Positions 1 through 64,000 of a DNA stretch of 64,000 bases are shown piece after piece. Every line of letters starts with the position of its first letter. Position 1 is the stretch's first letter. Location of the stretch: positions 23,462-87,461 of the forward strand of contig JAHLWP010000014.1 of NCBI GenBank assembly GCA_019057865.1. The letters are read 5' to 3'. This DNA is from Promethearchaeota archaeon (GTDB lineage: Archaea > Asgardarchaeota > Lokiarchaeia > Sigyniarchaeales > SOKP01). A program made the position numbers and the translations under genes. A model generated the notes under the pieces. That model saw only the letters and a list, made by a program, of their open reading frames with translations, did no database searches and was not told the origin of the DNA.

Positions 1-3000
1 ATGATTTTCAATTTCCTGCTTTTATTAATTCTTATTAATTTCAGTTTGAAATTTGGGGTAAAAATAGCAAAAGTAAAAGAAGAAACCTATAAAAAGGCTA
101 TGAGTGTTTTATCTTATCCAATATTTTTGTTACTTTTAGCTTTAATTTTCTCTATATTTTATGCTTCCTTTCAATTTCTACTTTTAATCGACAACATAAT
201 TCTTTCATCATTTCTTACCTTAATTATTACATGTGTCTTAATAAATTGTTTTTCTAAAATAGAATTCTTATTTACAAGAGCTATATCCATCAATGTTAAT
301 TTGTTAACCCTATTACTCAGCTCAATCTATTTATTTTACTATTTAAGGTTGTTATCTTTGATTTTAGGAACTTTTTATCTATTTACATTTCCCGTAATAA
401 TTACGTGCTCATTTTTTTATCTTCCAATAATGTATTCATTAAAGAAAAATATAGCGCCAAAATTAACAAAAACAGCATTAGTATATAATGGCATATTTTT
501 ATCTGTATTTCTGGCCCTCATTCCAACATTCATTTATTTAGAATTAATTAATCTAGGATATAGAGTTAATATTATCACAGTATTTAATGTTATCAATTTT
601 ACTCTTTATATTCTCTTTGGAATTCTACTCATTTACCGCTTTAAAATAAGAGAAAATCTTAAGAGAATTATTTTAATATCTGCACTTTTAATTGCTTTTC
701 TTTTAACTGGAACAACTGTATTTTTTTACTTTTTTATAATATTTTATGAGACTTCATTTAGATTTTTATTACCATTAATGATAGCATCCTCTTACTTCTT
801 CATCCCTACTACTTACTCTTATAGAAAAAGACTTATGAAGGAATCTATAGGGAAGAAAATCTTAACTTATAACATCTTACTATTATCTGGGTTGATATTA
901 TGTATTCCAACATTCATCTATCTAGAATTAATTAATCTAGGATTACCTGTTGATATTATCACAGTTATTACTGATATCAATTTTACTCTTTATACTCTCT
1001 TTGGAATTTTAATCATTATAAACTTTAAAGTAAGAGAAAATCTTAAAATATTTATTTTAAAATTGGAAGTTTTAATTGCCACCCTTTTAACTGGAACAAC
1101 AGTATTCTTTTACTTTTTTATAATTTTCTATGAGACTTCATTTAGATTTTTGTTACCATTAATGCTAGCATCCTCTTACTTCTTCATACCTAGTACTTAC
1201 TCTTATAGAAAAAGACTTTTGAAAGAGTCTATTGGGAAGAAAATCTTAACCTATAACACTTTGTTATTATCTGGATTGATATTATGTATTCCAACATTCA
1301 TTTATTTAGAATTAATTAATCTAGGATTACCTGTGAACGTTATCACACTTATCACAGATGTCAATTTTACTCTTTATACTCTCTTTGGAATTTTAATTAT
1401 TATAAACTTCAAAATAAGAGAAAATCTTAAAAGATTTATTTTAAAATTGGAAGTTTTAGTTGCTACCCTTTTAACTGGGACGACTGTATTTTTTTACTTT
1501 TTTATAGTTTTCTATGACACCCTATTCAGATTTTTGTTACCATTAATGCTAGCATCCATATACTTCTTCATACCTAGTACTTACTCTTATAGAAAAGGAC
1601 TTCTAAAGGAATCTATAGGGAAAAAAAGCTTAATTTATAATAGTGTATTTTTATCTGGAATAATTTTATGCGTTCCAACTCCAATGGGTTTACAAATAGA
1701 ACGAATGGGTTTAAGCGTTGATTACATTCTCATCTTAATTTTTACAATCTTCATTTTATTTGTCATTTTAAGGATTTTTGATTCAATGGCTGAAAATTTT
1801 AAATTAAAAGAGATCTACATCAAAGCTTTAAGATTTCTTCAGATCTTTGTTTGGTTAATCTTCTCCTTTTTTATATCACTTGAGATTATACTATTAGGTT
1901 TAACACAATCTCTTCTTACAATAAGACTTTTAATAATAAGCTGTTCTATTTTAACTTTCTTTATTATTAATACTTATACTTTAAAATTACTTCAACTCTA
2001 TTCAAAAGAATTAACTTTCCTTAGATATCTAAAAGATACTTTATACTATGGTCTAATTTTTTCTCCATCATTAGTGATTTTTTCTTTAATACAGTTAAGC
2101 GAAGTTTTAAAATATTTACCTACAGAAATGCAACCTTTCAATCTGTTTTGGTATCTCGGTTTCTTTTTCCTGATAGTATTTATATCATTTAAGTTTAGCA
2201 GTGCTTTAATAAAAGCCGAATTTCCTAAATTACAGAGGAATATTGAATTTGTATCGTGGCTAATTGCTAAAGTTTGTATCTGCTTTTTTATATCCTTTAT
2301 TCTTACCTACTTTTTATCATTAGTTCAGTTTTCAGTTTTTAATCTAACAATTACTTTCATTCTAATTGTTTCACTATTATCCCCTATTACTTTTTCCTAT
2401 TTCGAGAAATTTGAGTTAGTTTCTGAAGAATATCGATTCTTTATCAAAAGATTCACTGTAATTCTATTTATTACTGACATTTTAAGTTTTATATCGTATT
2501 CATGGCTTTTTAATAATCCTATTTATGGTCAATTTAATTTGATTCTTACAGCTACATTAACATTAAGTCTTACTGGATTAGCCTATGTTTTATTATTTTA
2601 TAAATCACGATTACCATTAAGAAGAATTTCTTTCTTTATAGTTTTACCATGCATTGTTATCAGCTTTCCTATTTTCTTATATTTCTTTATTAGTGTGTCT
2701 CTTTCCATACCATTTGGAGATATGTTTCCATTAATCATAGCTATTGATGTTGGAATTTTTCTTTTCTATTTATCTATTGGAATATATCAGTGGAAATTTT
2801 CTTGGGCAATTTGGAGGACAGGATGGTATGCCTGGTTTATTGTACCTTTTGTTAATTTTTATCTATTATATAGAAGTCTTAAAGGTGTCGATATAGCTAC
2901 AAGTGCTATAGATTTTTTTGGATATGAAATAAATGGATCATTTCTTCTCACTACTGTGATCTTTTTTCTATTTTTCTTACCTATTGCATATACAAAAATT

Positions 3001-6000
3001 AAGATATATTTCTATCAAATTTTACTCATTATTTGGGGCATAAACCTAGCTTTACTTTATTGGATTAGTCAAAATCTATTTCTGACTAATTTCTTATTAA
3101 GATATTTGGTATTTGCTCTTTTTGCAGCCGTTTTATTAGCGCCCCTGTTCTATAAATTGAAATTTTGGAAAACAATCTCGTTCGTATGGCTAATCCTTAT
3201 AGCAATTAATGCAAATTTTTTAATTTTCTTTCTATTATCATTAAAAATCCCTTTAGACATTGCGATTTCAATTGATATTTTCGCCATTGCCATGTTGGTT
3301 TTAATTTTATCATTTTTTCCTGCTTTTAAATCAATAAAAAATCTCGTTATCATTAGTTCTTACATAACAGCGATAATTGGGATTTTTCTAACAATTTATT
3401 TTATATTGTTTCATATAATCTTAGATCCAATTTTTGCTTTAAATATAACTTTTATATTTGTTGGATTTAGTTTATTTTCTTCTAAATATATTAAACCAAT
3501 TAAACGATTAACAGACATGATATCTTCTTGGATTCTAATATTTGGTATTTCATGGTTAACTTTTAATTCATTTAATTTGCTGCCTAATCTACTATTTTTT
3601 GCTATATTTCTAGCAATTGCTGTGTGGGGCGGTTCTTTTTATGTTTTTAATTACTATAAAATGAAAATTCATATCCACAAAATAATTCCCTTTTCAGCGG
3701 TATCATTTGGTATTTCTTCTGCTGTTTCTTCCTTTCTGGTCATATTTCTGCCAGAAAATCCATTTTTTATAGCTAGTATTTTTGTATTGATTTCTCTGTT
3801 ATTCGTTTACTATCCGTTAGGCAATTATAGATTATATTTATGGTATTTGTTTCCCTTACCGTTGACATTTATTTTTCAGGAATTATTCTTAATGATTGAT
3901 TTTATTCAATCTTCCCTCTTTTTAGCAATTTTAATATTTTTGGTTGATTATTTGATAATGTACCAACTAATAATGAATATTTCAAATTCTCACTATGAAG
4001 AAGCTAAAATAAAAGGAGAGAATACTTTATCGTATTTTTTCAAAGATAAGAATCAAATTAAATTACAAAATCTAATCTGCTTTATAATAAATTCAATTTA
4101 TTTTTCAATACTCATATCAGTTATTAGTGCAAATATATTTAAACAAGTATTATTCAGAGATTTAATATTAGTTTATCAGATTCTTAATATTCTGATCATT
4201 CTACCCTTTCTTCTATTATTTTGCATAAAATATATTATAAAATCAGAACTTGAATTAAAAGTTAAAAATATATTAATTTATATTCACAAAATAAGTTATT
4301 TTATATATTTAATTGTCCCATTGGCAACAGCTTTTAATCTTTTCTTATTAATGCTTAAATTAGATGTTACTCTAACAAATTCTCTTTATTTATTCTTAAT
4401 AATCTTAAGTGGAATGTTATTTACTGAATTATTTATTTTTGATAATCGATATTTTTATTACTTATTCGTTGCTGCTCGGAATAAGTTAATGTTTTGGTCA
4501 TGGGTGATATTCGGTAATTTCTCTTGCATTTTCCTTTATTTCTTCCATTTAGATGAATATATTTTAATATTATCATTCTCTCTGGTAAATTTAATTGATT
4601 CTTACTTCATTTCATATTTTAATATCAAAAACGAAAATTTAGCATCAATAATACACTTAATACTAATCTATAATTCATTTATATGGGTTTCATTTTACAT
4701 TTCTTCTCTAATATCTAACGGAATAGTATTAATTCTTGAAGAAGTGCGTGGGATACCCTCACTTTTATTATTCATTCAAAATTCAATATTATTTCTATTT
4801 ATATTTAGTTTTTTCATAAGAAAAGCTAAAGAAAAGATAAAAATTACTATAAAACTCCTATTAATAGCCGGTTTTCATATAATTTTTGCCATAAATTGGA
4901 TTGTTATATTTTCAGTATTCAATATTTTAGATCTTTTCACAATTTATTTTACCATTTTAATTGAAACATGCATATCATTTATTACAGTCAAATTAATGGA
5001 TAGTTTAGTTAAAAAAGAAAAGTTTCCTAACTTTCTAACGAAATCTAATTCTTTAATTGTATTTTTATTATATCTTGAAACAAGTTTAATGGTTTATGGA
5101 CTTGCAATTGAATTTTTAGGATTTTTCGAAAGTATTTCTCTGTCTCAATTGACTTTATTTATTTTAACTTCATTTGATATATATTTTCTAAAAAAAATAA
5201 GAGAAACTTATGGAAGATTAATTCACACAATTAGTTATTTTATACTCTCCTTATCAACTCTTTTAATCCTAAACCAGTTTGTAAAATTTAATCCCCTTCT
5301 AATTAGTATAGAAGTCTTTATCTTTTTAATTATGCAATTTTATACAAATCATTCACTTTTTCTTTCTTTATCTCACTTTTATCCTGATAAAGCAGAAACC
5401 TTTAAACGCCATAAACTTAAAACACATCATTCTTTAGGGATATTTTTATACGTTTCTGTACTATTAATTATAATTCAATCTCTTCTTATAATCGGAGTTG
5501 AAATTTCTTTACTCATTCTTATAACAAGTCTTTTTCTCCACGGATTAATGATTCTTGATGCTTATCAATTAAAACTTTTAGGAAAGCTTTCAATATACCT
5601 TAAAGGAATTTCTTGGCTTTTATTTAAAATATTTTTTGCCATAAATTGGATTGTTATATTTTCAGTATTCAATATTTTAAATCTTTTCACAATTTATTTT
5701 CTCATTTTAATTGAAACATGTTTAACATTTATTACAATCAAATATTTGGATGGGTTATTTAAAGAAGGAAAATTTCCTAACTTTCTAACGAAATCTAATT
5801 CTTTAATTATCTTTTTATTATATCTTGAGACAAGTGTAATGATTTATGGACTTGCAATTGAATTTTTAGGATTTTTCGAAAGTATTTTTATATCTCAATT
5901 AACTTTATTTATTTTAACTTCATTTGATATCTATTTTCTAAAAAAAATAAGAGAAAGTTATGGAAGACTAGTTCACACAATTAGTTATTTTATACTCTCC

Positions 6001-7587
6001 TTAACAACTCTTTTAATCTTAAACCAATTTGTAAAAATTAATCCCCTTCTAATGAGTATAGAAGTCTTTATCTTTTTAATTATGCAATTTTATACAAATC
6101 ATTCACTTTTTCTTTCTTTATCTCACTTTTATCCTGATAAAGCAGAAACCTTTAAACGCCATAAACTTAAAACACATCATTCTTTAGGGATATTTTTATA
6201 CGTTTCTGTACTATTAATTATAATTCAATCTCTTCTTATAATCGGAGTTGAAATTTCTTTACTCATTCTTATAACAAGTCTTTTTCTCCACGGATTAATG
6301 ATTCTTGATGCTTATCAATTAAAACTTTTAGGAAAGCTTTCCATATACCTTAAAGGAATTTCTTGGCTATTATTTATCTTCTTTTCAAATTTTTATTTAT
6401 TATCGATTTATCTAACTTATTTATCTGACATTTTGATTTCTTCTATTCCGCCTTTAATTTTGCTCTTTATCATAGAACTTTTCTATTTAATTAAATTGGT
6501 TGAATTTTTGCCGAAACTGAGCTCAAATAAAGATAAAATTAGAAAAAGTTTGCTTCTTATATTATGTTTTGATTTTATAATTTGGCCTTTATTTTTCTTA
6601 GGATTCAATTTAATTCTTAATATTACTCTATTCCTAATTTCATTTTATGTTCTAGTCATAATCTCTTATATTGATGAAAGAATATCTCATATTTTTGAAG
6701 AGAAATTCTTAAAAAAGCTTAGATTTACTACTTCCTTCATAATTCTAATAATATTAATAGTTGATATTTTTCTTTGGTTACATCTCTCATTTAATCTTTC
6801 TCTCCCACTAAATACCTGTATTTCCCTTTTAATCTTTTCAATATTTAACATTGGATTACTTAAGCCATTTAAAAGAGCTCCTAATTTTTCCTTTGCTTAT
6901 GGGGGGTTTATCTCTTTATTAATAAGTTTGATAATTTATTTTGCAACCTCTCAAACGTTAACAAGTATTGTTCTCTTTCCTATAATGCTTACTTTTTATC
7001 TCTTTATATTTATGCTTGAAGTTTTAAAGACATTTTTTAATAAACTTTTAGACCTTTTAATACATTTTTTCAGTCGATTAAAAAAATTTATAAAATATAT
7101 TGGTATCAAGATTTTCAATTTTTTAAAATTACATTATAAAATTATCTGGGTCTCATTTAGTTTATTTCTTGCAGTTTCAATTGGCATTCTTTTATCTCCA
7201 TTGCAACTAAATTATTTAAATTGGTATCATTCTGTTTTTGTTATGCTTGGACTTTTTGGTCTACTTTCTTTATTTTTACCTTCTAAAAAAACAGAAGATG
7301 TTGATTTGATGTTCAAACATAGAATGAGAAAACTAATTACCTCATGGATAACAGTGATCGCAATATTATTCCTGTTTATTCCTGATCCTGTTTGGTACAT
7401 AATTGCTTTTTGGATATCTATTTGGATTTTGGGAATAATTCTATTACCTTATGTTATTTATAAAGAAAGAAAAGATAATATTTCAGTCAAGTGGAGATTT
7501 TATACACTAATTATTATCCTAACAGCTATTATTCTCGTAGGAATACCTGCTATATTTAGTATCTTAATAGAATTTAATGTAATTTGA
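1..7587 (+). CDS. Giant polytopic membrane protein with internal tandem repeats (probably continues upstream of the window)
   Basis: 2528-aa ORF made almost entirely of hydrophobic helices; the frame is open from base 1, so the true start may lie upstream. Confidence 0.85.
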   Translation: MIFNFLLLLILINFSLKFGVKIAKVKEETYKKAMSVLSYPIFLLLLALIFSIFYASFQFLLLIDNIILSSFLTLIITCVLINCFSKIEFLFTRAISINVNLLTLLLSSIYLFYYLRLLSLILGTFYLFTFPVIITCSFFYLPIMYSLKKNIAPKLTKTALVYNGIFLSVFLALIPTFIYLELINLGYRVNIITVFNVINFTLYILFGILLIYRFKIRENLKRIILISALLIAFLLTGTTVFFYFFIIFYETSFRFLLPLMIASSYFFIPTTYSYRKRLMKESIGKKILTYNILLLSGLILCIPTFIYLELINLGLPVDIITVITDINFTLYTLFGILIIINFKVRENLKIFILKLEVLIATLLTGTTVFFYFFIIFYETSFRFLLPLMLASSYFFIPSTYSYRKRLLKESIGKKILTYNTLLLSGLILCIPTFIYLELINLGLPVNVITLITDVNFTLYTLFGILIIINFKIRENLKRFILKLEVLVATLLTGTTVFFYFFIVFYDTLFRFLLPLMLASIYFFIPSTYSYRKGLLKESIGKKSLIYNSVFLSGIILCVPTPMGLQIERMGLSVDYILILIFTIFILFVILRIFDSMAENFKLKEIYIKALRFLQIFVWLIFSFFISLEIILLGLTQSLLTIRLLIISCSILTFFIINTYTLKLLQLYSKELTFLRYLKDTLYYGLIFSPSLVIFSLIQLSEVLKYLPTEMQPFNLFWYLGFFFLIVFISFKFSSALIKAEFPKLQRNIEFVSWLIAKVCICFFISFILTYFLSLVQFSVFNLTITFILIVSLLSPITFSYFEKFELVSEEYRFFIKRFTVILFITDILSFISYSWLFNNPIYGQFNLILTATLTLSLTGLAYVLLFYKSRLPLRRISFFIVLPCIVISFPIFLYFFISVSLSIPFGDMFPLIIAIDVGIFLFYLSIGIYQWKFSWAIWRTGWYAWFIVPFVNFYLLYRSLKGVDIATSAIDFFGYEINGSFLLTTVIFFLFFLPIAYTKIKIYFYQILLIIWGINLALLYWISQNLFLTNFLLRYLVFALFAAVLLAPLFYKLKFWKTISFVWLILIAINANFLIFFLLSLKIPLDIAISIDIFAIAMLVLILSFFPAFKSIKNLVIISSYITAIIGIFLTIYFILFHIILDPIFALNITFIFVGFSLFSSKYIKPIKRLTDMISSWILIFGISWLTFNSFNLLPNLLFFAIFLAIAVWGGSFYVFNYYKMKIHIHKIIPFSAVSFGISSAVSSFLVIFLPENPFFIASIFVLISLLFVYYPLGNYRLYLWYLFPLPLTFIFQELFLMIDFIQSSLFLAILIFLVDYLIMYQLIMNISNSHYEEAKIKGENTLSYFFKDKNQIKLQNLICFIINSIYFSILISVISANIFKQVLFRDLILVYQILNILIILPFLLLFCIKYIIKSELELKVKNILIYIHKISYFIYLIVPLATAFNLFLLMLKLDVTLTNSLYLFLIILSGMLFTELFIFDNRYFYYLFVAARNKLMFWSWVIFGNFSCIFLYFFHLDEYILILSFSLVNLIDSYFISYFNIKNENLASIIHLILIYNSFIWVSFYISSLISNGIVLILEEVRGIPSLLLFIQNSILFLFIFSFFIRKAKEKIKITIKLLLIAGFHIIFAINWIVIFSVFNILDLFTIYFTILIETCISFITVKLMDSLVKKEKFPNFLTKSNSLIVFLLYLETSLMVYGLAIEFLGFFESISLSQLTLFILTSFDIYFLKKIRETYGRLIHTISYFILSLSTLLILNQFVKFNPLLISIEVFIFLIMQFYTNHSLFLSLSHFYPDKAETFKRHKLKTHHSLGIFLYVSVLLIIIQSLLIIGVEISLLILITSLFLHGLMILDAYQLKLLGKLSIYLKGISWLLFKIFFAINWIVIFSVFNILNLFTIYFLILIETCLTFITIKYLDGLFKEGKFPNFLTKSNSLIIFLLYLETSVMIYGLAIEFLGFFESIFISQLTLFILTSFDIYFLKKIRESYGRLVHTISYFILSLTTLLILNQFVKINPLLMSIEVFIFLIMQFYTNHSLFLSLSHFYPDKAETFKRHKLKTHHSLGIFLYVSVLLIIIQSLLIIGVEISLLILITSLFLHGLMILDAYQLKLLGKLSIYLKGISWLLFIFFSNFYLLSIYLTYLSDILISSIPPLILLFIIELFYLIKLVEFLPKLSSNKDKIRKSLLLILCFDFIIWPLFFLGFNLILNITLFLISFYVLVIISYIDERISHIFEEKFLKKLRFTTSFIILIILIVDIFLWLHLSFNLSLPLNTCISLLIFSIFNIGLLKPFKRAPNFSFAYGGFISLLISLIIYFATSQTLTSIVLFPIMLTFYLFIFMLEVLKTFFNKLLDLLIHFFSRLKKFIKYIGIKIFNFLKLHYKIIWVSFSLFLAVSIGILLSPLQLNYLNWYHSVFVMLGLFGLLSLFLPSKKTEDVDLMFKHRMRKLITSWITVIAILFLFIPDPVWYIIAFWISIWILGIILLPYVIYKERKDNISVKWRFYTLIIILTAIILVGIPAIFSILIEFNVI
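521..1680 (+). repeat. Three tandem 384-bp (128-aa) intragenic repeats
   Basis: Anchor TTCCAAC recurs at 521, 905, 1289 and 1673; the IPTFIYLELINLG...TGTTVFFYFF...YSYRK peptide is repeated. Confidence 0.9.
4883..6370 (+). repeat. Tandem 750-bp (250-aa) intragenic duplication
   Basis: TTTTTGCCATAAATTGG at 4883 and 5633; about 5305-5591 is identical to 6055-6341. Confidence 0.9.
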
Positions 7588-7734
7588 ATTAAAGGGTTTT
7601 GATTTTCCTTAAATTCCTTCTTTCTTCAAATAGAAAAGTGACTAATAATTTTTGCTAGATATAAACACTAATTAAAAAAGAATTAAAAAAAAAAGTAAAT
7701 TTTAGATAAGTATTTTCTACTTTTGTTGCCTTTA

Positions 7735-9339
7735 TTACGATTTCCTTTTAATTATCGATATAACTAATGCTACTGCACCAAGAGCAAGAAGAGCAATTCC
7801 AGGGATCATTAATCCATATAATAGTCCATCTGCTAATGTATAGGCGTCAGTTGGCAAATCATATTTCTCTTGTGCGAGATATGGTGTAACATCATCTCTG
7901 AATTTAGGTAGCCAGTCCATGATCATTAACATTTCAGCATCTGTTAGCATAATACCTGCCTTTATAGCAACATAGTTGGAATCATTAACTTTTGTCTTAT
8001 ACCATTTTGCAAGACCATCGTCATTGACTAGAGATAGTGTATTAGTTTCAGTAAAAAGAAGTACTGCTGATGTAACTGACATACCGGTAGGAGTAGGTAC
8101 ACCTACCTCCCAACCCTTACCTTTATTGGGTATAGTAAGATCAAGACCAGTTGGATACCAAGATCCATTAGCCCATTGTGGCAAGAAAAATTTGACATTT
8201 GTCAATTCCCACATTGTTAATCCTTCAAAGGCTAGAACCACAACTGGAACCACATTAGGCTTGAAAACGGTAAATAGCCAGGTAGCAACTAATCCTAACT
8301 GAGTAGGAGTAAGGCCAGTAAAAGCACTTACTATTGCTATAGCTTCAGGACCACCAGGATTCTGAGCAGCTGCTGCCCATGCCAAAATTCCACCTGCTAA
8401 GTCATCATTTGTGAACGCCAAAAGGTTTGTATCATTAAAAAGTTCTTTAGCTATACCTAACGGAATACCTGTTGGAGTTGGTATGCCTGCTTCTAACCCA
8501 AAAACAGGTTCTGTTATTATGTCACTTAATTGACTAAGGTCAAGTCCAGTTGGTGCCAACTGTAAAGTATCGTTAGCCCATTGCCCATAAAACAATTTTT
8601 CAGCAACTTCTTCTACAGAAGTACCTAGGGAAAGATAGTAACCATAGACTACAACTCCAATCATATAGGTTGATAAATAATCTGCCATCGCAGAAAGTTG
8701 TAACCAATTTGCTCCATAACCAGCTATCATTGAAGCATTTACCCCTGGAACTGAAGTAGCTGCAGCTTGATACGCTTCAAGAAAGTATAAAACTCCAAAT
8801 CCAAAGTCAGTATCCATCATAATGCCTGGAATAGTCTTGTTATATAGTGGGGACGTTATAGTAGCACCAGTTATCATTAACGCTTGTTGAGCTGTTGGTG
8901 TAAAGCTAAGGTTGCCCAACATCCCACCCATAAAGTACTCTGATACACCCTTAAGGTTTAAAAATCCCATGGTAGTAGTGTTGTATGTAGGATCATTAAA
9001 GAAATATTCAAGAGCAGTAACTAAATCAGGGAAAAATCCAAACCCAACAGACGCATAAACAGTTCCATTTATTATATTGGCAGCTGTGCTTCCATTAACT
9101 ATAGCAGGTAATGCAGCATCCGCTTCTTCTTTAATCCCAAGAATAACTTCAGGAATCGCCAGAGTCGCTACTGTGTCTTCTGCATCCTCAATAACACCCT
9201 CTTGAATTTCTAATAACCCCTCACCAACTCCCTCGCGAACCTCGGTGCGAAGATAGTCACTTGCAAATATTCCAGTTGGTACCGCTATTGCGCCAAGAAC
9301 TAGAAGTACAATCCCAATAATACTAGTTTTCTTCGACAT
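7735..9339 (-). CDS. Membrane-anchored ectodomain protein (N- and C-terminal TM helices, internal repeat)
   Basis: Hydrophobic ends; many N-x-S/T sequons; repeated motif QWAN...PTGLDL...G(L/W)E(A/V)G(I/V)PTPTG. Confidence 0.75.
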   Translation of the reverse strand: MSKKTSIIGIVLLVLGAIAVPTGIFASDYLRTEVREGVGEGLLEIQEGVIEDAEDTVATLAIPEVILGIKEEADAALPAIVNGSTAANIINGTVYASVGFGFFPDLVTALEYFFNDPTYNTTTMGFLNLKGVSEYFMGGMLGNLSFTPTAQQALMITGATITSPLYNKTIPGIMMDTDFGFGVLYFLEAYQAAATSVPGVNASMIAGYGANWLQLSAMADYLSTYMIGVVVYGYYLSLGTSVEEVAEKLFYGQWANDTLQLAPTGLDLSQLSDIITEPVFGLEAGIPTPTGIPLGIAKELFNDTNLLAFTNDDLAGGILAWAAAAQNPGGPEAIAIVSAFTGLTPTQLGLVATWLFTVFKPNVVPVVVLAFEGLTMWELTNVKFFLPQWANGSWYPTGLDLTIPNKGKGWEVGVPTPTGMSVTSAVLLFTETNTLSLVNDDGLAKWYKTKVNDSNYVAIKAGIMLTDAEMLMIMDWLPKFRDDVTPYLAQEKYDLPTDAYTLADGLLYGLMIPGIALLALGAVALVISIIKRKS

Positions 9340-9347
9340 AAATTTTT

Positions 9348-9423
9348 ATCACTTTTTTATTAGATTTTACATTGATCAATTTACTATTTTATTTAACTAT
9401 TATTTAAACATTTACACTTTTTC
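9348..9423 (-). promoter_or_regulatory. Left copy of the 76-bp inverted duplicated promoter/5' leader
   Basis: Reverse complement matches 9818-9893 at 74/76 nt; contains a TTTAAATA TATA-like box and the ATTGATCAAT palindrome; ends 8 nt before the ATG at 9339. Confidence 0.8.
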
Positions 9424-9817
9424 AAAAATTAATTACTAAATTTTGTCGTATTACATCCCTATCTTAAGATTAAATATTTGGGTTTTTGATGCTAACTAAT
9501 ACCTTCATTATTGAATTTTCCTTATAAGTACGTTAAATTCTTTCTTGACCTTTATTTTCGAAATTAAGAGTAAATTATTGATTCCACCCAGATGTTTTCT
9601 TAAAAAAACAAGATTTATCACCTTTAGATTATAGATTTGATTAAATAAATTGGAATTTTCATTTTCTTTGTTCTTTCAAATAACAATATTCTTAGAATTA
9701 ACTTAAAGAGAGTAATTTCATATGAGAGATTAGCAACATTGATTTAAAAAAGAAAAATTAATGAGCTTTAAATTTAATTGTATTATTTATTTGATGAGAT
9801 TTTAAAATTTTAATTTC

Positions 9818-9893
9818 GAAAAAGTGTAAATGTTTAAATAATAGTTAAATAAAATAGTAAATTGATCAATGAAAAATCTAATATAAAAGTGAT
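9818..9893 (+). promoter_or_regulatory. Right copy of the 76-bp inverted duplicated promoter/5' leader
   Basis: Inverted copy of 9348-9423; ends 7 nt before the ATG at 9901. Confidence 0.8.
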
Positions 9894-9900
9894 TTATAAA

Positions 9901-11490
9901 ATGAAAAAACAAATGCAAAGAATATTAGCCATAGTTCTTGTTGCAGTTATTGGTATTGGTATTGGCGTAGGTGCTTACTTTTTTCTAGCTACGGAAGCTT
10001 TTGAATATAAATGGGAAGCACCAGGGGCTCCTGAAGGAATTTCTCAAGACCGGATAATTAAGATTGGAGTACTCGATGATATGAACTATATTACCGGTAA
10101 AGGAGCATCTAACGGAGCTTGGTTGGCTGCTTATGAGATTAATACGAGAGGAGGTATAGAGATTGGCAATGAAACATATTATATAGGAGTAGCAACTGAA
10201 GACACTGAAGAGGCAAATCCTGCACTGGATCTTTCAAGAGGAGTTGCTGCTGCTGAAAGGTTGCTAAACTATAAAAAAGCCCAATTCTATCTTGGTGGAT
10301 TCAGAACAGAGGCATTACAAGCATACAGAGAAATTGTAATGTTAAAAAATAAACTCTTTATTGGTACAGGTAGCGCAACAGCAAAATTCTGCCAAGATGT
10401 TTGGGAGAACTATAATAAATACAAATATTATTTCAGGATTCAACCAATCAATGAAGTATTTCTTGCTGGAGAAGTTCTTAGAATGTTGATGGCCACAATA
10501 TATGATCAAAAAACAAACTTTGCTAGAAATATAACTAAAGTTGCAATTTTGAGAGAAGATTTAGCGTGGACAAAAAGAATGTCTGATAGTATTAATGGTC
10601 TTATGCCATTTTTCTCTATGTTTTTTTATGGTGATGGATATCTTGATCCAAAAACACTCACTGTTGTTGAAGAGATTGCTTATCCCCAAACTGCAGGAAA
10701 AGTTGACTTTTACGGGTATTGGGCAGATATTAAGGCTTCAGGAGCTGAAGTAACCATCCCGATAATCTCTGGACCTACTGGATTATATTATTCAGACGTA
10801 TATGGGGATACTAACCAGCCATCACTCTCATTAGGTATAAATGTTATGGGACAACAAAATATCTTCTGGGAACAAACTGGAGGAAATTGTGAATATGAAA
10901 TCTCGATGTGCAGTTTTATTAGACATAATAAAACACCCTATACAGTTACATTTTGGGATAATTATGTAGATCGTTTTGGTATTGCTCCTATCTATACTGC
11001 AATAGGTGCCTATGATGCTGTACTAACATATTCTGACGCTATATATAAAGCTCAATCAATAGATACAGATGACGTATTAGCCCAATTGGAGGTATCAGAA
11101 TTCCAGGGTGGGGTGGATTTAGCAAGCCGAGCTAGAACTGCAGGGACTATTTATCCCGATTTGGGATCCCCTACTGCCATATGGGGTGTTTGGACAGACG
11201 CGACCTATCCACGAGATATCGATAGTGCAACTGATGGACTTCAATTATCAAGACATGATACATTAGAAGGGTCAGATCCATTTGGACATGCAGTGTTTGT
11301 ACAATGGGTATATGATCCCCTCCATCCAACGTTAGGGAAATGGGAATGTGTTCCATTAGGAGCAATACCTGGTATTGCAGCAGACTATTTTCTAGGAGTC
11401 GGCGGGGCGGCCGCGGATTTGTCATCTTGGGAACCTCCAATGTATTCAGCAGATATTGTTACGGCAAATATAACATTTCCAGTTCGATAA
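9901..11490 (+). CDS. livK: LIV-type (HAAT) ABC transporter substrate-binding protein, membrane anchored
   Basis: N-terminal TM, KIGVL...GAWLAAYEINTRGG and AYDAV motifs of the LivJ/K fold; ATG 9901 is preferred over TTG 9862 because of symmetry with the duplicated promoter. Confidence 0.85.
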   Translation: MKKQMQRILAIVLVAVIGIGIGVGAYFFLATEAFEYKWEAPGAPEGISQDRIIKIGVLDDMNYITGKGASNGAWLAAYEINTRGGIEIGNETYYIGVATEDTEEANPALDLSRGVAAAERLLNYKKAQFYLGGFRTEALQAYREIVMLKNKLFIGTGSATAKFCQDVWENYNKYKYYFRIQPINEVFLAGEVLRMLMATIYDQKTNFARNITKVAILREDLAWTKRMSDSINGLMPFFSMFFYGDGYLDPKTLTVVEEIAYPQTAGKVDFYGYWADIKASGAEVTIPIISGPTGLYYSDVYGDTNQPSLSLGINVMGQQNIFWEQTGGNCEYEISMCSFIRHNKTPYTVTFWDNYVDRFGIAPIYTAIGAYDAVLTYSDAIYKAQSIDTDDVLAQLEVSEFQGGVDLASRARTAGTIYPDLGSPTAIWGVWTDATYPRDIDSATDGLQLSRHDTLEGSDPFGHAVFVQWVYDPLHPTLGKWECVPLGAIPGIAADYFLGVGGAAADLSSWEPPMYSADIVTANITFPVR

Positions 11491-11747
11491 TTTGAGCAAT
11501 ATTGTAAAATATTGATTAATTAAATTCTATTCTTTTTTTTTCTTTCTTTTATTAAAATCTAACAAATTATACTCTTTATATTAATCATTTTATCATTCCA
11601 GATCAAAAGAAGGAACAATCTTTACAAAAAGGTCTTTTTAAAAATGTTAAACAACTACCTTTATAAAAAATGGAGTAAAATTACAAATAATAAATAATTA
11701 AATAAAAATTAATAATTAATTAAAAAATCTCGCTAGGTTATGTTATT

Positions 11748-12632
11748 ATGATAACCGATATTATGCAAGTATTAATACTTGGGTCTGTACAAGGAGCAAT
11801 ATATATGTTGATTGCCGTAGGTTATTCTTTAGTGTACGGAGCTGGAGGAATTATGAATTTAGCTCATGGTGCATTTTACTTAATCGCGGGATATATATTA
11901 TATTGGTATTTAGGAAGTTTAGGTCTGTGGATGGCGGTTATTTTAGCATTAGTTGTTGTCACTCTTGTTGGAGGGATTTCATATATAGCACTTATTAAAC
12001 CGTTAGAAAAAAAAAGCCATTTAAGTGTTGTAATGATAACTTTTGCAATTGCCTTTTTTATAGAACAGATTGTAAGACTTGGATGTAATATACTCGGTTT
12101 CGAACAAGAATCTACTTTACCTAATTTAATAGAAATTAATGGAAAGGTTTCTTTTGAACTTCTTGGAATTCAAATTCCTTTTGATTATATTTTCATTCTG
12201 ATAATTTCTTTCCTTATTGTAGGTATAATAACGCTATTTATCAGCAAATCAAAGCTTGGTACATCAATTCGAGCTATTTCTCAAGATCGAGAGGCTGCCT
12301 CGCTTATGGGAATAAATGCTGATAGGGTTCTCATGTATACTGTAATGATTTCTGCCTTTCTTGCTGGTGTAGCTGGTGTTATATATGCTCCTGAAGGGGT
12401 ATTTCCATGGCAGGGATGGAATATCTTACTAAATTCGTTTGCTGTAGTGATTCTTGGAGGAATGGGAAGTCTTCCTGGTGCCGTACTTGGAGCTTTCATT
12501 TTATCATACACTAGTCATTTTACTCGAGTCTTTATAGATCCAGCTATTTCTACTTTAGTTCCCATGTTTGTTATCGTAGTGATGCTTGTGTTAAGACCTC
12601 GGGGAATCCTTGGAAAGAAGGAGATTGATTAA
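11748..12632 (+). CDS. livH: Branched-chain amino acid ABC transporter permease
   Basis: NLAHG, GTSIRAISQDREAASLMGIN, LGGMGSLPG and RPRG motifs. Confidence 0.95.
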   Translation: MITDIMQVLILGSVQGAIYMLIAVGYSLVYGAGGIMNLAHGAFYLIAGYILYWYLGSLGLWMAVILALVVVTLVGGISYIALIKPLEKKSHLSVVMITFAIAFFIEQIVRLGCNILGFEQESTLPNLIEINGKVSFELLGIQIPFDYIFILIISFLIVGIITLFISKSKLGTSIRAISQDREAASLMGINADRVLMYTVMISAFLAGVAGVIYAPEGVFPWQGWNILLNSFAVVILGGMGSLPGAVLGAFILSYTSHFTRVFIDPAISTLVPMFVIVVMLVLRPRGILGKKEID

Positions 12633-12676
12633 TTTACTGAAAAGAGGATAATAATAATTATAGGAGAAAAAGGAAA

Positions 12677-13912
12677 ATGCAAATAAGATTTCTTAATAGG
12701 ATAAAAGAAAATTCACTTCTCATTACTTATTTTACATTACTTTACTTGATTTTACTAGCTTACATACTTACTCTACTTTACTACTTTACTTATACTAGTT
12801 TAGTTTTCTCAACTATTCTTTACTTTACTTTGTTTTACTTTACTTTTCTTTACTTAGCTTTTAAATTTACTGAGTTATCAGCTGGAATAAAACGTAACAT
12901 TAAAGAAATACCTTCAGCAATGAGCCGTCTGAAGACTTGGCTTGGAACCTTCAAAGGAGGTTTAACTCTATTCTGTATGCTTATAATTGCAATTATCCCT
13001 TTATTGACTCAAAATGCTTATTATTTAGGGTCAATGTTTATCGTAGCTATGATATATACTATTTATGCAGCAAGTTGGGATTTTTTGGCAGGATATACTG
13101 GTCAAGTTAGTTTTGGTCAAGCTGCGTTTTTCGGATTTGCGGGATATGTCACAGCAGATTGTTTAATTATTCAAAATTGGCATTGGTTGCCTTCTCTATT
13201 TTTTGGAGCATTAATGGCAGTACTCATTAGTTTAATTATTGGTATTCCAGCACTAAGATTAAAAGGACCTTACCTTGCTTTAGGAACTTTGTCATTTGCC
13301 ATGATCTTATATCTTTTATTTGCAATGCCAGATATTCTATATGGTTCAGAAGGTTTATTTGGTGTTCCACGTTTATCAAACAATGTTGTCATTGAATATT
13401 ATTTTGTGTTTATTTTTGTGATTATATCACTAACAATTATGAAAGCGATTAGTAATTCAAAACTTGGTACTGTTTTTAAATCAATTCGAGACGATGAAAC
13501 AGGCGCAGAAGCTTCAGGGATTAATACAACGAAATACAAGATTCTAGCATTCATGATAAGTGCATTTTTTGCAGGGATAGCCGGTGGTTTTTTTACTATG
13601 CGCAATACAGCAGTCAGTGCTCAAATCTTTGGTTCTACATATTCATTTTACCCTATTGTGATGGTTGCTATAGGGGGAATAGCCACAATATCAGGAGCAG
13701 GAGTAGGTGCCTTTTTCTTCATATTTCTTATTGAAATACTAAGGGGTGTTGCAGATTTGGCTTGGCTTCCAGCAGGTGCTGCAGACTTTCTTGACGATGC
13801 ATTAATATTTTCTGTGCTTTTAATACTTGTAATTAGATTTGCGGGAACGGGAGTTTTGAAATCTGCTATTGAGCGCCTTAAAAATTTATGGGATATTTTA
13901 TTAGGTAGATAA
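12677..13912 (+). CDS. livM: Branched-chain amino acid ABC transporter permease with N-terminal low-complexity extension
   Basis: GYTGQVSFGQAAFFG, LRLKGPYLALGTL and IRDDETGAEASGIN motifs. Confidence 0.93.
   Translation: MQIRFLNRIKENSLLITYFTLLYLILLAYILTLLYYFTYTSLVFSTILYFTLFYFTFLYLAFKFTELSAGIKRNIKEIPSAMSRLKTWLGTFKGGLTLFCMLIIAIIPLLTQNAYYLGSMFIVAMIYTIYAASWDFLAGYTGQVSFGQAAFFGFAGYVTADCLIIQNWHWLPSLFFGALMAVLISLIIGIPALRLKGPYLALGTLSFAMILYLLFAMPDILYGSEGLFGVPRLSNNVVIEYYFVFIFVIISLTIMKAISNSKLGTVFKSIRDDETGAEASGINTTKYKILAFMISAFFAGIAGGFFTMRNTAVSAQIFGSTYSFYPIVMVAIGGIATISGAGVGAFFFIFLIEILRGVADLAWLPAGAADFLDDALIFSVLLILVIRFAGTGVLKSAIERLKNLWDILLGR
12724..12860 (+). repeat. Degenerate (TTTAC)n microsatellite in the 5' part of livM
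   Basis: Dense TTAC/TTTAC units encoding YFTLL-like peptides. Confidence 0.65.
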
Positions 13913-13951
13913 ATTTTCAAAATAAATTAACAATAGTATGTGAATTAAAAA

Positions 13952-14692
13952 ATGGGTGTTATTCTAGAAGTAAAAAATTTAACAAAAAAGTTTGGTGGGC
14001 TTACAGCAGTCAATGATTTTAGTTTTGAAATCGAGCGTGGAGAATTTATTGGCTTGATTGGCCCTAATGGTGCAGGGAAAACCACAGTTTTTAACTTAAT
14101 ATCAGGATTCGAGAGACCTAGCTCTGGTAGTATTCGATTTGATGGGATTAATATTACTAGCATGAGTCCTTATAAAATTGTTAATTTAGGGATTGCTCGA
14201 ACGTTCCAGTTAGTAAGGTCATTTAAATTCCTTACAATTCTTGATAATGTATCAGTTTCATGTCTTTCTCCAAGAGGTAAAGAAGTTTCTAAAGATATAG
14301 GTACAGAAGAGTATGCTAGCTCAATACTTACAGCTGTAGGTCTTGTAGATAAAGCTAGGATACCACCAATAGTATTACCACATGGAGATTTAAGAAAATT
14401 ACAAATTGGTAAAGCAATTGGAACCAATCCTCAATTACTTCTTCTTGATGAGCCATTTAGTGGTTTATCATACGAAGAACAATTGATTATTACTGATTTA
14501 ATTAAAAAATTACATGATGATGGTGTAACAATATTTATAACAGGTCATGTTTTACGTGAACTAATGACATTAGTTCCAAGAGTACTTGCAATGCATCAAG
14601 GTAAACTCATTGCTGATGGACCCCCTAGGGAGGTTGCAAGTCATAAAATTGTTCTAGAAGCATATTTAGGAAGAGGTGAAGGTTTTGCTTGA
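13952..14692 (+). CDS. livG: ABC transporter ATP-binding protein
   Basis: GPNGAGKTT, GIARTFQ, LLLLDEP, EAYLG. Confidence 0.95.
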   Translation: MGVILEVKNLTKKFGGLTAVNDFSFEIERGEFIGLIGPNGAGKTTVFNLISGFERPSSGSIRFDGINITSMSPYKIVNLGIARTFQLVRSFKFLTILDNVSVSCLSPRGKEVSKDIGTEEYASSILTAVGLVDKARIPPIVLPHGDLRKLQIGKAIGTNPQLLLLDEPFSGLSYEEQLIITDLIKKLHDDGVTIFITGHVLRELMTLVPRVLAMHQGKLIADGPPREVASHKIVLEAYLGRGEGFA

Positions 14693-15389
14693 ATTAAGAA
14701 AAATCTATCATTATTATGGAAGTGCAAAAGCGCTTGAGGAGGTTAATCTAGAAGTTGATGAAAAAGCGCTTGACGCTGTTATTGGACCAAATGGTGCTGG
14801 AAAGTCGACTCTTCTAAGAGTAATATCTGGTTTAGAAGAACCTGATAGAGGAAAAGTAATTTTTGAAGGAGAACGTATTGATGAGTTAGATGCTCATAAA
14901 ATTGCCAAAAAAGGAATTGCACATTGTCCAGAACGTCGAAGATTATTCTATGATCTATCTGTTCTTGAAAATCTTAAGATGGGATCATATGCATTAAAAG
15001 ATAAAAAAAAATTAAAAGGACTATTAGATTTTGTGTACGAAATATTTCCTCGTCTTAAAGAAAGAAAAAAGCAGCGAGCAGGAACATTAAGTGGAGGTGA
15101 ACAACAAATGTTAGCACTAGCTCGAGCAATCATGTCTAACCCTAAATTACTTTTATTAGATGAACCTTCTTTAGGGCTAGCTCCAAAAGTTAAAGCACAG
15201 ATTTTTAGTGCTATCCAAAAAATTAGAGATGAAGGCACAACTACCTTATTGGTTGAACAAGATGCTATGCTTGCTATGAATGTTGCAGATTATATTCACG
15301 TTCTTGAAGAGGGAAAAATCGAGATGAGAGGTACTAAAGAAGAACTAGAAAAAGAACCTCGAATAAAACAAGTATATTTAGGTATATAA
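14676..15389 (+). CDS. livF: ABC transporter ATP-binding protein
   Basis: GPNGAGKST, LSGGEQQML, LDEPSLGLAP, LVEQ. Confidence 0.95.
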   Translation: MKVLLELRKIYHYYGSAKALEEVNLEVDEKALDAVIGPNGAGKSTLLRVISGLEEPDRGKVIFEGERIDELDAHKIAKKGIAHCPERRRLFYDLSVLENLKMGSYALKDKKKLKGLLDFVYEIFPRLKERKKQRAGTLSGGEQQMLALARAIMSNPKLLLLDEPSLGLAPKVKAQIFSAIQKIRDEGTTTLLVEQDAMLAMNVADYIHVLEEGKIEMRGTKEELEKEPRIKQVYLGI

Positions 15390-15401
15390 GGTGGTTTAGA
15401 A

Positions 15402-16748
15402 ATGTCAATCCCATTAGATAAACTGTTAAGAGATGCTAGAGTTGATTTAGTACTTTCAAGAATTGAAAAAGATTCATCTATAATCAATGATGTAATAAAT
15501 TACTTAGATAGTGATATTCGATCTATTCGATTCAATTCTATATTTGTATTAGGAGAATTAAGTCAAAAATCTGAAGCAGCAATTTCTAAATTAATCGGAT
15601 GTTTGCAAGATACTGATTGGAGTATACGTCGTGAAACCGCACGAGCATTAGGAAAAATAGGAAAAATAGCTAATAATGCTGTTTCCCCATTGACTAAATT
15701 ATTAATGGATGAAGAGGTTTCAATTCGAAAGGAAGTTGCAACATCTTTAGGAAAAATATGTTATGCTTCAGATGAATGCATTTCCACTCTTATAAATACA
15801 TTAAAAGATCAAGATGAGGAAGTTCGGGCAGAAGCAGCAAAAGCTTTAGGAGAATTAGGTTCAGATGCTTATAATGCTATTCCAAATTTAATGAAAAGTA
15901 CTAAAGACGTAAGTTGGACTGTTAGAACAGCATCTGCTCAATCAATTAGTCTTATTGGAAGAGAATCTACTAAAGCGATACCTACATTAATAAATGCTCT
16001 TGAAGATGAAGATTGGCGAGTAAGGTATCGAGTTATTGACACCCTTGCAAAGATTGGAGAAGAAGTAATACCAAACGTTTTAGAAATTCTTAATCATAGA
16101 AATCCAACTGTCAGAAAAGGTGTTATCGAGGTTTTGGGGGAGTTAAGAATATCCAAACCCGAAATAATTAATAACTTAGCCAATATGTTATTTGATAAAG
16201 TTGAGAGTGTACGTGGAAAAGCTGTTGATGCACTTCGAAGTATTGGCAGAGAAGCAGTTCCTACTATAATTGAAGCAATGCAAAGATCTAATTCAGCAAT
16301 GAAAAGGCTTTTAATTTCTGGCCTTATGGGAATAGGTACAGATGCAAAAGTAGCAATCCCTACCCTAAGTGATATTTTAATAATTGAATCAACAAAAGCT
16401 TTTATTCGAGTTGAAGCAGCAAGAGCATTAGGTAAGATCGGGGAAGGTTCGGAAGAAGCAGTTAATGCTTTACAAGAATCTTTAACAGATAAAAAAGCGA
16501 TCGTAAGAAGAGAAGCAGCACTAGCTTTAGGTAAACTAGGTTCCTTTTCATCCGTAGCAGTTCCCTCATTAATAAAAGCATTAAATGACAAGAATCCGGA
16601 TGTAAGATGGAGAGCTTCTGAAGCATTAGGTTTAATTAAAGTAAATAATCCCGAAGTTATTTCTGGTTTGGAAGGGCTAGTGCATGATGTATGTGATTAC
16701 GTTTGCGAATCAGCTATAAATGCTCTCGATAATATTACTGAAGAATAA
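15402..16748 (+). CDS. HEAT (PBS lyase-type) repeat protein
   Basis: About 13 repeats of L.D.D..VR..AA.ALG.IG. Confidence 0.92.
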   Translation: MSIPLDKLLRDARVDLVLSRIEKDSSIINDVINYLDSDIRSIRFNSIFVLGELSQKSEAAISKLIGCLQDTDWSIRRETARALGKIGKIANNAVSPLTKLLMDEEVSIRKEVATSLGKICYASDECISTLINTLKDQDEEVRAEAAKALGELGSDAYNAIPNLMKSTKDVSWTVRTASAQSISLIGRESTKAIPTLINALEDEDWRVRYRVIDTLAKIGEEVIPNVLEILNHRNPTVRKGVIEVLGELRISKPEIINNLANMLFDKVESVRGKAVDALRSIGREAVPTIIEAMQRSNSAMKRLLISGLMGIGTDAKVAIPTLSDILIIESTKAFIRVEAARALGKIGEGSEEAVNALQESLTDKKAIVRREAALALGKLGSFSSVAVPSLIKALNDKNPDVRWRASEALGLIKVNNPEVISGLEGLVHDVCDYVCESAINALDNITEE

Positions 16749-16828
16749 TACTTAAAAATTTTATTGGTTTTTACAATTATAATGTTAATTTTTATATTTG
16801 AATTAAAAATAAGAGGTAATTAAGCAAA

Positions 16829-18514
16829 ATGAGTGAAAATCCGTATGCCGCAAAACCTTGGCTAAAACATTATGATGAGGGTGTTCCCACAGAAATCGAT
16901 TTTCCTGAAATGAATATTTATGAGTTTCTCGATAATTCCACAGCTGATTTTGGTGGACGAACAGCAATTTGGTTCTTGAAAAATAAAATATCGTATAAAA
17001 AGTTCAAAGATATTGCAGATAGATTAGCTACTGCTCTTGTAGATTTAGGTCTTAAGAAAGGTGATATTGTGGCTATATTGCTACCTAATTTCCCTCAATT
17101 CATGTTCGCTTTCTATGGTATCTTAAAAGCAGGAGGAATTGTGTCAGCATGCAGTGTTCTCCATACAGAACACGAATTAGCATATCAATTGAACGATTCT
17201 GGAGCAGAAATAATTATTGCATGGGATGCCCAAATAGAAAAAATTAACAACGTAAAGAATAGAACGCGTTTAAGGCATATAATCATAACTAATGTATTTG
17301 ATTATGGACCTAGTGCTCCCACTAGTCCACCTGAGATAGCAGGAACTATACAATTTTTAAACTTAATTCAAAAAACAAAACCAAATCCTCCTAAATTTGA
17401 AATTAATGCAAAAGAAGATATTGCTGTACTCCAATATACTGGAGGTACTACTGGCTTACCTAAAGGAGCAATGTTAACTCATTATAATCTTGTATCTAAT
17501 GCTCTAACTTTGGCTATTTGGATATCAAATGTAGCGCAGAGAGGAAAAGATACAGCACTTACAACTTTACCACTATTTCATATTTATGGGATGACGGTTT
17601 GTATGAATACATACATATATTATGGAACTACTATTGCTTTACACCCAGATCCTCGAGATCAAAAAGGATTATTTGAGGTAATCAAAGCAACTCAACCTAG
17701 CTTCTTTCCAGGTGTACCAACGATGTATATACGTCTCTTAGAAAGAGATGACCTTGAAGATTATGCTAAGGATCTTAGATCAATCAAAGTTTGCAATACT
17801 GGTGCTGCTCCTATGCCTCCAGAAGTTCTTAAGGAGTTTGAGGAAAGAACTGGAGCTACAATAATTGAAGGATATGGATTGACAGAGGCTTCCCCAGTGA
17901 CTCATGCTAATCCATTTGCAGGAACAAGAAAAATAGGTTCTGTAGGTCTTGCATTGCCAAATACTGAAACTAAAATCGTTGATATTGATGATTACACTAA
18001 GATTGTCCCTATTGGTGAAACAGGTGAGATAATGATTAAAGGTCCTCAAATTATGAAAGGATATTGGAATAAACCAGAAGAAACAGCTAATCAACTGAAA
18101 GAGGGATGGCTTTTGACAGGTGATATTGGAAAACTAGATGAGGATGGCTATCTATACATTGTTGATAGGAAAAAAGATATGATAAATATTAGTGGATTCA
18201 AAGTATACCCAAGAGAAGTTGAAGATGTTCTATTTGAACATGAAGCTGTTGAAAATGCATCGATTATAGGAATTCCTGATCCAGAACTACCAGGTAGTGA
18301 ACATGTAAAAGCATATATAGTATTAAAGGATGGATATAAAGAAACTGAAGAGATACAAAATGAAATCAAAGAATTCCTTAGAAAGAATGTAGCTCCCTAC
18401 AAGGTTCCGAAATATATAGAATTCAGAAAAGAACTTCCAGAAACATTAGTGGGTAAAGTTCTTAGAAAGGATTTAAAAGAGATAGAAGCAAAAAGACGCG
18501 GAGAAGAAGTATAA
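16829..18514 (+). CDS. fadD: Long-chain fatty acid--CoA ligase
   Basis: YTGGTTGLPKG, EGYGLTE, TGDIG, DRKKDMI and GKVLR AMP-binding motifs. Confidence 0.92.
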   Translation: MSENPYAAKPWLKHYDEGVPTEIDFPEMNIYEFLDNSTADFGGRTAIWFLKNKISYKKFKDIADRLATALVDLGLKKGDIVAILLPNFPQFMFAFYGILKAGGIVSACSVLHTEHELAYQLNDSGAEIIIAWDAQIEKINNVKNRTRLRHIIITNVFDYGPSAPTSPPEIAGTIQFLNLIQKTKPNPPKFEINAKEDIAVLQYTGGTTGLPKGAMLTHYNLVSNALTLAIWISNVAQRGKDTALTTLPLFHIYGMTVCMNTYIYYGTTIALHPDPRDQKGLFEVIKATQPSFFPGVPTMYIRLLERDDLEDYAKDLRSIKVCNTGAAPMPPEVLKEFEERTGATIIEGYGLTEASPVTHANPFAGTRKIGSVGLALPNTETKIVDIDDYTKIVPIGETGEIMIKGPQIMKGYWNKPEETANQLKEGWLLTGDIGKLDEDGYLYIVDRKKDMINISGFKVYPREVEDVLFEHEAVENASIIGIPDPELPGSEHVKAYIVLKDGYKETEEIQNEIKEFLRKNVAPYKVPKYIEFRKELPETLVGKVLRKDLKEIEAKRRGEEV

Positions 18515-18614
18515 ACTAAAATTTTAAATATAATTATTTTTCTTAAACATTTTTCAGTATTTACAAAGTGAAATAAAAATAATTATTACTGAAAACAAAA
18601 ATACCCAAAATTTC

Positions 18615-18788
18615 TTAAGTTAAATTACTTTTTTTCCATTTTGTCATAAAATCTTTAAAGCTTTCACCAGAAATACCGAGAGAATTAACTGCTTTATCTT
18701 CATTATCAAGACTATTCTTTGATTTTTTTTTGAAAGTTAATTCCCAATCATAATATGAAAGTGAATTTGATGAAGCTGCTTTTGACAT
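18615..18788 (-). CDS. Small hypothetical protein (57 aa; not in the ORF track)
   Basis: Manual translation MSKAASSNSLSYYDWELTFKKKSKNSLDNEDKAVNSLGISGESFKDFMTKWKKSNLT; fills the gap downstream of polB2. Confidence 0.5.
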   Translation of the reverse strand: MSKAASSNSLSYYDWELTFKKKSKNSLDNEDKAVNSLGISGESFKDFMTKWKKSNLT

Positions 18789-19028
18789 GATCTTATAATT
18801 TCTCTTATACCTAATAAATTAATACAGAGTATTGGTTTTTTATTAACCAAAAAAGTAATACAAATTTGTATATTTAGATTTAAGTTTTTTGTCAAATTTT
18901 CGTACCAAAAGAACGAATTAGACAATTTAGTATGCTTATTTTTCCATGAAGTGTTCTAAATAGTCCCGACAAAAAAGAAGTTTAAATTGAAATGAATAAA
19001 TTTTATGAACAAAACGATAATCATATAA

Positions 19029-21440
19029 TTATTGAGCAAAAGATATTAAATCTTTTTGAGTGGATTTCTTGTTATAATCAGATGTCAATAGTTCTTCAAG
19101 CTCGGGGAACTCGAATGGGAAGATGTTCTCGAAAGCTCTTTTTAACAATTCAACATATTTTTTTCGATCATATTCGTGCCTTGTATCAGCATATAGATCT
19201 GAGAGGATGACTTTTTTTTCAGGAAAGTTAGGATCTGCATCGGCGTTAAGAATAATATATCTCACGTTTTTTCCAGCAGATGCTACAAAGCCAGATCGTT
19301 CTAATTGTCTTGCGGCAACTGCTTGGTAGGAATTTACCTTATATTGGGAAGGTTTCCGAGATATTTTTTGCCGTATTGTAAGCTCATCTCTAGATACCCG
19401 ACCTGAATATACTCTGTCTACATATTCATAGAGCTTTTTCTTTGCTTTTGGGATTCTTTCCATGAACTCCTCAACAGTCTCAGCACCTTGAAATACATCA
19501 ATAAATGCATATTGAGCATCCTTTACGATTTTTGGAATATCTCTACGTCTAACCTCAATACCTCTCACCTTTACTTCACCATCACTTTTTATCCCCCAAT
19601 AATGGCTAAGCGCGGGAACATCTCGCTCTGCTCGAGAAGGAAGAAAGACAATGTTATTAAATCTCCCATCCCAACTCATAGGAATTCCTATCTTTTCTGT
19701 TATTTCTTCAGCAATCTTTTGAGTAAGTTTATCGAATTCCTCCGGTGATCTTCCTTTCGTATCTTGAAGCCACATTGAATCAACAATTCCATGAACGACT
19801 TTGCAACCATGTTCTTTGGCAATCTCGGCAGAGCGCATAAGGAATTCTCGAGCAAAGGCGCAGACCGCTTGATGGGCTTCAATTTTACCAAAACGAGCAT
19901 TCTTGAAGCCTAAGTATCCAAAACTTACTACAAGCACCCATTTTAGTGCGATATCTGTAAATTTATATCGAAGGTCATCATGTGTTTTATTGTATTCTTT
20001 GTATTCCAACCTTTTTCTTAACGGTAAGCTAATCGACTTTGAAATAATTCCTTCTCTCTTGGAACAGATGTGAAAGTTCAATCCTGGCACTTTTATACCT
20101 GTACCATCGTCTTTACAACATTTGCAATTTAGGGTCTCTGAAGAAATATTGAAATTTGCCATTAAAGAGGGATACATAGAGGAGAAATCTAATTCTACCA
20201 CTTGATCAAAAATTCCAATAAGAGGCTCAAAAATGTGTCCACCTCTGTCGCTCACGATAAGTTCCATACCTGTCTTAAAATCTTCAGGACTCTTTTTGAA
20301 GGGAGGAATTAAATGATCAAGCTTATACGCATTGTAAAATTGTATTGACTGAAGTGCCCCCCCAATTGTCACTCGACACAATCTTTGAAGTGGCACCCGT
20401 GAAACGCGAGCAACTTCAATCACTCCAGGGATGTTTCCCTCACTAAAATGTAAACTACCGTATGCAGTTGTATCTAAGTGAAATCGACCAGTAAAATACA
20501 CTTGAGTTTTTGACCGGCGCATTATTATTCCGTAAGACATATAGTGGTCTGATCCACCGGAAAGTTCGAAAATGCAATTTTTTAATGGCGTTTTTGTGCG
20601 GGAAAAGTAAAGATGTCTTGATACACGATTGATGGATGCTCGTGCTGCTAAATAGGGAAATACAAATTCGTCTCCTCCGTGAGTAAGAATAATGTCTGGA
20701 TCCAACCTCTCGATTACTTTGCTAATTATTTTTAACTTATCTGCTTCATCCGCTCTATTAATGAGAAATTTTCTTTTTTTCTGCCCATCTGCCCTTGGGA
20801 TGTTACTGTTTTCATCCTTTTCGACAATGCTGATTTCTGCATATTCAAGAGGGTCATTATAATAAGGTCTTAACCCTTTTTGTTGGACTTTAATATCTAA
20901 CCATACAGCCTTTAGAGGGGGTAAATCGTAAAATAGCTCCTCGTTATCATCTTTTAACACTAATGCCACTAACTTTATCGTATTCCTGTTGCTGTTTTTG
21001 TCCTTTACAACTTTTGTCCTGAAATTACAAAGAGACATTGGAAATAAATCGTTCACGTAAAAATACATCTGTGAGATTGGAAGATCCGTATTATATAATA
21101 TAAAAAGACCTATTTCGTTAATTTCTTGAATTGTTTTTTTGAATACCGAGGGTTTAGCAACTGAAACTCCTAAGATTTTTCTCTTCTTATGATCTTCCAG
21201 CCTGACATATTTTTCACACACTCTCACACTTTTTACATTTGGGTGGCCCTCTAGGATTTTTTTAAATCTTTTTAAGTCAGAGCCTGTTTTTTTCCTTGGG
21301 ACCGCGAAAAACTCAGGATGAAACTCATCAAGTATTTCTAGAATTTTTTGCTCATTCACGGTTTTAACCCAAAGAATAACTCCCTCTCCATATGTAGAAA
21401 CATCTAAAAGCCATCCATCAAATTGATCTTGCTGATCCAA
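19029..21440 (-). CDS. polB2: Family B DNA polymerase, PolB2 subfamily
   Basis: DFSSMYPS (motif A), KWVLVVSFGYLG (motif B), HGIVDS in place of YGDTDS (PolB2 signature); degenerate exonuclease domain. Confidence 0.9.
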   Translation of the reverse strand: MDQQDQFDGWLLDVSTYGEGVILWVKTVNEQKILEILDEFHPEFFAVPRKKTGSDLKRFKKILEGHPNVKSVRVCEKYVRLEDHKKRKILGVSVAKPSVFKKTIQEINEIGLFILYNTDLPISQMYFYVNDLFPMSLCNFRTKVVKDKNSNRNTIKLVALVLKDDNEELFYDLPPLKAVWLDIKVQQKGLRPYYNDPLEYAEISIVEKDENSNIPRADGQKKRKFLINRADEADKLKIISKVIERLDPDIILTHGGDEFVFPYLAARASINRVSRHLYFSRTKTPLKNCIFELSGGSDHYMSYGIIMRRSKTQVYFTGRFHLDTTAYGSLHFSEGNIPGVIEVARVSRVPLQRLCRVTIGGALQSIQFYNAYKLDHLIPPFKKSPEDFKTGMELIVSDRGGHIFEPLIGIFDQVVELDFSSMYPSLMANFNISSETLNCKCCKDDGTGIKVPGLNFHICSKREGIISKSISLPLRKRLEYKEYNKTHDDLRYKFTDIALKWVLVVSFGYLGFKNARFGKIEAHQAVCAFAREFLMRSAEIAKEHGCKVVHGIVDSMWLQDTKGRSPEEFDKLTQKIAEEITEKIGIPMSWDGRFNNIVFLPSRAERDVPALSHYWGIKSDGEVKVRGIEVRRRDIPKIVKDAQYAFIDVFQGAETVEEFMERIPKAKKKLYEYVDRVYSGRVSRDELTIRQKISRKPSQYKVNSYQAVAARQLERSGFVASAGKNVRYIILNADADPNFPEKKVILSDLYADTRHEYDRKKYVELLKRAFENIFPFEFPELEELLTSDYNKKSTQKDLISFAQ

Positions 21441-21456
21441 TTTTATCCTTTTCCTT

Positions 21457-21714
21457 TCACTTTTTTTCTAATTCCTGTACTCTTTTTTCTAAGCTTTCAA
21501 TCCTTTTCTCTTGTTCAATCGCAAAAGAAATGAAAAGTATTTCGGAAAGCATCGGACGAGCACTTAGACTACCAGCATCGGCATGTATTCGTGCAAAATT
21601 CATTAATTTGTCAAATATTTTCTGATCTTCTGGTCTAAGTGCTCTTTTAAAGTCTTTCCAGCTTTCAATCTCATGCTCTAATGCAGGTCTAAAAGAGGGG
21701 ACTGTTCTACCCAT
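21457..21714 (-). CDS. PolB2-associated small helical protein (arCOG07300-like)
   Basis: MGRTVPSFR...W..F.RALR..D...FD.L signature; lies directly upstream of polB2. Confidence 0.85.
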   Translation of the reverse strand: MGRTVPSFRPALEHEIESWKDFKRALRPEDQKIFDKLMNFARIHADAGSLSARPMLSEILFISFAIEQEKRIESLEKRVQELEKK

Positions 21715-21878
21715 AATAAAACAACCATGAGAAGAAATTCTTTGTAAAATTTAAAAAAAAGTACATTGAAGATTTATCGATTTCTATATATCGTTGACTC
21801 AATTTTTAAACCATTAGATAACACTAATTCTTTTAAATTTAGCTAAATTTTTTTATTTCCCTTAATTAAATAATTATT

Positions 21879-24467
21879 ATGTTTATTTATTTGGAGAATT
21901 TAATTGAATCCGAAGATAACACGAAAGAAATATTTCTAATTCCTTACCCTCGCTATCTTAAATTAAAAAATTTTCAAAAAATAAAGGTTACTGAACATAC
22001 TAAATTATTTACAGACCTAAAAGAAGATTTTTTATTAATTATAGAACAATTTCAAGAGAAATTGAAATTTCTTGGGTTAAAAAACAAGTTAGAAATTCAA
22101 AAAGTAAGGGATTTTAGTAAATTTCCAAATATAGAGTTAGTTATTAAAAAATTCAGAAGCAGTTTTCCAGAAGAACTTTATAATAAAATAGTAAATGAAA
22201 AAATTTATATTCAACAAGGATATTTTTTAGTTTCAGAAGGATCTGAACTTTATTTAGAAGCTTCTACACCTCAAGGGATGTTTTATGGGATTCAAACCTT
22301 AATTCAATTGTTGAATTCAAGTCAAGACAAATTATCATTAAATGAATTAAGAATAATAGATTTTCCCGCTTTAAAAATCAGAGGAGTATCAGATGATATC
22401 TCAAGAGGACAAGCACCTACTATTAAAAATTTGAAGAAATTTGTCGAAGAATTAAGCCATTATAAAGTAAATCAATATTATTTAGTCTATATGCAAGATA
22501 TGTTTAAATTTACAAACCATCCTGAAATCGGAAAAGAACGGGGGGCATATTCAAAAGAAGATATAATAAAATTACAAAATTTTGCAAAGGAACATTTTAT
22601 AGAAATAATTCCAATTTTCCAAACCATAGGTCATTGGGAAAATATTTTACATCATCCTGATTATTGGAAATATGGAGAGTTTCCTGGTTCGAATAGTTTA
22701 AACATCGTAAATGAAGAAATTTATGATCTTTTAGATGAAATGATTGGTGAATTAAGTGAAGCTTTTAAATCAGAGTATTTTCATATTGGAGCAGATGAGA
22801 GCTGGGATGTTGGGAAAGTAGCTTCAAAAAGCTTTATTGAAAATGTTGGTATTGGAAAAGCTTATCTTAATCATTACAAGAGAGTATACGATATTGTCAA
22901 AAAACATGGTTATAAAAAAGTAATCATATATCATGATATCCTCTATAAGTATAAGGAAGTTCTTGAGGGATTACCAAATGATATGATAATAATGTATTGG
23001 AAATATAATACAAAACAAAAATATCCAATATTAAATAAAATAAAAGAATATGGTTTTCCAATTATAGTTAGTCCATCAATAATGGATTTTAATCGAATTT
23101 TTCCATCGATAGATAAATATGAAAAAAACATTGTAAATTTAATTAAATTTGGTTATGATAGACAAATAATTGGAGAAGTGACTTCAAGTTGGGGAGATTA
23201 TAGAAATAAAGAAATTAGAGAGAATCGATTTTATGGTTTTATTTTTTCTGCCATGGTCGGTTGGAATCCCACAAAAGAAATAAAGATTATAAACTTCTGG
23301 AAAGGTCTTTTTATACATTTTTTTGGAATTATAGATTCTAAATTATTAACTATATTTGGCAAAATTCGGGCAATTCTAGACCGAAAATTATTACATACAA
23401 GTCCTTTATCATATTATAACCATTTTTTTTCGCATCCATATGCTAAGAACAATTCAAAGTATAGAAAAAATATAAAAATTTCTGGATTTGATAATATAAT
23501 TTCTGATATGAATGCTATAATTAAATTATGTGAAGAGTTAGAAGTAGATGTACCTAAAAATGAAGTTAACATCAAAAATCTAGCATTTGTGGCAAAACAT
23601 ATTAGATTTTATTGTAAGAAGCGACTAAACTCAAGATCTTTAGTTCAATTTTCTCCAATTACAAAAAATTATAAGAACCAAAAAATCAAGGAGATTGAAA
23701 ATTTAAAAGATAAACTAATTCTGTTACTAGATGAGTATGAGCACTTATGGCTGAAAAGTGCGAGGATAGAAGGTTTTCAAGCAATTAAAACACGATATTT
23801 ATGGTTAATAAAAATTTATGATGATAAGATCGAACAATTGAAAAATGATGTTAATTGGGAAGATCCTAATATCCCAAGTGAGTTAATTTATTTAGATAAT
23901 AAAGAATTGCATAGAGAGCATACCACGTTTTATCAGAAAATTATAAATATTGATAATAAAGTAGAGCAAGCACATTTGCAGGTCAGTGCTGGTACTTTTG
24001 CTAAACTTTTTATAAATAACTCATATATTGGCCATATAATCACTCGACATTCGCTTAATTATGTAATTTTAGAAAATAATATTCAAATTTTCGATATAAA
24101 AGAATATTTAAAACAAGGTGAAAATAAAATTACAATTGAAAATACCGATTTCATTGGTGGTGTAGGTCCTATAAATGTATATGGTGAAATTGAACTAGCT
24201 AATAAGGAGGCTATTCAAATAAATACAGATAAAACGTGGTTAGCTACAAGAGAAATCAATAAACAATGGAGTAATGTGAATAGTTTTGGCAAACCTCCTA
24301 AAGCTACAGGAGGTTTATATTATCCAAATTTTACTGAAAATTTGCACTCAAAAGAAACTGACTCAATGGCATTTTTAAATACAATCGCTAGTAGAAAGTC
24401 TAAAAAATTCTTTTGGATACTAAAATTAGTCTTTAAACTCTTTTATCGTTATGATATTTTAGAATAA
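21879..24467 (+). CDS. Glycoside hydrolase family 20 (beta-N-acetylhexosaminidase-like)
   Basis: G.FYG.QTL.QL, D.P....RG...D.SR and catalytic HIGADE; C-terminal beta-sandwich region. Confidence 0.9.
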
Positions 24468-24525
24468 GATTTAGTTAAATTAATTATGAAATTAAAGAGA
24501 AAAAATTTGAAATTAGGTATAGTTT

Positions 24526-24942
24526 ATGACTGAAGAATTAAAAAAATGGCACGCTCCTTGTGGAATCTATTGTAAAAGATGTCCTGGTATAAAAGCGTTT
24601 AACTGTAAAGGATGCCGAGAGCAAAAGGGTCAAATACTTAAGTTCCCGGTATGTAAAACATATGAATGCGTTACTAGTAAGGGATATGAATTCTGTTATG
24701 AGTGTGAGGATTTCCCCTGTGAGATGCTCCAGCCAATTGTTAATTTTGAAATTTTTGCTCCTCATAACTCTAAAGTGTATAATTCAGTTATGATACAAAA
24801 AATTGGATTAGAAGAATGGAATAAAATATGTGAAGAAAAATCTACTCTTTATTACCAAGGAAAAAAAATACAATATGGCGGCGATCCCCTTACTCTTGAA
24901 AAAAAAGACAGTAATATGTATAAAAAAAAGAAAAAAGACTAA
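24526..24942 (+). CDS. Cys-rich DUF3795-like protein
   Basis: APCGIYCKRC...CKGC...C...C...FCYECEDFPC pattern. Confidence 0.8.
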   Translation: MTEELKKWHAPCGIYCKRCPGIKAFNCKGCREQKGQILKFPVCKTYECVTSKGYEFCYECEDFPCEMLQPIVNFEIFAPHNSKVYNSVMIQKIGLEEWNKICEEKSTLYYQGKKIQYGGDPLTLEKKDSNMYKKKKKD

Positions 24943-25760
24943 AACCACACATCTAAAGTCATATTTCTTAAAGGAACTTTCTTCTTTGGTTCACGAGGCT
25001 TCCATCTTAATAACCGATTTTCTGGCAAGTATGGATGCTGAACGAGGGTGTATTCTACAAATCGCTCATCATCTCTTATCAGTACTAGCACCTTCCCAAA
25101 ATGAGAAAGTATCTTTCCCCCTTTAGGCCTGAAAAGGGAGTATTCACTTAAAGGTGTAGTTATAATAATTAAGGGATTTGTTTTTGAGAGCATTCTTTTA
25201 ATTCCGTCTATTGTCCTTAGTAAGTCTTCGAAAGTTTGTTTTTCATAATTTGGCCATAATTTAGTTATCCCCGAGATTAACACAACTTTAATATTTTCAA
25301 GTTTATCAAGTCGATTCTCTAAGATCTCAACCAGTTGATCCCAAGTAAAAGCGCGTGAAATCAGTATGTTTTCTAAAACTTTCCTAGGTGATAAATTTTG
25401 TGAAACGGCAAACTTACTTATATTATAAGGATTAAATCGATTGTTGACATCAACATAAGCAACTTTAATATCATCTCCAAGCCCTCCATTGTTAAATGAT
25501 TTTTGAGCAATAACAGAGGTTGTTAACAAAATGTTAGATGTAATTTTCTTATCTCCATAGAGTAGATAAATTAAATCTCGGTGAAAACCCCCAGAAAGTA
25601 ATTCATCTAACGTCTTATCTCCACTTGAAACGAGTGGAAAACGAGTATTCTTTTTGTATACCTTGAATCCTGAATTAAACGTCATCATATTAAGTAACAT
25701 TTCTTCAAAATAAAACACGAATACACCGACAATTTTTTGAAAAGTGCCCATTTTATTCAT
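24939..25760 (-). CDS. Inactive RadA/RecA-like protein (PolB2 module partner); start may be ~20 codons later
   Basis: SSGDKTLDELLSGG, YVD.NNRFNPY and ISRAFT motifs; the Walker A GKT is missing. Confidence 0.8.
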   Translation of the reverse strand: MNKMGTFQKIVGVFVFYFEEMLLNMMTFNSGFKVYKKNTRFPLVSSGDKTLDELLSGGFHRDLIYLLYGDKKITSNILLTTSVIAQKSFNNGGLGDDIKVAYVDVNNRFNPYNISKFAVSQNLSPRKVLENILISRAFTWDQLVEILENRLDKLENIKVVLISGITKLWPNYEKQTFEDLLRTIDGIKRMLSKTNPLIIITTPLSEYSLFRPKGGKILSHFGKVLVLIRDDERFVEYTLVQHPYLPENRLLRWKPREPKKKVPLRNMTLDVWF

Positions 25761-25937
25761 AGTTAAGTAATAATGTTTCCTTTCTCAAGAAAAAATGTTC
25801 TTTTAAGAGTAAAACTCTTTCATGGAGACAGGGAGAGGAGAGTAAAAGTAAAAGTAAACAAATCCAAACTTGAATAGTTTTGAATTGCCGACAAAAATAG
25901 AGAGAAAATAATCAAGATCAATATGTTCATTTATGAT

Positions 25938-26735
25938 TTATTTGTTCTTAACAAGATCTACAACCTTGGGGAGAACTTCGCCTATTTTTTCATGAATTAC
26001 AACTTCAGCTGATCCATCCATTTCTGTTTCTTGAATATTGATAATAGCTAATTTTGCTCCTTGTGAAAGAGCTTTATGAGGATAAAAAGCTGCGGGATAT
26101 ACAACAAGTGAACTCCCTAAAACAATCATTAAATCACAGTTCAAAATCATTAGATCTGCTGCAAATAATGTCTCAGATTCTAATGGTTCTCCAAAAAATA
26201 TTGCATTAGGTTTTAATAATCCATTACAAACCTCACATGAAGGAACTTTCCTTTCTTTGAGAAATTGATTTATCATTGTTGTAATTGGATAGACTTTCTT
26301 ACACCTCATACATTTGGCTTCATTTACAGTCCCATGTAATTCTATGATATTTTTAGTCTTCGCCTTATGATGTAGGCCGTCTATATTCTGGGTGAGAACT
26401 CCCTTTAATTTCCCTAATTTCTGTAATTTAGTTAAAGCCTTATGACCTCTGTTAGGTCTAGCCTTAAAAATCTGTAACCCCATTTCCAACATAAAGTCTA
26501 AATTCTTACCAGTGTCCGCGACATATGAATGAATAGAGGCAAATTCATTGGGATCTACTTTAGTCCATAATCCTGATTCAGGACTTCTAAAATCAGCAAT
26601 TCCACTCTCGGTACTCATACCTGCACCTGTTAATGCTACGATATCCTTTGAGTCTAAAATTAGTTGAACAAGAGTTTCAATTTTTTCCTCCAAACTCTTC
26701 ATACCAAAAATGCTCCAAAAAAGTAAATAAAACAA
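25938..26735 (-). CDS. cobB: Sir2-family NAD-dependent protein deacylase
   Basis: GAGMSTESGIADFRS, TQNIDGLH, ELHG, CxxC-CxxC, GSSL.VYPAA. Confidence 0.95.
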   Translation of the reverse strand: MFYLLFWSIFGMKSLEEKIETLVQLILDSKDIVALTGAGMSTESGIADFRSPESGLWTKVDPNEFASIHSYVADTGKNLDFMLEMGLQIFKARPNRGHKALTKLQKLGKLKGVLTQNIDGLHHKAKTKNIIELHGTVNEAKCMRCKKVYPITTMINQFLKERKVPSCEVCNGLLKPNAIFFGEPLESETLFAADLMILNCDLMIVLGSSLVVYPAAFYPHKALSQGAKLAIINIQETEMDGSAEVVIHEKIGEVLPKVVDLVKNK

Positions 26736-26871
26736 AAAAAATTAATAACTATTATTTTTATTTATTGAATATAATATAATAATATAATGAATATATCAGT
26801 TAATAAACCATAAATTAAGAACATTAAATCATTCAATGAAAATTAGCTCTTGATTAACCAAATAAACCCAA

Positions 26872-27435
26872 ATGGTGAATAAATTAACCCAAATAACCAA
26901 ATCATTTATATATAAGGTTTGCGTTTGTGGCGATGGAGGTGTAGGTAAAACCTCCCTTGTTTTGCGTTATTGCGAAAATTCATTTAAAGAAAATTACATA
27001 ATGACCATCGGATCTAACTTCTCGACGAAGACTGTAGAGCTAACTGAGTATCCGGAGTATCAAGTTAAGCTTCAACTATGGGATCTCGCAGGACAAAAGC
27101 ACTTTAGCTTTGTACGTCCAGCATTCTATCGCGGGACTAGTGGTCTTATATATACGTTCGATCTCACCCGACGGAGCTCTTTCTCTAACATTTTAGAATG
27201 GAAGAGTGAAGTAGAAAAGGTAATTGGTCAAGGTAAACCAAGTGTTTTAGTTGGAAATAAAATTGATTTAGCAAATCAAGGGAACAGAGAAGTTGGAGAA
27301 CAAGATGGAATAGCTTTACAATATGAATTAGGAGCAATAGACTATTTTGAGGCAAGTGCTAAAGATGACATTTTGGTTGAACCTGTTTTTAAAGATATCA
27401 CACTCGCAATTCTGAGGGCATCAAGCAAAATTTAA
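26872..27435 (+). CDS. Rab-like small GTPase (eukaryotic signature protein)
   Basis: G1 GDGGVGKTS, G2 TIG, G3 WDLAGQ, G4 NKID, G5 EASAK; no C-terminal Cys prenylation motif. Confidence 0.95.
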   Translation: MVNKLTQITKSFIYKVCVCGDGGVGKTSLVLRYCENSFKENYIMTIGSNFSTKTVELTEYPEYQVKLQLWDLAGQKHFSFVRPAFYRGTSGLIYTFDLTRRSSFSNILEWKSEVEKVIGQGKPSVLVGNKIDLANQGNREVGEQDGIALQYELGAIDYFEASAKDDILVEPVFKDITLAILRASSKI

Positions 27436-27547
27436 AAATTTAATTTGTTATAAACATTAAATTCTTATTTATTAGTTAATTGTTAAATATTAAAAGTTTT
27501 AAATTTCAAAAATATCAAAATAATATAAGGAGATTGATGAGTTAATC

Positions 27548-28267
27548 ATGTTTGGCGGACAAGCGATGAAATATGACCGTGCTCTAACCGTATTTTCACC
27601 TGAGGGGAGATTATTTCAAGTAGAATATGCTCTAGAAGCTGTTAGAAGGGGAACCATAGCAGTTGCAGTAAAATCTGAAGAAGATGTATGCTTAGCGGCT
27701 CAAATTAAAATCCCTTCTGTATTAATGGATGCTGATTCTATTGATAAAATCTTTCAAGTTGATGAGCACATAGGTGTAGCAATCTCTGGATTACATGCTG
27801 ATTCACGTGCTTTAATTAATTATGCAAGGGTCCAAGCACAATCATTTAGATTAACGTATGATGAACCCGCTCGACTTAAAATGCTCGTAAAAACTATTGC
27901 AGATATGAAACAAATCTATACCCAATATGGAGGAATTAGACCTTTTGGATGTGCTCTTTTCTTTATTGGCATAGATGCTGCTGGAACTCAGATATTTACA
28001 ACATCTCCTAGCGGTATTTACCGTTCATTTAAAGCATATGCGCTTGGAAGTGGTGAAGCGCGTGCTCGAGAATACCTTACAGATAACTATAAGCCTGACA
28101 TGTCATTTGAGGAGATCATTGATTTATCATTAAAAGCTCTTAAAGAGTCAATTGATGAGGAAATGACGAAAGAAACTATTCGGCTTGCCTATGTTAGATC
28201 TAAAGATAAAAATTTTATAATGGCAGAGAAGTCAGAAATTGAGCAATATTTAAGCAAACTTCAATAA
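27548..28267 (+). CDS. psmA: Proteasome alpha subunit
   Basis: YDRALTVFSPEGRLFQVEYA signature; RPFG. Confidence 0.96.
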   Translation: MFGGQAMKYDRALTVFSPEGRLFQVEYALEAVRRGTIAVAVKSEEDVCLAAQIKIPSVLMDADSIDKIFQVDEHIGVAISGLHADSRALINYARVQAQSFRLTYDEPARLKMLVKTIADMKQIYTQYGGIRPFGCALFFIGIDAAGTQIFTTSPSGIYRSFKAYALGSGEARAREYLTDNYKPDMSFEEIIDLSLKALKESIDEEMTKETIRLAYVRSKDKNFIMAEKSEIEQYLSKLQ

Positions 28268-28417
28268 GATTTAAATTATAATACTTTTACTAATTATTTG
28301 CTTATTTCTTTTAATATAAAAGATCTTATAAAGTATATTTTTTAATAATAAATTAAAGATAATTGAACAATTTAAAGAGTTTTACTTATTAGAAATTAAG
28401 TGTAATGTGTAAAATAT

Positions 28418-28813
28418 ATGGGGAAAAAAAAGAAAATCCGGGAGCAATTTGATGAAATATTTAGATCTGGAAATGAAAAAGCAATAAAAAAAATATTAGA
28501 AAAAAATCCTTGGTTACTTAATGAAGTTTCACAAAACTTTGATGCTGGAATGTCGGAGCAAAACCAAGCCATTGCTGCTTTAGGTGTAATGGAAGATGAA
28601 TTAGGAGGAGCAGTTCCAATTGATGAAATAGTATTTAGTTTAAGAGTTGATTTTAACATTCGAAAACCAGAGGTAGATGTATTAGAAATTTTAAAAAACA
28701 TTGAAACTCTAAATCTTGTAAAACGTGAATCCAATGGTTGGAGTTTAACATTAGAAGGAGGAAAAATTTGTGATGATTATCTTAATAAAAGTCTTGGAGA
28801 TATTGAATTATAA
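28418..28813 (+). CDS. Hypothetical protein with a C-terminal winged-helix-like segment
   Basis: 131-aa ORF ending L..L..L.LV.....GW.LT..G. Confidence 0.7.
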   Translation: MGKKKKIREQFDEIFRSGNEKAIKKILEKNPWLLNEVSQNFDAGMSEQNQAIAALGVMEDELGGAVPIDEIVFSLRVDFNIRKPEVDVLEILKNIETLNLVKRESNGWSLTLEGGKICDDYLNKSLGDIEL

Positions 28814-28927
28814 TTACTTAAATTTTTATGTTTAATATATGATTTTTAAAATATAACTATATTATTATATTTAATTAAAAGAAGATTTTAAGATAGCAGT
28901 TTCATTTTTAATCCTTTTTAAAAATAG

Positions 28928-31900
28928 TTGATTTTTATGGATGAAGATAATAATGAAGAGTTCGATGAGAACGGATTTGATCCCACAAAAGAAGCTTTTT
29001 TTACTGATTTAATGGAAATGGAAGACGAACTCGCCTCAGAAGCATATGAATTAGTTGAACATGCTTTAAATTTGATTGCTTCAAAATATTATGATGATGG
29101 CATTGAAACTTTACGGCAAGCAATTGGATTATATAGTCAAATTAATAGAGAAGAAGAAGTTAAGGCAATTAATGAAAAAATATCTGAAATTTATATCCTA
29201 AAAGAACGAGAATTTCGAGATATTGAAGCTAAACCTGAAGAAGAAATTGCTGAATTAGAAATATCGAAATTTACAGAAGAATTTGCGGTTTCTGATATAT
29301 CAAAAGAAATTGAAAAAGAACAAGTTGAAGTGGATAGATCGGGTGAAGCGGAAAGCGTAATATCAGAAGCACAAGAGTTAGTAAAAATGGAAGATTTTGA
29401 AGGTGCTCTTGATAAATATGATGAAGCTATTAACATATTTGAAGAAATGAATATACCAGATCAAGTCGAGAGAGTGTATAAATTAATTGAAGATTGTTAT
29501 AATAAGAAGGCAGAATTTCTGCGAAGAATTAAAAAAGAAGTGGTTGTAGAAGAAACAAAAACTGAAGTAGAAGAAGTTCCTAAAATGGAGGAAATACAAA
29601 AAGAAGCAAAGATTACGTCTTATCTCGAGTCTAAAAAGCGTGAGGAGGAACTCTCAACTCGGGCTTATGATCTACTAGGACAAGGTGCTGAACTAGCTAA
29701 AAGTCGCCAATATGATAAAGCCTTAGAATTATTTGAAGAAGGGGCTAATTTATTTAATGAATTAAACTGGAATTATGAAGTAAAGAAAGTTCGAGCTACT
29801 ATTACCCAATTAGAAGAAGAAAAAGATTTATATTTAAAAGAGCTTGATAGAATTAAATTAGAAAGAGAAAAGGAATTTAAATTAAAAGTAAAACAAGAAG
29901 TACTTTTAGAAAAGCATGTTAAAGAAATAGAGAAACAAAAAGCAATTACAAAGATGGAAAAAGTAAAAGAACTTGAATTGCAAAAAATGGAAGATGAATA
30001 TTTTCAAGTCCAAATTGCTAATATGGTTAATGAAGCAGATAAGATAGCAAGAGAATATGAATTAGACATGAAAAAAGCAATAAAGGAAGGATCTATTATT
30101 GAAACGTCCTCTTATCATGAAGTTATTCAATTATATGAGAAAGTTCGAAATTTATTAATTGAAAAGGGTTGGAAAGACCAAGTACCAATTTACACTAATC
30201 AAATTAATATATATTATGAAAAGTTAGAAAAATATAACAAATTAAAGCAAATTGAAGCACAAAAATTAGAAAAACAAAAAGCTATTGAAGAAATGCATAA
30301 AATTAAAGAAGAGGACACACAAATAGCTTATGATGCTGAAAAAATGAAAATACTTGAGGAAACAAAAAAGAAAGAAATGGAAGTCCAAATTTTCATAAAA
30401 CAAATCGATGAAATGGTTAATAGCGTAGAGAGATTGGCAAGAGAATATGAAGTAGCCTTAAGGAAGGGTCAATTCGAAAGAAGTTGTCCTTATCCTAAAA
30501 TCATTAACACTTATGAGAAAATAAGAAATATGTTATTAGAAAGAGGATTGAAAGATGACGCTGCTATTTATACAACTCAAATTCAAGCATACAAGGAAAA
30601 GTTAGTAAAAGATAAGAGATTACGCGAAATAGAGGCTCAAAAAATTGAAAAACAAAAAGAAATCGAAGAAATGCATAAGGTTGGAAAAGAAGTTAAACCT
30701 ATAAAGATCGAAAAAGGTAAAATGGTTGAAGAACAGAAATTTGAAGAATTTATAACAGAAATGGTCAATAAAGCAGAAAAATTAGCCAGAGATTATGAAA
30801 TTGCATTGAAAAAAGCTAAAAATAAGGTGGAAATAATAGAAAATAATCCATACCTCCAAGTTATTGAAATATACAGAGAGATTAGAGAAAAGCTATACGC
30901 TAGAGGTTGGAAGGACCAGGCAGAGATATATACTAATCAAATCAAAATTTATCAAGAAAAATTAGAAAAAGATAAAAAATTACTTGAGATTGAATTCCAG
31001 AAATTAGAAAAGGAGAAAGAATTAGAGGAATTTTATAAAGTTCAAAAAATAGAAAAAGAAAGACCTCCAACAGAAAAAGATTTAAAGGCTATTGAAAAGA
31101 AAAAGGAAGAAGAGGAATTTGAGAAACATTTAGCCGATATGGTTAATAAAGCAGAAAGACTTGCTCGAGACTTCGAAATTGCTATGAAAAAAGCTATGAG
31201 GGATGGAAAAATAATTGAAACGACCCCTTATCCTGAAGTTATTGATATTTATAAACAGATTAGGGAAAATGTTTATGCAAGAGGATGGAGAGAGCAAGCA
31301 GAGATATATGCCAATCAAATAAAAATATATCAAGAAAAATTGAATAAAGTTGAGAAATTACGTGAAATTGAAGCTAAAAAAATAGAAAAACGGAAAGAAA
31401 TCGAGGAAATGCATAAAGTTGAAACAAAAATTAAATCAATTAAACCCAAAAAAATAAAAAAAGAAGATCGAAAGGAAGACCTGCTGCTAGATAAAGCGAT
31501 GAAACTAATTGATAAAGCAGAAAAAATGGCAAGAAACTATGAAATAAAATTGAAAGTTGATATTTTAAGTTATGATAGTCCCTATGAAACTGTTATATCT
31601 TATTATGATGAGGCCAGAAAAATATTCCATAAAATTGGTTGGAAAGATGAAGCCCGTCGATTAATAAATACAATTAAATTTTATACAGAGAAAAAGGAAA
31701 AGGATGAAAAATTAAGAATTTTTGAGCAAAGGAAGTTAAAAGAGGCAGAGTTAGAAGTAGTGGCTGTTAAACCAGAATCTGAAGAAGAAATACTTGTTAG
31801 ACATAAAAAGATAATAGAATATGAAAAGAAAAAACAAGAAAAAACCCATAACGCTGATGAAATATTTCAAATGATTAATGATGCTGAAAGGATGGCACAG

Positions 31901-33454
31901 GAATATGAAGTAAATATAAAAGAAGGGATTCTTAAGCACGAATGCCCTTATAGTAAGATCATTGAAGTCTACCGAGATGCGAAAAAGGGCTTTGAAAATA
32001 TAGGATGGACTGAAGAAGCAAGTAAGTTAGTAAGTTCAATTAATTTTTATAAGGAAAAATTGGAAAAAGATATAAAATTACGAGCTCTAGAAACTTCAAA
32101 AGTCAGAAGAAGAGAGGAAGAGATATTGCAACAACAAAAATTAATTGAAAAATCTCGATTAGAACAACTTAGATTACAAAAACAAAAACACAAATCTCTA
32201 TTATTACAAAGAACTCAAGAATCCGAATTTGAAAAAGAAAAGAATAAAGCTTTTGATTTAATGGATCGTGCAAAAGCAGAATTAAAACAAAATAATTTTG
32301 AAAAAGCAATTGAATTATACAAGGAAAGTGAAAAGATATTTTCTAATATAAAATGGAAAGAAGGTATTACCATGGTTCGGGGCACTATAACACTAATTAA
32401 AAGTAAGAAAGAAAAGTTTGAAGTCAAATTAAAAACAATCAAAGAAAGGGAAGTTAAACAGTTGGAGTTAGAAGAAAAATTAGAAGAAAAATTAGCCGAA
32501 GCTCAAGAGTTAAGGAAATTTCACCAAAAACAAAAGAAAAAAGAATTTCTGAAAATCCAAATGCAAAAAGAATGGGAAAAAGAGATTTCAGAAGAAGCAT
32601 ATCAAATTTTAGAACAAGGAACAGCATTATTAGAGCGTAAAAAGTTTGATGATGCTTATGAGAAATATATTAAAGCCAGAGAACTGTTTAATAAAATATC
32701 CTGGCAAAGGGAAGTTTCTCGTATTAACAACGAACTTTTATTCAAATTGCAAAGAGAGCGGAAGAAATCTGAGATTTTAAAGGACATAGGTAAGAAAAAA
32801 GCTGAAGAAAAAGAGAAAATAGAACAAATGATGATTGAAGCACTAAAAGAAAGGAAAGAAATTGAAAAAAGAAAGAAAAAGGAGAAATTTAAAGAACTAG
32901 AAAAAGAGAGGATTGAAGATATTTTTAAAGAAGTAGAGAGAGCAAAAAAACTCATTGAAGGTTTCAATTATAATCAAGCTGTTCAAATACTTAAGAAAGA
33001 GATAAAAAGGATGAAGAAGAGAAAAAAACTTGAAGAGGCTTCAGAAATCGAAGAATTAATCAATAGTGTAATACTCCAATCGCAGGTCCCTTTAATCACC
33101 TTAGAAGAACTTGATGATAATGAAAACTTAAAAAAATTCAAGTTAGCATACGAAGCATTAGACAGAGCACAACTAGCCATATCAGATAATCGGTATATGA
33201 AGACAGTTTCAGAATTACGTGAAGCTCTCTATAATTTAAAAGAAACCAAGATTGGAGCAAAATATCTCAATGATATAAAAGCCAAAATAAAAGAATTTGA
33301 AGAAAAACTTGGAAAAAAACCTCCTGAAGCTAAACCTGAAAAGGAAGCAGTAATTTTAGAAAGTGAAATGGAAGACTTAAAAGCAAGAATTGCAAAAAGA
33401 AGAGAAGAAAGGAAGAAAAAAGTCCTTGAATTATTAAAAAAGGGAAAAGAATAG
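28928..33454 (+). CDS. Large charged coiled-coil protein with TPR-like helical repeats
   Basis: About six ~120-aa units (M.NKAE.LAR.YE...PY..VI.IY....L..GW...A.IY..QI..Y.EKL) plus TPR-like segments; likely start is ATG 28937. Confidence 0.85.
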   Translation: MIFMDEDNNEEFDENGFDPTKEAFFTDLMEMEDELASEAYELVEHALNLIASKYYDDGIETLRQAIGLYSQINREEEVKAINEKISEIYILKEREFRDIEAKPEEEIAELEISKFTEEFAVSDISKEIEKEQVEVDRSGEAESVISEAQELVKMEDFEGALDKYDEAINIFEEMNIPDQVERVYKLIEDCYNKKAEFLRRIKKEVVVEETKTEVEEVPKMEEIQKEAKITSYLESKKREEELSTRAYDLLGQGAELAKSRQYDKALELFEEGANLFNELNWNYEVKKVRATITQLEEEKDLYLKELDRIKLEREKEFKLKVKQEVLLEKHVKEIEKQKAITKMEKVKELELQKMEDEYFQVQIANMVNEADKIAREYELDMKKAIKEGSIIETSSYHEVIQLYEKVRNLLIEKGWKDQVPIYTNQINIYYEKLEKYNKLKQIEAQKLEKQKAIEEMHKIKEEDTQIAYDAEKMKILEETKKKEMEVQIFIKQIDEMVNSVERLAREYEVALRKGQFERSCPYPKIINTYEKIRNMLLERGLKDDAAIYTTQIQAYKEKLVKDKRLREIEAQKIEKQKEIEEMHKVGKEVKPIKIEKGKMVEEQKFEEFITEMVNKAEKLARDYEIALKKAKNKVEIIENNPYLQVIEIYREIREKLYARGWKDQAEIYTNQIKIYQEKLEKDKKLLEIEFQKLEKEKELEEFYKVQKIEKERPPTEKDLKAIEKKKEEEEFEKHLADMVNKAERLARDFEIAMKKAMRDGKIIETTPYPEVIDIYKQIRENVYARGWREQAEIYANQIKIYQEKLNKVEKLREIEAKKIEKRKEIEEMHKVETKIKSIKPKKIKKEDRKEDLLLDKAMKLIDKAEKMARNYEIKLKVDILSYDSPYETVISYYDEARKIFHKIGWKDEARRLINTIKFYTEKKEKDEKLRIFEQRKLKEAELEVVAVKPESEEEILVRHKKIIEYEKKKQEKTHNADEIFQMINDAERMAQEYEVNIKEGILKHECPYSKIIEVYRDAKKGFENIGWTEEASKLVSSINFYKEKLEKDIKLRALETSKVRRREEEILQQQKLIEKSRLEQLRLQKQKHKSLLLQRTQESEFEKEKNKAFDLMDRAKAELKQNNFEKAIELYKESEKIFSNIKWKEGITMVRGTITLIKSKKEKFEVKLKTIKEREVKQLELEEKLEEKLAEAQELRKFHQKQKKKEFLKIQMQKEWEKEISEEAYQILEQGTALLERKKFDDAYEKYIKARELFNKISWQREVSRINNELLFKLQRERKKSEILKDIGKKKAEEKEKIEQMMIEALKERKEIEKRKKKEKFKELEKERIEDIFKEVERAKKLIEGFNYNQAVQILKKEIKRMKKRKKLEEASEIEELINSVILQSQVPLITLEELDDNENLKKFKLAYEALDRAQLAISDNRYMKTVSELREALYNLKETKIGAKYLNDIKAKIKEFEEKLGKKPPEAKPEKEAVILESEMEDLKARIAKRREERKKKVLELLKKGKE

Positions 33455-33516
33455 CTTTATCTAATTTTTATTTACTAAAATATCTAAAAAATTAAGAGAA
33501 AAATAAAAAAATAAGT

Positions 33517-33738
33517 TTATATTAATAATTTTTCTTGAATCTCATTTTCAACGGATTCTTCAATAATCATTGGTGAAATATTTCTACTAACAGATTCCTC
33601 AAGCAAATATTCTGTTTTTATTAAGTCCCTTATAGCCACGCGTATTGCTTCACTTCTATTCGGAAATTTCTGTTCCGCTACTAAAATTTCTAACACCTTT
33701 AAATACGTTTCAGGTATGTTTACTGAAATTAATTTCAT
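33517..33738 (-). CDS. Ribbon-helix-helix (CopG/MetJ-like) regulator
   Basis: LISVNIPE.YL..LE.LV....FPNRSEAIR.AIRDL. Confidence 0.9.
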   Translation of the reverse strand: MKLISVNIPETYLKVLEILVAEQKFPNRSEAIRVAIRDLIKTEYLLEESVSRNISPMIIEESVENEIQEKLLI

Positions 33739-33983
33739 TAAAATAATCTCCTATTCTTTTATTTACAAGATAATAATGATTTGTATATATACAGATATGA
33801 TGGAGGTGATATTTAAAGCTATTGTGGAAATTAACCCCAAGAAACCCGACAAAATCTCTAAAGTGATTTTAATTGCTTTTAAGGTTAAGATTCTGGAACT
33901 TAACAATAGATGTGGAATAAAAATTTAACAGAAAGAACTTTGATTAATATTCAAAATTGAAAAAATATTTATATATGGTATTA

Positions 33984-34001
33984 TATGTAACGTTTTACAT
34001 A
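33984..34001. promoter_or_regulatory. Palindromic candidate operator next to a TATA-like box
   Basis: TATGTAA-cgtt-TTACATA just downstream of TTTATATA (33968-33975) in the divergent intergenic region. Confidence 0.4.
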
Positions 34002-34054
34002 AAAAAAATAAAAGAAATTGTAAAATAAATAATAAAAACCAGAATTGATTCAAT

Positions 34055-34375
34055 ATGTCTGATATAGAAAACCAATTGAAAGATCATTTAAAAAATAGTA
34101 AAGATTGGGAAAAGATGGATACTCCTATTCAAGGAATTAGTGTTGTTAAAGTTCCTGCAACAAAGACCAGACCTGCATTACTATTCTTAGAGATTAATCC
34201 TTTAAAAGAAGATGGCAGCCCTATGAAACGAAAAGGTTTATTTGTAGGAAGCAAGGAAATGCTTATTAAATTTAGCGAAGCTTTAAATGATGATAAGACA
34301 TTTCAATTAATCCAAGAACTTGAGCGGGTTAATCCAAAAGAAACCAAGAATAGCATTAAGAAATTAGAGATGTAA
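34055..34375 (+). CDS. Conserved-looking hypothetical protein
   Basis: Clean 106-aa ORF with globular composition. Confidence 0.75.
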   Translation: MSDIENQLKDHLKNSKDWEKMDTPIQGISVVKVPATKTRPALLFLEINPLKEDGSPMKRKGLFVGSKEMLIKFSEALNDDKTFQLIQELERVNPKETKNSIKKLEM

Positions 34376-34624
34376 ATTTTCTATTATTTTTTTAATTTTT
34401 TCCTATTTCTATATATAAATAGAGTAAATAGTAATTATAAATTTAAATTTAAAAAGGTTTAATTTTTATTTATATCTTCTTTTTTCCATCAGTGAAAGAG
34501 TATTTCTTTCTCTCACTTATATATAATTAAATTTATGAAATAATTTTTTTAAGTTTATATATTTGAAAACTTTCTCATAACTTTTTTCTTTTAAATATAT
34601 TCACTACCAATTTTTGATAATAAT

Positions 34625-35185
34625 TTGATTTTTTTTTTTAAAAAGAATGATAATAAAAAAGTTATGATTATGAGAATGGATATAAAACTAAGAATTAAGG
34701 ATGCCTTTAAAGGTGATTTCGGGAAGGGTATTGCTCGAATTGATCCAAAAATAGTTTCAGAGAGTAATATCAATGTTAGTGATACCATTTGCATTTATAA
34801 TGATTCTACAAAAAAAAGAACGGCTGCTATGGTGTTACCCAGTGTTATTAAAGATAATGGTACAAATATAATTAGAATTGACGCATTATTAAGGAGAAAT
34901 CTAAGTGCATCTCTAGAAGATATCGTAAGGACGAAAAAAACAAAAAATCATCTTGCTCAACAAGTTTCTTTTGCAGGATATAAAAAAGGAATAATTCTAA
35001 AAAATCCAATTGGTTTAGTAAAAAACTTAGAAGATCGAGTAGTTTCAAAAGGAGACATTTTTACTTTTCAGTGTGGAAGTAATAAAATTGATTTAATAGT
35101 TATAAATCATACACCACAAACTGAAGTAGTGAAAATCCATAATGGAACTAATATTTTCTGCCAAAAACAGGCATATTATCTTTAA
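34625..35185 (+). CDS. Stand-alone Cdc48/VCP N-terminal domain protein
   Basis: DA...D.GKGIARIDP, IRID...R.N and AQ.V motifs of Cdc48_N/Cdc48_2; no AAA domain; probable ATG start at ~34663-34675. Confidence 0.8.
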   Translation: MIFFFKKNDNKKVMIMRMDIKLRIKDAFKGDFGKGIARIDPKIVSESNINVSDTICIYNDSTKKRTAAMVLPSVIKDNGTNIIRIDALLRRNLSASLEDIVRTKKTKNHLAQQVSFAGYKKGIILKNPIGLVKNLEDRVVSKGDIFTFQCGSNKIDLIVINHTPQTEVVKIHNGTNIFCQKQAYYL

Positions 35186-35188
35186 TTT

Positions 35189-36295
35189 GTGAGGGGCAAA
35201 ATGATGATGTCATTAAAAAGTAAAGAATTTCAAGTAAATCGATATATCACACTAAGACTAGAAAATGAAGAAACTGTTGTATATGTTAATGATGAGAAAT
35301 TTATCCAATGTAAATATCTATTATTAAATATTCCTAAAGAAAAAATTGAAGAATATGAGAATATAGAATCTATTGATGAAGTAGCAGAGAATTTGGATAA
35401 ATCGTTAGAATATGAAAATATGATAAATTTTTATTTTCCTCCTGAACTCGAATTTTGGGGACATTGTTCAAATTTGCAAGTATGGGTGGAGAATGATTAT
35501 AATTCCTGCTTACTTCATAGAAATTTAGCATTTCCCTTATTAAAAAAGTTGACGGAATTAGGGGATCCTTTAGCTAGAATTGTTTTCAAAGAAGAGATCG
35601 CTAAAAGGTTCTCTAGTGGCTTTCAATCTGTAATAACTTATTTAGTCGAAGAAAATTATTTGTATTATTTAAATCCAGAGGAGATCAATTGCTTATTAGA
35701 AGATTATAGAGATTCCCTTGGTGACTCATACTGTCAATATATACTTAGAAAAGCAGCAAGATATTGGTCTTTTAAAGGATTGGATTATTTTAGGAATAAT
35801 AAATATAATAAGGCGATAAAATTTTTCAAGCAATCACTTCAACTCTCTCCAAATGATGTAAAGACATTGAATAATCTTGGAGATGTATTAAGAGATAAGG
35901 GAAATATTGATAAATCAATTGAAATCTATAATAAAGCTATTAAAATAGATAGATACTACTCAAAGGGGTATATTAATTTATCAAGAGCCTACATTCAAAA
36001 AGGTGATTATGATAAATCAATTAATATCTGCAATTTAGCTTTAAACATCAATCTAAATCTAGTTGAATTAGAGTCTATATGCTATTATCTATGTGAGTCT
36101 TATTATTATAAAGGTAAATTCAAAGAAGTGAGAAAAGCACGCAGGAAGATCAAAAAAATAAATAGAAAAATAAGAAAAGAGATGAAATTAGGGCTTACTT
36201 GGTACAATAGAATAGATTATATCCCTGAGATAGTAGGTCTCATACTTTTGAGTTTTTCAAGTTTTGTATTTTTCTTACTTTCATTTTTTATTTAA
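35189..36295 (+). CDS. TPR protein with a Lokiarchaeia-type N-terminal domain and C-terminal TM
   Basis: EF.VN.YITL.LE...FWGHCSNLQ.W.E..Y...LLH..LAFPLLKKL N-domain; about 4 TPRs; hydrophobic tail. Confidence 0.85.
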   Translation: MRGKMMMSLKSKEFQVNRYITLRLENEETVVYVNDEKFIQCKYLLLNIPKEKIEEYENIESIDEVAENLDKSLEYENMINFYFPPELEFWGHCSNLQVWVENDYNSCLLHRNLAFPLLKKLTELGDPLARIVFKEEIAKRFSSGFQSVITYLVEENYLYYLNPEEINCLLEDYRDSLGDSYCQYILRKAARYWSFKGLDYFRNNKYNKAIKFFKQSLQLSPNDVKTLNNLGDVLRDKGNIDKSIEIYNKAIKIDRYYSKGYINLSRAYIQKGDYDKSINICNLALNINLNLVELESICYYLCESYYYKGKFKEVRKARRKIKKINRKIRKEMKLGLTWYNRIDYIPEIVGLILLSFSSFVFFLLSFFI

Positions 36296-36309
36296 ATATA
36301 TGGAAAAAA

Positions 36310-39300
36310 ATGATAAATAAAAATAATAAAAGAAAGAAGGATGAGAAAATGAGTAATTTTATTCCAAAACAATATCAAAACGATGCTAAAATTATTGGAG
36401 AGCAAGAAAATTCTCATGATTATTTAGATATTTGGGATGTGAATCCTTCATATAAGGATATTAATTCGAGATTTTCCATACTTAAAGGAATATCATTAAC
36501 AATTATTCTTTTTTTTTTAGCTATTTTAACATATCAATTAACTACTAATATTTATATTTCAATCGGATTAACAATTTTTACATTGCTCTTTTTCATATTT
36601 TGTTTCTCTGATAATTTCTTTAATCTCAGAAATTTATACTATTATCTATTCCATAAATTTATTTCTATAAATCCTTTTGAGAATTTATCTTTTTGCACAA
36701 TTAGACAGGAACCTACTTTTCTTTTAATTTTAAACAAAAAGGATGCCATATCTACAGCAATGCGAATATTCAAAATTGAAACACTTCCAGAAAATGTTTA
36801 TCCCACGTTGAATCAATTTCTCAAGGCATTAAATAAAGGTCAAATATCATATACATACCAAGTGGTTCAAAGTCCGTATTTAGATTTCTCTGAACCATCC
36901 TCTGAAAATAAATTTCAAGTGGAATCAATTAGATCTCAAAATTTAAGTTCTATTGATTCATTACATACCTCAATTTATTTTTGTGTGTATTATAATATAA
37001 ATGGGATTTTATCTAGCAATAAAATAGATAAACTAATAGAAATTGTTAATGATCTTTCTAATGAGCTCAAATCAAATTTTAGTGCTAACTTTCACCATAC
37101 AAAAATCTCATTATTAGGTGGAATTGATTTAATAAATGCAATAAGAACATTTTTCTGTAAATCATCCATACAACCTGCCGATAAAGAGGCAGATCTTTTT
37201 ATAGCTAAAAGAAATTTGCCAAAAGTATTATTCAAAACAGGTTTTGTGTCTTTTCTTATAATATCTCTCTCATATTTATTATTAAGTCTAATTTTTCCAT
37301 TAGGATTTATAATACTCATTAATTTCCTCTTGGAATTGCTTATAATTTGTATATGGTGGAGAGAAATTCTTTTTTATTTCTCAAAATCGCGTCTATCTCG
37401 TAATTTGGAATTAACTCAAATAAATCCATTTACAGATGTTGAGTTTTATCGATTAAATAAATACAATGATCTAATTTTTACTTATATTGACAACCAATTA
37501 CTATTGGCTTCAAAAATATTTAACCTCAAATTTGCCGCACAGCCAACTTTAACTTATTTTGATAAATTTATTAGGGGAATCGATAAATATAAGATTATTT
37601 TCAATTACAATTTACAAGTTACTCCAATATCTGCTAATCTCTTTTCAAAAGAATGTCTTAAGTTGTTGAATGATAAAACGAAAGAAAGCCTCGAAGGAAT
37701 ACTATATATTACTTTAGATAAAACTTCTTCAAAAAAAGTTAAGCATCCGGAAGTTGAATTTGAAAAATGGTTAGATATGAGATCTGGTGTTTGGAAGACA
37801 ATGTTAACTGTGTCAACCTCTTCCTATTTATTTACAAAAGACTTAACATTTAAGAATTTCATTGAGTTAGAAAAAGAATTATCCACAAATGCAAAAATTT
37901 TGAAAAGAACATTTGAAGATAATTTCTTAAATTTTAAACTTGTTGGATTAAAAAACCAACTCTTAATTTCAGGATTTTTAAGTGAATGTCTTAAAAATCA
38001 TTCCTTTAGATTGAATGGAACTCATTTAAATTATGTATACTTCCAAGGTAAAAGTCTAATAGAGCTTGCGAAGATAGTTAATGAATTTAAAAAAGGAATA
38101 GATACGAGAATTGCTGCTGAATTTAATACTCCTTTACAATTAAAAAATTTTATAACAATTGGAAATACAATCAATACGGAGTTCTTAGATGAAGAGGTCC
38201 CTTTTGGGTTGACTTTTGACCAATTGCAACAATTACTTATAACAAATGGTCTTTCTTACAATCGAGAACATACAAAAATGAAAATTGTGTCTGAGCTTGT
38301 CAAAGCAAATAAATCCTGTATAGTTTTTGATTACTCAGGAAAATGGTCAAAATTAATGAATTTTTTCAAAGACTCTCAATATAATGGAAATATTTTGTAT
38401 TTCAAGTTGGGAAGTTCATTTAGCATCGATCTAAAGCACTCGGGTATGAAATATGATAAAAATAATATTGATTATTTAAATTTATTCTTTGATACGTTTG
38501 CTTTAGCCTTTAAAGCAGAAAAAAGATATGTCGATCTTCTAAAAGACTCTTTTTTAAGACAGGATGAGTTTGATGTATCATCAATTTCCTTAGATCTTGA
38601 AATGAAAAATAAATGGGAAAGAGATTACAAAACTAATAATTTAATAGCAATATTTAGGGATTTTAGAAATCAGAGTCAAATTTTTTCTAATTTAACACTT
38701 GATCATGAGGATGAGATTAATCCAATTGACTTTTTGAGAAATGATAAGTCAATTATAGTCGATCTTTCAATTTTAAAAGACTTAGAGCAAAAAACTTTTG
38801 TCACTTTTATAATTATTTCAAAACTAATTCATTACATCCAAAATTCTACAGATTATTATAAAAAAGTCATTTTCATTCCTAATATTGATATGTTTTTTGA
38901 TTCCTTTTTTATTGATAATAACTATAATACCACAAATTACGGAAAAGTCAGTAAATTTTTAGAACCTTTTCTTGAATGCGGATTTGGATTAATATGCTCA
39001 GCAAATCAGATAAGATATCTTCACCCTCATGTTTTCAGTTTTTTACATAATATCATAACTTTTAGAGCAAATGATACACGAGATATAGCCGTATTGAAAA
39101 ATCAAATGAATTTACAAGAATTACAGGGTACTGGATATTATAGCTCTAAAAGGAATAATACTTATCAAATTAATTATTTAATGAATATGCGTGAAAATGA
39201 AGTAATAATTAAAAGATCAGATATTTATCAACCTTTTCCAGGAGTTGTTGACTTGAACGAACTTAAAGGTATTGAGCCTCTTCAATATGAAAAAATTTTA

Positions 39301-40197
39301 ATTTATATGGAAAAACAAGGGTATAAATTAAAATTAGCTGAAAGAAGAATAACAGAGAAAGCTAAAAAAACCCTATTTGAAAAAGATTTAGGTCTGTATA
39401 TTGACTTTATTGATGAGATTATCAACTTTCTAAATGCTGTGAAAACTGTTGATAAAGTAGGAGGATTATACCGCCAAAAACTTAAAAGTGAACTTTCAAA
39501 GTTCATAGCTTCAAAAGCTTCTAAAAAAGTAAAAAATAAAAAGCAGATAAGCGAATTACGAGATGATTTGTTCCATATTCTTGTTAAACACGGATATTTA
39601 ATTGAAACTCATCCTAACAAAGCAGGTGGTTCAGAATCCATTAGGACTTGTTATGAAGTGGGATCAAAATACAATGAAGCTTTGAATGATTACTTTCAAA
39701 CAGAAGGAGATTATTTACCCAATGTTTCTGTGGATATTATTGAGGGAAATTCTGATTCAGATTCAAATATTCTTGATTATTTTCGGAAAGAAACCAAGAA
39801 GGAAATTATAAATCAAGAAAAGTTCGATGAGATATTACTTGAACAATGTAGTAAAATGTTATGGAAATTATATCAAATGTATTCTGCTAATAACAAAAAC
39901 GAATTTGAAAAATCTCTTAAAATTGGAGAAAATTTCATTAAAGACTTCTTAATAAATCTCCATCAATCTTATCTCCAAGAAAATAATATCTCTATACCTG
40001 AGATTAATGATCCAGAAATATTTTTTGACCATTTAGCTAAAAATAACCTAATTCCTTTAACTAAAGATGAACTTAGAGATTATTTTAAAAAATCCAAGGA
40101 AATTATATCAAATACCACAAATATTGAAAAAACTGCTAAAGATCTTCATGATTTATTATTTGAGTTTTATAATAAATTTCAATCCTATATAAGCTAA
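36310..40197 (+). CDS. Membrane protein with a degenerate HerA/VirB4-like ATPase domain
   Basis: Two TM-pair + INPF modules; C-terminal VFDYSG.W, IVDLS.L and ANQ...LHP resemble the HerA/DUF87 fold, but the Walker A is not intact. Confidence 0.65.
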   Translation: MINKNNKRKKDEKMSNFIPKQYQNDAKIIGEQENSHDYLDIWDVNPSYKDINSRFSILKGISLTIILFFLAILTYQLTTNIYISIGLTIFTLLFFIFCFSDNFFNLRNLYYYLFHKFISINPFENLSFCTIRQEPTFLLILNKKDAISTAMRIFKIETLPENVYPTLNQFLKALNKGQISYTYQVVQSPYLDFSEPSSENKFQVESIRSQNLSSIDSLHTSIYFCVYYNINGILSSNKIDKLIEIVNDLSNELKSNFSANFHHTKISLLGGIDLINAIRTFFCKSSIQPADKEADLFIAKRNLPKVLFKTGFVSFLIISLSYLLLSLIFPLGFIILINFLLELLIICIWWREILFYFSKSRLSRNLELTQINPFTDVEFYRLNKYNDLIFTYIDNQLLLASKIFNLKFAAQPTLTYFDKFIRGIDKYKIIFNYNLQVTPISANLFSKECLKLLNDKTKESLEGILYITLDKTSSKKVKHPEVEFEKWLDMRSGVWKTMLTVSTSSYLFTKDLTFKNFIELEKELSTNAKILKRTFEDNFLNFKLVGLKNQLLISGFLSECLKNHSFRLNGTHLNYVYFQGKSLIELAKIVNEFKKGIDTRIAAEFNTPLQLKNFITIGNTINTEFLDEEVPFGLTFDQLQQLLITNGLSYNREHTKMKIVSELVKANKSCIVFDYSGKWSKLMNFFKDSQYNGNILYFKLGSSFSIDLKHSGMKYDKNNIDYLNLFFDTFALAFKAEKRYVDLLKDSFLRQDEFDVSSISLDLEMKNKWERDYKTNNLIAIFRDFRNQSQIFSNLTLDHEDEINPIDFLRNDKSIIVDLSILKDLEQKTFVTFIIISKLIHYIQNSTDYYKKVIFIPNIDMFFDSFFIDNNYNTTNYGKVSKFLEPFLECGFGLICSANQIRYLHPHVFSFLHNIITFRANDTRDIAVLKNQMNLQELQGTGYYSSKRNNTYQINYLMNMRENEVIIKRSDIYQPFPGVVDLNELKGIEPLQYEKILIYMEKQGYKLKLAERRITEKAKKTLFEKDLGLYIDFIDEIINFLNAVKTVDKVGGLYRQKLKSELSKFIASKASKKVKNKKQISELRDDLFHILVKHGYLIETHPNKAGGSESIRTCYEVGSKYNEALNDYFQTEGDYLPNVSVDIIEGNSDSDSNILDYFRKETKKEIINQEKFDEILLEQCSKMLWKLYQMYSANNKNEFEKSLKIGENFIKDFLINLHQSYLQENNISIPEINDPEIFFDHLAKNNLIPLTKDELRDYFKKSKEIISNTTNIEKTAKDLHDLLFEFYNKFQSYIS

Positions 40198-40221
40198 TAT
40201 ATATGAAAATGTGATAAAAAT

Positions 40222-40917
40222 ATGTTTGAGGAAATACCAGTTATTATTATTTTTCTATTGTTCTCACTTGTTGTTTCCTATCTTTTGTTGAAATATACTC
40301 CTGAACCGTTCAAAAAGATTATTGTAGGTCTAATGATGGTAGGTATCATTATTCACGAATTCTTTCATGTTGTCATGTGTATAATTACAAATACTCCCAT
40401 TAAAAATATAAAATTTTTAGAAATAACCAAAACAGAATTGAATCCAAATTATAAAAAATATGAATTTAATGGATGTATAATGATTAAAGGAGAAGATAAG
40501 ATGACTTTCCTTCAAGCACTTTTAGTAGGATTAGCTCCTTTATTATTCTCATTCTGGATTTGCTTTTTATTATTAGATTTTGTTGTTCATCCAAGTGATG
40601 AACTCTTATTTTTCTTTAGTCTCTTCATAATACTTTCAATTATGTTCTCTGCCGCTCCTTCTTCCACAGATTTGAAAAATATTCCAAATTCTTTCATTAA
40701 CAATCCCAAATATTCAGCTTATCAAAGTGTTCTTTTAATTTTGTCGATTTTTATTGTTTGGATGATCTTACCGAATTTATATATCTCTAAACTCCATGAG
40801 ATTATTATATACCTGATGATTATGGTTTTCTATTATATATGGAAATATAGTTTTAAATTTTTAAACTCATTGTTTCACTTGGTTAACTCAAGCAAGAAAT
40901 TAAAATTAAAACATTAA
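40222..40917 (+). CDS. Membrane zinc metalloprotease (M50/DUF3267-like)
   Basis: IIHEFFH (HExxH), LAP and PS.TD motifs in a multi-TM protein. Confidence 0.8.
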   Translation: MFEEIPVIIIFLLFSLVVSYLLLKYTPEPFKKIIVGLMMVGIIIHEFFHVVMCIITNTPIKNIKFLEITKTELNPNYKKYEFNGCIMIKGEDKMTFLQALLVGLAPLLFSFWICFLLLDFVVHPSDELLFFFSLFIILSIMFSAAPSSTDLKNIPNSFINNPKYSAYQSVLLILSIFIVWMILPNLYISKLHEIIIYLMIMVFYYIWKYSFKFLNSLFHLVNSSKKLKLKH

Positions 40918-40953
40918 GAACTTTTAGAAAAAGGAGTAAAAAACTAATCTTTT

Positions 40954-41109
40954 TTACCAATCCTTAAAGTGGCTCTTAATGCATAAGACCGCATCTTCAG
41001 TGTTTAATTTATTAGTAGATGCGGCAGACCTTAAATAAAAATCCCCGTCTGGTCTTAAAAAAATAGGCAAAGGACTCTTTTCAACAGTAATTATACAAAT
41101 TCTCTTGGT
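40954..41109 (-). pseudogene. C-terminal fragment of an AlbA_2/Schlafen-like domain
   Basis: Translates ICIITVEKSPLPIFLRPDGDFYLRSAASTNKLNTEDAVLCIKSHF; no start codon. Confidence 0.6.
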
Positions 41110-41128
41110 TTAAATTTAAGCCCTTAAT

Positions 41129-41617
41129 TTATCCATCATTTTTGATTTTACATGAATAGACCTTAGCAGACCACTCTTCACCTAAAAACTTAATTAATTT
41201 GAAATCCTTGCTGAATTCTTTCTGTCTCCTTTGCTCTATTTGTGATTCTGCCAATGCTTTATTGTATTGTTCTATTGTGTTCCAATTATCCCAATCCCTT
41301 AAATTTTCCCATCTTTTTTCGATTACAGAACGACTAATAAACGTATCTTTTTGAAACTGAACTGTATAATAAAAATCATCTTCAGGAAAATTCATTTCAA
41401 AGCTAATAGGCACAAAACCAAAATCTCTAATCACAAATTTAACTGTACACCCTGGTTTAATGGTAACATCATAATCAACCTTCCCATTTGGATCCGCAAC
41501 AGTATTTACTATCTCTCTCAAAGAAGAATCTCTTGGTTCAGATAAGTTAAATACCGCAACTCTTGTTCCTTCTTTTGTCTTGCTTGGTCTCAAACCGTTA
41601 ATAAATATTCTCGCCAT
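41129..41617 (-). CDS. Hypothetical protein ending in a truncated protein-kinase N-lobe start (probable pseudogene)
   Basis: C-terminus FKLIKFLGEEWSAKVY resembles kinase subdomain I and is followed by a stop. Confidence 0.5.
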   Translation of the reverse strand: MARIFINGLRPSKTKEGTRVAVFNLSEPRDSSLREIVNTVADPNGKVDYDVTIKPGCTVKFVIRDFGFVPISFEMNFPEDDFYYTVQFQKDTFISRSVIEKRWENLRDWDNWNTIEQYNKALAESQIEQRRQKEFSKDFKLIKFLGEEWSAKVYSCKIKNDG

Positions 41618-41856
41618 AATTGGAATTTCTTTTATTTATTATTATATTTTATAGAAATTTAGATAAGATTAGAATGTGTTGAATTATTTAAAAGTTATAA
41701 TATATTAATAACAGTGAGTTATAAATCGTTTTTAAATTCTCTTAAAGAGCACATAGAGCATGAAACTCTTGATTTATTTATCAAAGAAAGAAAATTAAGA
41801 GATGAGACATTAATCTCAAATGATCCCTCGAAAAATAAGAAGGAAGTGTTAAGTTA

Positions 41857-43032
41857 ATGGAAAGAAAAGTAAAAAAAGTCGAAGAAAAGGTAGATAAATT
41901 AAAAGAAACTTTAGAAACATTTACACAAAATCTAGCTAACTTAATGCAAAAATTAGCACGATATTTAGAAACAAAAAATAAAATGGAACTACTTAGCAGT
42001 TTATCCGATTATCCAGACGAGAGAAAGGAATTTAGAGAGGATCTTAAAAAGTATGGACTCGGTGTATTTTTATGGGGTAAAGAGAGATACCCAAATGTAT
42101 TTGATATTTTTGAAAGCATTGGTTTTTTACCTTCTGTATTTGAAATTACAGAAATAGAAAAAGCTATTCAAGAATATGATCAATTTATTGAAATGGTAAA
42201 ACAAAAGAACAAGGATTTAGTAGAAACGGAGATAAATGAGACTTATAAAATATTTTTTGATACAAGTATTAATCCTATCGAAATTTTAGTTACAAAATCG
42301 CACCTTTGGCGAAAAATAGATGAAAATACATCATTATATATTGATTTATTGTTTAAAACACTACCCGCATCAGAAATTTATATCAATATATTAAAAAGGG
42401 TGATTAAAGTTGAGACCGCAAGATTTAAAGTGAAATCTAAGAGGAGAAAAGGAAAGGGGCTATTTAAATTAACTGGCGATATATTTAAACGAATAAATAA
42501 GGAGTTTTCCAAAAAATGCCCTCGCGAAGTAGTAAAACCAATTCAAGATTTAGGAGATTTTTGTAAAAATATTGTCAAAGATATATCTTATATAGAAGAG
42601 CATAAAAAAGAAGATTTTTATAATTTATTGGAACTTACAAAAGATTTACATGAATTCCATATAGATCTGGTAAAATTTTTACTCAGATTATGGCATATAT
42701 ACGAAAATGGAAATAGAGATTATGTAAACAATTATAAGATAGAGGATCATTTTCCTAATTTATACACAATTATTAATCACTACATAAAAAAGAATCTAAC
42801 TAAATATTGTCCTTCCTTAAGTAGGGTTATTACGGGATTTTTTTTACCTTTTGAGAAATTTCGTCATATAGAATCCCATACGACGCCTGAATTAAAAATT
42901 TCAGATGATAAAAAAATAATCTATATCCCTAAGAAGGGGAAAAAAAGCCATATTAAAGTTGATATTGATACTTTTAAAACTCCAATAAGAACTTACATCT
43001 GTTTTATCGAAGCATTAAGGATATATCGCTAA
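41857..43032 (+). CDS. Hypothetical protein
   Basis: 391-aa ORF with an N-terminal coiled coil and a C-terminal RHIESH (Rx4H). Confidence 0.7.
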   Translation: MERKVKKVEEKVDKLKETLETFTQNLANLMQKLARYLETKNKMELLSSLSDYPDERKEFREDLKKYGLGVFLWGKERYPNVFDIFESIGFLPSVFEITEIEKAIQEYDQFIEMVKQKNKDLVETEINETYKIFFDTSINPIEILVTKSHLWRKIDENTSLYIDLLFKTLPASEIYINILKRVIKVETARFKVKSKRRKGKGLFKLTGDIFKRINKEFSKKCPREVVKPIQDLGDFCKNIVKDISYIEEHKKEDFYNLLELTKDLHEFHIDLVKFLLRLWHIYENGNRDYVNNYKIEDHFPNLYTIINHYIKKNLTKYCPSLSRVITGFFLPFEKFRHIESHTTPELKISDDKKIIYIPKKGKKSHIKVDIDTFKTPIRTYICFIEALRIYR

Positions 43033-43166
43033 ATTAAAACAATAAAGTAGGAGAGACTAAAAAAAGGGTCAATCGTGTGATAAGCAGCTTTTTACTTTAC
43101 ACAATTCAATTTATTTAAACATTTCAATTTATTTAAAGAAAAACAAGAAAAACAGAATTAGAAAGG

Positions 43167-43248
43167 TGACTCCTACCTGAAGAATGAAATATGCCTTAGG
43201 TTATTGGCTTATTCATGTAATTCTATCTTCGGTGATCGGTAGGAGTCA
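43167..43248. other. Long imperfect hairpin between convergent genes
   Basis: 11-bp arms TGACTCCTACC/GGTAGGAGTCA with inner pairings TGAAGA/TCTTCG, ATGAA/TTCAT and GCC/GGC. Confidence 0.55.
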
Positions 43249-44481
43249 TGGTTTCAAGCCTCGCATAAGGAGGATCTTTATTTTTAAAGAAAGCGAGATG
43301 TTCAATATCAAATAATTCGCTTCCGGGACTTCAGAACGTTTTAAAGGTTCAAATATCATTAGGGGATGGTGAACTTTCAACATCATTAAGACGGGATTAT
43401 TCTGAGCATCTCGCACAGCAAAAAAATAGTAATCAATACCGTTGTGATGGTTGAATACTTGGTTAGCATTACCGAGAACAATTTGAACGATCTGATTCGG
43501 AGTATCTTTTACCTTTTCTTTTGCTTCGAGTAGTCCTAGGTTTCTCATAACTTCTTTTATAAGGTTAGAAGATCGAACTAAGCTGACAAACCCATCTATA
43601 TGTAATTGTTCAAAGATCCTTCTTTTTACTTGAAATTGGATGGTGCTCATTTGAATCCCAAGCCTGTTACAGATAGAAGATACATTGACAACTTCATTGT
43701 AAGAACACAAAGCAGATATAGATGTGGCTAATCCTGCGATGACATCATCTTTAGTATTTTTAATCTGTTCCCATAGTTTATGCATGATCTTTTTAGATTG
43801 GTAGAAAAAGGGCATTCCTAATTCGAATGATTCGGTAATTTCGAGTATTTTGTGGGAAATATAATCTTGTCTATTTCGCTCCTGGTATTCAGGGATAAAT
43901 TTTAAAATTTGTAATGAGAAATCATTAAATTCTTTCTTTGAGATCTTAGAGACTTCTAATAATTTTAATCGCCTAATGCAAATATTCTCAAGCCTTAAAG
44001 TGTAGTAGAGTACAATAGGGACTAATTTTTCGATATTTCTATACTTTGTTCCAGGTCGTAATTGCTTCCATAGATCCTTAACCCTCTTAATTACAATTCT
44101 TTGGCATGAGCTTGGCAAATTCAAGCAATTAAATATCCTTTTTATCTCAATTCCGACTTTTTCTTGAAGTGATTTGAACCTATCTTTTCGTAAATGAAGG
44201 AAGTTCAAATATTTAAGCTTCACAGAATTGGGAGATTTTTGCCGTTCTCCCTTGGTCCCTATTTGTGTCGTTCCTAAGATGGCATATTGAAGGATATCGT
44301 CATTATAATGTCGATCATATTGTAGTTTTTGTATTTCTAAGACAATTCCACAATCTCCACAGACATAACCCTCAATAGTTTCTTGGATATTAGCAGAACT
44401 GCATAGATCACATGAAACCGAAGAGAAATGTGGGGAAATGGAACTTGAAATATTGTTATTAATCACCATTTTTTTGATCAC
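43246..44481 (-). CDS. TFIIB-like protein (Zn ribbon + cyclin folds), divergent paralog
   Basis: CDLC...YVCGDCG Zn ribbon, GTTQIG, helical cyclin-like repeats. Confidence 0.75.
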   Translation of the reverse strand: MIKKMVINNNISSSISPHFSSVSCDLCSSANIQETIEGYVCGDCGIVLEIQKLQYDRHYNDDILQYAILGTTQIGTKGERQKSPNSVKLKYLNFLHLRKDRFKSLQEKVGIEIKRIFNCLNLPSSCQRIVIKRVKDLWKQLRPGTKYRNIEKLVPIVLYYTLRLENICIRRLKLLEVSKISKKEFNDFSLQILKFIPEYQERNRQDYISHKILEITESFELGMPFFYQSKKIMHKLWEQIKNTKDDVIAGLATSISALCSYNEVVNVSSICNRLGIQMSTIQFQVKRRIFEQLHIDGFVSLVRSSNLIKEVMRNLGLLEAKEKVKDTPNQIVQIVLGNANQVFNHHNGIDYYFFAVRDAQNNPVLMMLKVHHPLMIFEPLKRSEVPEANYLILNISLSLKIKILLMRGLKP

Positions 44482-44992
44482 TATTTTTATTACTAAGAAA
44501 TAGTTGGGAAGGAGTTTCCTTTTTAAATGTTTCCTTTAAAAATCAATTTCTGAGAAGAAGGCTTCTTCTTAGATTCTAGAAGATTATTTTTAACAAAATT
44601 GTATAAAAACCCTACTGAGAAATAATTTTGGTTGTCACTTAATTTTAAAAACCTTTTAGAAGTTTGAGTAAGACTCAATTATGTTGAATTAAGTTTTACT
44701 TTTAATATTAAAATTAATAATATATTGTCAGGTTTTGAAATTTGGCTTTATAGGTAAAAAAGTAATTTTTACTAAAATTTTTTTTATTAATATATATTGA
44801 AGTTATATTTTTGAAAAGAATGAGAGGAAAAAATTTGTTATTATTCATTTTTAGGACTTTTCTTAATTTTTATATCACCACCCCCTCTTTCCTCTTATTC
44901 TTTTGTTTTTTCAATAAGCTTATCATTTTTTCTTTTAATAAATGCGAACTGAACATTAATTTAAAAATAAACTGTTAAAAATGTGAAATATT

Positions 44993-45532
44993 ATGATAAG
45001 ACTAAATTATATATTGACAATTCCGGTTGTGTGTATCCTTTTAGAATTAATACAAATTATAAATCTCGTGGCAATTTTAATACAGCATGAATATACTTGG
45101 ATGTTAAATTTAATATATTTAGGATTTAATTTTGATGTAGTTCCTCTTATTGATATCTTATTAATTTTAAATACTGTTGTATCCCTAATAATAGAACTAC
45201 TATTAATCTTATGGTTCTCAATAGAAGATTCTGATGACTATTATACGAGGAAAATAGGGTATTTATGGATAATCTTAGGATGTTTATTTTTAACTAACAT
45301 TCTCTTATTTGCTGCAATCTCAGATGGGTATACTCTACCATTAAAGAGCTCTCCCCGTATTGGCAGTTACTTATTTATTTTAAGCAGTATTATAGCCCAA
45401 ATTACTATATTTCTTATAGCGCTTGGTATTGGAATTTTTCTGGTGGTCAATGAAAGTAAATCCTCTAAAGTTAAAAAGTTGAAGCTTTCTCGTAAGATGT
45501 TCAAACAAAAATTTGCTCCAAATACCCTCTAA
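44993..45532 (+). CDS. Four-TM hypothetical membrane protein
   Basis: Four hydrophobic segments; the stop lies 3 nt from the first CRISPR repeat. Confidence 0.7.
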   Translation: MIRLNYILTIPVVCILLELIQIINLVAILIQHEYTWMLNLIYLGFNFDVVPLIDILLILNTVVSLIIELLLILWFSIEDSDDYYTRKIGYLWIILGCLFLTNILLFAAISDGYTLPLKSSPRIGSYLFILSSIIAQITIFLIALGIGIFLVVNESKSSKVKKLKLSRKMFKQKFAPNTL

Positions 45533-45535
45533 TGT

Positions 45536-46545
45536 ATTTCAATCTTCTATTTGAAGCTAATTTCTTTGCGACAAAGGAGTTGGTAAAAATTTCAACAATT
45601 TATAAAATCAAATTTCAATCTTCTATTTGAAGCTAATTTCTTTGTGACCAAAATCTTGCACGTTTAACTATATTGCCTTGAATGAATTTCAATCTTCTAT
45701 TTGAAGCTAATTTCTTTGCAACATAAAATGCTTATTAAAGCTTGTGAAAATTGTTATTATATTTCAATCTTCTATTTGAAGCTAAATTCTTTGCGACATG
45801 ATTATGGACATCTATAAAATGTATAATGCTAATGCGTTTCAATCTTCTATTTGAAGTTAATTTCTTTGCGACATATAATATCATCTGATTCTGAAAAGGG
45901 GGTTAGAAAAGATTTCAATCTTCTATTTGAAGCTAATTTCTTTGCGACTATGATGATACTTTATTAGTTAGTTTAAGAATTGCTTTGTTTCAATCTTCTA
46001 TTTCAAGCTAATTTCTTTGCGACCCTAGTATTGAATGATTTAAACCATAATCTAAATCTTAATTTCAATCTTCTATTTGAAGCTAATTTCTTTGCGACCT
46101 TAAAAGATTAATTTACTTCCACGATACCACAGAATTTCAATCTTCTATCTGAAGCTAATCTCTTTGCGACGAATATCATACTCCGATTAACAAGTTGATA
46201 CAAGTATTTCAATCTTCTATTTGAAGCTAATTTCTTTGCGACTTTTACCTTTACAAATGGAACAGGAGATACAATAGGATTTCAATCTTCTATTTGAAGC
46301 TAATTTCTTTGCGACCTGTAAGTCTATTAGTAATTGGAATCGTATTACCTCTCGGTCTATTTCAATCTTCTATTTGAAGCTAATTTCTTTGCCACTTGGA
46401 ACTGCGGAAGAGATAGCATATGCTTACGAGAAATTTCAATCTTCTATTTGAAGCTAATTTCTTTGCGACAGGCGGAATTTTATATAAAGGCGATGTAGCA
46501 GAGCCTTAATTTCAATCTTCTATTTGAAGCTAATTTCTTTGCGAC
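45536..46545 (-). CRISPR. CRISPR array 1a: 14 repeats, 13 spacers
   Basis: 37-bp repeat GTCGCAAAGAAATTAGCTTCAAATAGAAGATTGAAAY on the minus strand; spacers 35-43 nt. Confidence 0.97.
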
Positions 46546-46652
46546 TCTTATTATATATAATATAATAAGCTAATTACTAATATTTATTTTTTTATCGCGA
46601 ATATAAAAGTACCATATGTAAAGAAGTATATGTCTAAATATACATTGAATAG
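46546..46652 (-). promoter_or_regulatory. Truncated CRISPR leader between arrays 1a and 1b
   Basis: 107-nt AT-rich gap starting TCTTATTATATATAATATAA, like the leader starts at 48875 and 63828. Confidence 0.6.
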
Positions 46653-48874
46653 GTTTCAATCTTCTATTTGAAGCTAATTTCTTTGCGACTGAACTTATCG
46701 AAAACACCTAAAGATTTAGCGAAACAATTTCAATCTTCTATTTGAAGCTAATTTCTTTGCGACATAACGTAACAAACATATTCAAACGTATTGCAAGATA
46801 TTGATTTCAATCTTTTATTTGAAGCTAATTTCTTTGTGACCAAAATCTTGCACGTTTAACTATATTGCCTTGAATGAATTTCAATCTTCTATTTGAAGCT
46901 AATTTCTTTGCGACATGGAAAAATCATGATACACAAACTTTCAAATTAGTATTTCATTCTTCTATTTGAAGCTAATTTCTTTGCGACACCAGAGTTTTAT
47001 GAGAGATTTCATCAAATTTCGAAATTTCAATCTTCTATTTGAAGCTAATTTCTTTTCGACTGCTCCTGGACCTGCATGTGATAATTGCCATGAATTAATA
47101 TTTCAATCTTCTATTTGAAGCTAATTTCTTTGCGACTGTTTTACCACTTGGATTAGGATATTTGGCTATAGCATTTCAATCTTCTATTTGAAGCTAATTT
47201 CTTTGCGACTACAATGCATTCTTATCGTGGATTATTCATGTGTATTTGCATTTCAATCTTTTATTTGAAGCTAATTTCTTTGCGACAAATGAATCGGTTG
47301 ATTATATATTTTGTGGTCATCTAATATTTCAATCTTCTATTTGAAGCTATTTTCTATGTATCTTGGAGACTTACTTGCTCAGAATGAATTTATCATTAAG
47401 TTTCAATCTTCTATTTGAAGCTAATTTCTTTGCGACATTAATATTTATAAGAACTCATTATGATGCATCCCATAAATTTCAATCTTCTATTTGAAGCTAA
47501 TTTCTTTGTGACGAATAATAATCTTTCATCCATGGCGGGGGAAACCTATTTTAAAATTTCAATCTTCTATTTGAAGCTAATTTCTTTGCGATTTAGCTTT
47601 AAAACGCAATCCTTACTGGTATAATAATGTGTTTCAATCTTCTATTTGAAGCTAATTTCTTTGCGATTATTAAAAAAGCATTTGGGATAAAGAAGCCTAC
47701 GGGCGGTTTCAATCTTCTATTTGAAGCTAATTTCTTTGCGATAATGTTATCAGGAAAATATGGCCTCTTAGATTCAAAGTTTCAATCTTCTATTTGAAGC
47801 TAATTTCTTTGCGATCACATGAAAAAAATAAGAGAAGCTTTAGTTCAAGATAGTTTCAATCTTCTATTTGAAGCTAATTTGGTTGCGACATTAGGAACTA
47901 AAGGAAATGCTTATGTAGTCTTTAAGAAATTTCAATCTTCTATTTGAAGCTAATTTCTTTGCGGCTGTCTTAAATCTGGTAAAACAGAGGAGGAATGTAA
48001 GATATTTCAATCTTCTATTTGAAGCTAATTTCTTTGCGACCTCATTCAAAAGTATTTATAGAAAAACCTAAATATTGTTTCAATCTTCTATTTGAAGCTA
48101 ATTTCTTTGCGACACCAGAAGCATATATATATTCACCAAGAGAAATGATATTTCAATCTTCTATTTGAAGCTAATTTCTTTGCGACGTTAATTTCTGCAA
48201 ATCAACATAGGGGAGACTTCAGTTTATTTCAATCTTCTATTTGAAGCTAATTTCTTTGCGACGACTGATGGATTCGGTACATTTCCCAGAGTTATTAAGT
48301 CATTTCAATCTTCTATTTGAAGCTAATTTCTTTGCGACTATCATAGGTTTTAATGGAGATATACGCAAACAAGATGGGTTTCAATCTTCTATTTGAAGCT
48401 ATTTTCTATGTATCATTATTCATGGGACAACGATTATATGGTTGGCTGGAATCGAGAGTTTCAATCTTCTATTTGAAGCTAATTTCTTTGCGACACAAAA
48501 TGTCACATAAAAAATATTCTATGTCTATAACATTTCAATCTTCTATTTGAAGCTAATTTCTTTGCGACAAAGATCCAATGATTTCTACTGATATTTTAAA
48601 TGTTCAGTTGTTTCAATCTTCTATTTGAAGCTAATTTCTTTGCCACTAATGACTGTCGGAGTAAGAGATATTGTTATGGTCGCTGTATTTCAATCTTCTA
48701 TTTGAAGCTAATTTCTTTGCCACAAGATTATCTGTATTTATTTTACACGATTTTGATTTAAGATTTCAATCTTCTATTTGAAGCTAATTTCTTTGCGACG
48801 AGTTTGAACCTCATACCGAAATGAATGAAGCATACGAATTTCAATCTTCTATTTGAAGCTAATTTCTTTGCGAC
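46653..48874 (-). CRISPR. CRISPR array 1b: 30 repeats, 29 spacers
   Basis: Same 37-bp repeat, with two strongly variant copies. Confidence 0.97.
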
Positions 48875-49001
48875 TCTAGTTACTATATAATATAAAAAGA
48901 AAGTATATTTAATTTTTGTTAACTTAATAAAAATTTCATATTAAAACAAAAAATTTTCTTTATTTTTGTTGTAATCTTCTCTCTTTTTGATTTATTTCTT
49001 C
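48875..49001 (-). promoter_or_regulatory. CRISPR leader (probably extends further into the AT-rich 49000-49600 region)
   Basis: AT-rich and nearly identical to 63828-64000. Confidence 0.85.
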
Positions 49002-49661
49002 CAAACTTTAATAACAAAAAAGTTATTTTTTATGATCCCTAATCGAGCATTGAACAATTTGCAATTTATTTAAAAAGAAGCTCGACGAAATTTGGTTCGA
49101 GGAAAACGCTAAAAAACTTTTTTATTTTTCCGTATTTAACGATAAAGTGGTCTAATTTTGATTAAATTAAAGATTTTCTGATTTTTTTTAGGATACCCAC
49201 TTAATCGAAAGACCTTAAAAATCCAACAATTTTATGTGATCAAATTAACTTTTTCTTGAAAAAAAAGATGTTTGTAGAAATTTAATTTATTAAAAAAATT
49301 CATCTCTACAAAAATGTAAAAAAATTTGGATCGATGGTCGAAATTATTTAAATAGTTTAAATGTATTTTTGTCGAAGTTTTTGTTCAACGAATTTTTTAA
49401 AAATTTAGGAGATTAAAGTCCTAATAAAAAGGGTAAGATTTTACTCTTAGAGACGAAAAAATAGAATTTGGTATAGTATTACAAAATGGAGTTATTCAAA
49501 AAACTAATATACAATTTAAAAGGAGTTAGGTGTAAATAAATCAAAGATCAAAAATCTAAATAATAAATTTAATAAATTGGAAAACCTCTTTATATAAATT
49601 ATCAAAAATAAATGTAAAATTTTTAATATCATTATGGTAATGAGTATTTTTTTGCTGTAAA

Positions 49662-50498
49662 TTATAATTTTAAAATAAAGCTTAAAATTTTGTTGTTAAT
49701 ATCGTTAAAGAGATTCTCTAATGATGTTTTTGAGTTTAAAAGCAAGTCCAATAAATTTTTCAAATGGATTCTTAATTTTTTTACGAGTTGATCTAATACT
49801 TCACTGTATAAGTTTTCAATTTTTTCTTTAGATACGGGTTCAAATCCATGAGCGATAAGGGAGCTATTTCTTAAATCACCTAAACATTTTATACTCGTTT
49901 TATCCCCATATATTTTCTCTCTTTCCGCTTCCTTTAAATCATCATAACAATATTTATTAATTTTATCTAAAATATCTAAAATATTTCTAATTTGAAATAC
50001 ATCTTTGTTTTGCTTCTTTAGATCGTCTAATTTTAGCTTAGCGATGTAAAATAATATCGTACGATTTAAAATGGTAGGATTGATATTTAAAGGATCTTTT
50101 TTAAAAGTTATATTCTGTAAAGAATTCCATAAGGTAAGTTCGTTATCTTCTAAATATTTTATTAAAGCGGGATGATTTTTTTTATTGGTTAAACTTCCCT
50201 TAATATTATCTTTAAAAAAATAATTATTAATCTCAAAAAGGATGGCTTCTTCTAATCTAAACAAGAGCGCCACTAATACCAAATAATTTTGATTTTTATG
50301 ACAGATTTCGATTTTCCAAAAGATTTCTTTTATCAAATTTAAAGGATTAGATAATTGATTTAAGTTTAGAGGTTGATATTTTATATAATCTGAACTTGGA
50401 ATTGAATTTAAGAAACTTCTTAAATATTTATGAGCAATTTCAAAATCAAAATTTTTCCTATGATGGGCATATTTTAAAAGAGAAATTAATGAATCTTT
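49662..50498 (-). pseudogene. N-terminally truncated Csm6/TIGR02710-like HEPN effector
   Basis: LRNSSLIAHGF (Rx6H HEPN) and FRLEE motifs; the frame stays open upstream of TTG 50336 to a TAG at 50499-50501 (...LLKYAHHRKNFDFEIAH...); no CARF domain seen. Confidence 0.7.
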
Positions 50499-50764
50499 CT
50501 ATTTTTGAATTTATAATAAGTTCGGATAATCTTGCTAAATATTTAGAGCTTATTTTAAATCATGTAATTTTTTATAATAAAAAAGTGATTACTGAAAAAA
50601 TATTAAATTCAGATTCTTTAATCATCGATTATAAATTTAATAAAATCTTATTTAATTATATTCCAAAAGAATCAACAGAATTTGAATTTTTAAGTCTCTT
50701 ATTAAAAAAAGGATTATTAAATTTGAGTAGAAAGGATAAAAATTCAAGAAAATATTATGAGTAA
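50396..50764 (+). CDS. Hypothetical protein or gene fragment
   Basis: 122-aa TTG-start ORF whose 5' part overlaps the HEPN remnant antisense. Confidence 0.3.
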   Translation: MELNLRNFLNIYEQFQNQNFSYDGHILKEKLMNLSIFEFIISSDNLAKYLELILNHVIFYNKKVITEKILNSDSLIIDYKFNKILFNYIPKESTEFEFLSLLLKKGLLNLSRKDKNSRKYYE

Positions 50765-50813
50765 TATTGTAAAATGATTTTTTTTATCAATAATTATAGG
50801 TGGTGTTTAAGAA

Positions 50814-51638
50814 ATGAAAGATAGTATAAAGAAAGAAAAACCACAATTTCATATTATAACTTGCGGTACATCTATATTAAGCAATTATAATTATAACCGT
50901 TCTGAAGAATCTAAAATCAATCTAGACTTTATCAAATCCTTAGACGATTCTAAACACGATTGGTTAGAAATAATAAATAAATTTTTTGAATTTCTAAAAC
51001 AAAATCCTGAGCGAAATTCTGCCGAAATTAATAGTTTAAGCTATTTTTTAAAAGAAGGTAAAGTAAAGAAGATCTACCTTATATGTACTGATACTAACGC
51101 AGGAAAATTATGTGCAAATACTTTACAAAAATATTTTCGCAATGAATTGAAAATATCTGATATAAATTTTAAAGAAGCAAGAGGATTTGGAACAGAAGAT
51201 TTTGAAAAAGGTCTATTAGAAATTAGAGATACCATATTAAGATTAATAAGAAAGCATGAAAATTCACATGAAATTTATTTAAATGCAACGGGAGGGTTTA
51301 AGCCAGAATCTGCTATGATGGTGTTGTTAGGCTCACTATATCAACTTCCTGTGTATTATCTCTATGAAACATCGCGAAAACTAGTAATGATTCCTCCTTT
51401 TCCGCTATTATATATAGAAGAGATATATATTGAGATTTTACAAAAATTAATAGATAAACCAGGTGGAATTCGTATAAATCGCGAAGTAAAGAAATTTGAA
51501 GAGGTGTATGGTGGAAAATTAAAATATTTAGAAAAAGTTGGAGCGATTGGAATAAGAAAGCGGGAAAATAGTTCGAAATCTTATTTCATAAGATCAAGCG
51601 GAAGATTTTTATACGATTTTAAAACTAAAACAAAATAA
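50814..51638 (+). CDS. CRISPR-associated APE2256-family CARF protein (Crn1-like ring nuclease candidate) with C-terminal wHTH
   Basis: TCGTS, SAEINSL, TDT..G..CA, NATGGFKPE and VYY.YE motifs. Confidence 0.85.
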   Translation: MKDSIKKEKPQFHIITCGTSILSNYNYNRSEESKINLDFIKSLDDSKHDWLEIINKFFEFLKQNPERNSAEINSLSYFLKEGKVKKIYLICTDTNAGKLCANTLQKYFRNELKISDINFKEARGFGTEDFEKGLLEIRDTILRLIRKHENSHEIYLNATGGFKPESAMMVLLGSLYQLPVYYLYETSRKLVMIPPFPLLYIEEIYIEILQKLIDKPGGIRINREVKKFEEVYGGKLKYLEKVGAIGIRKRENSSKSYFIRSSGRFLYDFKTKTK

Positions 51639-51643
51639 TTTTT

Positions 51644-51682
51644 GGTTAATTTTTCAAATGAATGATAAATTAAAAATTAACC
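51644..51682. terminator. Hairpin between convergent genes
   Basis: 11-bp arms GGTTAATTTTT/AAAAATTAACC flanked by T-runs. Confidence 0.35.
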
Positions 51683-51687
51683 GCTTT

Positions 51688-52845
51688 TTATTTTAGCTCA
51701 AGAGTACACCCCCGATTCATTAAACGAGCTAATTCTGGAGAAATTAAATCCTTTATTATAAAATCACCGCGTATATTCCTCTCTAATTGTATTTGATATA
51801 GGAGTTCGTGCTCGTTTCTGATAATTACAAACGCACGTATCTTTTTTTCGACTGATGATTCCGTCTTGGGCCCGCAGAACTTCAATAACGATTGAATCAC
51901 GCTATTTGAACCCTCTGCAACATTATTTTGGATCGTCTTGCGAAAAAATAGTCCAAAAAGCTCTTTTAATGTAACAACAATCTTAGGATCCATGTTTTTG
52001 CTGAATTTTATGGTCATTCTATAAGGATCGACTTTCATGTACCCTCGCTGGCCCTTATAGAACACTTTAAAGAGCCTTTGCATCCCACGTCTCTTATTCT
52101 TCACGGATTTCTTCTTTTTCTTTGATTTATTTTTTGAACCAAGGGGTCTTCCACGTTTTTTCGACGGTGGAGGGTTAGACGGCATCTTAGAGACGGTATA
52201 ATAGAATTCTCGCTTCCCTTTTTTCTTAAACACATCATTTTTTATCCCAATTTCAGAGGTTATTCGGTCGGTTTTTGTATAAGAATAATGCCTCGTCAGC
52301 ACCTTTTTGTAAGGTTTTTTATGTTTATGAATGACGTGCGTAATTTCTCGACCTAAATTTTTAGTCATTGTTTGGGTGGCACCCCAGCCATCCGAAATCA
52401 CGTCAGAGATTGGCTTTTCTGTATTTTGTTCGGCTTCATCAAAGACTTCTCGCAGGTCTTTTTCCTTTCTGGTCTTGGAAACCTTTAAACCTAAAATTTT
52501 ATGGGTTTTATATCCCGTAGCAACAATGATATAGATGGGAGTGCCCTCTATTTTTAAAAAATGTCTCGTCCATGCAGATTGCCCTGTTGGATTGCGGCAC
52601 CTTCACGAGCTTATCGAGCCCCTCTAACTTGTCAAGAGATTCTACAAAGACAGCACGCAATGCTGAAATTTGGGAGGGCGAGACCTTGTATTTTTTTGCA
52701 ATTGTCTTACTTTTTGCACCATCTTTAAGTAAGTCTTCATAAAGCCTCTCAAGTTTATTAAAGACTTGTTTTTTAAACTCGTAAGAGGTAGTCAGGATGA
52801 ACTGCTTGGGAGTTTTCTTGGTCGCCTGGATTTGTTTCTTCTATT
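51688..52845 (-). mobile_element. IS remnant: frameshifted, 5'-truncated DDE transposase (IS6/IS1-like)
   Basis: ICMDETF / LKIEG...ISDGW...NNVAEGSNS gives the D-D-E triad; extra base in the T6 run at 52556-52561; higher GC than flanks. Confidence 0.75.
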
Positions 52846-53811
52846 CTAGTCATTGATAAATTTCATTAAGTTAACTTGATATTTTACTTTCTTATTCCTA
52901 CATAGGCTTTTAAAATTACAATATTCACAAGATTCTGACGTATAAGCCATTTTAAATTGATTTATATCAAATTCATGGTATTTCTTATTATTTATTAGCT
53001 TACCCATATCTTTTGAAGAAATATTGATATAATCTTTAATATTACAGACATCTGAAGAAGTGAGTTTATAGTTTCTTTGAAAGTTTTTTAAGAGTTGATA
53101 TTCAATTAATCTTATTTCTGTTGGATCATCAATAGGTTTCTGGAAAGGATCAGTTGATATACTTTCTGTTAGAGCAATAGCGTAAATTCCCAGTTGCATC
53201 CGTGCATTCTCTTTTCTAAAAAAATAGACTTTCCAATCAATGATCATAGGTGGTTCATCCCTGAAATAAACGATTAAATCTGGGCGGCTAATGATATTAA
53301 ACTCTTGGAATTTATAATTGAGATTCTTTTGAGCAACTAAGACTATGTTGGAGTCTAAAAGGATTTTCATAAGCTCTGATTGGAGTAAATTTTTTAATGA
53401 TATTATTACTTGTTCCTTTATTTTTTCAACAGAGTCATTATCTAATCCCTCTGAGTTCTCTATTTCGCGTAGAGCGCAATAACTGTCACCGGCCTTCTTC
53501 TTAGTTAGCTTGGGGTCTCTATATTTCCTTAGTTTTGCGAATTCTAATTGCTTTTTCATTAACTCAGAAACAAAAGTCTCAATTTTATCAAAGGGAGGAA
53601 CATTGCTTTTATTAAATTCAGGAACCAAAAGATTTTCGATAACTTGGTCGACAATTTTCCCTCTCCAAGTATGAATGCTTCCTAATTGTTTTAAGATATA
53701 GGCTTCAAATCTATCTTTATCTTTACTATTTTTTCTTGCCATAATTTCGTAATAAAACCATTTTCTTTGGCATTTCGAAAAAATTTTAGCTTTAGATATA
53801 GACCAGTTCAT
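52846..53811 (-). CDS. PD-(D/E)XK nuclease, Cas4/AddB-like with Fe-S cysteines
   Basis: S.S....F..CQRKW.Y, RPDL, IIDWK, QL..YA and C-terminal CEYC...LC. Confidence 0.85.
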   Translation of the reverse strand: MNWSISKAKIFSKCQRKWFYYEIMARKNSKDKDRFEAYILKQLGSIHTWRGKIVDQVIENLLVPEFNKSNVPPFDKIETFVSELMKKQLEFAKLRKYRDPKLTKKKAGDSYCALREIENSEGLDNDSVEKIKEQVIISLKNLLQSELMKILLDSNIVLVAQKNLNYKFQEFNIISRPDLIVYFRDEPPMIIDWKVYFFRKENARMQLGIYAIALTESISTDPFQKPIDDPTEIRLIEYQLLKNFQRNYKLTSSDVCNIKDYINISSKDMGKLINNKKYHEFDINQFKMAYTSESCEYCNFKSLCRNKKVKYQVNLMKFIND

Positions 53812-53910
53812 TTACGCTCTCTCTTCGATTAAATTCTATAAATTTAGTTCTATCCTACATTTTTCTTTATATGAATTTGTATTTATTTTAATCTCATTTA
53901 AGGATATATG

Positions 53911-54897
53911 TTAATCTTTTAATTGCTCACGGCAGTTTATGGCGAATTGTTCGCATTCCTCCTCCTTCCATTTCGGGTGAAGATAGGTTTGCGTTAGAGA
54001 GGGGATTGGGATATATCTCTGTTTAATGATATGAGCACCCCAATTCTTAATGAGTGCCCTCCTTTTTTCTACCTCCTCAAAAGAATCCTCGAAGTTATAA
54101 AGTACAAACACGCCAATTTTCTTGCGCTGATATCCTGCTTCTTCGAAATACCTTATTGCTCTCTCGCAAGCCTCCTCTTCGTCTGCCCTGTCAAATGAAA
54201 TACGTATATCTCGAAAATTAGCTTCAAACATTAATTTAGCTATCTCCTGCGTGACTAAAGCCGCGTCCACCCCAGATAAACAGTAAGAAGCCTTCACCTT
54301 AGCCTCAATTAGTTCTGTAAGGATATTTTCGATGTACGGATTGCTGAGGAGGTTATTATCCAAGAATGAAACATTGGGTTTTACTATCTCGCTCTTAATA
54401 CTCCACTTCGGTTCGAATTTGGGTTCTAACTTATGAACATGGCAAAAAGAACACTTTCGTATGCACCCCCTGCTCGCGTGGATCACACAAAACTTACAAT
54501 CTTGTATTAAATCATAAGCAGGGATGAGTGATTCCGCTTCTTCCATCAACCCAACGTGAACTTCGTCACAACCATTCTTCTTGCAATGCTCCGGCATTAT
54601 AGAAGCATACACACCACCAACCACGACTTTCGAATCTGGGTAAAGCGTCTTGTATGTTCTCACGGAGTCCCAAACAGGCTGCCACCAATAGGTAAAGAGA
54701 GATATAATTAGCATCAGATCAGGTTTCTTCAAAGTTAGACCATCCCCCCTTACAAGTTCCACGGTGGCTCCCATTTTGCGGTACAGAGATCCCAACTTGA
54801 GAAGTCCTATAGGCAAGTATCTCTCTTTCATATAATTTTCCCAGTTCTTGGCTCGAACCTTGTAATTCCAGTTAGGCTCGACTAGAGAGACGTGCAA
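53911..54897 (-). CDS. B12-binding-type radical SAM protein
   Basis: PIGLLKLG and VGGVYAS..P.H N-domain; SRGCIRKCSFC (CxxxCxxC); LDNN. Confidence 0.85.
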   Translation of the reverse strand: MHVSLVEPNWNYKVRAKNWENYMKERYLPIGLLKLGSLYRKMGATVELVRGDGLTLKKPDLMLIISLFTYWWQPVWDSVRTYKTLYPDSKVVVGGVYASIMPEHCKKNGCDEVHVGLMEEAESLIPAYDLIQDCKFCVIHASRGCIRKCSFCHVHKLEPKFEPKWSIKSEIVKPNVSFLDNNLLSNPYIENILTELIEAKVKASYCLSGVDAALVTQEIAKLMFEANFRDIRISFDRADEEEACERAIRYFEEAGYQRKKIGVFVLYNFEDSFEEVEKRRALIKNWGAHIIKQRYIPIPSLTQTYLHPKWKEEECEQFAINCREQLKD

Positions 54898-54928
54898 GTT
54901 TCAATCACTACTAATATAAAATTACCTA

Positions 54929-55672
54929 TTATTTATCCAATTTATCTTTAATATCAGTATAATTATGTTTAACAGGACATATCACTAATCCAAGTTCAGA
55001 GATTTTAATAATTTTCTCTCTACCTTTACGTTCTTCAGTTAAATAGCCTTTTTTAACTAAATTTTTCACAATGCGGGACAAATTCGGAAGATCCCATGAT
55101 TTATTATTATCTTCACATATTTTTAACAATTTATTCAAATTAGTTGAATCAATTTGATGAGGATTATTTCGGTTAATCTCTTTATACATGATGTTTATTA
55201 ATTCCTGTCCTTTATTGCGTGGTTCTACTAAGTTAAAGAGACTATTTTTTGTAAAATCTTGTTTATTAAAGTAAAATACTTCTTTTATTTGTAGTTTTTG
55301 GATTTGTGCTGCAATATAAAGAGCTAATTTCATTTCGAAGGTACCTGAAGTAAGATTACATATAATTTCATATTTCTTGTCTTTGACATATTTTATTAAA
55401 GCACGTAGGGTGCGTATTAATTCAATAAGATCATTCTCAACATGTATTTCTATAAGTGTATATTTGATTCTTTCATTTTCTGGAAAAATTTCTTGAGATT
55501 TATTTAATAGTTCAATTTTTTCATTAATATCCTCGTAAAAATTTTTAGATTTCTGTTCACTAACCGGTGGACTAATAAATACATACCAATTAGTTTTGGG
55601 ATTTTTACGATGTGCTACATATATCCATTTATGTAATTTTCCATAGAGCATAATTTGACATTCTTTCATCAT
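54929..55672 (-). CDS. CARF-wHTH transcriptional regulator (Csa3/DUF6293-like)
   Basis: CNLTSGTFEMKLALYIAAQ CARF motif II; C-terminal LSRIVKNLVKKGYL....GREK...ISELG wHTH. Confidence 0.75.
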   Translation of the reverse strand: MMKECQIMLYGKLHKWIYVAHRKNPKTNWYVFISPPVSEQKSKNFYEDINEKIELLNKSQEIFPENERIKYTLIEIHVENDLIELIRTLRALIKYVKDKKYEIICNLTSGTFEMKLALYIAAQIQKLQIKEVFYFNKQDFTKNSLFNLVEPRNKGQELINIMYKEINRNNPHQIDSTNLNKLLKICEDNNKSWDLPNLSRIVKNLVKKGYLTEERKGREKIIKISELGLVICPVKHNYTDIKDKLDK

Positions 55673-55855
55673 TCTAATAATATTAAAAAAGGTATATAAA
55701 TGTTGAGATCTAATGTCAATAATTTATAATATTTTAAAACTGTTGTTATTTCAGAACCATTGTCTCTTTTTTACAAACATTTAAATACTTAACTTCATAA
55801 CAATTTTTGTCATAAAAAAATCTCATCAAATTAAAAAAAAAAGGAGGTGGTTTGA

Positions 55856-55984
55856 ATGGGAAAAAATAAAATGACAAGTAAAGCTGCTAGGAGAATTCAA
55901 TCTCATGCGGATCGAACAGGTAAAAATCAAGGATTTAAATCAAGAGCCCAGAGTTCTGTGGCGAAAAATTCAAATAAAAAATAA
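55856..55984 (+). CDS. Small SMP (seed maturation protein)-like peptide, 42 aa; not in the ORF track
   Basis: MGKNKMTSKAARRIQSHADRTGKNQGFKSRAQSSVAKNSNKK; GGAGGTG Shine-Dalgarno upstream. Confidence 0.75.
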   Translation: MGKNKMTSKAARRIQSHADRTGKNQGFKSRAQSSVAKNSNKK

Positions 55985-55986
55985 AG

Positions 55987-56196
55987 ATGGTTAATGTGTG
56001 TGAAAATAATGATAAAATCGAAGTGCATCATATTATCCCCTTCTTTAAAAATAGAAAAGATCATTCAGACATTTTAATTGGTTTATACTATAGTGCTATT
56101 CATGAAGAAGTACTAAATTTACATTTTGATGAAAAATTTATAAGTAATAATTATAAAGATAAGAATAGACTAAAATCGAAATTATGGGATGTATAA
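55987..56196 (+). pseudogene. Degenerate HNH-like fragment
   Basis: VC.....IEVHHIIP...DH motif; the second half of the HNH motif is degraded. Confidence 0.45.
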
Positions 56197-56656
56197 CAAA
56201 ATGAAAATTGTTATAAATTCAATTGATTACAGTGGCTCTATTGTAGATGGGCCAGGGATTAGAACAGTTTTATTTGTACAAGGTTGCAAGCGAAGATGTG
56301 AAGATTGTCATAATCCTAGCACATGGGATATGGATGAAGGGATAAAATTTGACGTTGAGGATATTGTGGAAGATTTAAGAAAAAAATGTTTAAATAAGAA
56401 ACTCACCATATCTGGAGGCGAACCTCTTTTACAATACCCGGCGATTCTTGAACTGGTTAAAAGTTTAGATGGTTTTAATATCGTACTTTATACTGGTTTT
56501 GAATTTGATGATGTACCTAAAGAAATTTTATATTATCTCGATTATATCAAAGTTGGTAAATATATTAAAGAACTAAGAAGTACTATTATCCCTTTTATGG
56601 GTTCAAATAACCAAAAATTTATTGAATTAAGAGGTGGAAAAATTGAAATCAATTAA
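56189..56656 (+). CDS. nrdG: Anaerobic ribonucleotide reductase activating enzyme
   Basis: DGPGIRTVLFVQGCKRRCEDCHNP, SGGEP, YTG, GS.NQ. Confidence 0.93.
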   Translation: MYNKMKIVINSIDYSGSIVDGPGIRTVLFVQGCKRRCEDCHNPSTWDMDEGIKFDVEDIVEDLRKKCLNKKLTISGGEPLLQYPAILELVKSLDGFNIVLYTGFEFDDVPKEILYYLDYIKVGKYIKELRSTIIPFMGSNNQKFIELRGGKIEIN

Positions 56657-58337
56657 TTTTGAACACGCAGCTCAGCGTAAAACTTTTGTTGGGCTTGTAT
56701 ATAGTAGAGGAAGTAAAGAAATAAAAGAAACAATTCTCAACGGTTTGGAAGAAAGATTCTCAAAATTGCATAGAGAAGGCAGAATTCACATACATGATTT
56801 GGAAGCGTATGGTGAAACCTACAATTGTTTGACACCAAACATTCTAAAAGGATTCCCTTATGAAGAATATACTAATTATTCGGATTTTAAGAAAATGATA
56901 GAACTATTTAATTATTACAGACATATCATTGTTGGTTTGGGGAATGAACAATCTGGTGGAATAGCTTTTGCGAATTTTGATGAAGAAGTCGAGATTATTT
57001 ATAATAAATTAAATATCGCTAAGAATGAAATTAATTTTCAATTTCTAAGAGATTGTATTGATTCGTTCTTAAAGTGGATACATGAGGCAAGAGATCGATG
57101 TGGACAAGTACAATATTATGTTACTTTAAATCTTGGATTAGCTACGGGAGAAATCAGTAGATTTGTCACCTCGTCAGTTTTAAAATATTTTATGGCTTCG
57201 AAATATATCAGACCCAATATTATTTTTAAATTGAAAGACGGTATTAACCGTAAGAAAGGTGATAATAATTATGATTTATTTCGTATAGCAATGGAATGCA
57301 CATGTAAAAAAATGATTCCAACCTATTTTTTATGTGATTCTAACCACAATCTTAAGGTAGATCCATTTAAAATTGCACTAATGGGTTGTAGATCAAAAGT
57401 ATATCAAAACGAGTATGGTGAAGATACTACAATAGGGAGAGCTAATATTGTTTATAATACAATCAACCTTCCTAGAATTGCACTCGAAATTGATAAAAAT
57501 AACCCGAATTTAACTAAGGAAGAAAAAATCGACTTATTCAAAAAAAATTGGCTGGAAATTGCTGATGATGTTAAGGATCTTCTTTTTGATCGTTATTATA
57601 AGATTTGTAAACAAGACCCAGATGATTTTCCCCGTAATTTGCAACATAATTTAAGGATTATAGATTTAAAGAATGTAAATTCAATGGAAGAAGTGTTTAA
57701 AAATGGAACATTAGCTATTGGATTTATAGGTGTATCAGAAACAATAGAGTTGTTAACCGGGGAAGAATATTTTGCATCTGAAGAAAATCATCAGAGGGCA
57801 ATCGATCTCATAAAAATGATGAGAGATACCATTGATAAGTATAGAAAAGAATATAATATGAATTTCTCATTACTCGGAACATCGGGTGAATTTATTTCTG
57901 GTCGTTTTCCTGGCGTAGATAAGAAGTATTTCTCAAATTCTCTAATAGATAAAGGCTATTATACTAATTCATTTCATGTAGATGTTGATTCTCGACTAAA
58001 TCCTTTTGAGAAATTGAAATTTGAGGGCCCATTTCATAAATTTTGTAATGGAGGGTGTATATCATATATAGAGTTTCAATCTGCACCATTAAATAATGTT
58101 GAAGCAATTTCGGAACTAATTGAAAGCGCGATTAAATATGATGTTAATTATCTTGGATTTAATTTTCCAATGGATCGTTGCTTAGATTGTGATACAACAG
58201 GAACATTTGATGTCTGTGGAAAGTGTGGAAGCAGTAATATACTAAGAATAAGAAGGGTGTCTGGATACTTAGAAGATCTAGCATTTTTCACCCCAGGAAA
58301 AAAAGCAGAGGTTGCATATAGAAAACCAAATGTTTAA
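56634..58337 (+). CDS. nrdD: Class III (anaerobic) ribonucleoside-triphosphate reductase without ATP-cone
   Basis: IHIHDL, YNC, QSGG, MGCRS (thiyl Cys), GRAN...INLP, YYTNS.H, CxxC-CxxC and RVSGYL glycyl-radical loop; start may be TTG 56643. Confidence 0.93.
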   Translation: MEKLKSINFEHAAQRKTFVGLVYSRGSKEIKETILNGLEERFSKLHREGRIHIHDLEAYGETYNCLTPNILKGFPYEEYTNYSDFKKMIELFNYYRHIIVGLGNEQSGGIAFANFDEEVEIIYNKLNIAKNEINFQFLRDCIDSFLKWIHEARDRCGQVQYYVTLNLGLATGEISRFVTSSVLKYFMASKYIRPNIIFKLKDGINRKKGDNNYDLFRIAMECTCKKMIPTYFLCDSNHNLKVDPFKIALMGCRSKVYQNEYGEDTTIGRANIVYNTINLPRIALEIDKNNPNLTKEEKIDLFKKNWLEIADDVKDLLFDRYYKICKQDPDDFPRNLQHNLRIIDLKNVNSMEEVFKNGTLAIGFIGVSETIELLTGEEYFASEENHQRAIDLIKMMRDTIDKYRKEYNMNFSLLGTSGEFISGRFPGVDKKYFSNSLIDKGYYTNSFHVDVDSRLNPFEKLKFEGPFHKFCNGGCISYIEFQSAPLNNVEAISELIESAIKYDVNYLGFNFPMDRCLDCDTTGTFDVCGKCGSSNILRIRRVSGYLEDLAFFTPGKKAEVAYRKPNV

Positions 58338-58364
58338 AACAATTAAATTAAGGGAGGTATTGGT

Positions 58365-58946
58365 ATGCACATAGCAATTGAAGGAGTAGATGGTGTAGGA
58401 AAAACAACGGTCTGTAAGATAATTGCGGAAAAATTAAATTTCAAATTTATTGAAAAACCATTACATTATCTTTTAGATTCCGATACCGAATTTGAAAATT
58501 ATTTTAGAATTCGTGATTATGTTAATTGTCAAGGTCATAACAAGATTTTTACTTCTTGGTTTTATGGATTAGGGAATATTTTTCTTTATCATAAATTTAA
58601 AGATGAAAATATTATTACTGACAGACACCTAGTGTCCAATTTTTATTGGAGCGGTGATGAAAGTAGCCAGGCAGTTTTTGATTGCTTGATTGATTTAATT
58701 GGTAAGCCCGACTACACGTTTTTATTATATGCAAAAGAAGGAGTGGTAACAAAAAGATTAAAAAACAGAGATAGCAATGATATGGATATTATAAAATCTT
58801 CATTAATAACTGAAGCGTATATTAAGATGGAGAAATTTTTAATAGATTACGATATGAAATATAAACTTATTGATACCACAGAACTCAATGCCAATGAAGT
58901 TGCAGATCTTATTTTGAGTTATTTATCTGAGGTTGGAATAGAATAA
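58365..58946 (+). CDS. Thymidylate-kinase-family (d)NMP kinase
   Basis: IAIEGVDGVGKTT P-loop, TDR motif, PD..F.L. Confidence 0.85.
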   Translation: MHIAIEGVDGVGKTTVCKIIAEKLNFKFIEKPLHYLLDSDTEFENYFRIRDYVNCQGHNKIFTSWFYGLGNIFLYHKFKDENIITDRHLVSNFYWSGDESSQAVFDCLIDLIGKPDYTFLLYAKEGVVTKRLKNRDSNDMDIIKSSLITEAYIKMEKFLIDYDMKYKLIDTTELNANEVADLILSYLSEVGIE

Positions 58947-60721
58947 TGACAAAAGTCGATATGAAATACACCAGTTTGTTTTGGAAACTGGGATTTGTTG
59001 AAGAAACTACTGATTTATATATTAAAGAATACACTGATTCTTATCGCATAGATATAGAAGCAGAAAAGCAAATAGTAAATTATGGATTTAATAATAAAAA
59101 GACTGATGATATTCCAACCACTTTGTATGAACATAAAGATTTCGTTGTATTAGAATGTGTAAACAGGTTAATTGAAAAAGGATATAAACGTGAGGATCTA
59201 CATTTAACGGGTAATGCGGATAAACTTGAAAAACCTGACATTATAGGATATGATAAATTAAACAAATCATTGTTTGCCTTTGATTGCAAACGATGGGGCA
59301 AAGATTTTGAGGAAGAATTGGCAATTATAAAAAAAGGAAAAGGTCTATTGTTCTCATACTTCAAAAACAATAAGGAAATAAAATATTTGTGTTTATATAC
59401 TTCAAGATTGGATGGTGGTCTATTAGAATATAAAAATGCAATAATATCAACCGCAAACATAAATCATGATAATTATATATATTTCTCGGGTATATTTGAA
59501 GAAAATGTAAAGCCCTACAATGCTGTTCTTTCTCTGTCAGAACAAGAGAGGCAGAACATGTTTGATAAGATAAAGACAGAAGTTTTAAAAAATTTAGATG
59601 GTAAAGAATACATAATAGAAGATGGTGTGTTGATAAAATACCAAGGAAATAGCGAACACATTAGAATTCCAAATTCTATTAAAAATATTGGGACAGGAGC
59701 ATTTTGGAATTGTACAAGCTTAGTATCCGTAGAAATACCAAATGGAATAAAAAGTATCGGTGGAGACGCATTTTATTATTGCCATAACTTAAAATCTTTA
59801 AACATTCCGAACAGTGTTCAAACTATTGGCAATGATCCGTTTGCTGACTGTCCGTTGCTTACATTAACAAACAAGAGCCCCGATTTTATTTTAGATGATG
59901 GTGTGTTATACGATAAAACAAAAACCACTATTATACACTATCCCATTAATAATATTTCAAAAACTTTTATTATCCCAAATGGAGTTATATGTATCGGAAA
60001 ACACGCATTTTATAATTGCACCAATCTTGAAAGCATTACCGTCCCTAGCAGTGTTATATGTATAGAAAACAATGTGTTTGCAGATTGTAAAAATCTTACT
60101 TTAACTAACAACAGCCCACATTTTGTTTTGGAAAACGGAGTGTTATATAATAAAGAAAAAACTCAATTAATATCTTTAATCGATCACCAATTGGAAACTC
60201 TCGATATTCCAAGCAGTGTTCTGACAATAGGAAAAAATGTTTTTTGGAATTGCTTGAATTTAAAGAGTGTTACTATTCCTAGAAGTGTTACCCGGATAGG
60301 TTACAACCCGTTTGCCGGCTGCAATTCTTTAGTGTTAAAGAATCATAGCCCTCATTTTGCTTTAGAAAACGGAGTGTTGTACAATAAAGAAAAAACAGAG
60401 ATAATCTATTGTCCAAATACCAGCATTTCAGGAACTATTGCCATACCGAGTAGCGTTACAAGCATAGGAAGGAATTCCTTTAGCTATTGCGTGAATCTTG
60501 AAACCTTAATTGTTCCAGCTGATGTAACCATTATTGAGAGGGGTGCATTTAGTGGTTGCATAAATTTATCATCTATCACAATCCCGGATAGCGTAAAATT
60601 CATTGGTAAATGGGCATTTGGTCATTGTAAAAACTTAAAAACTATTAAAATCTCAAAAAATACTGTAATAGAAGATTACGCTTTTGCTGAATGCCAAGTA
60701 AAAATAACTCTTATATCTTAA
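58946..60721 (+). CDS. Fusion of a restriction-type PD-(D/E)XK nuclease domain to BspA-type leucine-rich repeats
   Basis: N-term FVVLECVNRL.EKGY...PDI...FDCK..G...LFSY...LCLYTS resembles the nuclease domain of fused type I/IIG R-M enzymes; C-term IP.SV..IG..AF..C..L repeats; no signal peptide. Confidence 0.8.
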   Translation: MTKVDMKYTSLFWKLGFVEETTDLYIKEYTDSYRIDIEAEKQIVNYGFNNKKTDDIPTTLYEHKDFVVLECVNRLIEKGYKREDLHLTGNADKLEKPDIIGYDKLNKSLFAFDCKRWGKDFEEELAIIKKGKGLLFSYFKNNKEIKYLCLYTSRLDGGLLEYKNAIISTANINHDNYIYFSGIFEENVKPYNAVLSLSEQERQNMFDKIKTEVLKNLDGKEYIIEDGVLIKYQGNSEHIRIPNSIKNIGTGAFWNCTSLVSVEIPNGIKSIGGDAFYYCHNLKSLNIPNSVQTIGNDPFADCPLLTLTNKSPDFILDDGVLYDKTKTTIIHYPINNISKTFIIPNGVICIGKHAFYNCTNLESITVPSSVICIENNVFADCKNLTLTNNSPHFVLENGVLYNKEKTQLISLIDHQLETLDIPSSVLTIGKNVFWNCLNLKSVTIPRSVTRIGYNPFAGCNSLVLKNHSPHFALENGVLYNKEKTEIIYCPNTSISGTIAIPSSVTSIGRNSFSYCVNLETLIVPADVTIIERGAFSGCINLSSITIPDSVKFIGKWAFGHCKNLKTIKISKNTVIEDYAFAECQVKITLIS

Positions 60722-60785
60722 GTTCGGATATACGAAATTAATATTATAAATAATAAATTTTTATGAATCAAGGTTAGGAGATTAT

Positions 60786-61898
60786 ATGAACTCTAATATT
60801 TCAAAGAAGAAGAAGGAAAATTTATTGAAAAAAATTTCAATTCTTAAAGATTTCATAAGTAAAAACACCAATGACCCTACGTTAATAGAATACCTGCTGG
60901 AGATCAAGAAAGAAATTAATGAAAAAAGATATGGGCTTCTATTTGAAGAACATATAGAAGAGATTATCAGCGCGAATAACATAATATTATCTGAAGTAAA
61001 AGAATTATCTATAGACGTAGGGGGGAATGAAAATATACTAATAGAGGGTGAAAATTTAGCAGCATTAAAGGTTTTAGAACTAGAATATCGAGGTAAAATT
61101 GACGTAATCTGCATTGATCCACCATACAATACTGGAAATAAAACTTTGAAATATAATGACTACGATTACATTGATTCCGATGATGAATATAGCCACAGTA
61201 AATGGCTCAGTTTTATGGAGAAGAGGTTAAACATTGCAAAAGAATTGTTAGTTTCAAATGGGGTAATTTTTGTTAATATTGATGAGACTCAAATAGGTTG
61301 CTTGATTTTATTGTGCGAAGAAATTTTTGGGGAGCAAAATGTAGATGTATTAATCTGGCCTAAAACAGACCCAAAATATGACAAGAATAGAGTGGAAAAA
61401 CCGATTTTTAACGTGAAAATGGCACATGAATATGTAGTAATGTGTTATAAGAACAAGACTAATACACATTTTAATAAGATGATAAGACGTCCAAATAATA
61501 GCGATTTTAAAACACCAGAACAACCATTTTATATGGAATCCATACTAAATGAGATTGGGACAACTTCATTTGCAAAAGATGAATTGCACGAAATTTTTGG
61601 CAGTAGGGATATAAATGTCACTCCAAAACCACGAAAAATGATCAAAGAATTTGTGAGAGTAGCTGCGGGACCAAATGCGATTATTTTAGATTTTTTTGCA
61701 GGCTCAGGTACGACCGGTCATGCAGTAATGGATTTGAATAAAGAAGATGGAGGAAAAAGAAAATTTATTTTGGTAACTAATAATGAGAATAACATTTGTA
61801 TAGATATTACTTATGAGCGACTTAAGAGAGTAATTTATAAAGATAATTATACAGAGAATCTAAAATACTTTAAGATTGAATCAATACAAAGACTTTAA
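60786..61898 (+). CDS. Beta-class DNA methyltransferase (type III Mod-like) with short TRD
   Basis: YGL.FE.H.E, IEGENL, IDPPYNTG, HSKWLSFM..RL, PKP and LDFFAGSGTTGHAV. Confidence 0.9.
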   Translation: MNSNISKKKKENLLKKISILKDFISKNTNDPTLIEYLLEIKKEINEKRYGLLFEEHIEEIISANNIILSEVKELSIDVGGNENILIEGENLAALKVLELEYRGKIDVICIDPPYNTGNKTLKYNDYDYIDSDDEYSHSKWLSFMEKRLNIAKELLVSNGVIFVNIDETQIGCLILLCEEIFGEQNVDVLIWPKTDPKYDKNRVEKPIFNVKMAHEYVVMCYKNKTNTHFNKMIRRPNNSDFKTPEQPFYMESILNEIGTTSFAKDELHEIFGSRDINVTPKPRKMIKEFVRVAAGPNAIILDFFAGSGTTGHAVMDLNKEDGGKRKFILVTNNENNICIDITYERLKRVIYKDNYTENLKYFKIESIQRL

Positions 61899-61918
61899 AG
61901 TTTTAGAGGTACCCATTC

Positions 61919-62671
61919 ATGCCTGGTATTTTTGCAATCTCAGATCCCCACCTTCCCACTCAAACCCAAATAAGCAAATATGGAGCACCATCAGATTATT
62001 TTCAGCAAGTTTCAAATCATTTAGAACAAATTAATCCAGATGTTTTATTGATTGCGGGAGATTTAGTTTGGGGATCTGATATTTCCGAAATTCAAGCAGA
62101 ATTAGATCTTCTCCGAGAACTTCCGGGAAAATTAAAGTTTTTTATTGAAGGAAATCATGATATATGGGTAGATAGACTGAGTACATCCTACTCTGAAGCA
62201 CAACAAAAGATGTATGAACGTTTTTCAACTTCCAAGTTCTTTTATATAGGAGGAAGGGCTTCTATTGTTTCAATAAATTCGATCAAGGTAGGGATTTGCG
62301 GGGCGCGTGGGTTTGCATTTGATCCATATGAGAAGCCTATAGAAGATGAATTACTTTTTCGTAAAAATGAATTAGAATCATTAGATAAATCTTTATTTGA
62401 GCTTAAAAACATAATTAAAACCGAACATACAACAATTAATTTGTGTTTAATGCATTATCCTCCAACTGTTTCAGTCTTTAAAAACCATCGAATTGGAGAT
62501 GAAGAGTTTATAAAACACATTTACGATACAGAAATAATCAACAAGGTAATATTTGGTCATGTGCATATAGATGAAATTTTACGGTTATATACAAAAAAAG
62601 AAAAAATTGAACTATATTGTGCGACAATCGATCGAAATAATTATAATGCAATTAAAGTTTTTGATATTTAA
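61919..62671 (+). CDS. Calcineurin-like metallophosphoesterase
   Basis: SDPH, AGD, GNHD, HYPP, GHVH. Confidence 0.9.
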   Translation: MPGIFAISDPHLPTQTQISKYGAPSDYFQQVSNHLEQINPDVLLIAGDLVWGSDISEIQAELDLLRELPGKLKFFIEGNHDIWVDRLSTSYSEAQQKMYERFSTSKFFYIGGRASIVSINSIKVGICGARGFAFDPYEKPIEDELLFRKNELESLDKSLFELKNIIKTEHTTINLCLMHYPPTVSVFKNHRIGDEEFIKHIYDTEIINKVIFGHVHIDEILRLYTKKEKIELYCATIDRNNYNAIKVFDI

Positions 62672-62867
62672 TTTTCTAAATTAATTATAAAAGATTTTTA
62701 AATGGATTATATTGAATAAAATGAAGTAGTCTATTATATAACTCTTGAAACCATTTGCAATAATAGGCATTTCTTTCTTTTCTGTTTAAAGGAAATGAAC
62801 TCCATTATTATAAATATCAAGATTGAGAATAAGTTTCTATTATTATAAGGATGAGAAACTTATTCAA

Positions 62868-63044
62868 TTATTCTTGATATTCTTCCATAACCCTTTTTGC
62901 TACTTGATCTTTTGGTTCTATGCGCAAAGCTTGTTCAGCATAGTTTTTTGCCAATTCATGCTCTCCTAAGAACTTATATGTTAAAGCTAGATGACTTAGT
63001 GTAGAATTACTTTTTGGATCTTTCTCTAATGCTTTAATATATGC
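62868..63044 (-). pseudogene. C-terminal fragment of a TPR protein cut off by CRISPR array 2
   Basis: AYIKALEKDPKSNSTLSHLALTYKFLGEHELAKNYAEQALRIEPKDQVAKRVMEEYQE*; no start, with an in-frame TGA inside the adjacent repeat. Confidence 0.75.
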
Positions 63045-63827
63045 ATTTCAATCTTCTATTTGAAGTTAATTTCTTTGCGACTTGTTTAGCAAGACAAATG
63101 AAGCAAATATTAAGTTTACATTTCAATCTTCTATTTGAAGCTAATTTCTTTGCGACGGGATAAATATGAGAAATGGCAAAAGAGGGCTGAGAAAATTTCA
63201 ATCTTCTATTTGAAGCTAATTTCTTTGCGACGGTGTCACAATTCACAAGGTTATGGGAAACGATCTTAAATTTCAATCTTCTATTTGAAGCTAATTTCTT
63301 TGCGATATATTAATGCTTCCAATGTTAATGCTACTGCTGTATTATTTCAATCTTCTATTTGAAGCTAATTTCTTTGCGACTATAAAGATAGATAAATATA
63401 TTTATCCTTTCATAGATACATTTCAATCTTCTATTTGAAGCTAATTTCTTTGCGACGTTGGCACAATTCTTGCACATGGGGTAAAAAGAAAACATTTCAA
63501 TCTTCTATTTGAAGCTAATTTCTTTGCGACAAAGAGAAATGGCAAAAGAAGAGGGCTGAGAAATGAAATTTCAATCTTCTATTTGAAGCTAATTTCTTTG
63601 CGACATTATTTCTCATGGGATTATCCATGTGATATGAATCTATTTCAATCTTCTATTTGAAGCTAATTTCTTTGCGACAATATGCAGTGTGAGTGTTGTG
63701 GATTAGAGGGTTTTCAATTTCAATCTTCTATTTGAAGCTAATTTCTTTGCGACCTCAGATCAATTGTACTATTGCTAAAGGATATCCTGTATTTCAATCT
63801 TCTATTTGAAGCTAATTTCTTTGCGAC
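63045..63827 (-). CRISPR. CRISPR array 2: 11 repeats, 10 spacers
   Basis: Same 37-bp repeat as array 1. Confidence 0.97.
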
Positions 63828-64000
63828 TTATATTACTATATAATATAATATGAAAAGAAAATATATTTAATTTTTGTTAACTTAATAAAAATTTCATATT
63901 AAAACAAAAAATTTTCAATATTTTTTTCCAAAATTATTGTTTTATCAAAAAATTTTCTTTATTTTTGTTGTAATCTTCTCTCTTTTTGATTTATTTCTTC
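63828..64000 (-). promoter_or_regulatory. CRISPR leader (runs off the window edge)
   Basis: Near-identical to 48875-49001 apart from a 41-nt insertion. Confidence 0.85.

What the first reader, a model, noticed from the sequence alone, without database searches (positions are those of the whole stretch)
55856..62671. Candidate new defence system: class III RNR + dNMP kinase + nuclease-LRR + methyltransferase + phosphoesterase
Seen: nrdG and nrdD overlap, the kinase follows after 27 nt and is TAATG-coupled to the nuclease-LRR gene, then come the MTase (64 nt) and phosphoesterase (20 nt). Most genes have strong SD motifs, and all sit between CRISPR arrays. The NrdD is compact, keeps its catalytic Cys and glycyl loop, but has no ATP-cone (no activity feedback). 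Known: RNRs are normally housekeeping or viral; radical enzymes paired with NMP kinases make antiviral nucleotides in prokaryotic viperin systems; dNTP-pool manipulation is a recognised battleground. Inference: a nucleotide-centred immunity module that makes an unusual or signal deoxynucleotide or skews dNTP pools, with an LRR-gated nuclease as effector, the MTase for self-marking and the phosphoesterase as reset. I know no described system with this layout.
Basis: partly seen in the sequence, partly recalled or inferred. Interest (0 to 1): 0.85.

Follow-up and report, generated by a model that had tools for sequence, protein, structure and literature searches.

The report
Mobile RNR–kinase–LRR–methylase cassette
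The flagged genes are a real, tightly conserved and apparently undescribed mobile operon: an extra anaerobic ribonucleotide reductase and nucleotide kinase travelling with a leucine-rich-repeat protein built on a restriction-enzyme domain and a DNA methylase; it is shared by Asgard archaea, methanogens, gut bacteria and one phage, here it lies inside a CRISPR locus, and its function is still unknown.

Summary
Observation confirmed. All six genes, their overlaps and gaps, and the flanking CRISPR arrays are as described.

- The order nrdG-nrdD-kinase-LRR(-methylase) holds in all 81 loci fetched from about 20 phyla, and in a gut phage.
- This genome and all 5 other carriers tested have a second, longer RNR.
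- Cassette NrdDs form their own clade (SH-aLRT 99) with taxa mixed by habitat.
- The cassette is patchy: 7 of 151 genomes of the order.

Corrections:
- The nuclease domain derives from type IIG/IIB restriction enzymes, but its catalytic motif is lost in 84 of 85 family members. Only this copy keeps it.
- The methylase is a type III Mod core without a target-recognition domain, and is naturally fused to the LRR protein in several bacteria.
- The phosphoesterase is not core.

New here:
- A CARF-wHTH regulator travels with the cassette in Asgard archaea.
- The kinase and LRR genes were replaced together by recombination (dS 0.7-1.1 against 0.01-0.04 in neighbours).
- An alternative output arm has a glycosyltransferase-LRR and an AAA-LRR protein instead of the methylase.

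A defence role is plausible but unproven. The "LRR-gated nuclease effector" is not supported family-wide. This scan noted the same cassette earlier on other genomes. No paper describing it was found.

The parts
54929..55672 (-). CARF + winged-helix (Csa3-like) regulator, divergent from the cassette; a lineage-specific regulator of the Asgard cassettes
   Evidence: Pfam CARF_Card1 and DUF6293_C wHTH; PADLOC CARF and Csa3 models. A homologue sits divergently upstream of nrdG in L030 (96% identity), L046 (76%) and L009 (29%, E 4e-17). L009 lies in a different, housekeeping context.
56189..56656 (+). nrdG, the radical-SAM activase of the class III RNR
   Evidence: Fer4_12 2.8e-28, TIGR02491 NrdG 1e-31, phrog_626. 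Conserved next to nrdD in 67 of the 81 loci in the tally; most of the rest are cut by contig ends.
56634..58337 (+). nrdD, a compact (567 aa) class III ribonucleotide reductase without an ATP-cone
   Evidence: PF13597 at 343 bits and TIGR02487 at 324.8 bits (cut-off 326.35). Aligns to PDB 8p23, 9d3x and T4 1h78 with catalytic residues kept. These residues are conserved across 74 cassette copies. Forms a separate clade, SH-aLRT 99.
58365..58946 (+). Thymidylate-kinase-like dNMP kinase, translationally coupled to the next gene
   Evidence: PF02223 at 58 bits, phrog_761, PADLOC VakA and PDC-M51B about 1e-12. P-loop, DRH motif and lid arginines are invariant in 28 to 83 orthologues. The base-contacting motif differs from Tmk. 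TAATG junction. One natural kinase-LRR fusion, P0121.
58946..60721 (+). Core protein: an N-terminal type IIG/IIB restriction-nuclease-fold domain (about residues 1-190) plus a BspA-type LRR_5 solenoid (about 226-591)
   Evidence: LRR_5 1.5e-71. N-terminus matches PADLOC type IIG model PDLC03624 at 8e-29. AF2 model pLDDT 90.8; best PDB match is the BsaXI RM subunit, E 7.5e-6. The ECK motif is invariant in 20 type IIG relatives but degenerate in cassette proteins; only this copy keeps E70, D98, D113 and K115. It is the least conserved gene of the cassette.
60786..61898 (+). Type III Mod-like beta-class N6/N4 DNA methyltransferase core without a target-recognition domain
   Evidence: PF01555 5e-36. 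PADLOC MTase_III 1e-76 in two stretches. The two halves of PDB 7dsu (Mbo45V) and 4zcf (EcoP15I Mod) align with the roughly 100-aa TRD skipped. DPPY, FxGxG and TPKP are conserved. Fused to the LRR protein as roughly 800-aa ORFs in L083, L089, L095, L096, L098, L101, L105, L106 and L110.
61919..62671 (+). Metallophosphoesterase; a lineage-specific accessory gene, not core
   Evidence: PF00149 1e-14. Weak hits to PdeM, to the DS9 anti-phage phosphoesterase and to PDC-S10. Orthologues occur only in L030, L046 and the P0022 contig. Unrelated Metallophos, HAD or NUDIX genes occupy other positions in other lineages.
55856..56196 (+). Two small ORFs (42 aa; 69 aa with an HNH-like CxxxxxxxxHH motif) in the regulator-nrdG spacer; probably not part of the unit
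   Evidence: No homologue in any related locus, including L030. The spacer is 516 nt here, against 141-355 nt in L009, L046 and L030.
45536..48967 (.). CRISPR array 1 and its leader (48885-48967), the left flank of the roughly 14-kb block that holds the cassette
63044..63925 (.). CRISPR array 2 and a 95%-identical leader copy (63843-63925), the right flank, at the contig end

Best explanation
This is the Asgard version of a horizontally mobile, chromosomal accessory operon. Its invariant core has four genes:
- a T4-style class III RNR without an ATP-cone (NrdD);
- its activase (NrdG);
- a Tmk-like dNMP kinase;
- a 'dN-LRR' protein, made of a restriction-nuclease-fold domain descended from type IIG/IIB R-M enzymes plus a BspA-type LRR solenoid.

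Working model. The first three genes form an autonomous anaerobic dNTP supply line that escapes the ATP-cone (dATP/ATP) on/off control found in cone-bearing RNRs. The dN-LRR protein ties that line to DNA and to an exchangeable DNA-modifying output arm. Here the arm is a TRD-less Mod-type methyltransferase plus a metallophosphoesterase. Elsewhere it is a GT4-Sel1-LRR glycosyltransferase, a metallophosphoesterase and an AAA_14-LRR ATPase. The LRR protein would be the targeting or scaffold subunit, not a killing nuclease.

Expression would be set by a danger-sensing regulator: CARF-wHTH here, so possibly cyclic oligoadenylate from a type III CRISPR system; WYL or XRE in bacteria. The likely role is to protect or restore DNA, by modification and by precursor supply for replication or repair, during conflict with viruses or mobile elements.

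Shown: the genes, their conservation, extra-copy status, horizontal spread, ancestry of the domains, the fusions and the co-replacement.
Inferred: DNA tethering, induction by danger signals and the protective role.
For: Conservation.
- The order nrdG-nrdD-kin-LRR is kept in 81 of 81 loci fetched with the LRR protein.
- In all 8 contexts looked up from the NrdD side, the kinase follows nrdD; the LRR gene comes next in 7.
- The gut phage PV036423 has the same order.

Extra copy.
- This genome has other NrdDs and a canonical Tmk.
- All 5 other carrier genomes tested have a second RNR.

Separate clade and horizontal transfer. Patchiness: 7 of 151 genomes of the order, and no full-length match in the other 51 genomes of the genus that were searched.

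Catalytic residues of NrdD, kinase and MTase are under conservation.

The N-terminal domain is homologous to the type IIG/BsaXI nuclease domain, but its ExK motif is lost.

Coupling between genes.
- LRR-MTase natural fusions.
- One GT-Sel1-LRR-Metallophos fusion.
- One kinase-LRR fusion.
- The TAATG junction.
- Kinase and LRR gene replaced together: 63-88% nucleotide identity against 96-100% in the flanking genes; dS 1.08 and 0.71 against 0.04 and 0.01; dN/dS 0.13-0.23.

Regulators: CARF-wHTH is conserved with the Asgard cassettes; WYL-WCX and XRE occur in bacteria.

Recurrent DNA-processing accessories: AP_endonuc_2, Smr and DEDDh exonuclease.

Local context: CRISPR arrays, a Csm6-HEPN protein, CARF proteins and a Cas4-like nuclease.
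Against: - There are no functional data of any kind.
- Nothing shows that the LRR protein binds DNA, NrdD or the kinase.
- LRRs usually bind proteins, not DNA.
- No known logic requires an RNR for DNA methylation, so the two halves might be co-selected without being mechanistically coupled.
- The kinase's substrate is unknown.
- A phosphohydrolase (NUDIX, HAD or small Metallophos) lies between nrdD and the kinase in many loci. That fits a nucleotide-modification route as well as, or better than, simple dNTP supply.
- The flanks of bacterial loci hold many housekeeping genes and only scattered defence or toxin-antitoxin genes.
Confidence: 0.4

Rival explanations
1. A true anti-phage defence system centred on nucleotides, essentially the first reader's idea. 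The LRR protein senses a viral component. The RNR and kinase then make a deoxynucleotide that acts as a signal or poison, or they skew the dNTP pools. In this Asgard copy the intact nuclease motif adds DNA cleavage, with the MTase protecting self DNA.
For: - Patchy, horizontally transferred distribution.
- R-M ancestry of two genes.
- CARF, WYL and XRE regulators.
- Location in a CRISPR island here, and next to MmeI-like, GmrSD, RE_endonuc/ResIII and NucS genes in other archaeal loci.
- The LRR gene is the fastest-diverging and recombining gene, as expected for a sensor.
- The kinase resembles viperin-associated kinases.
- This copy keeps E-D-DxK.
Against: - The core has no conserved toxic effector, because the nuclease is dead in 84 of 85 members.
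- NrdD has an ordinary formate-type active site, so an unusual product is not indicated.
- The divergent kinase-LRR tract is under purifying selection (dN/dS 0.13-0.23). It reflects allele replacement, not positive selection.
- No PADLOC system model covers NrdD.
- Bacterial flanks are not clearly defence islands.
Confidence: 0.25
2. Selfish or element-derived 'establishment kit'. The cassette is cargo of viruses or integrative elements. It boosts dNTP supply for the element's own replication, as T4 nrdDG and gene 1 do. It also methylates the element's DNA broadly to escape host restriction, with the dead nuclease-LRR acting as a decoy or adaptor.
For: - The NrdD lacks an ATP-cone, like T4 NrdD.
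- All parts have PHROG counterparts.
- The complete cassette is present in phage PV036423 next to two serine recombinases, and in one IMG/VR contig.
- Serine recombinases occur in several flanks.
- TRD-less, non-specific MTases are typical of phage anti-restriction (own knowledge).
Against: - Only 1 of 50,697 phage records, 1 locus in IMG/VR and 0 of 72,556 plasmids carry the full-length protein, against at least 127 loci in species-representative genomes.
- Flanks lack phage structural or conjugation genes and often hold housekeeping genes.
- Host-type ligand-sensing regulators travel with the cassette.
Confidence: 0.15
3. A pathway for a modified deoxynucleotide, following T-even phage logic. 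The steps would be: NTP to dNTP (NrdD); dNTP to dNMP (NUDIX, HAD or Metallophos); base modification; back to dNDP (kinase); incorporation into DNA. The MTase or glycosyltransferase would be the modifying or finishing enzyme.
For: - A non-orthologous phosphohydrolase is inserted exactly between nrdD and the kinase in many loci: NUDIX in L009, HAD in L053, small Metallophos in about 20 bacterial loci.
- The kinase's base-contact motif differs from that of Tmk.
- MTase and GT alternate as output enzymes.
Against: - The cassette has no ThyA-like or other nucleotide-level modifying enzyme.
- The MTase is a Mod-type DNA enzyme fused to a DNA-enzyme-derived domain, which points to polymer DNA as its substrate.
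- The phosphohydrolase is absent from many cassettes, and from that position in this one.
Confidence: 0.12
4. Ordinary housekeeping nucleotide-metabolism genes that happen to lie beside an unrelated orphan methylase and a surface-type LRR protein.
For: Each enzyme family is individually common. BspA-type LRR proteins are usually surface proteins.
Against: - The same order holds in 81 of 81 loci across about 20 phyla.
- Fusions and translational coupling link the genes.
- A second RNR is present in every carrier tested.
- The NrdDs form a distinct clade.
- The LRR protein has no signal peptide in the sequence read.
Confidence: 0.02

Closest known systems
Class III RNR operons nrdD-nrdG, especially the phage T4 type without an ATP-cone (PDB 1h78); also Prevotella copri NrdD (8p23)
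   Same: - Glycyl-radical loop, thiyl Cys in MGCRS, bottom-face Cys, Asn and C-terminal zinc ribbon.
- A small radical-SAM activase encoded alongside.
- No ATP-cone, as in T4.
   Different: - A separate clade, only about 25-30% identical to T4-type or host NrdDs.
- Always an extra copy.
- Always followed by a Tmk-like kinase and a dN-LRR protein, which no described nrd operon has.
Type IIG / IIB restriction-modification enzymes (PADLOC REase_MTase_IIG PDLC03624; BsaXI, PDB 8w2p)
   Same: - The N-terminal domain of the LRR protein is homologous in sequence (8e-29) and in fold (Foldseek probability 1.0) to their nuclease domain.
- In fused forms the layout nuclease domain, spacer, MTase resembles a IIG polypeptide.
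   Different: - The ExK catalytic motif is lost in 84 of 85 members.
- An LRR solenoid replaces the helical and TRD parts.
- The MTase is beta-class and Mod-like, not the gamma-class MTase of IIG/IIB enzymes.
- There is no S subunit.
Type III R-M Mod subunits (EcoP15I Mod 4zcf, Mbo45V 7dsu)
   Same: The MTase core halves align well (1e-31 to 5e-40), with the DPPY and FxGxG motifs.
   Different: - The roughly 100-aa target-recognition domain is missing.
- There is no Res helicase-nuclease partner.
- The gene is fused or adjacent to an LRR protein instead.
Prokaryotic viperin (pVip) plus kinase systems
   Same: Both combine a radical-chemistry nucleotide enzyme with an NMP kinase. The kinase hits the VakA model at 1e-12.
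   Different: - The radical SAM protein here is an NrdG activase. The viperin model NF038283 scores 17 bits against a cut-off of 180.
- The nucleotide enzyme is a glycyl-radical reductase with a canonical RNR site.
- There is no evidence for a chain-terminator product.
Phage T4 dNTP-synthetase logic (RNR, dNMP kinase, dCTPase, DNA glucosyl- and methyltransferases); own knowledge
   Same: It combines the same kinds of parts: RNR, dNMP kinase, an optional nucleotide phosphohydrolase and a DNA-modifying transferase (methyl or glycosyl).
   Different: - Here the parts form one compact chromosomal operon in cells.
- There is no base-modifying ThyA-like enzyme.
- An LRR scaffold protein is added.
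- Host-type sensory regulators control it.
Type III CRISPR accessory modules controlled by CARF proteins (Csa3-type regulators)
   Same: A CARF-wHTH gene is divergently paired with the cassette. Here it sits among Csm6-HEPN and CARF genes between two arrays.
   Different: - No cassette protein carries a CARF or SAVED sensor.
- The bacterial versions have no CRISPR link at all.

Membership tests
Class III ribonucleotide reductase (NrdD) | Glycyl-radical motif RxxGY near the C-terminus | tested here: met
   RRVSGYL aligns with the QRITGYL and KRTCGYL motifs of solved NrdDs. It is conserved in at least 97% of the 74 cassette copies.
Class III ribonucleotide reductase (NrdD) | Thiyl-radical Cys in the finger loop (MGC), a bottom-face Cys and Asn (formate-type NrdD1 site) | tested here: met
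   MGCRS, YNCLT and GRxN are present and conserved. Assigning them to the formate-type site rests on my own knowledge of E. coli and T4 NrdD.
Class III ribonucleotide reductase (NrdD) | C-terminal CxxC...CxxC zinc site and a cognate NrdG activase with a 4Fe-4S/SAM motif | tested here: met
   CLDC...CGKC. nrdG overlaps nrdD and matches Fer4_12 and TIGR02491.
Class III ribonucleotide reductase (NrdD) | Score above the curated equivalog cut-off; demonstrated NTP reduction | tested here: inconclusive
   TIGR02487 scores 324.8 bits against a cut-off of 326.35; the Pfam score is far above its cut-off. Enzyme activity cannot be tested here.
ATP-cone regulated RNR | N-terminal ATP-cone (PF03477) | tested here: not met
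   No ATP-cone hit; the NRDD model starts at residue 20. The paralogue on C54 does have a cone.
Thymidylate kinase (Tmk) | P-loop, DR(Y/H) motif, lid arginines | tested here: met
   GxDGxGKT, TDRH, R131 and R135 are invariant in A5.
Thymidylate kinase (Tmk) | Equivalog score and a thymine-contact motif (S-x-x-A-Y-Q type, own knowledge) | tested here: not met
   TIGR00041 scores 51.6 bits against a cut-off of 83.25. The motif reads SNxxWxG instead. A canonical Tmk (152.8 bits) lies elsewhere, on C41.
PD-(D/E)XK restriction nuclease (type IIG/IIB N-terminal domain) | Fold and sequence homology to the nuclease domain | tested here: met
   PDLC03624 8e-29. BsaXI 8w2p E 7.5e-6 with probability 1.0. 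About 1130-1360-aa relatives carry the domain at their N-terminus.
PD-(D/E)XK restriction nuclease (type IIG/IIB N-terminal domain) | Catalytic E...D...(D/E)xK residues | tested here: inconclusive
   This copy has E70, D98, D113 and K115. The other 84 of 85 family members lack the set, whereas 20 of 20 type IIG relatives have ECK. Catalysis is therefore not a family property. Activity of this copy is untested.
Type III restriction-modification system | Mod with catalytic motifs | tested here: met
   DPPY, FxGxG and TPKP; MTase_III 1e-76.
Type III restriction-modification system | Mod target-recognition domain and a Res helicase-nuclease | tested here: not met
   The TRD is skipped in alignments to 7dsu and 4zcf. 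No Res or helicase gene lies in the cassette in the window or in any related locus.
Prokaryotic viperin-kinase defence | Viperin-family radical SAM enzyme | tested here: not met
   NF038283 scores 17.1 bits against a cut-off of 180; the PADLOC pVip hit is 3.8e-4 over 70 residues only.
Any catalogued defence system (PADLOC 2.0) | Models covering the signature genes | tested here: not met
   No model hits NrdD. The others hit only generic R-M, kinase or candidate (PDC) component models.
Accessory, mobile gene cassette | Conserved synteny, patchy distribution, and a phylogeny discordant with taxonomy | tested here: met

The most novel reading that the evidence does not exclude
The cassette is a new class of nucleotide-centred immune or survival module shared by Asgard archaea, methanogens and anaerobic bacteria. 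A danger-sensing regulator (CARF with cOA here) switches on an RNR and kinase that lack ATP-cone control. Their output is channelled by an exchangeable LRR recognition protein, which descends from a restriction enzyme, into marking or rebuilding DNA or into an antiviral nucleotide. This would make a ribonucleotide reductase a dedicated immune component. It would also make a cytoplasmic LRR protein a prokaryotic specificity subunit.
Probability: 0.3. Interest if true: 0.9.

Novelty: categorically new. Interest (0 to 1): 0.78.

Why it matters
RNRs are regarded as housekeeping or viral replication enzymes. Here one is an obligatory part of a small mobile operon with a restriction-enzyme-derived LRR protein. 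The operon is kept intact across about 20 phyla of both prokaryotic domains, so an unknown function is under strong selection.

If the function is immune or protective, it would add a new logic to host-virus conflict: supplying or redirecting DNA precursors, where known dNTP-based defences deplete them. It would also give cytoplasmic LRR proteins a defined role in prokaryotes. In Asgard archaea it would link type III CRISPR signalling, through CARF, to nucleotide metabolism.

Practical points:
- The TRD-less Mod methylase paired with an LRR targeting subunit could be a new way of directing DNA methylation.
- At least one carrier, Brachyspira catarrhinii Z12, is a cultured strain, so the question can be tested at the bench.

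Tried and rejected
- **Only RNR or housekeeping RNR:** rejected.
- **Typical prophage or plasmid cargo:** weak. The full-length protein occurs in 1 phage record, 1 IMG/VR contig and 0 plasmids. The flank tally found no phage structural genes.
- **Small ORFs at 55856-56196 as part of the operon:** rejected, because they are not conserved. The 69-aa ORF is also unrelated to the conserved roughly 157-aa 'KCGHVG' protein that precedes nrdG in 28 bacterial loci.
- **Active 'LRR-gated nuclease' as a general effector:** rejected for the family.
- **Positive selection on kinase and LRR gene:** rejected. High dS with low dN/dS indicates allele replacement.
- **Literature:** four full-text searches and a reading of the Heliusvirales paper found no description of the cassette.
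- **Compositional island:** GC of the block (about 0.30) is not distinct from its surroundings.
- **Defence-island enrichment in bacterial loci:** not established, because only an uncontrolled tally was possible.

Full report
**1. What is in the window**

The window comes from an Asgard (Promethearchaeota-like) genome. It encodes Ras-family GTPase, proteasome alpha and CDC48-N proteins. The closest cassette relatives are titled Promethearchaeota. GC is about 0.28.

The six genes of the finding are real and have the stated domains. The junctions are as described:
- nrdG and nrdD overlap.
- A 27-nt gap precedes the kinase.
- The kinase stop and the LRR start share TAATG.
- Gaps of 64 and 20 nt precede the methylase and the phosphoesterase, each with a GGAGG-like motif.

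Two CRISPR arrays with the same 37-nt repeat lie at 45536-48795 and 63044-63843. Each has a 95%-identical leader, and together they bracket a roughly 14-kb block. The second array is at the contig end.

That block also holds a Csm6-type HEPN gene, a CARF gene and a Cas4-like nuclease. The nuclease matches the PADLOC Aga_Cas4-like_Nuc model at 3.5e-87. It lies next to a B12-binding-domain protein. A CARF-wHTH regulator is divergent from nrdG.

**2.

*Separate RNR.* The genome has a 711-aa NrdD on contig C75 (468 bits) and an ATP-cone-bearing NrdD on C54. No class I or II RNR was found. A canonical Tmk lies on C41. The cassette NrdD is only about 25% identical to the C75 protein. In five other carriers a second, longer NrdD or a class I/II RNR was always present. 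These carriers were an Acholeplasmataceae, a Methanomassiliicoccales, a Borkfalkiaceae, a Treponema and a Bacillales genome.

*Gene order.* I started from NrdD homologues at 85 to 56% identity. In all eight contexts looked up, the kinase follows nrdD. The LRR gene comes next in seven, and the methylase follows in five.

I then started from an alignment of the LRR protein. This fetched 80 loci from species-representative genomes and one IMG/VR contig. All 81 show nrdG-nrdD-kinase-LRR on one strand wherever the contig allows. Fifty-three contain all five genes.

Carriers include:
- Archaea: Promethearchaeota, Heimdallarchaeota, Methanocellaceae, Methanosarcinaceae, Methanomassiliicoccales, Methanocorpusculum, Bathyarchaeia and Nitrososphaerales.
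- Bacteria: many gut Clostridia and Bacilli, Mollicutes-like lineages, Treponema, Brachyspira, Bacteroidales, Fibrobacteraceae, Planctomycetota, Myxococcota, Poribacteria, Cloacimonadota and Parasutterella.

A human-gut Heliusvirales phage carries the same five genes beside two serine recombinases.

*Phylogeny.* Cassette NrdDs form one clade (SH-aLRT 99, stem length 0.94), apart from the carriers' own long NrdDs and a T4-like NrdD. Inside the clade, taxa are mixed by habitat:
- Sediment bacteria fall inside the archaeal branch.
- Rumen methanogens group with gut bacteria.
- The phage falls within Clostridia.

The Asgard copies form one subclade.

*Distribution.* It is patchy. Seven of 151 genomes of the order have a match. 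The other 51 genomes of the genus that were searched gave no full-length match.

**3. Anatomy of the parts**

*NrdD.* It has no ATP-cone, like T4 NrdD. It retains the bottom-face Cys, Met-Gly-Cys, Asn, the zinc ribbon and the glycyl loop, and these are conserved across 74 copies. An ordinary formate-type reductase is therefore the default reading.

*Kinase.* It has invariant P-loop, DRH and lid residues. It scores below the Tmk equivalog cut-off, and its base-contact motif is different.

*LRR protein, N-terminal domain.* About 190 residues were modelled with pLDDT 90.8. The best match among solved structures is the nuclease domain of the type IIB enzyme BsaXI. The domain also matches the N-terminus of a PADLOC type IIG model at 8e-29.

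An exhaustive profile search found 601 representative clusters. Many are proteins of about 1130-1360 aa that carry the domain at their N-terminus. Twenty such proteins all have E...D...ECK. The cassette proteins have a degenerate third motif. Of 85 cassette proteins, only the one in this window keeps E70, D98, D113-x-K115. Its 74%-identical relative has DxR.

The family is therefore a restriction-nuclease fold that has generally lost catalysis. This copy may or may not cut.

*Methylase.* It is a type III Mod core whose two halves align to Mbo45V and EcoP15I Mod, with the roughly 100-aa TRD missing. In at least nine bacterial loci the LRR protein and the methylase form one ORF of about 800 aa. 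This is Rosetta-stone evidence that they work together.

**4. Variable parts and neighbours**

*Phosphoesterase.* The window's phosphoesterase has orthologues only in the closest Asgard relatives. Other phosphohydrolases recur at other positions: a small Metallophos, a HAD or a NUDIX gene lies between nrdD and the kinase.

*Second variant.* This variant lacks the methylase. It carries GT4-Sel1-LRR_5, Metallophos and AAA_14-LRR_5 genes instead. It occurs in an Asgard locus (L009), a Fibrobacteraceae locus (L057) and an Acholeplasmataceae locus (L066). In L066 the glycosyltransferase-LRR protein is fused to the Metallophos domain.

*Other recurrent neighbours.* These are AP_endonuc_2, Smr, DEDDh exonuclease, XRE regulators, divergent WYL-WCX regulators and an unknown protein of about 157 aa just upstream of nrdG in 28 bacterial loci.

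*Flanks.* A Pfam tally of 150 flanking ORFs shows no phage structural genes, scattered Fic and AbiEii genes, and many unrelated housekeeping genes. Several archaeal loci sit beside R-M or other defence genes.

**5. Points specific to this window**

- *Regulator.* The CARF-wHTH regulator at 54929-55672 has homologues divergently upstream of nrdG in L030 (96%), L046 (76%) and L009 (29%, E 4e-17). L009 lies among housekeeping genes. The regulator therefore travels with the Asgard cassette and is not just a neighbour here.
- *Mosaic structure.* Against the closest relative, L030, nucleotide identity is 96-100% over nrdG-nrdD and over the methylase and phosphoesterase genes. It falls to 63-88% from about 58150 to 60500, which covers the kinase gene and most of the LRR gene. 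There dS is 1.08 and 0.71, against 0.04 and 0.01 in the neighbours, with dN/dS of 0.13-0.23. A diverged kinase+LRR allele was therefore swapped in as a unit.
- *Divergence.* Across all loci the LRR protein is the least conserved gene.
- *One natural kinase-LRR fusion* exists.

**6. Interpretation**

The data establish a mobile accessory operon with a four-gene core and exchangeable output arms. They do not establish what it does.

I favour, at about 0.4, a model in which a dNTP supply line without ATP-cone control is coupled to DNA-directed modification. The coupling would run through a restriction-enzyme-derived LRR scaffold or targeting subunit, under danger-sensing regulators.

This model accounts for four things:
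- The core.
- The fusions.
- The alternation of methylase and glycosyltransferase.
- The DNA-repair-type accessories.

It also echoes the co-recruitment of RNR and thymidylate kinase to DNA damage sites in eukaryotes (own knowledge).

The rivals are:
- A true nucleotide-based defence system (0.25).
- An element-derived replication and anti-restriction kit (0.15).
- A modified-nucleotide pathway (0.12).
- Coincidental housekeeping genes, which the data exclude.

The first is not supported at family level. It remains conceivable for this one copy, which has kept the catalytic motif.

**7. Novelty**

PADLOC has no model for such a system. Four literature searches and the Heliusvirales paper gave nothing.

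This scan had already noted the same cassette on other genomes. My independent tests agree with those notes on three points: conservation, the dead nuclease domain and the absence of a published description.

**8. Limits**

- There are no expression or functional data.
- Defence-island enrichment was not tested against a control.

Noticed in passing
window 52846-55672 (- strand): A co-oriented trio: a CARF-wHTH regulator, a 328-aa protein with a weak B12-binding-domain hit, and a 321-aa PD-(D/E)XK nuclease. The nuclease matches the PADLOC 'Aga_Cas4-like_Nuc' model at 3.5e-87. The first two genes are also present beside the cassette in L030.
   Followed up: partly
window 49662-51638: A Csm6-type HEPN protein (224 aa) without a detectable CARF domain, and a separate Cas_APE2256/CARF protein (274 aa). 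They lie just after CRISPR array 1. No cas10 or other effector cas genes were recognised in the window.
   Followed up: no
window 45612-45724 and 46804-46916: A repeat-spacer-repeat unit is duplicated at 98% identity within array 1. The array is also interrupted at about 46586-46653.
   Followed up: no
window 28928-33454 and 36310-40197: Two very large ORFs (1508 and 1295 aa) have essentially no Pfam match. They flank a CDC48-N-domain protein and a TPR protein.
   Followed up: no
window 1-7587: A giant ORF, open at its 5' end (at least 2528 aa), containing three copies of a 384-nt tandem repeat at 520-1679.
   Followed up: no
window 26872-28267: A Ras-family small GTPase lies next to a proteasome alpha subunit. 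Both are eukaryote-like signature proteins that mark the genome as Asgard.
   Followed up: no
G000 contigs C75 (L001), C54 (L003), C28 (L004): The genome's other NrdDs look unusual. The C75 gene (711 aa) is followed on the opposite strand by an ORF with intein-splicing and LAGLIDADG domains. The C54 NrdD has an ATP-cone but matches only Pfam positions 8-503. A separate 87-aa ORF on C28 matches the missing glycyl-radical end.
   Followed up: partly
L039:3266-3739 and 27 other bacterial loci: An unannotated protein of about 157 aa, with conserved KCGHVG, RVKHDHKD and DPYLxC motifs, lies immediately upstream of nrdG on the same strand in bacterial cassettes. It has no Pfam family and is absent from the Asgard version.
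   Followed up: partly
L046 (JANBVM010000024.1): A contig binned as 'Patescibacteria' carries a cassette and CARF regulator 76-82% identical to the Asgard ones. This is probably a mis-binned Asgard contig.
   Followed up: no
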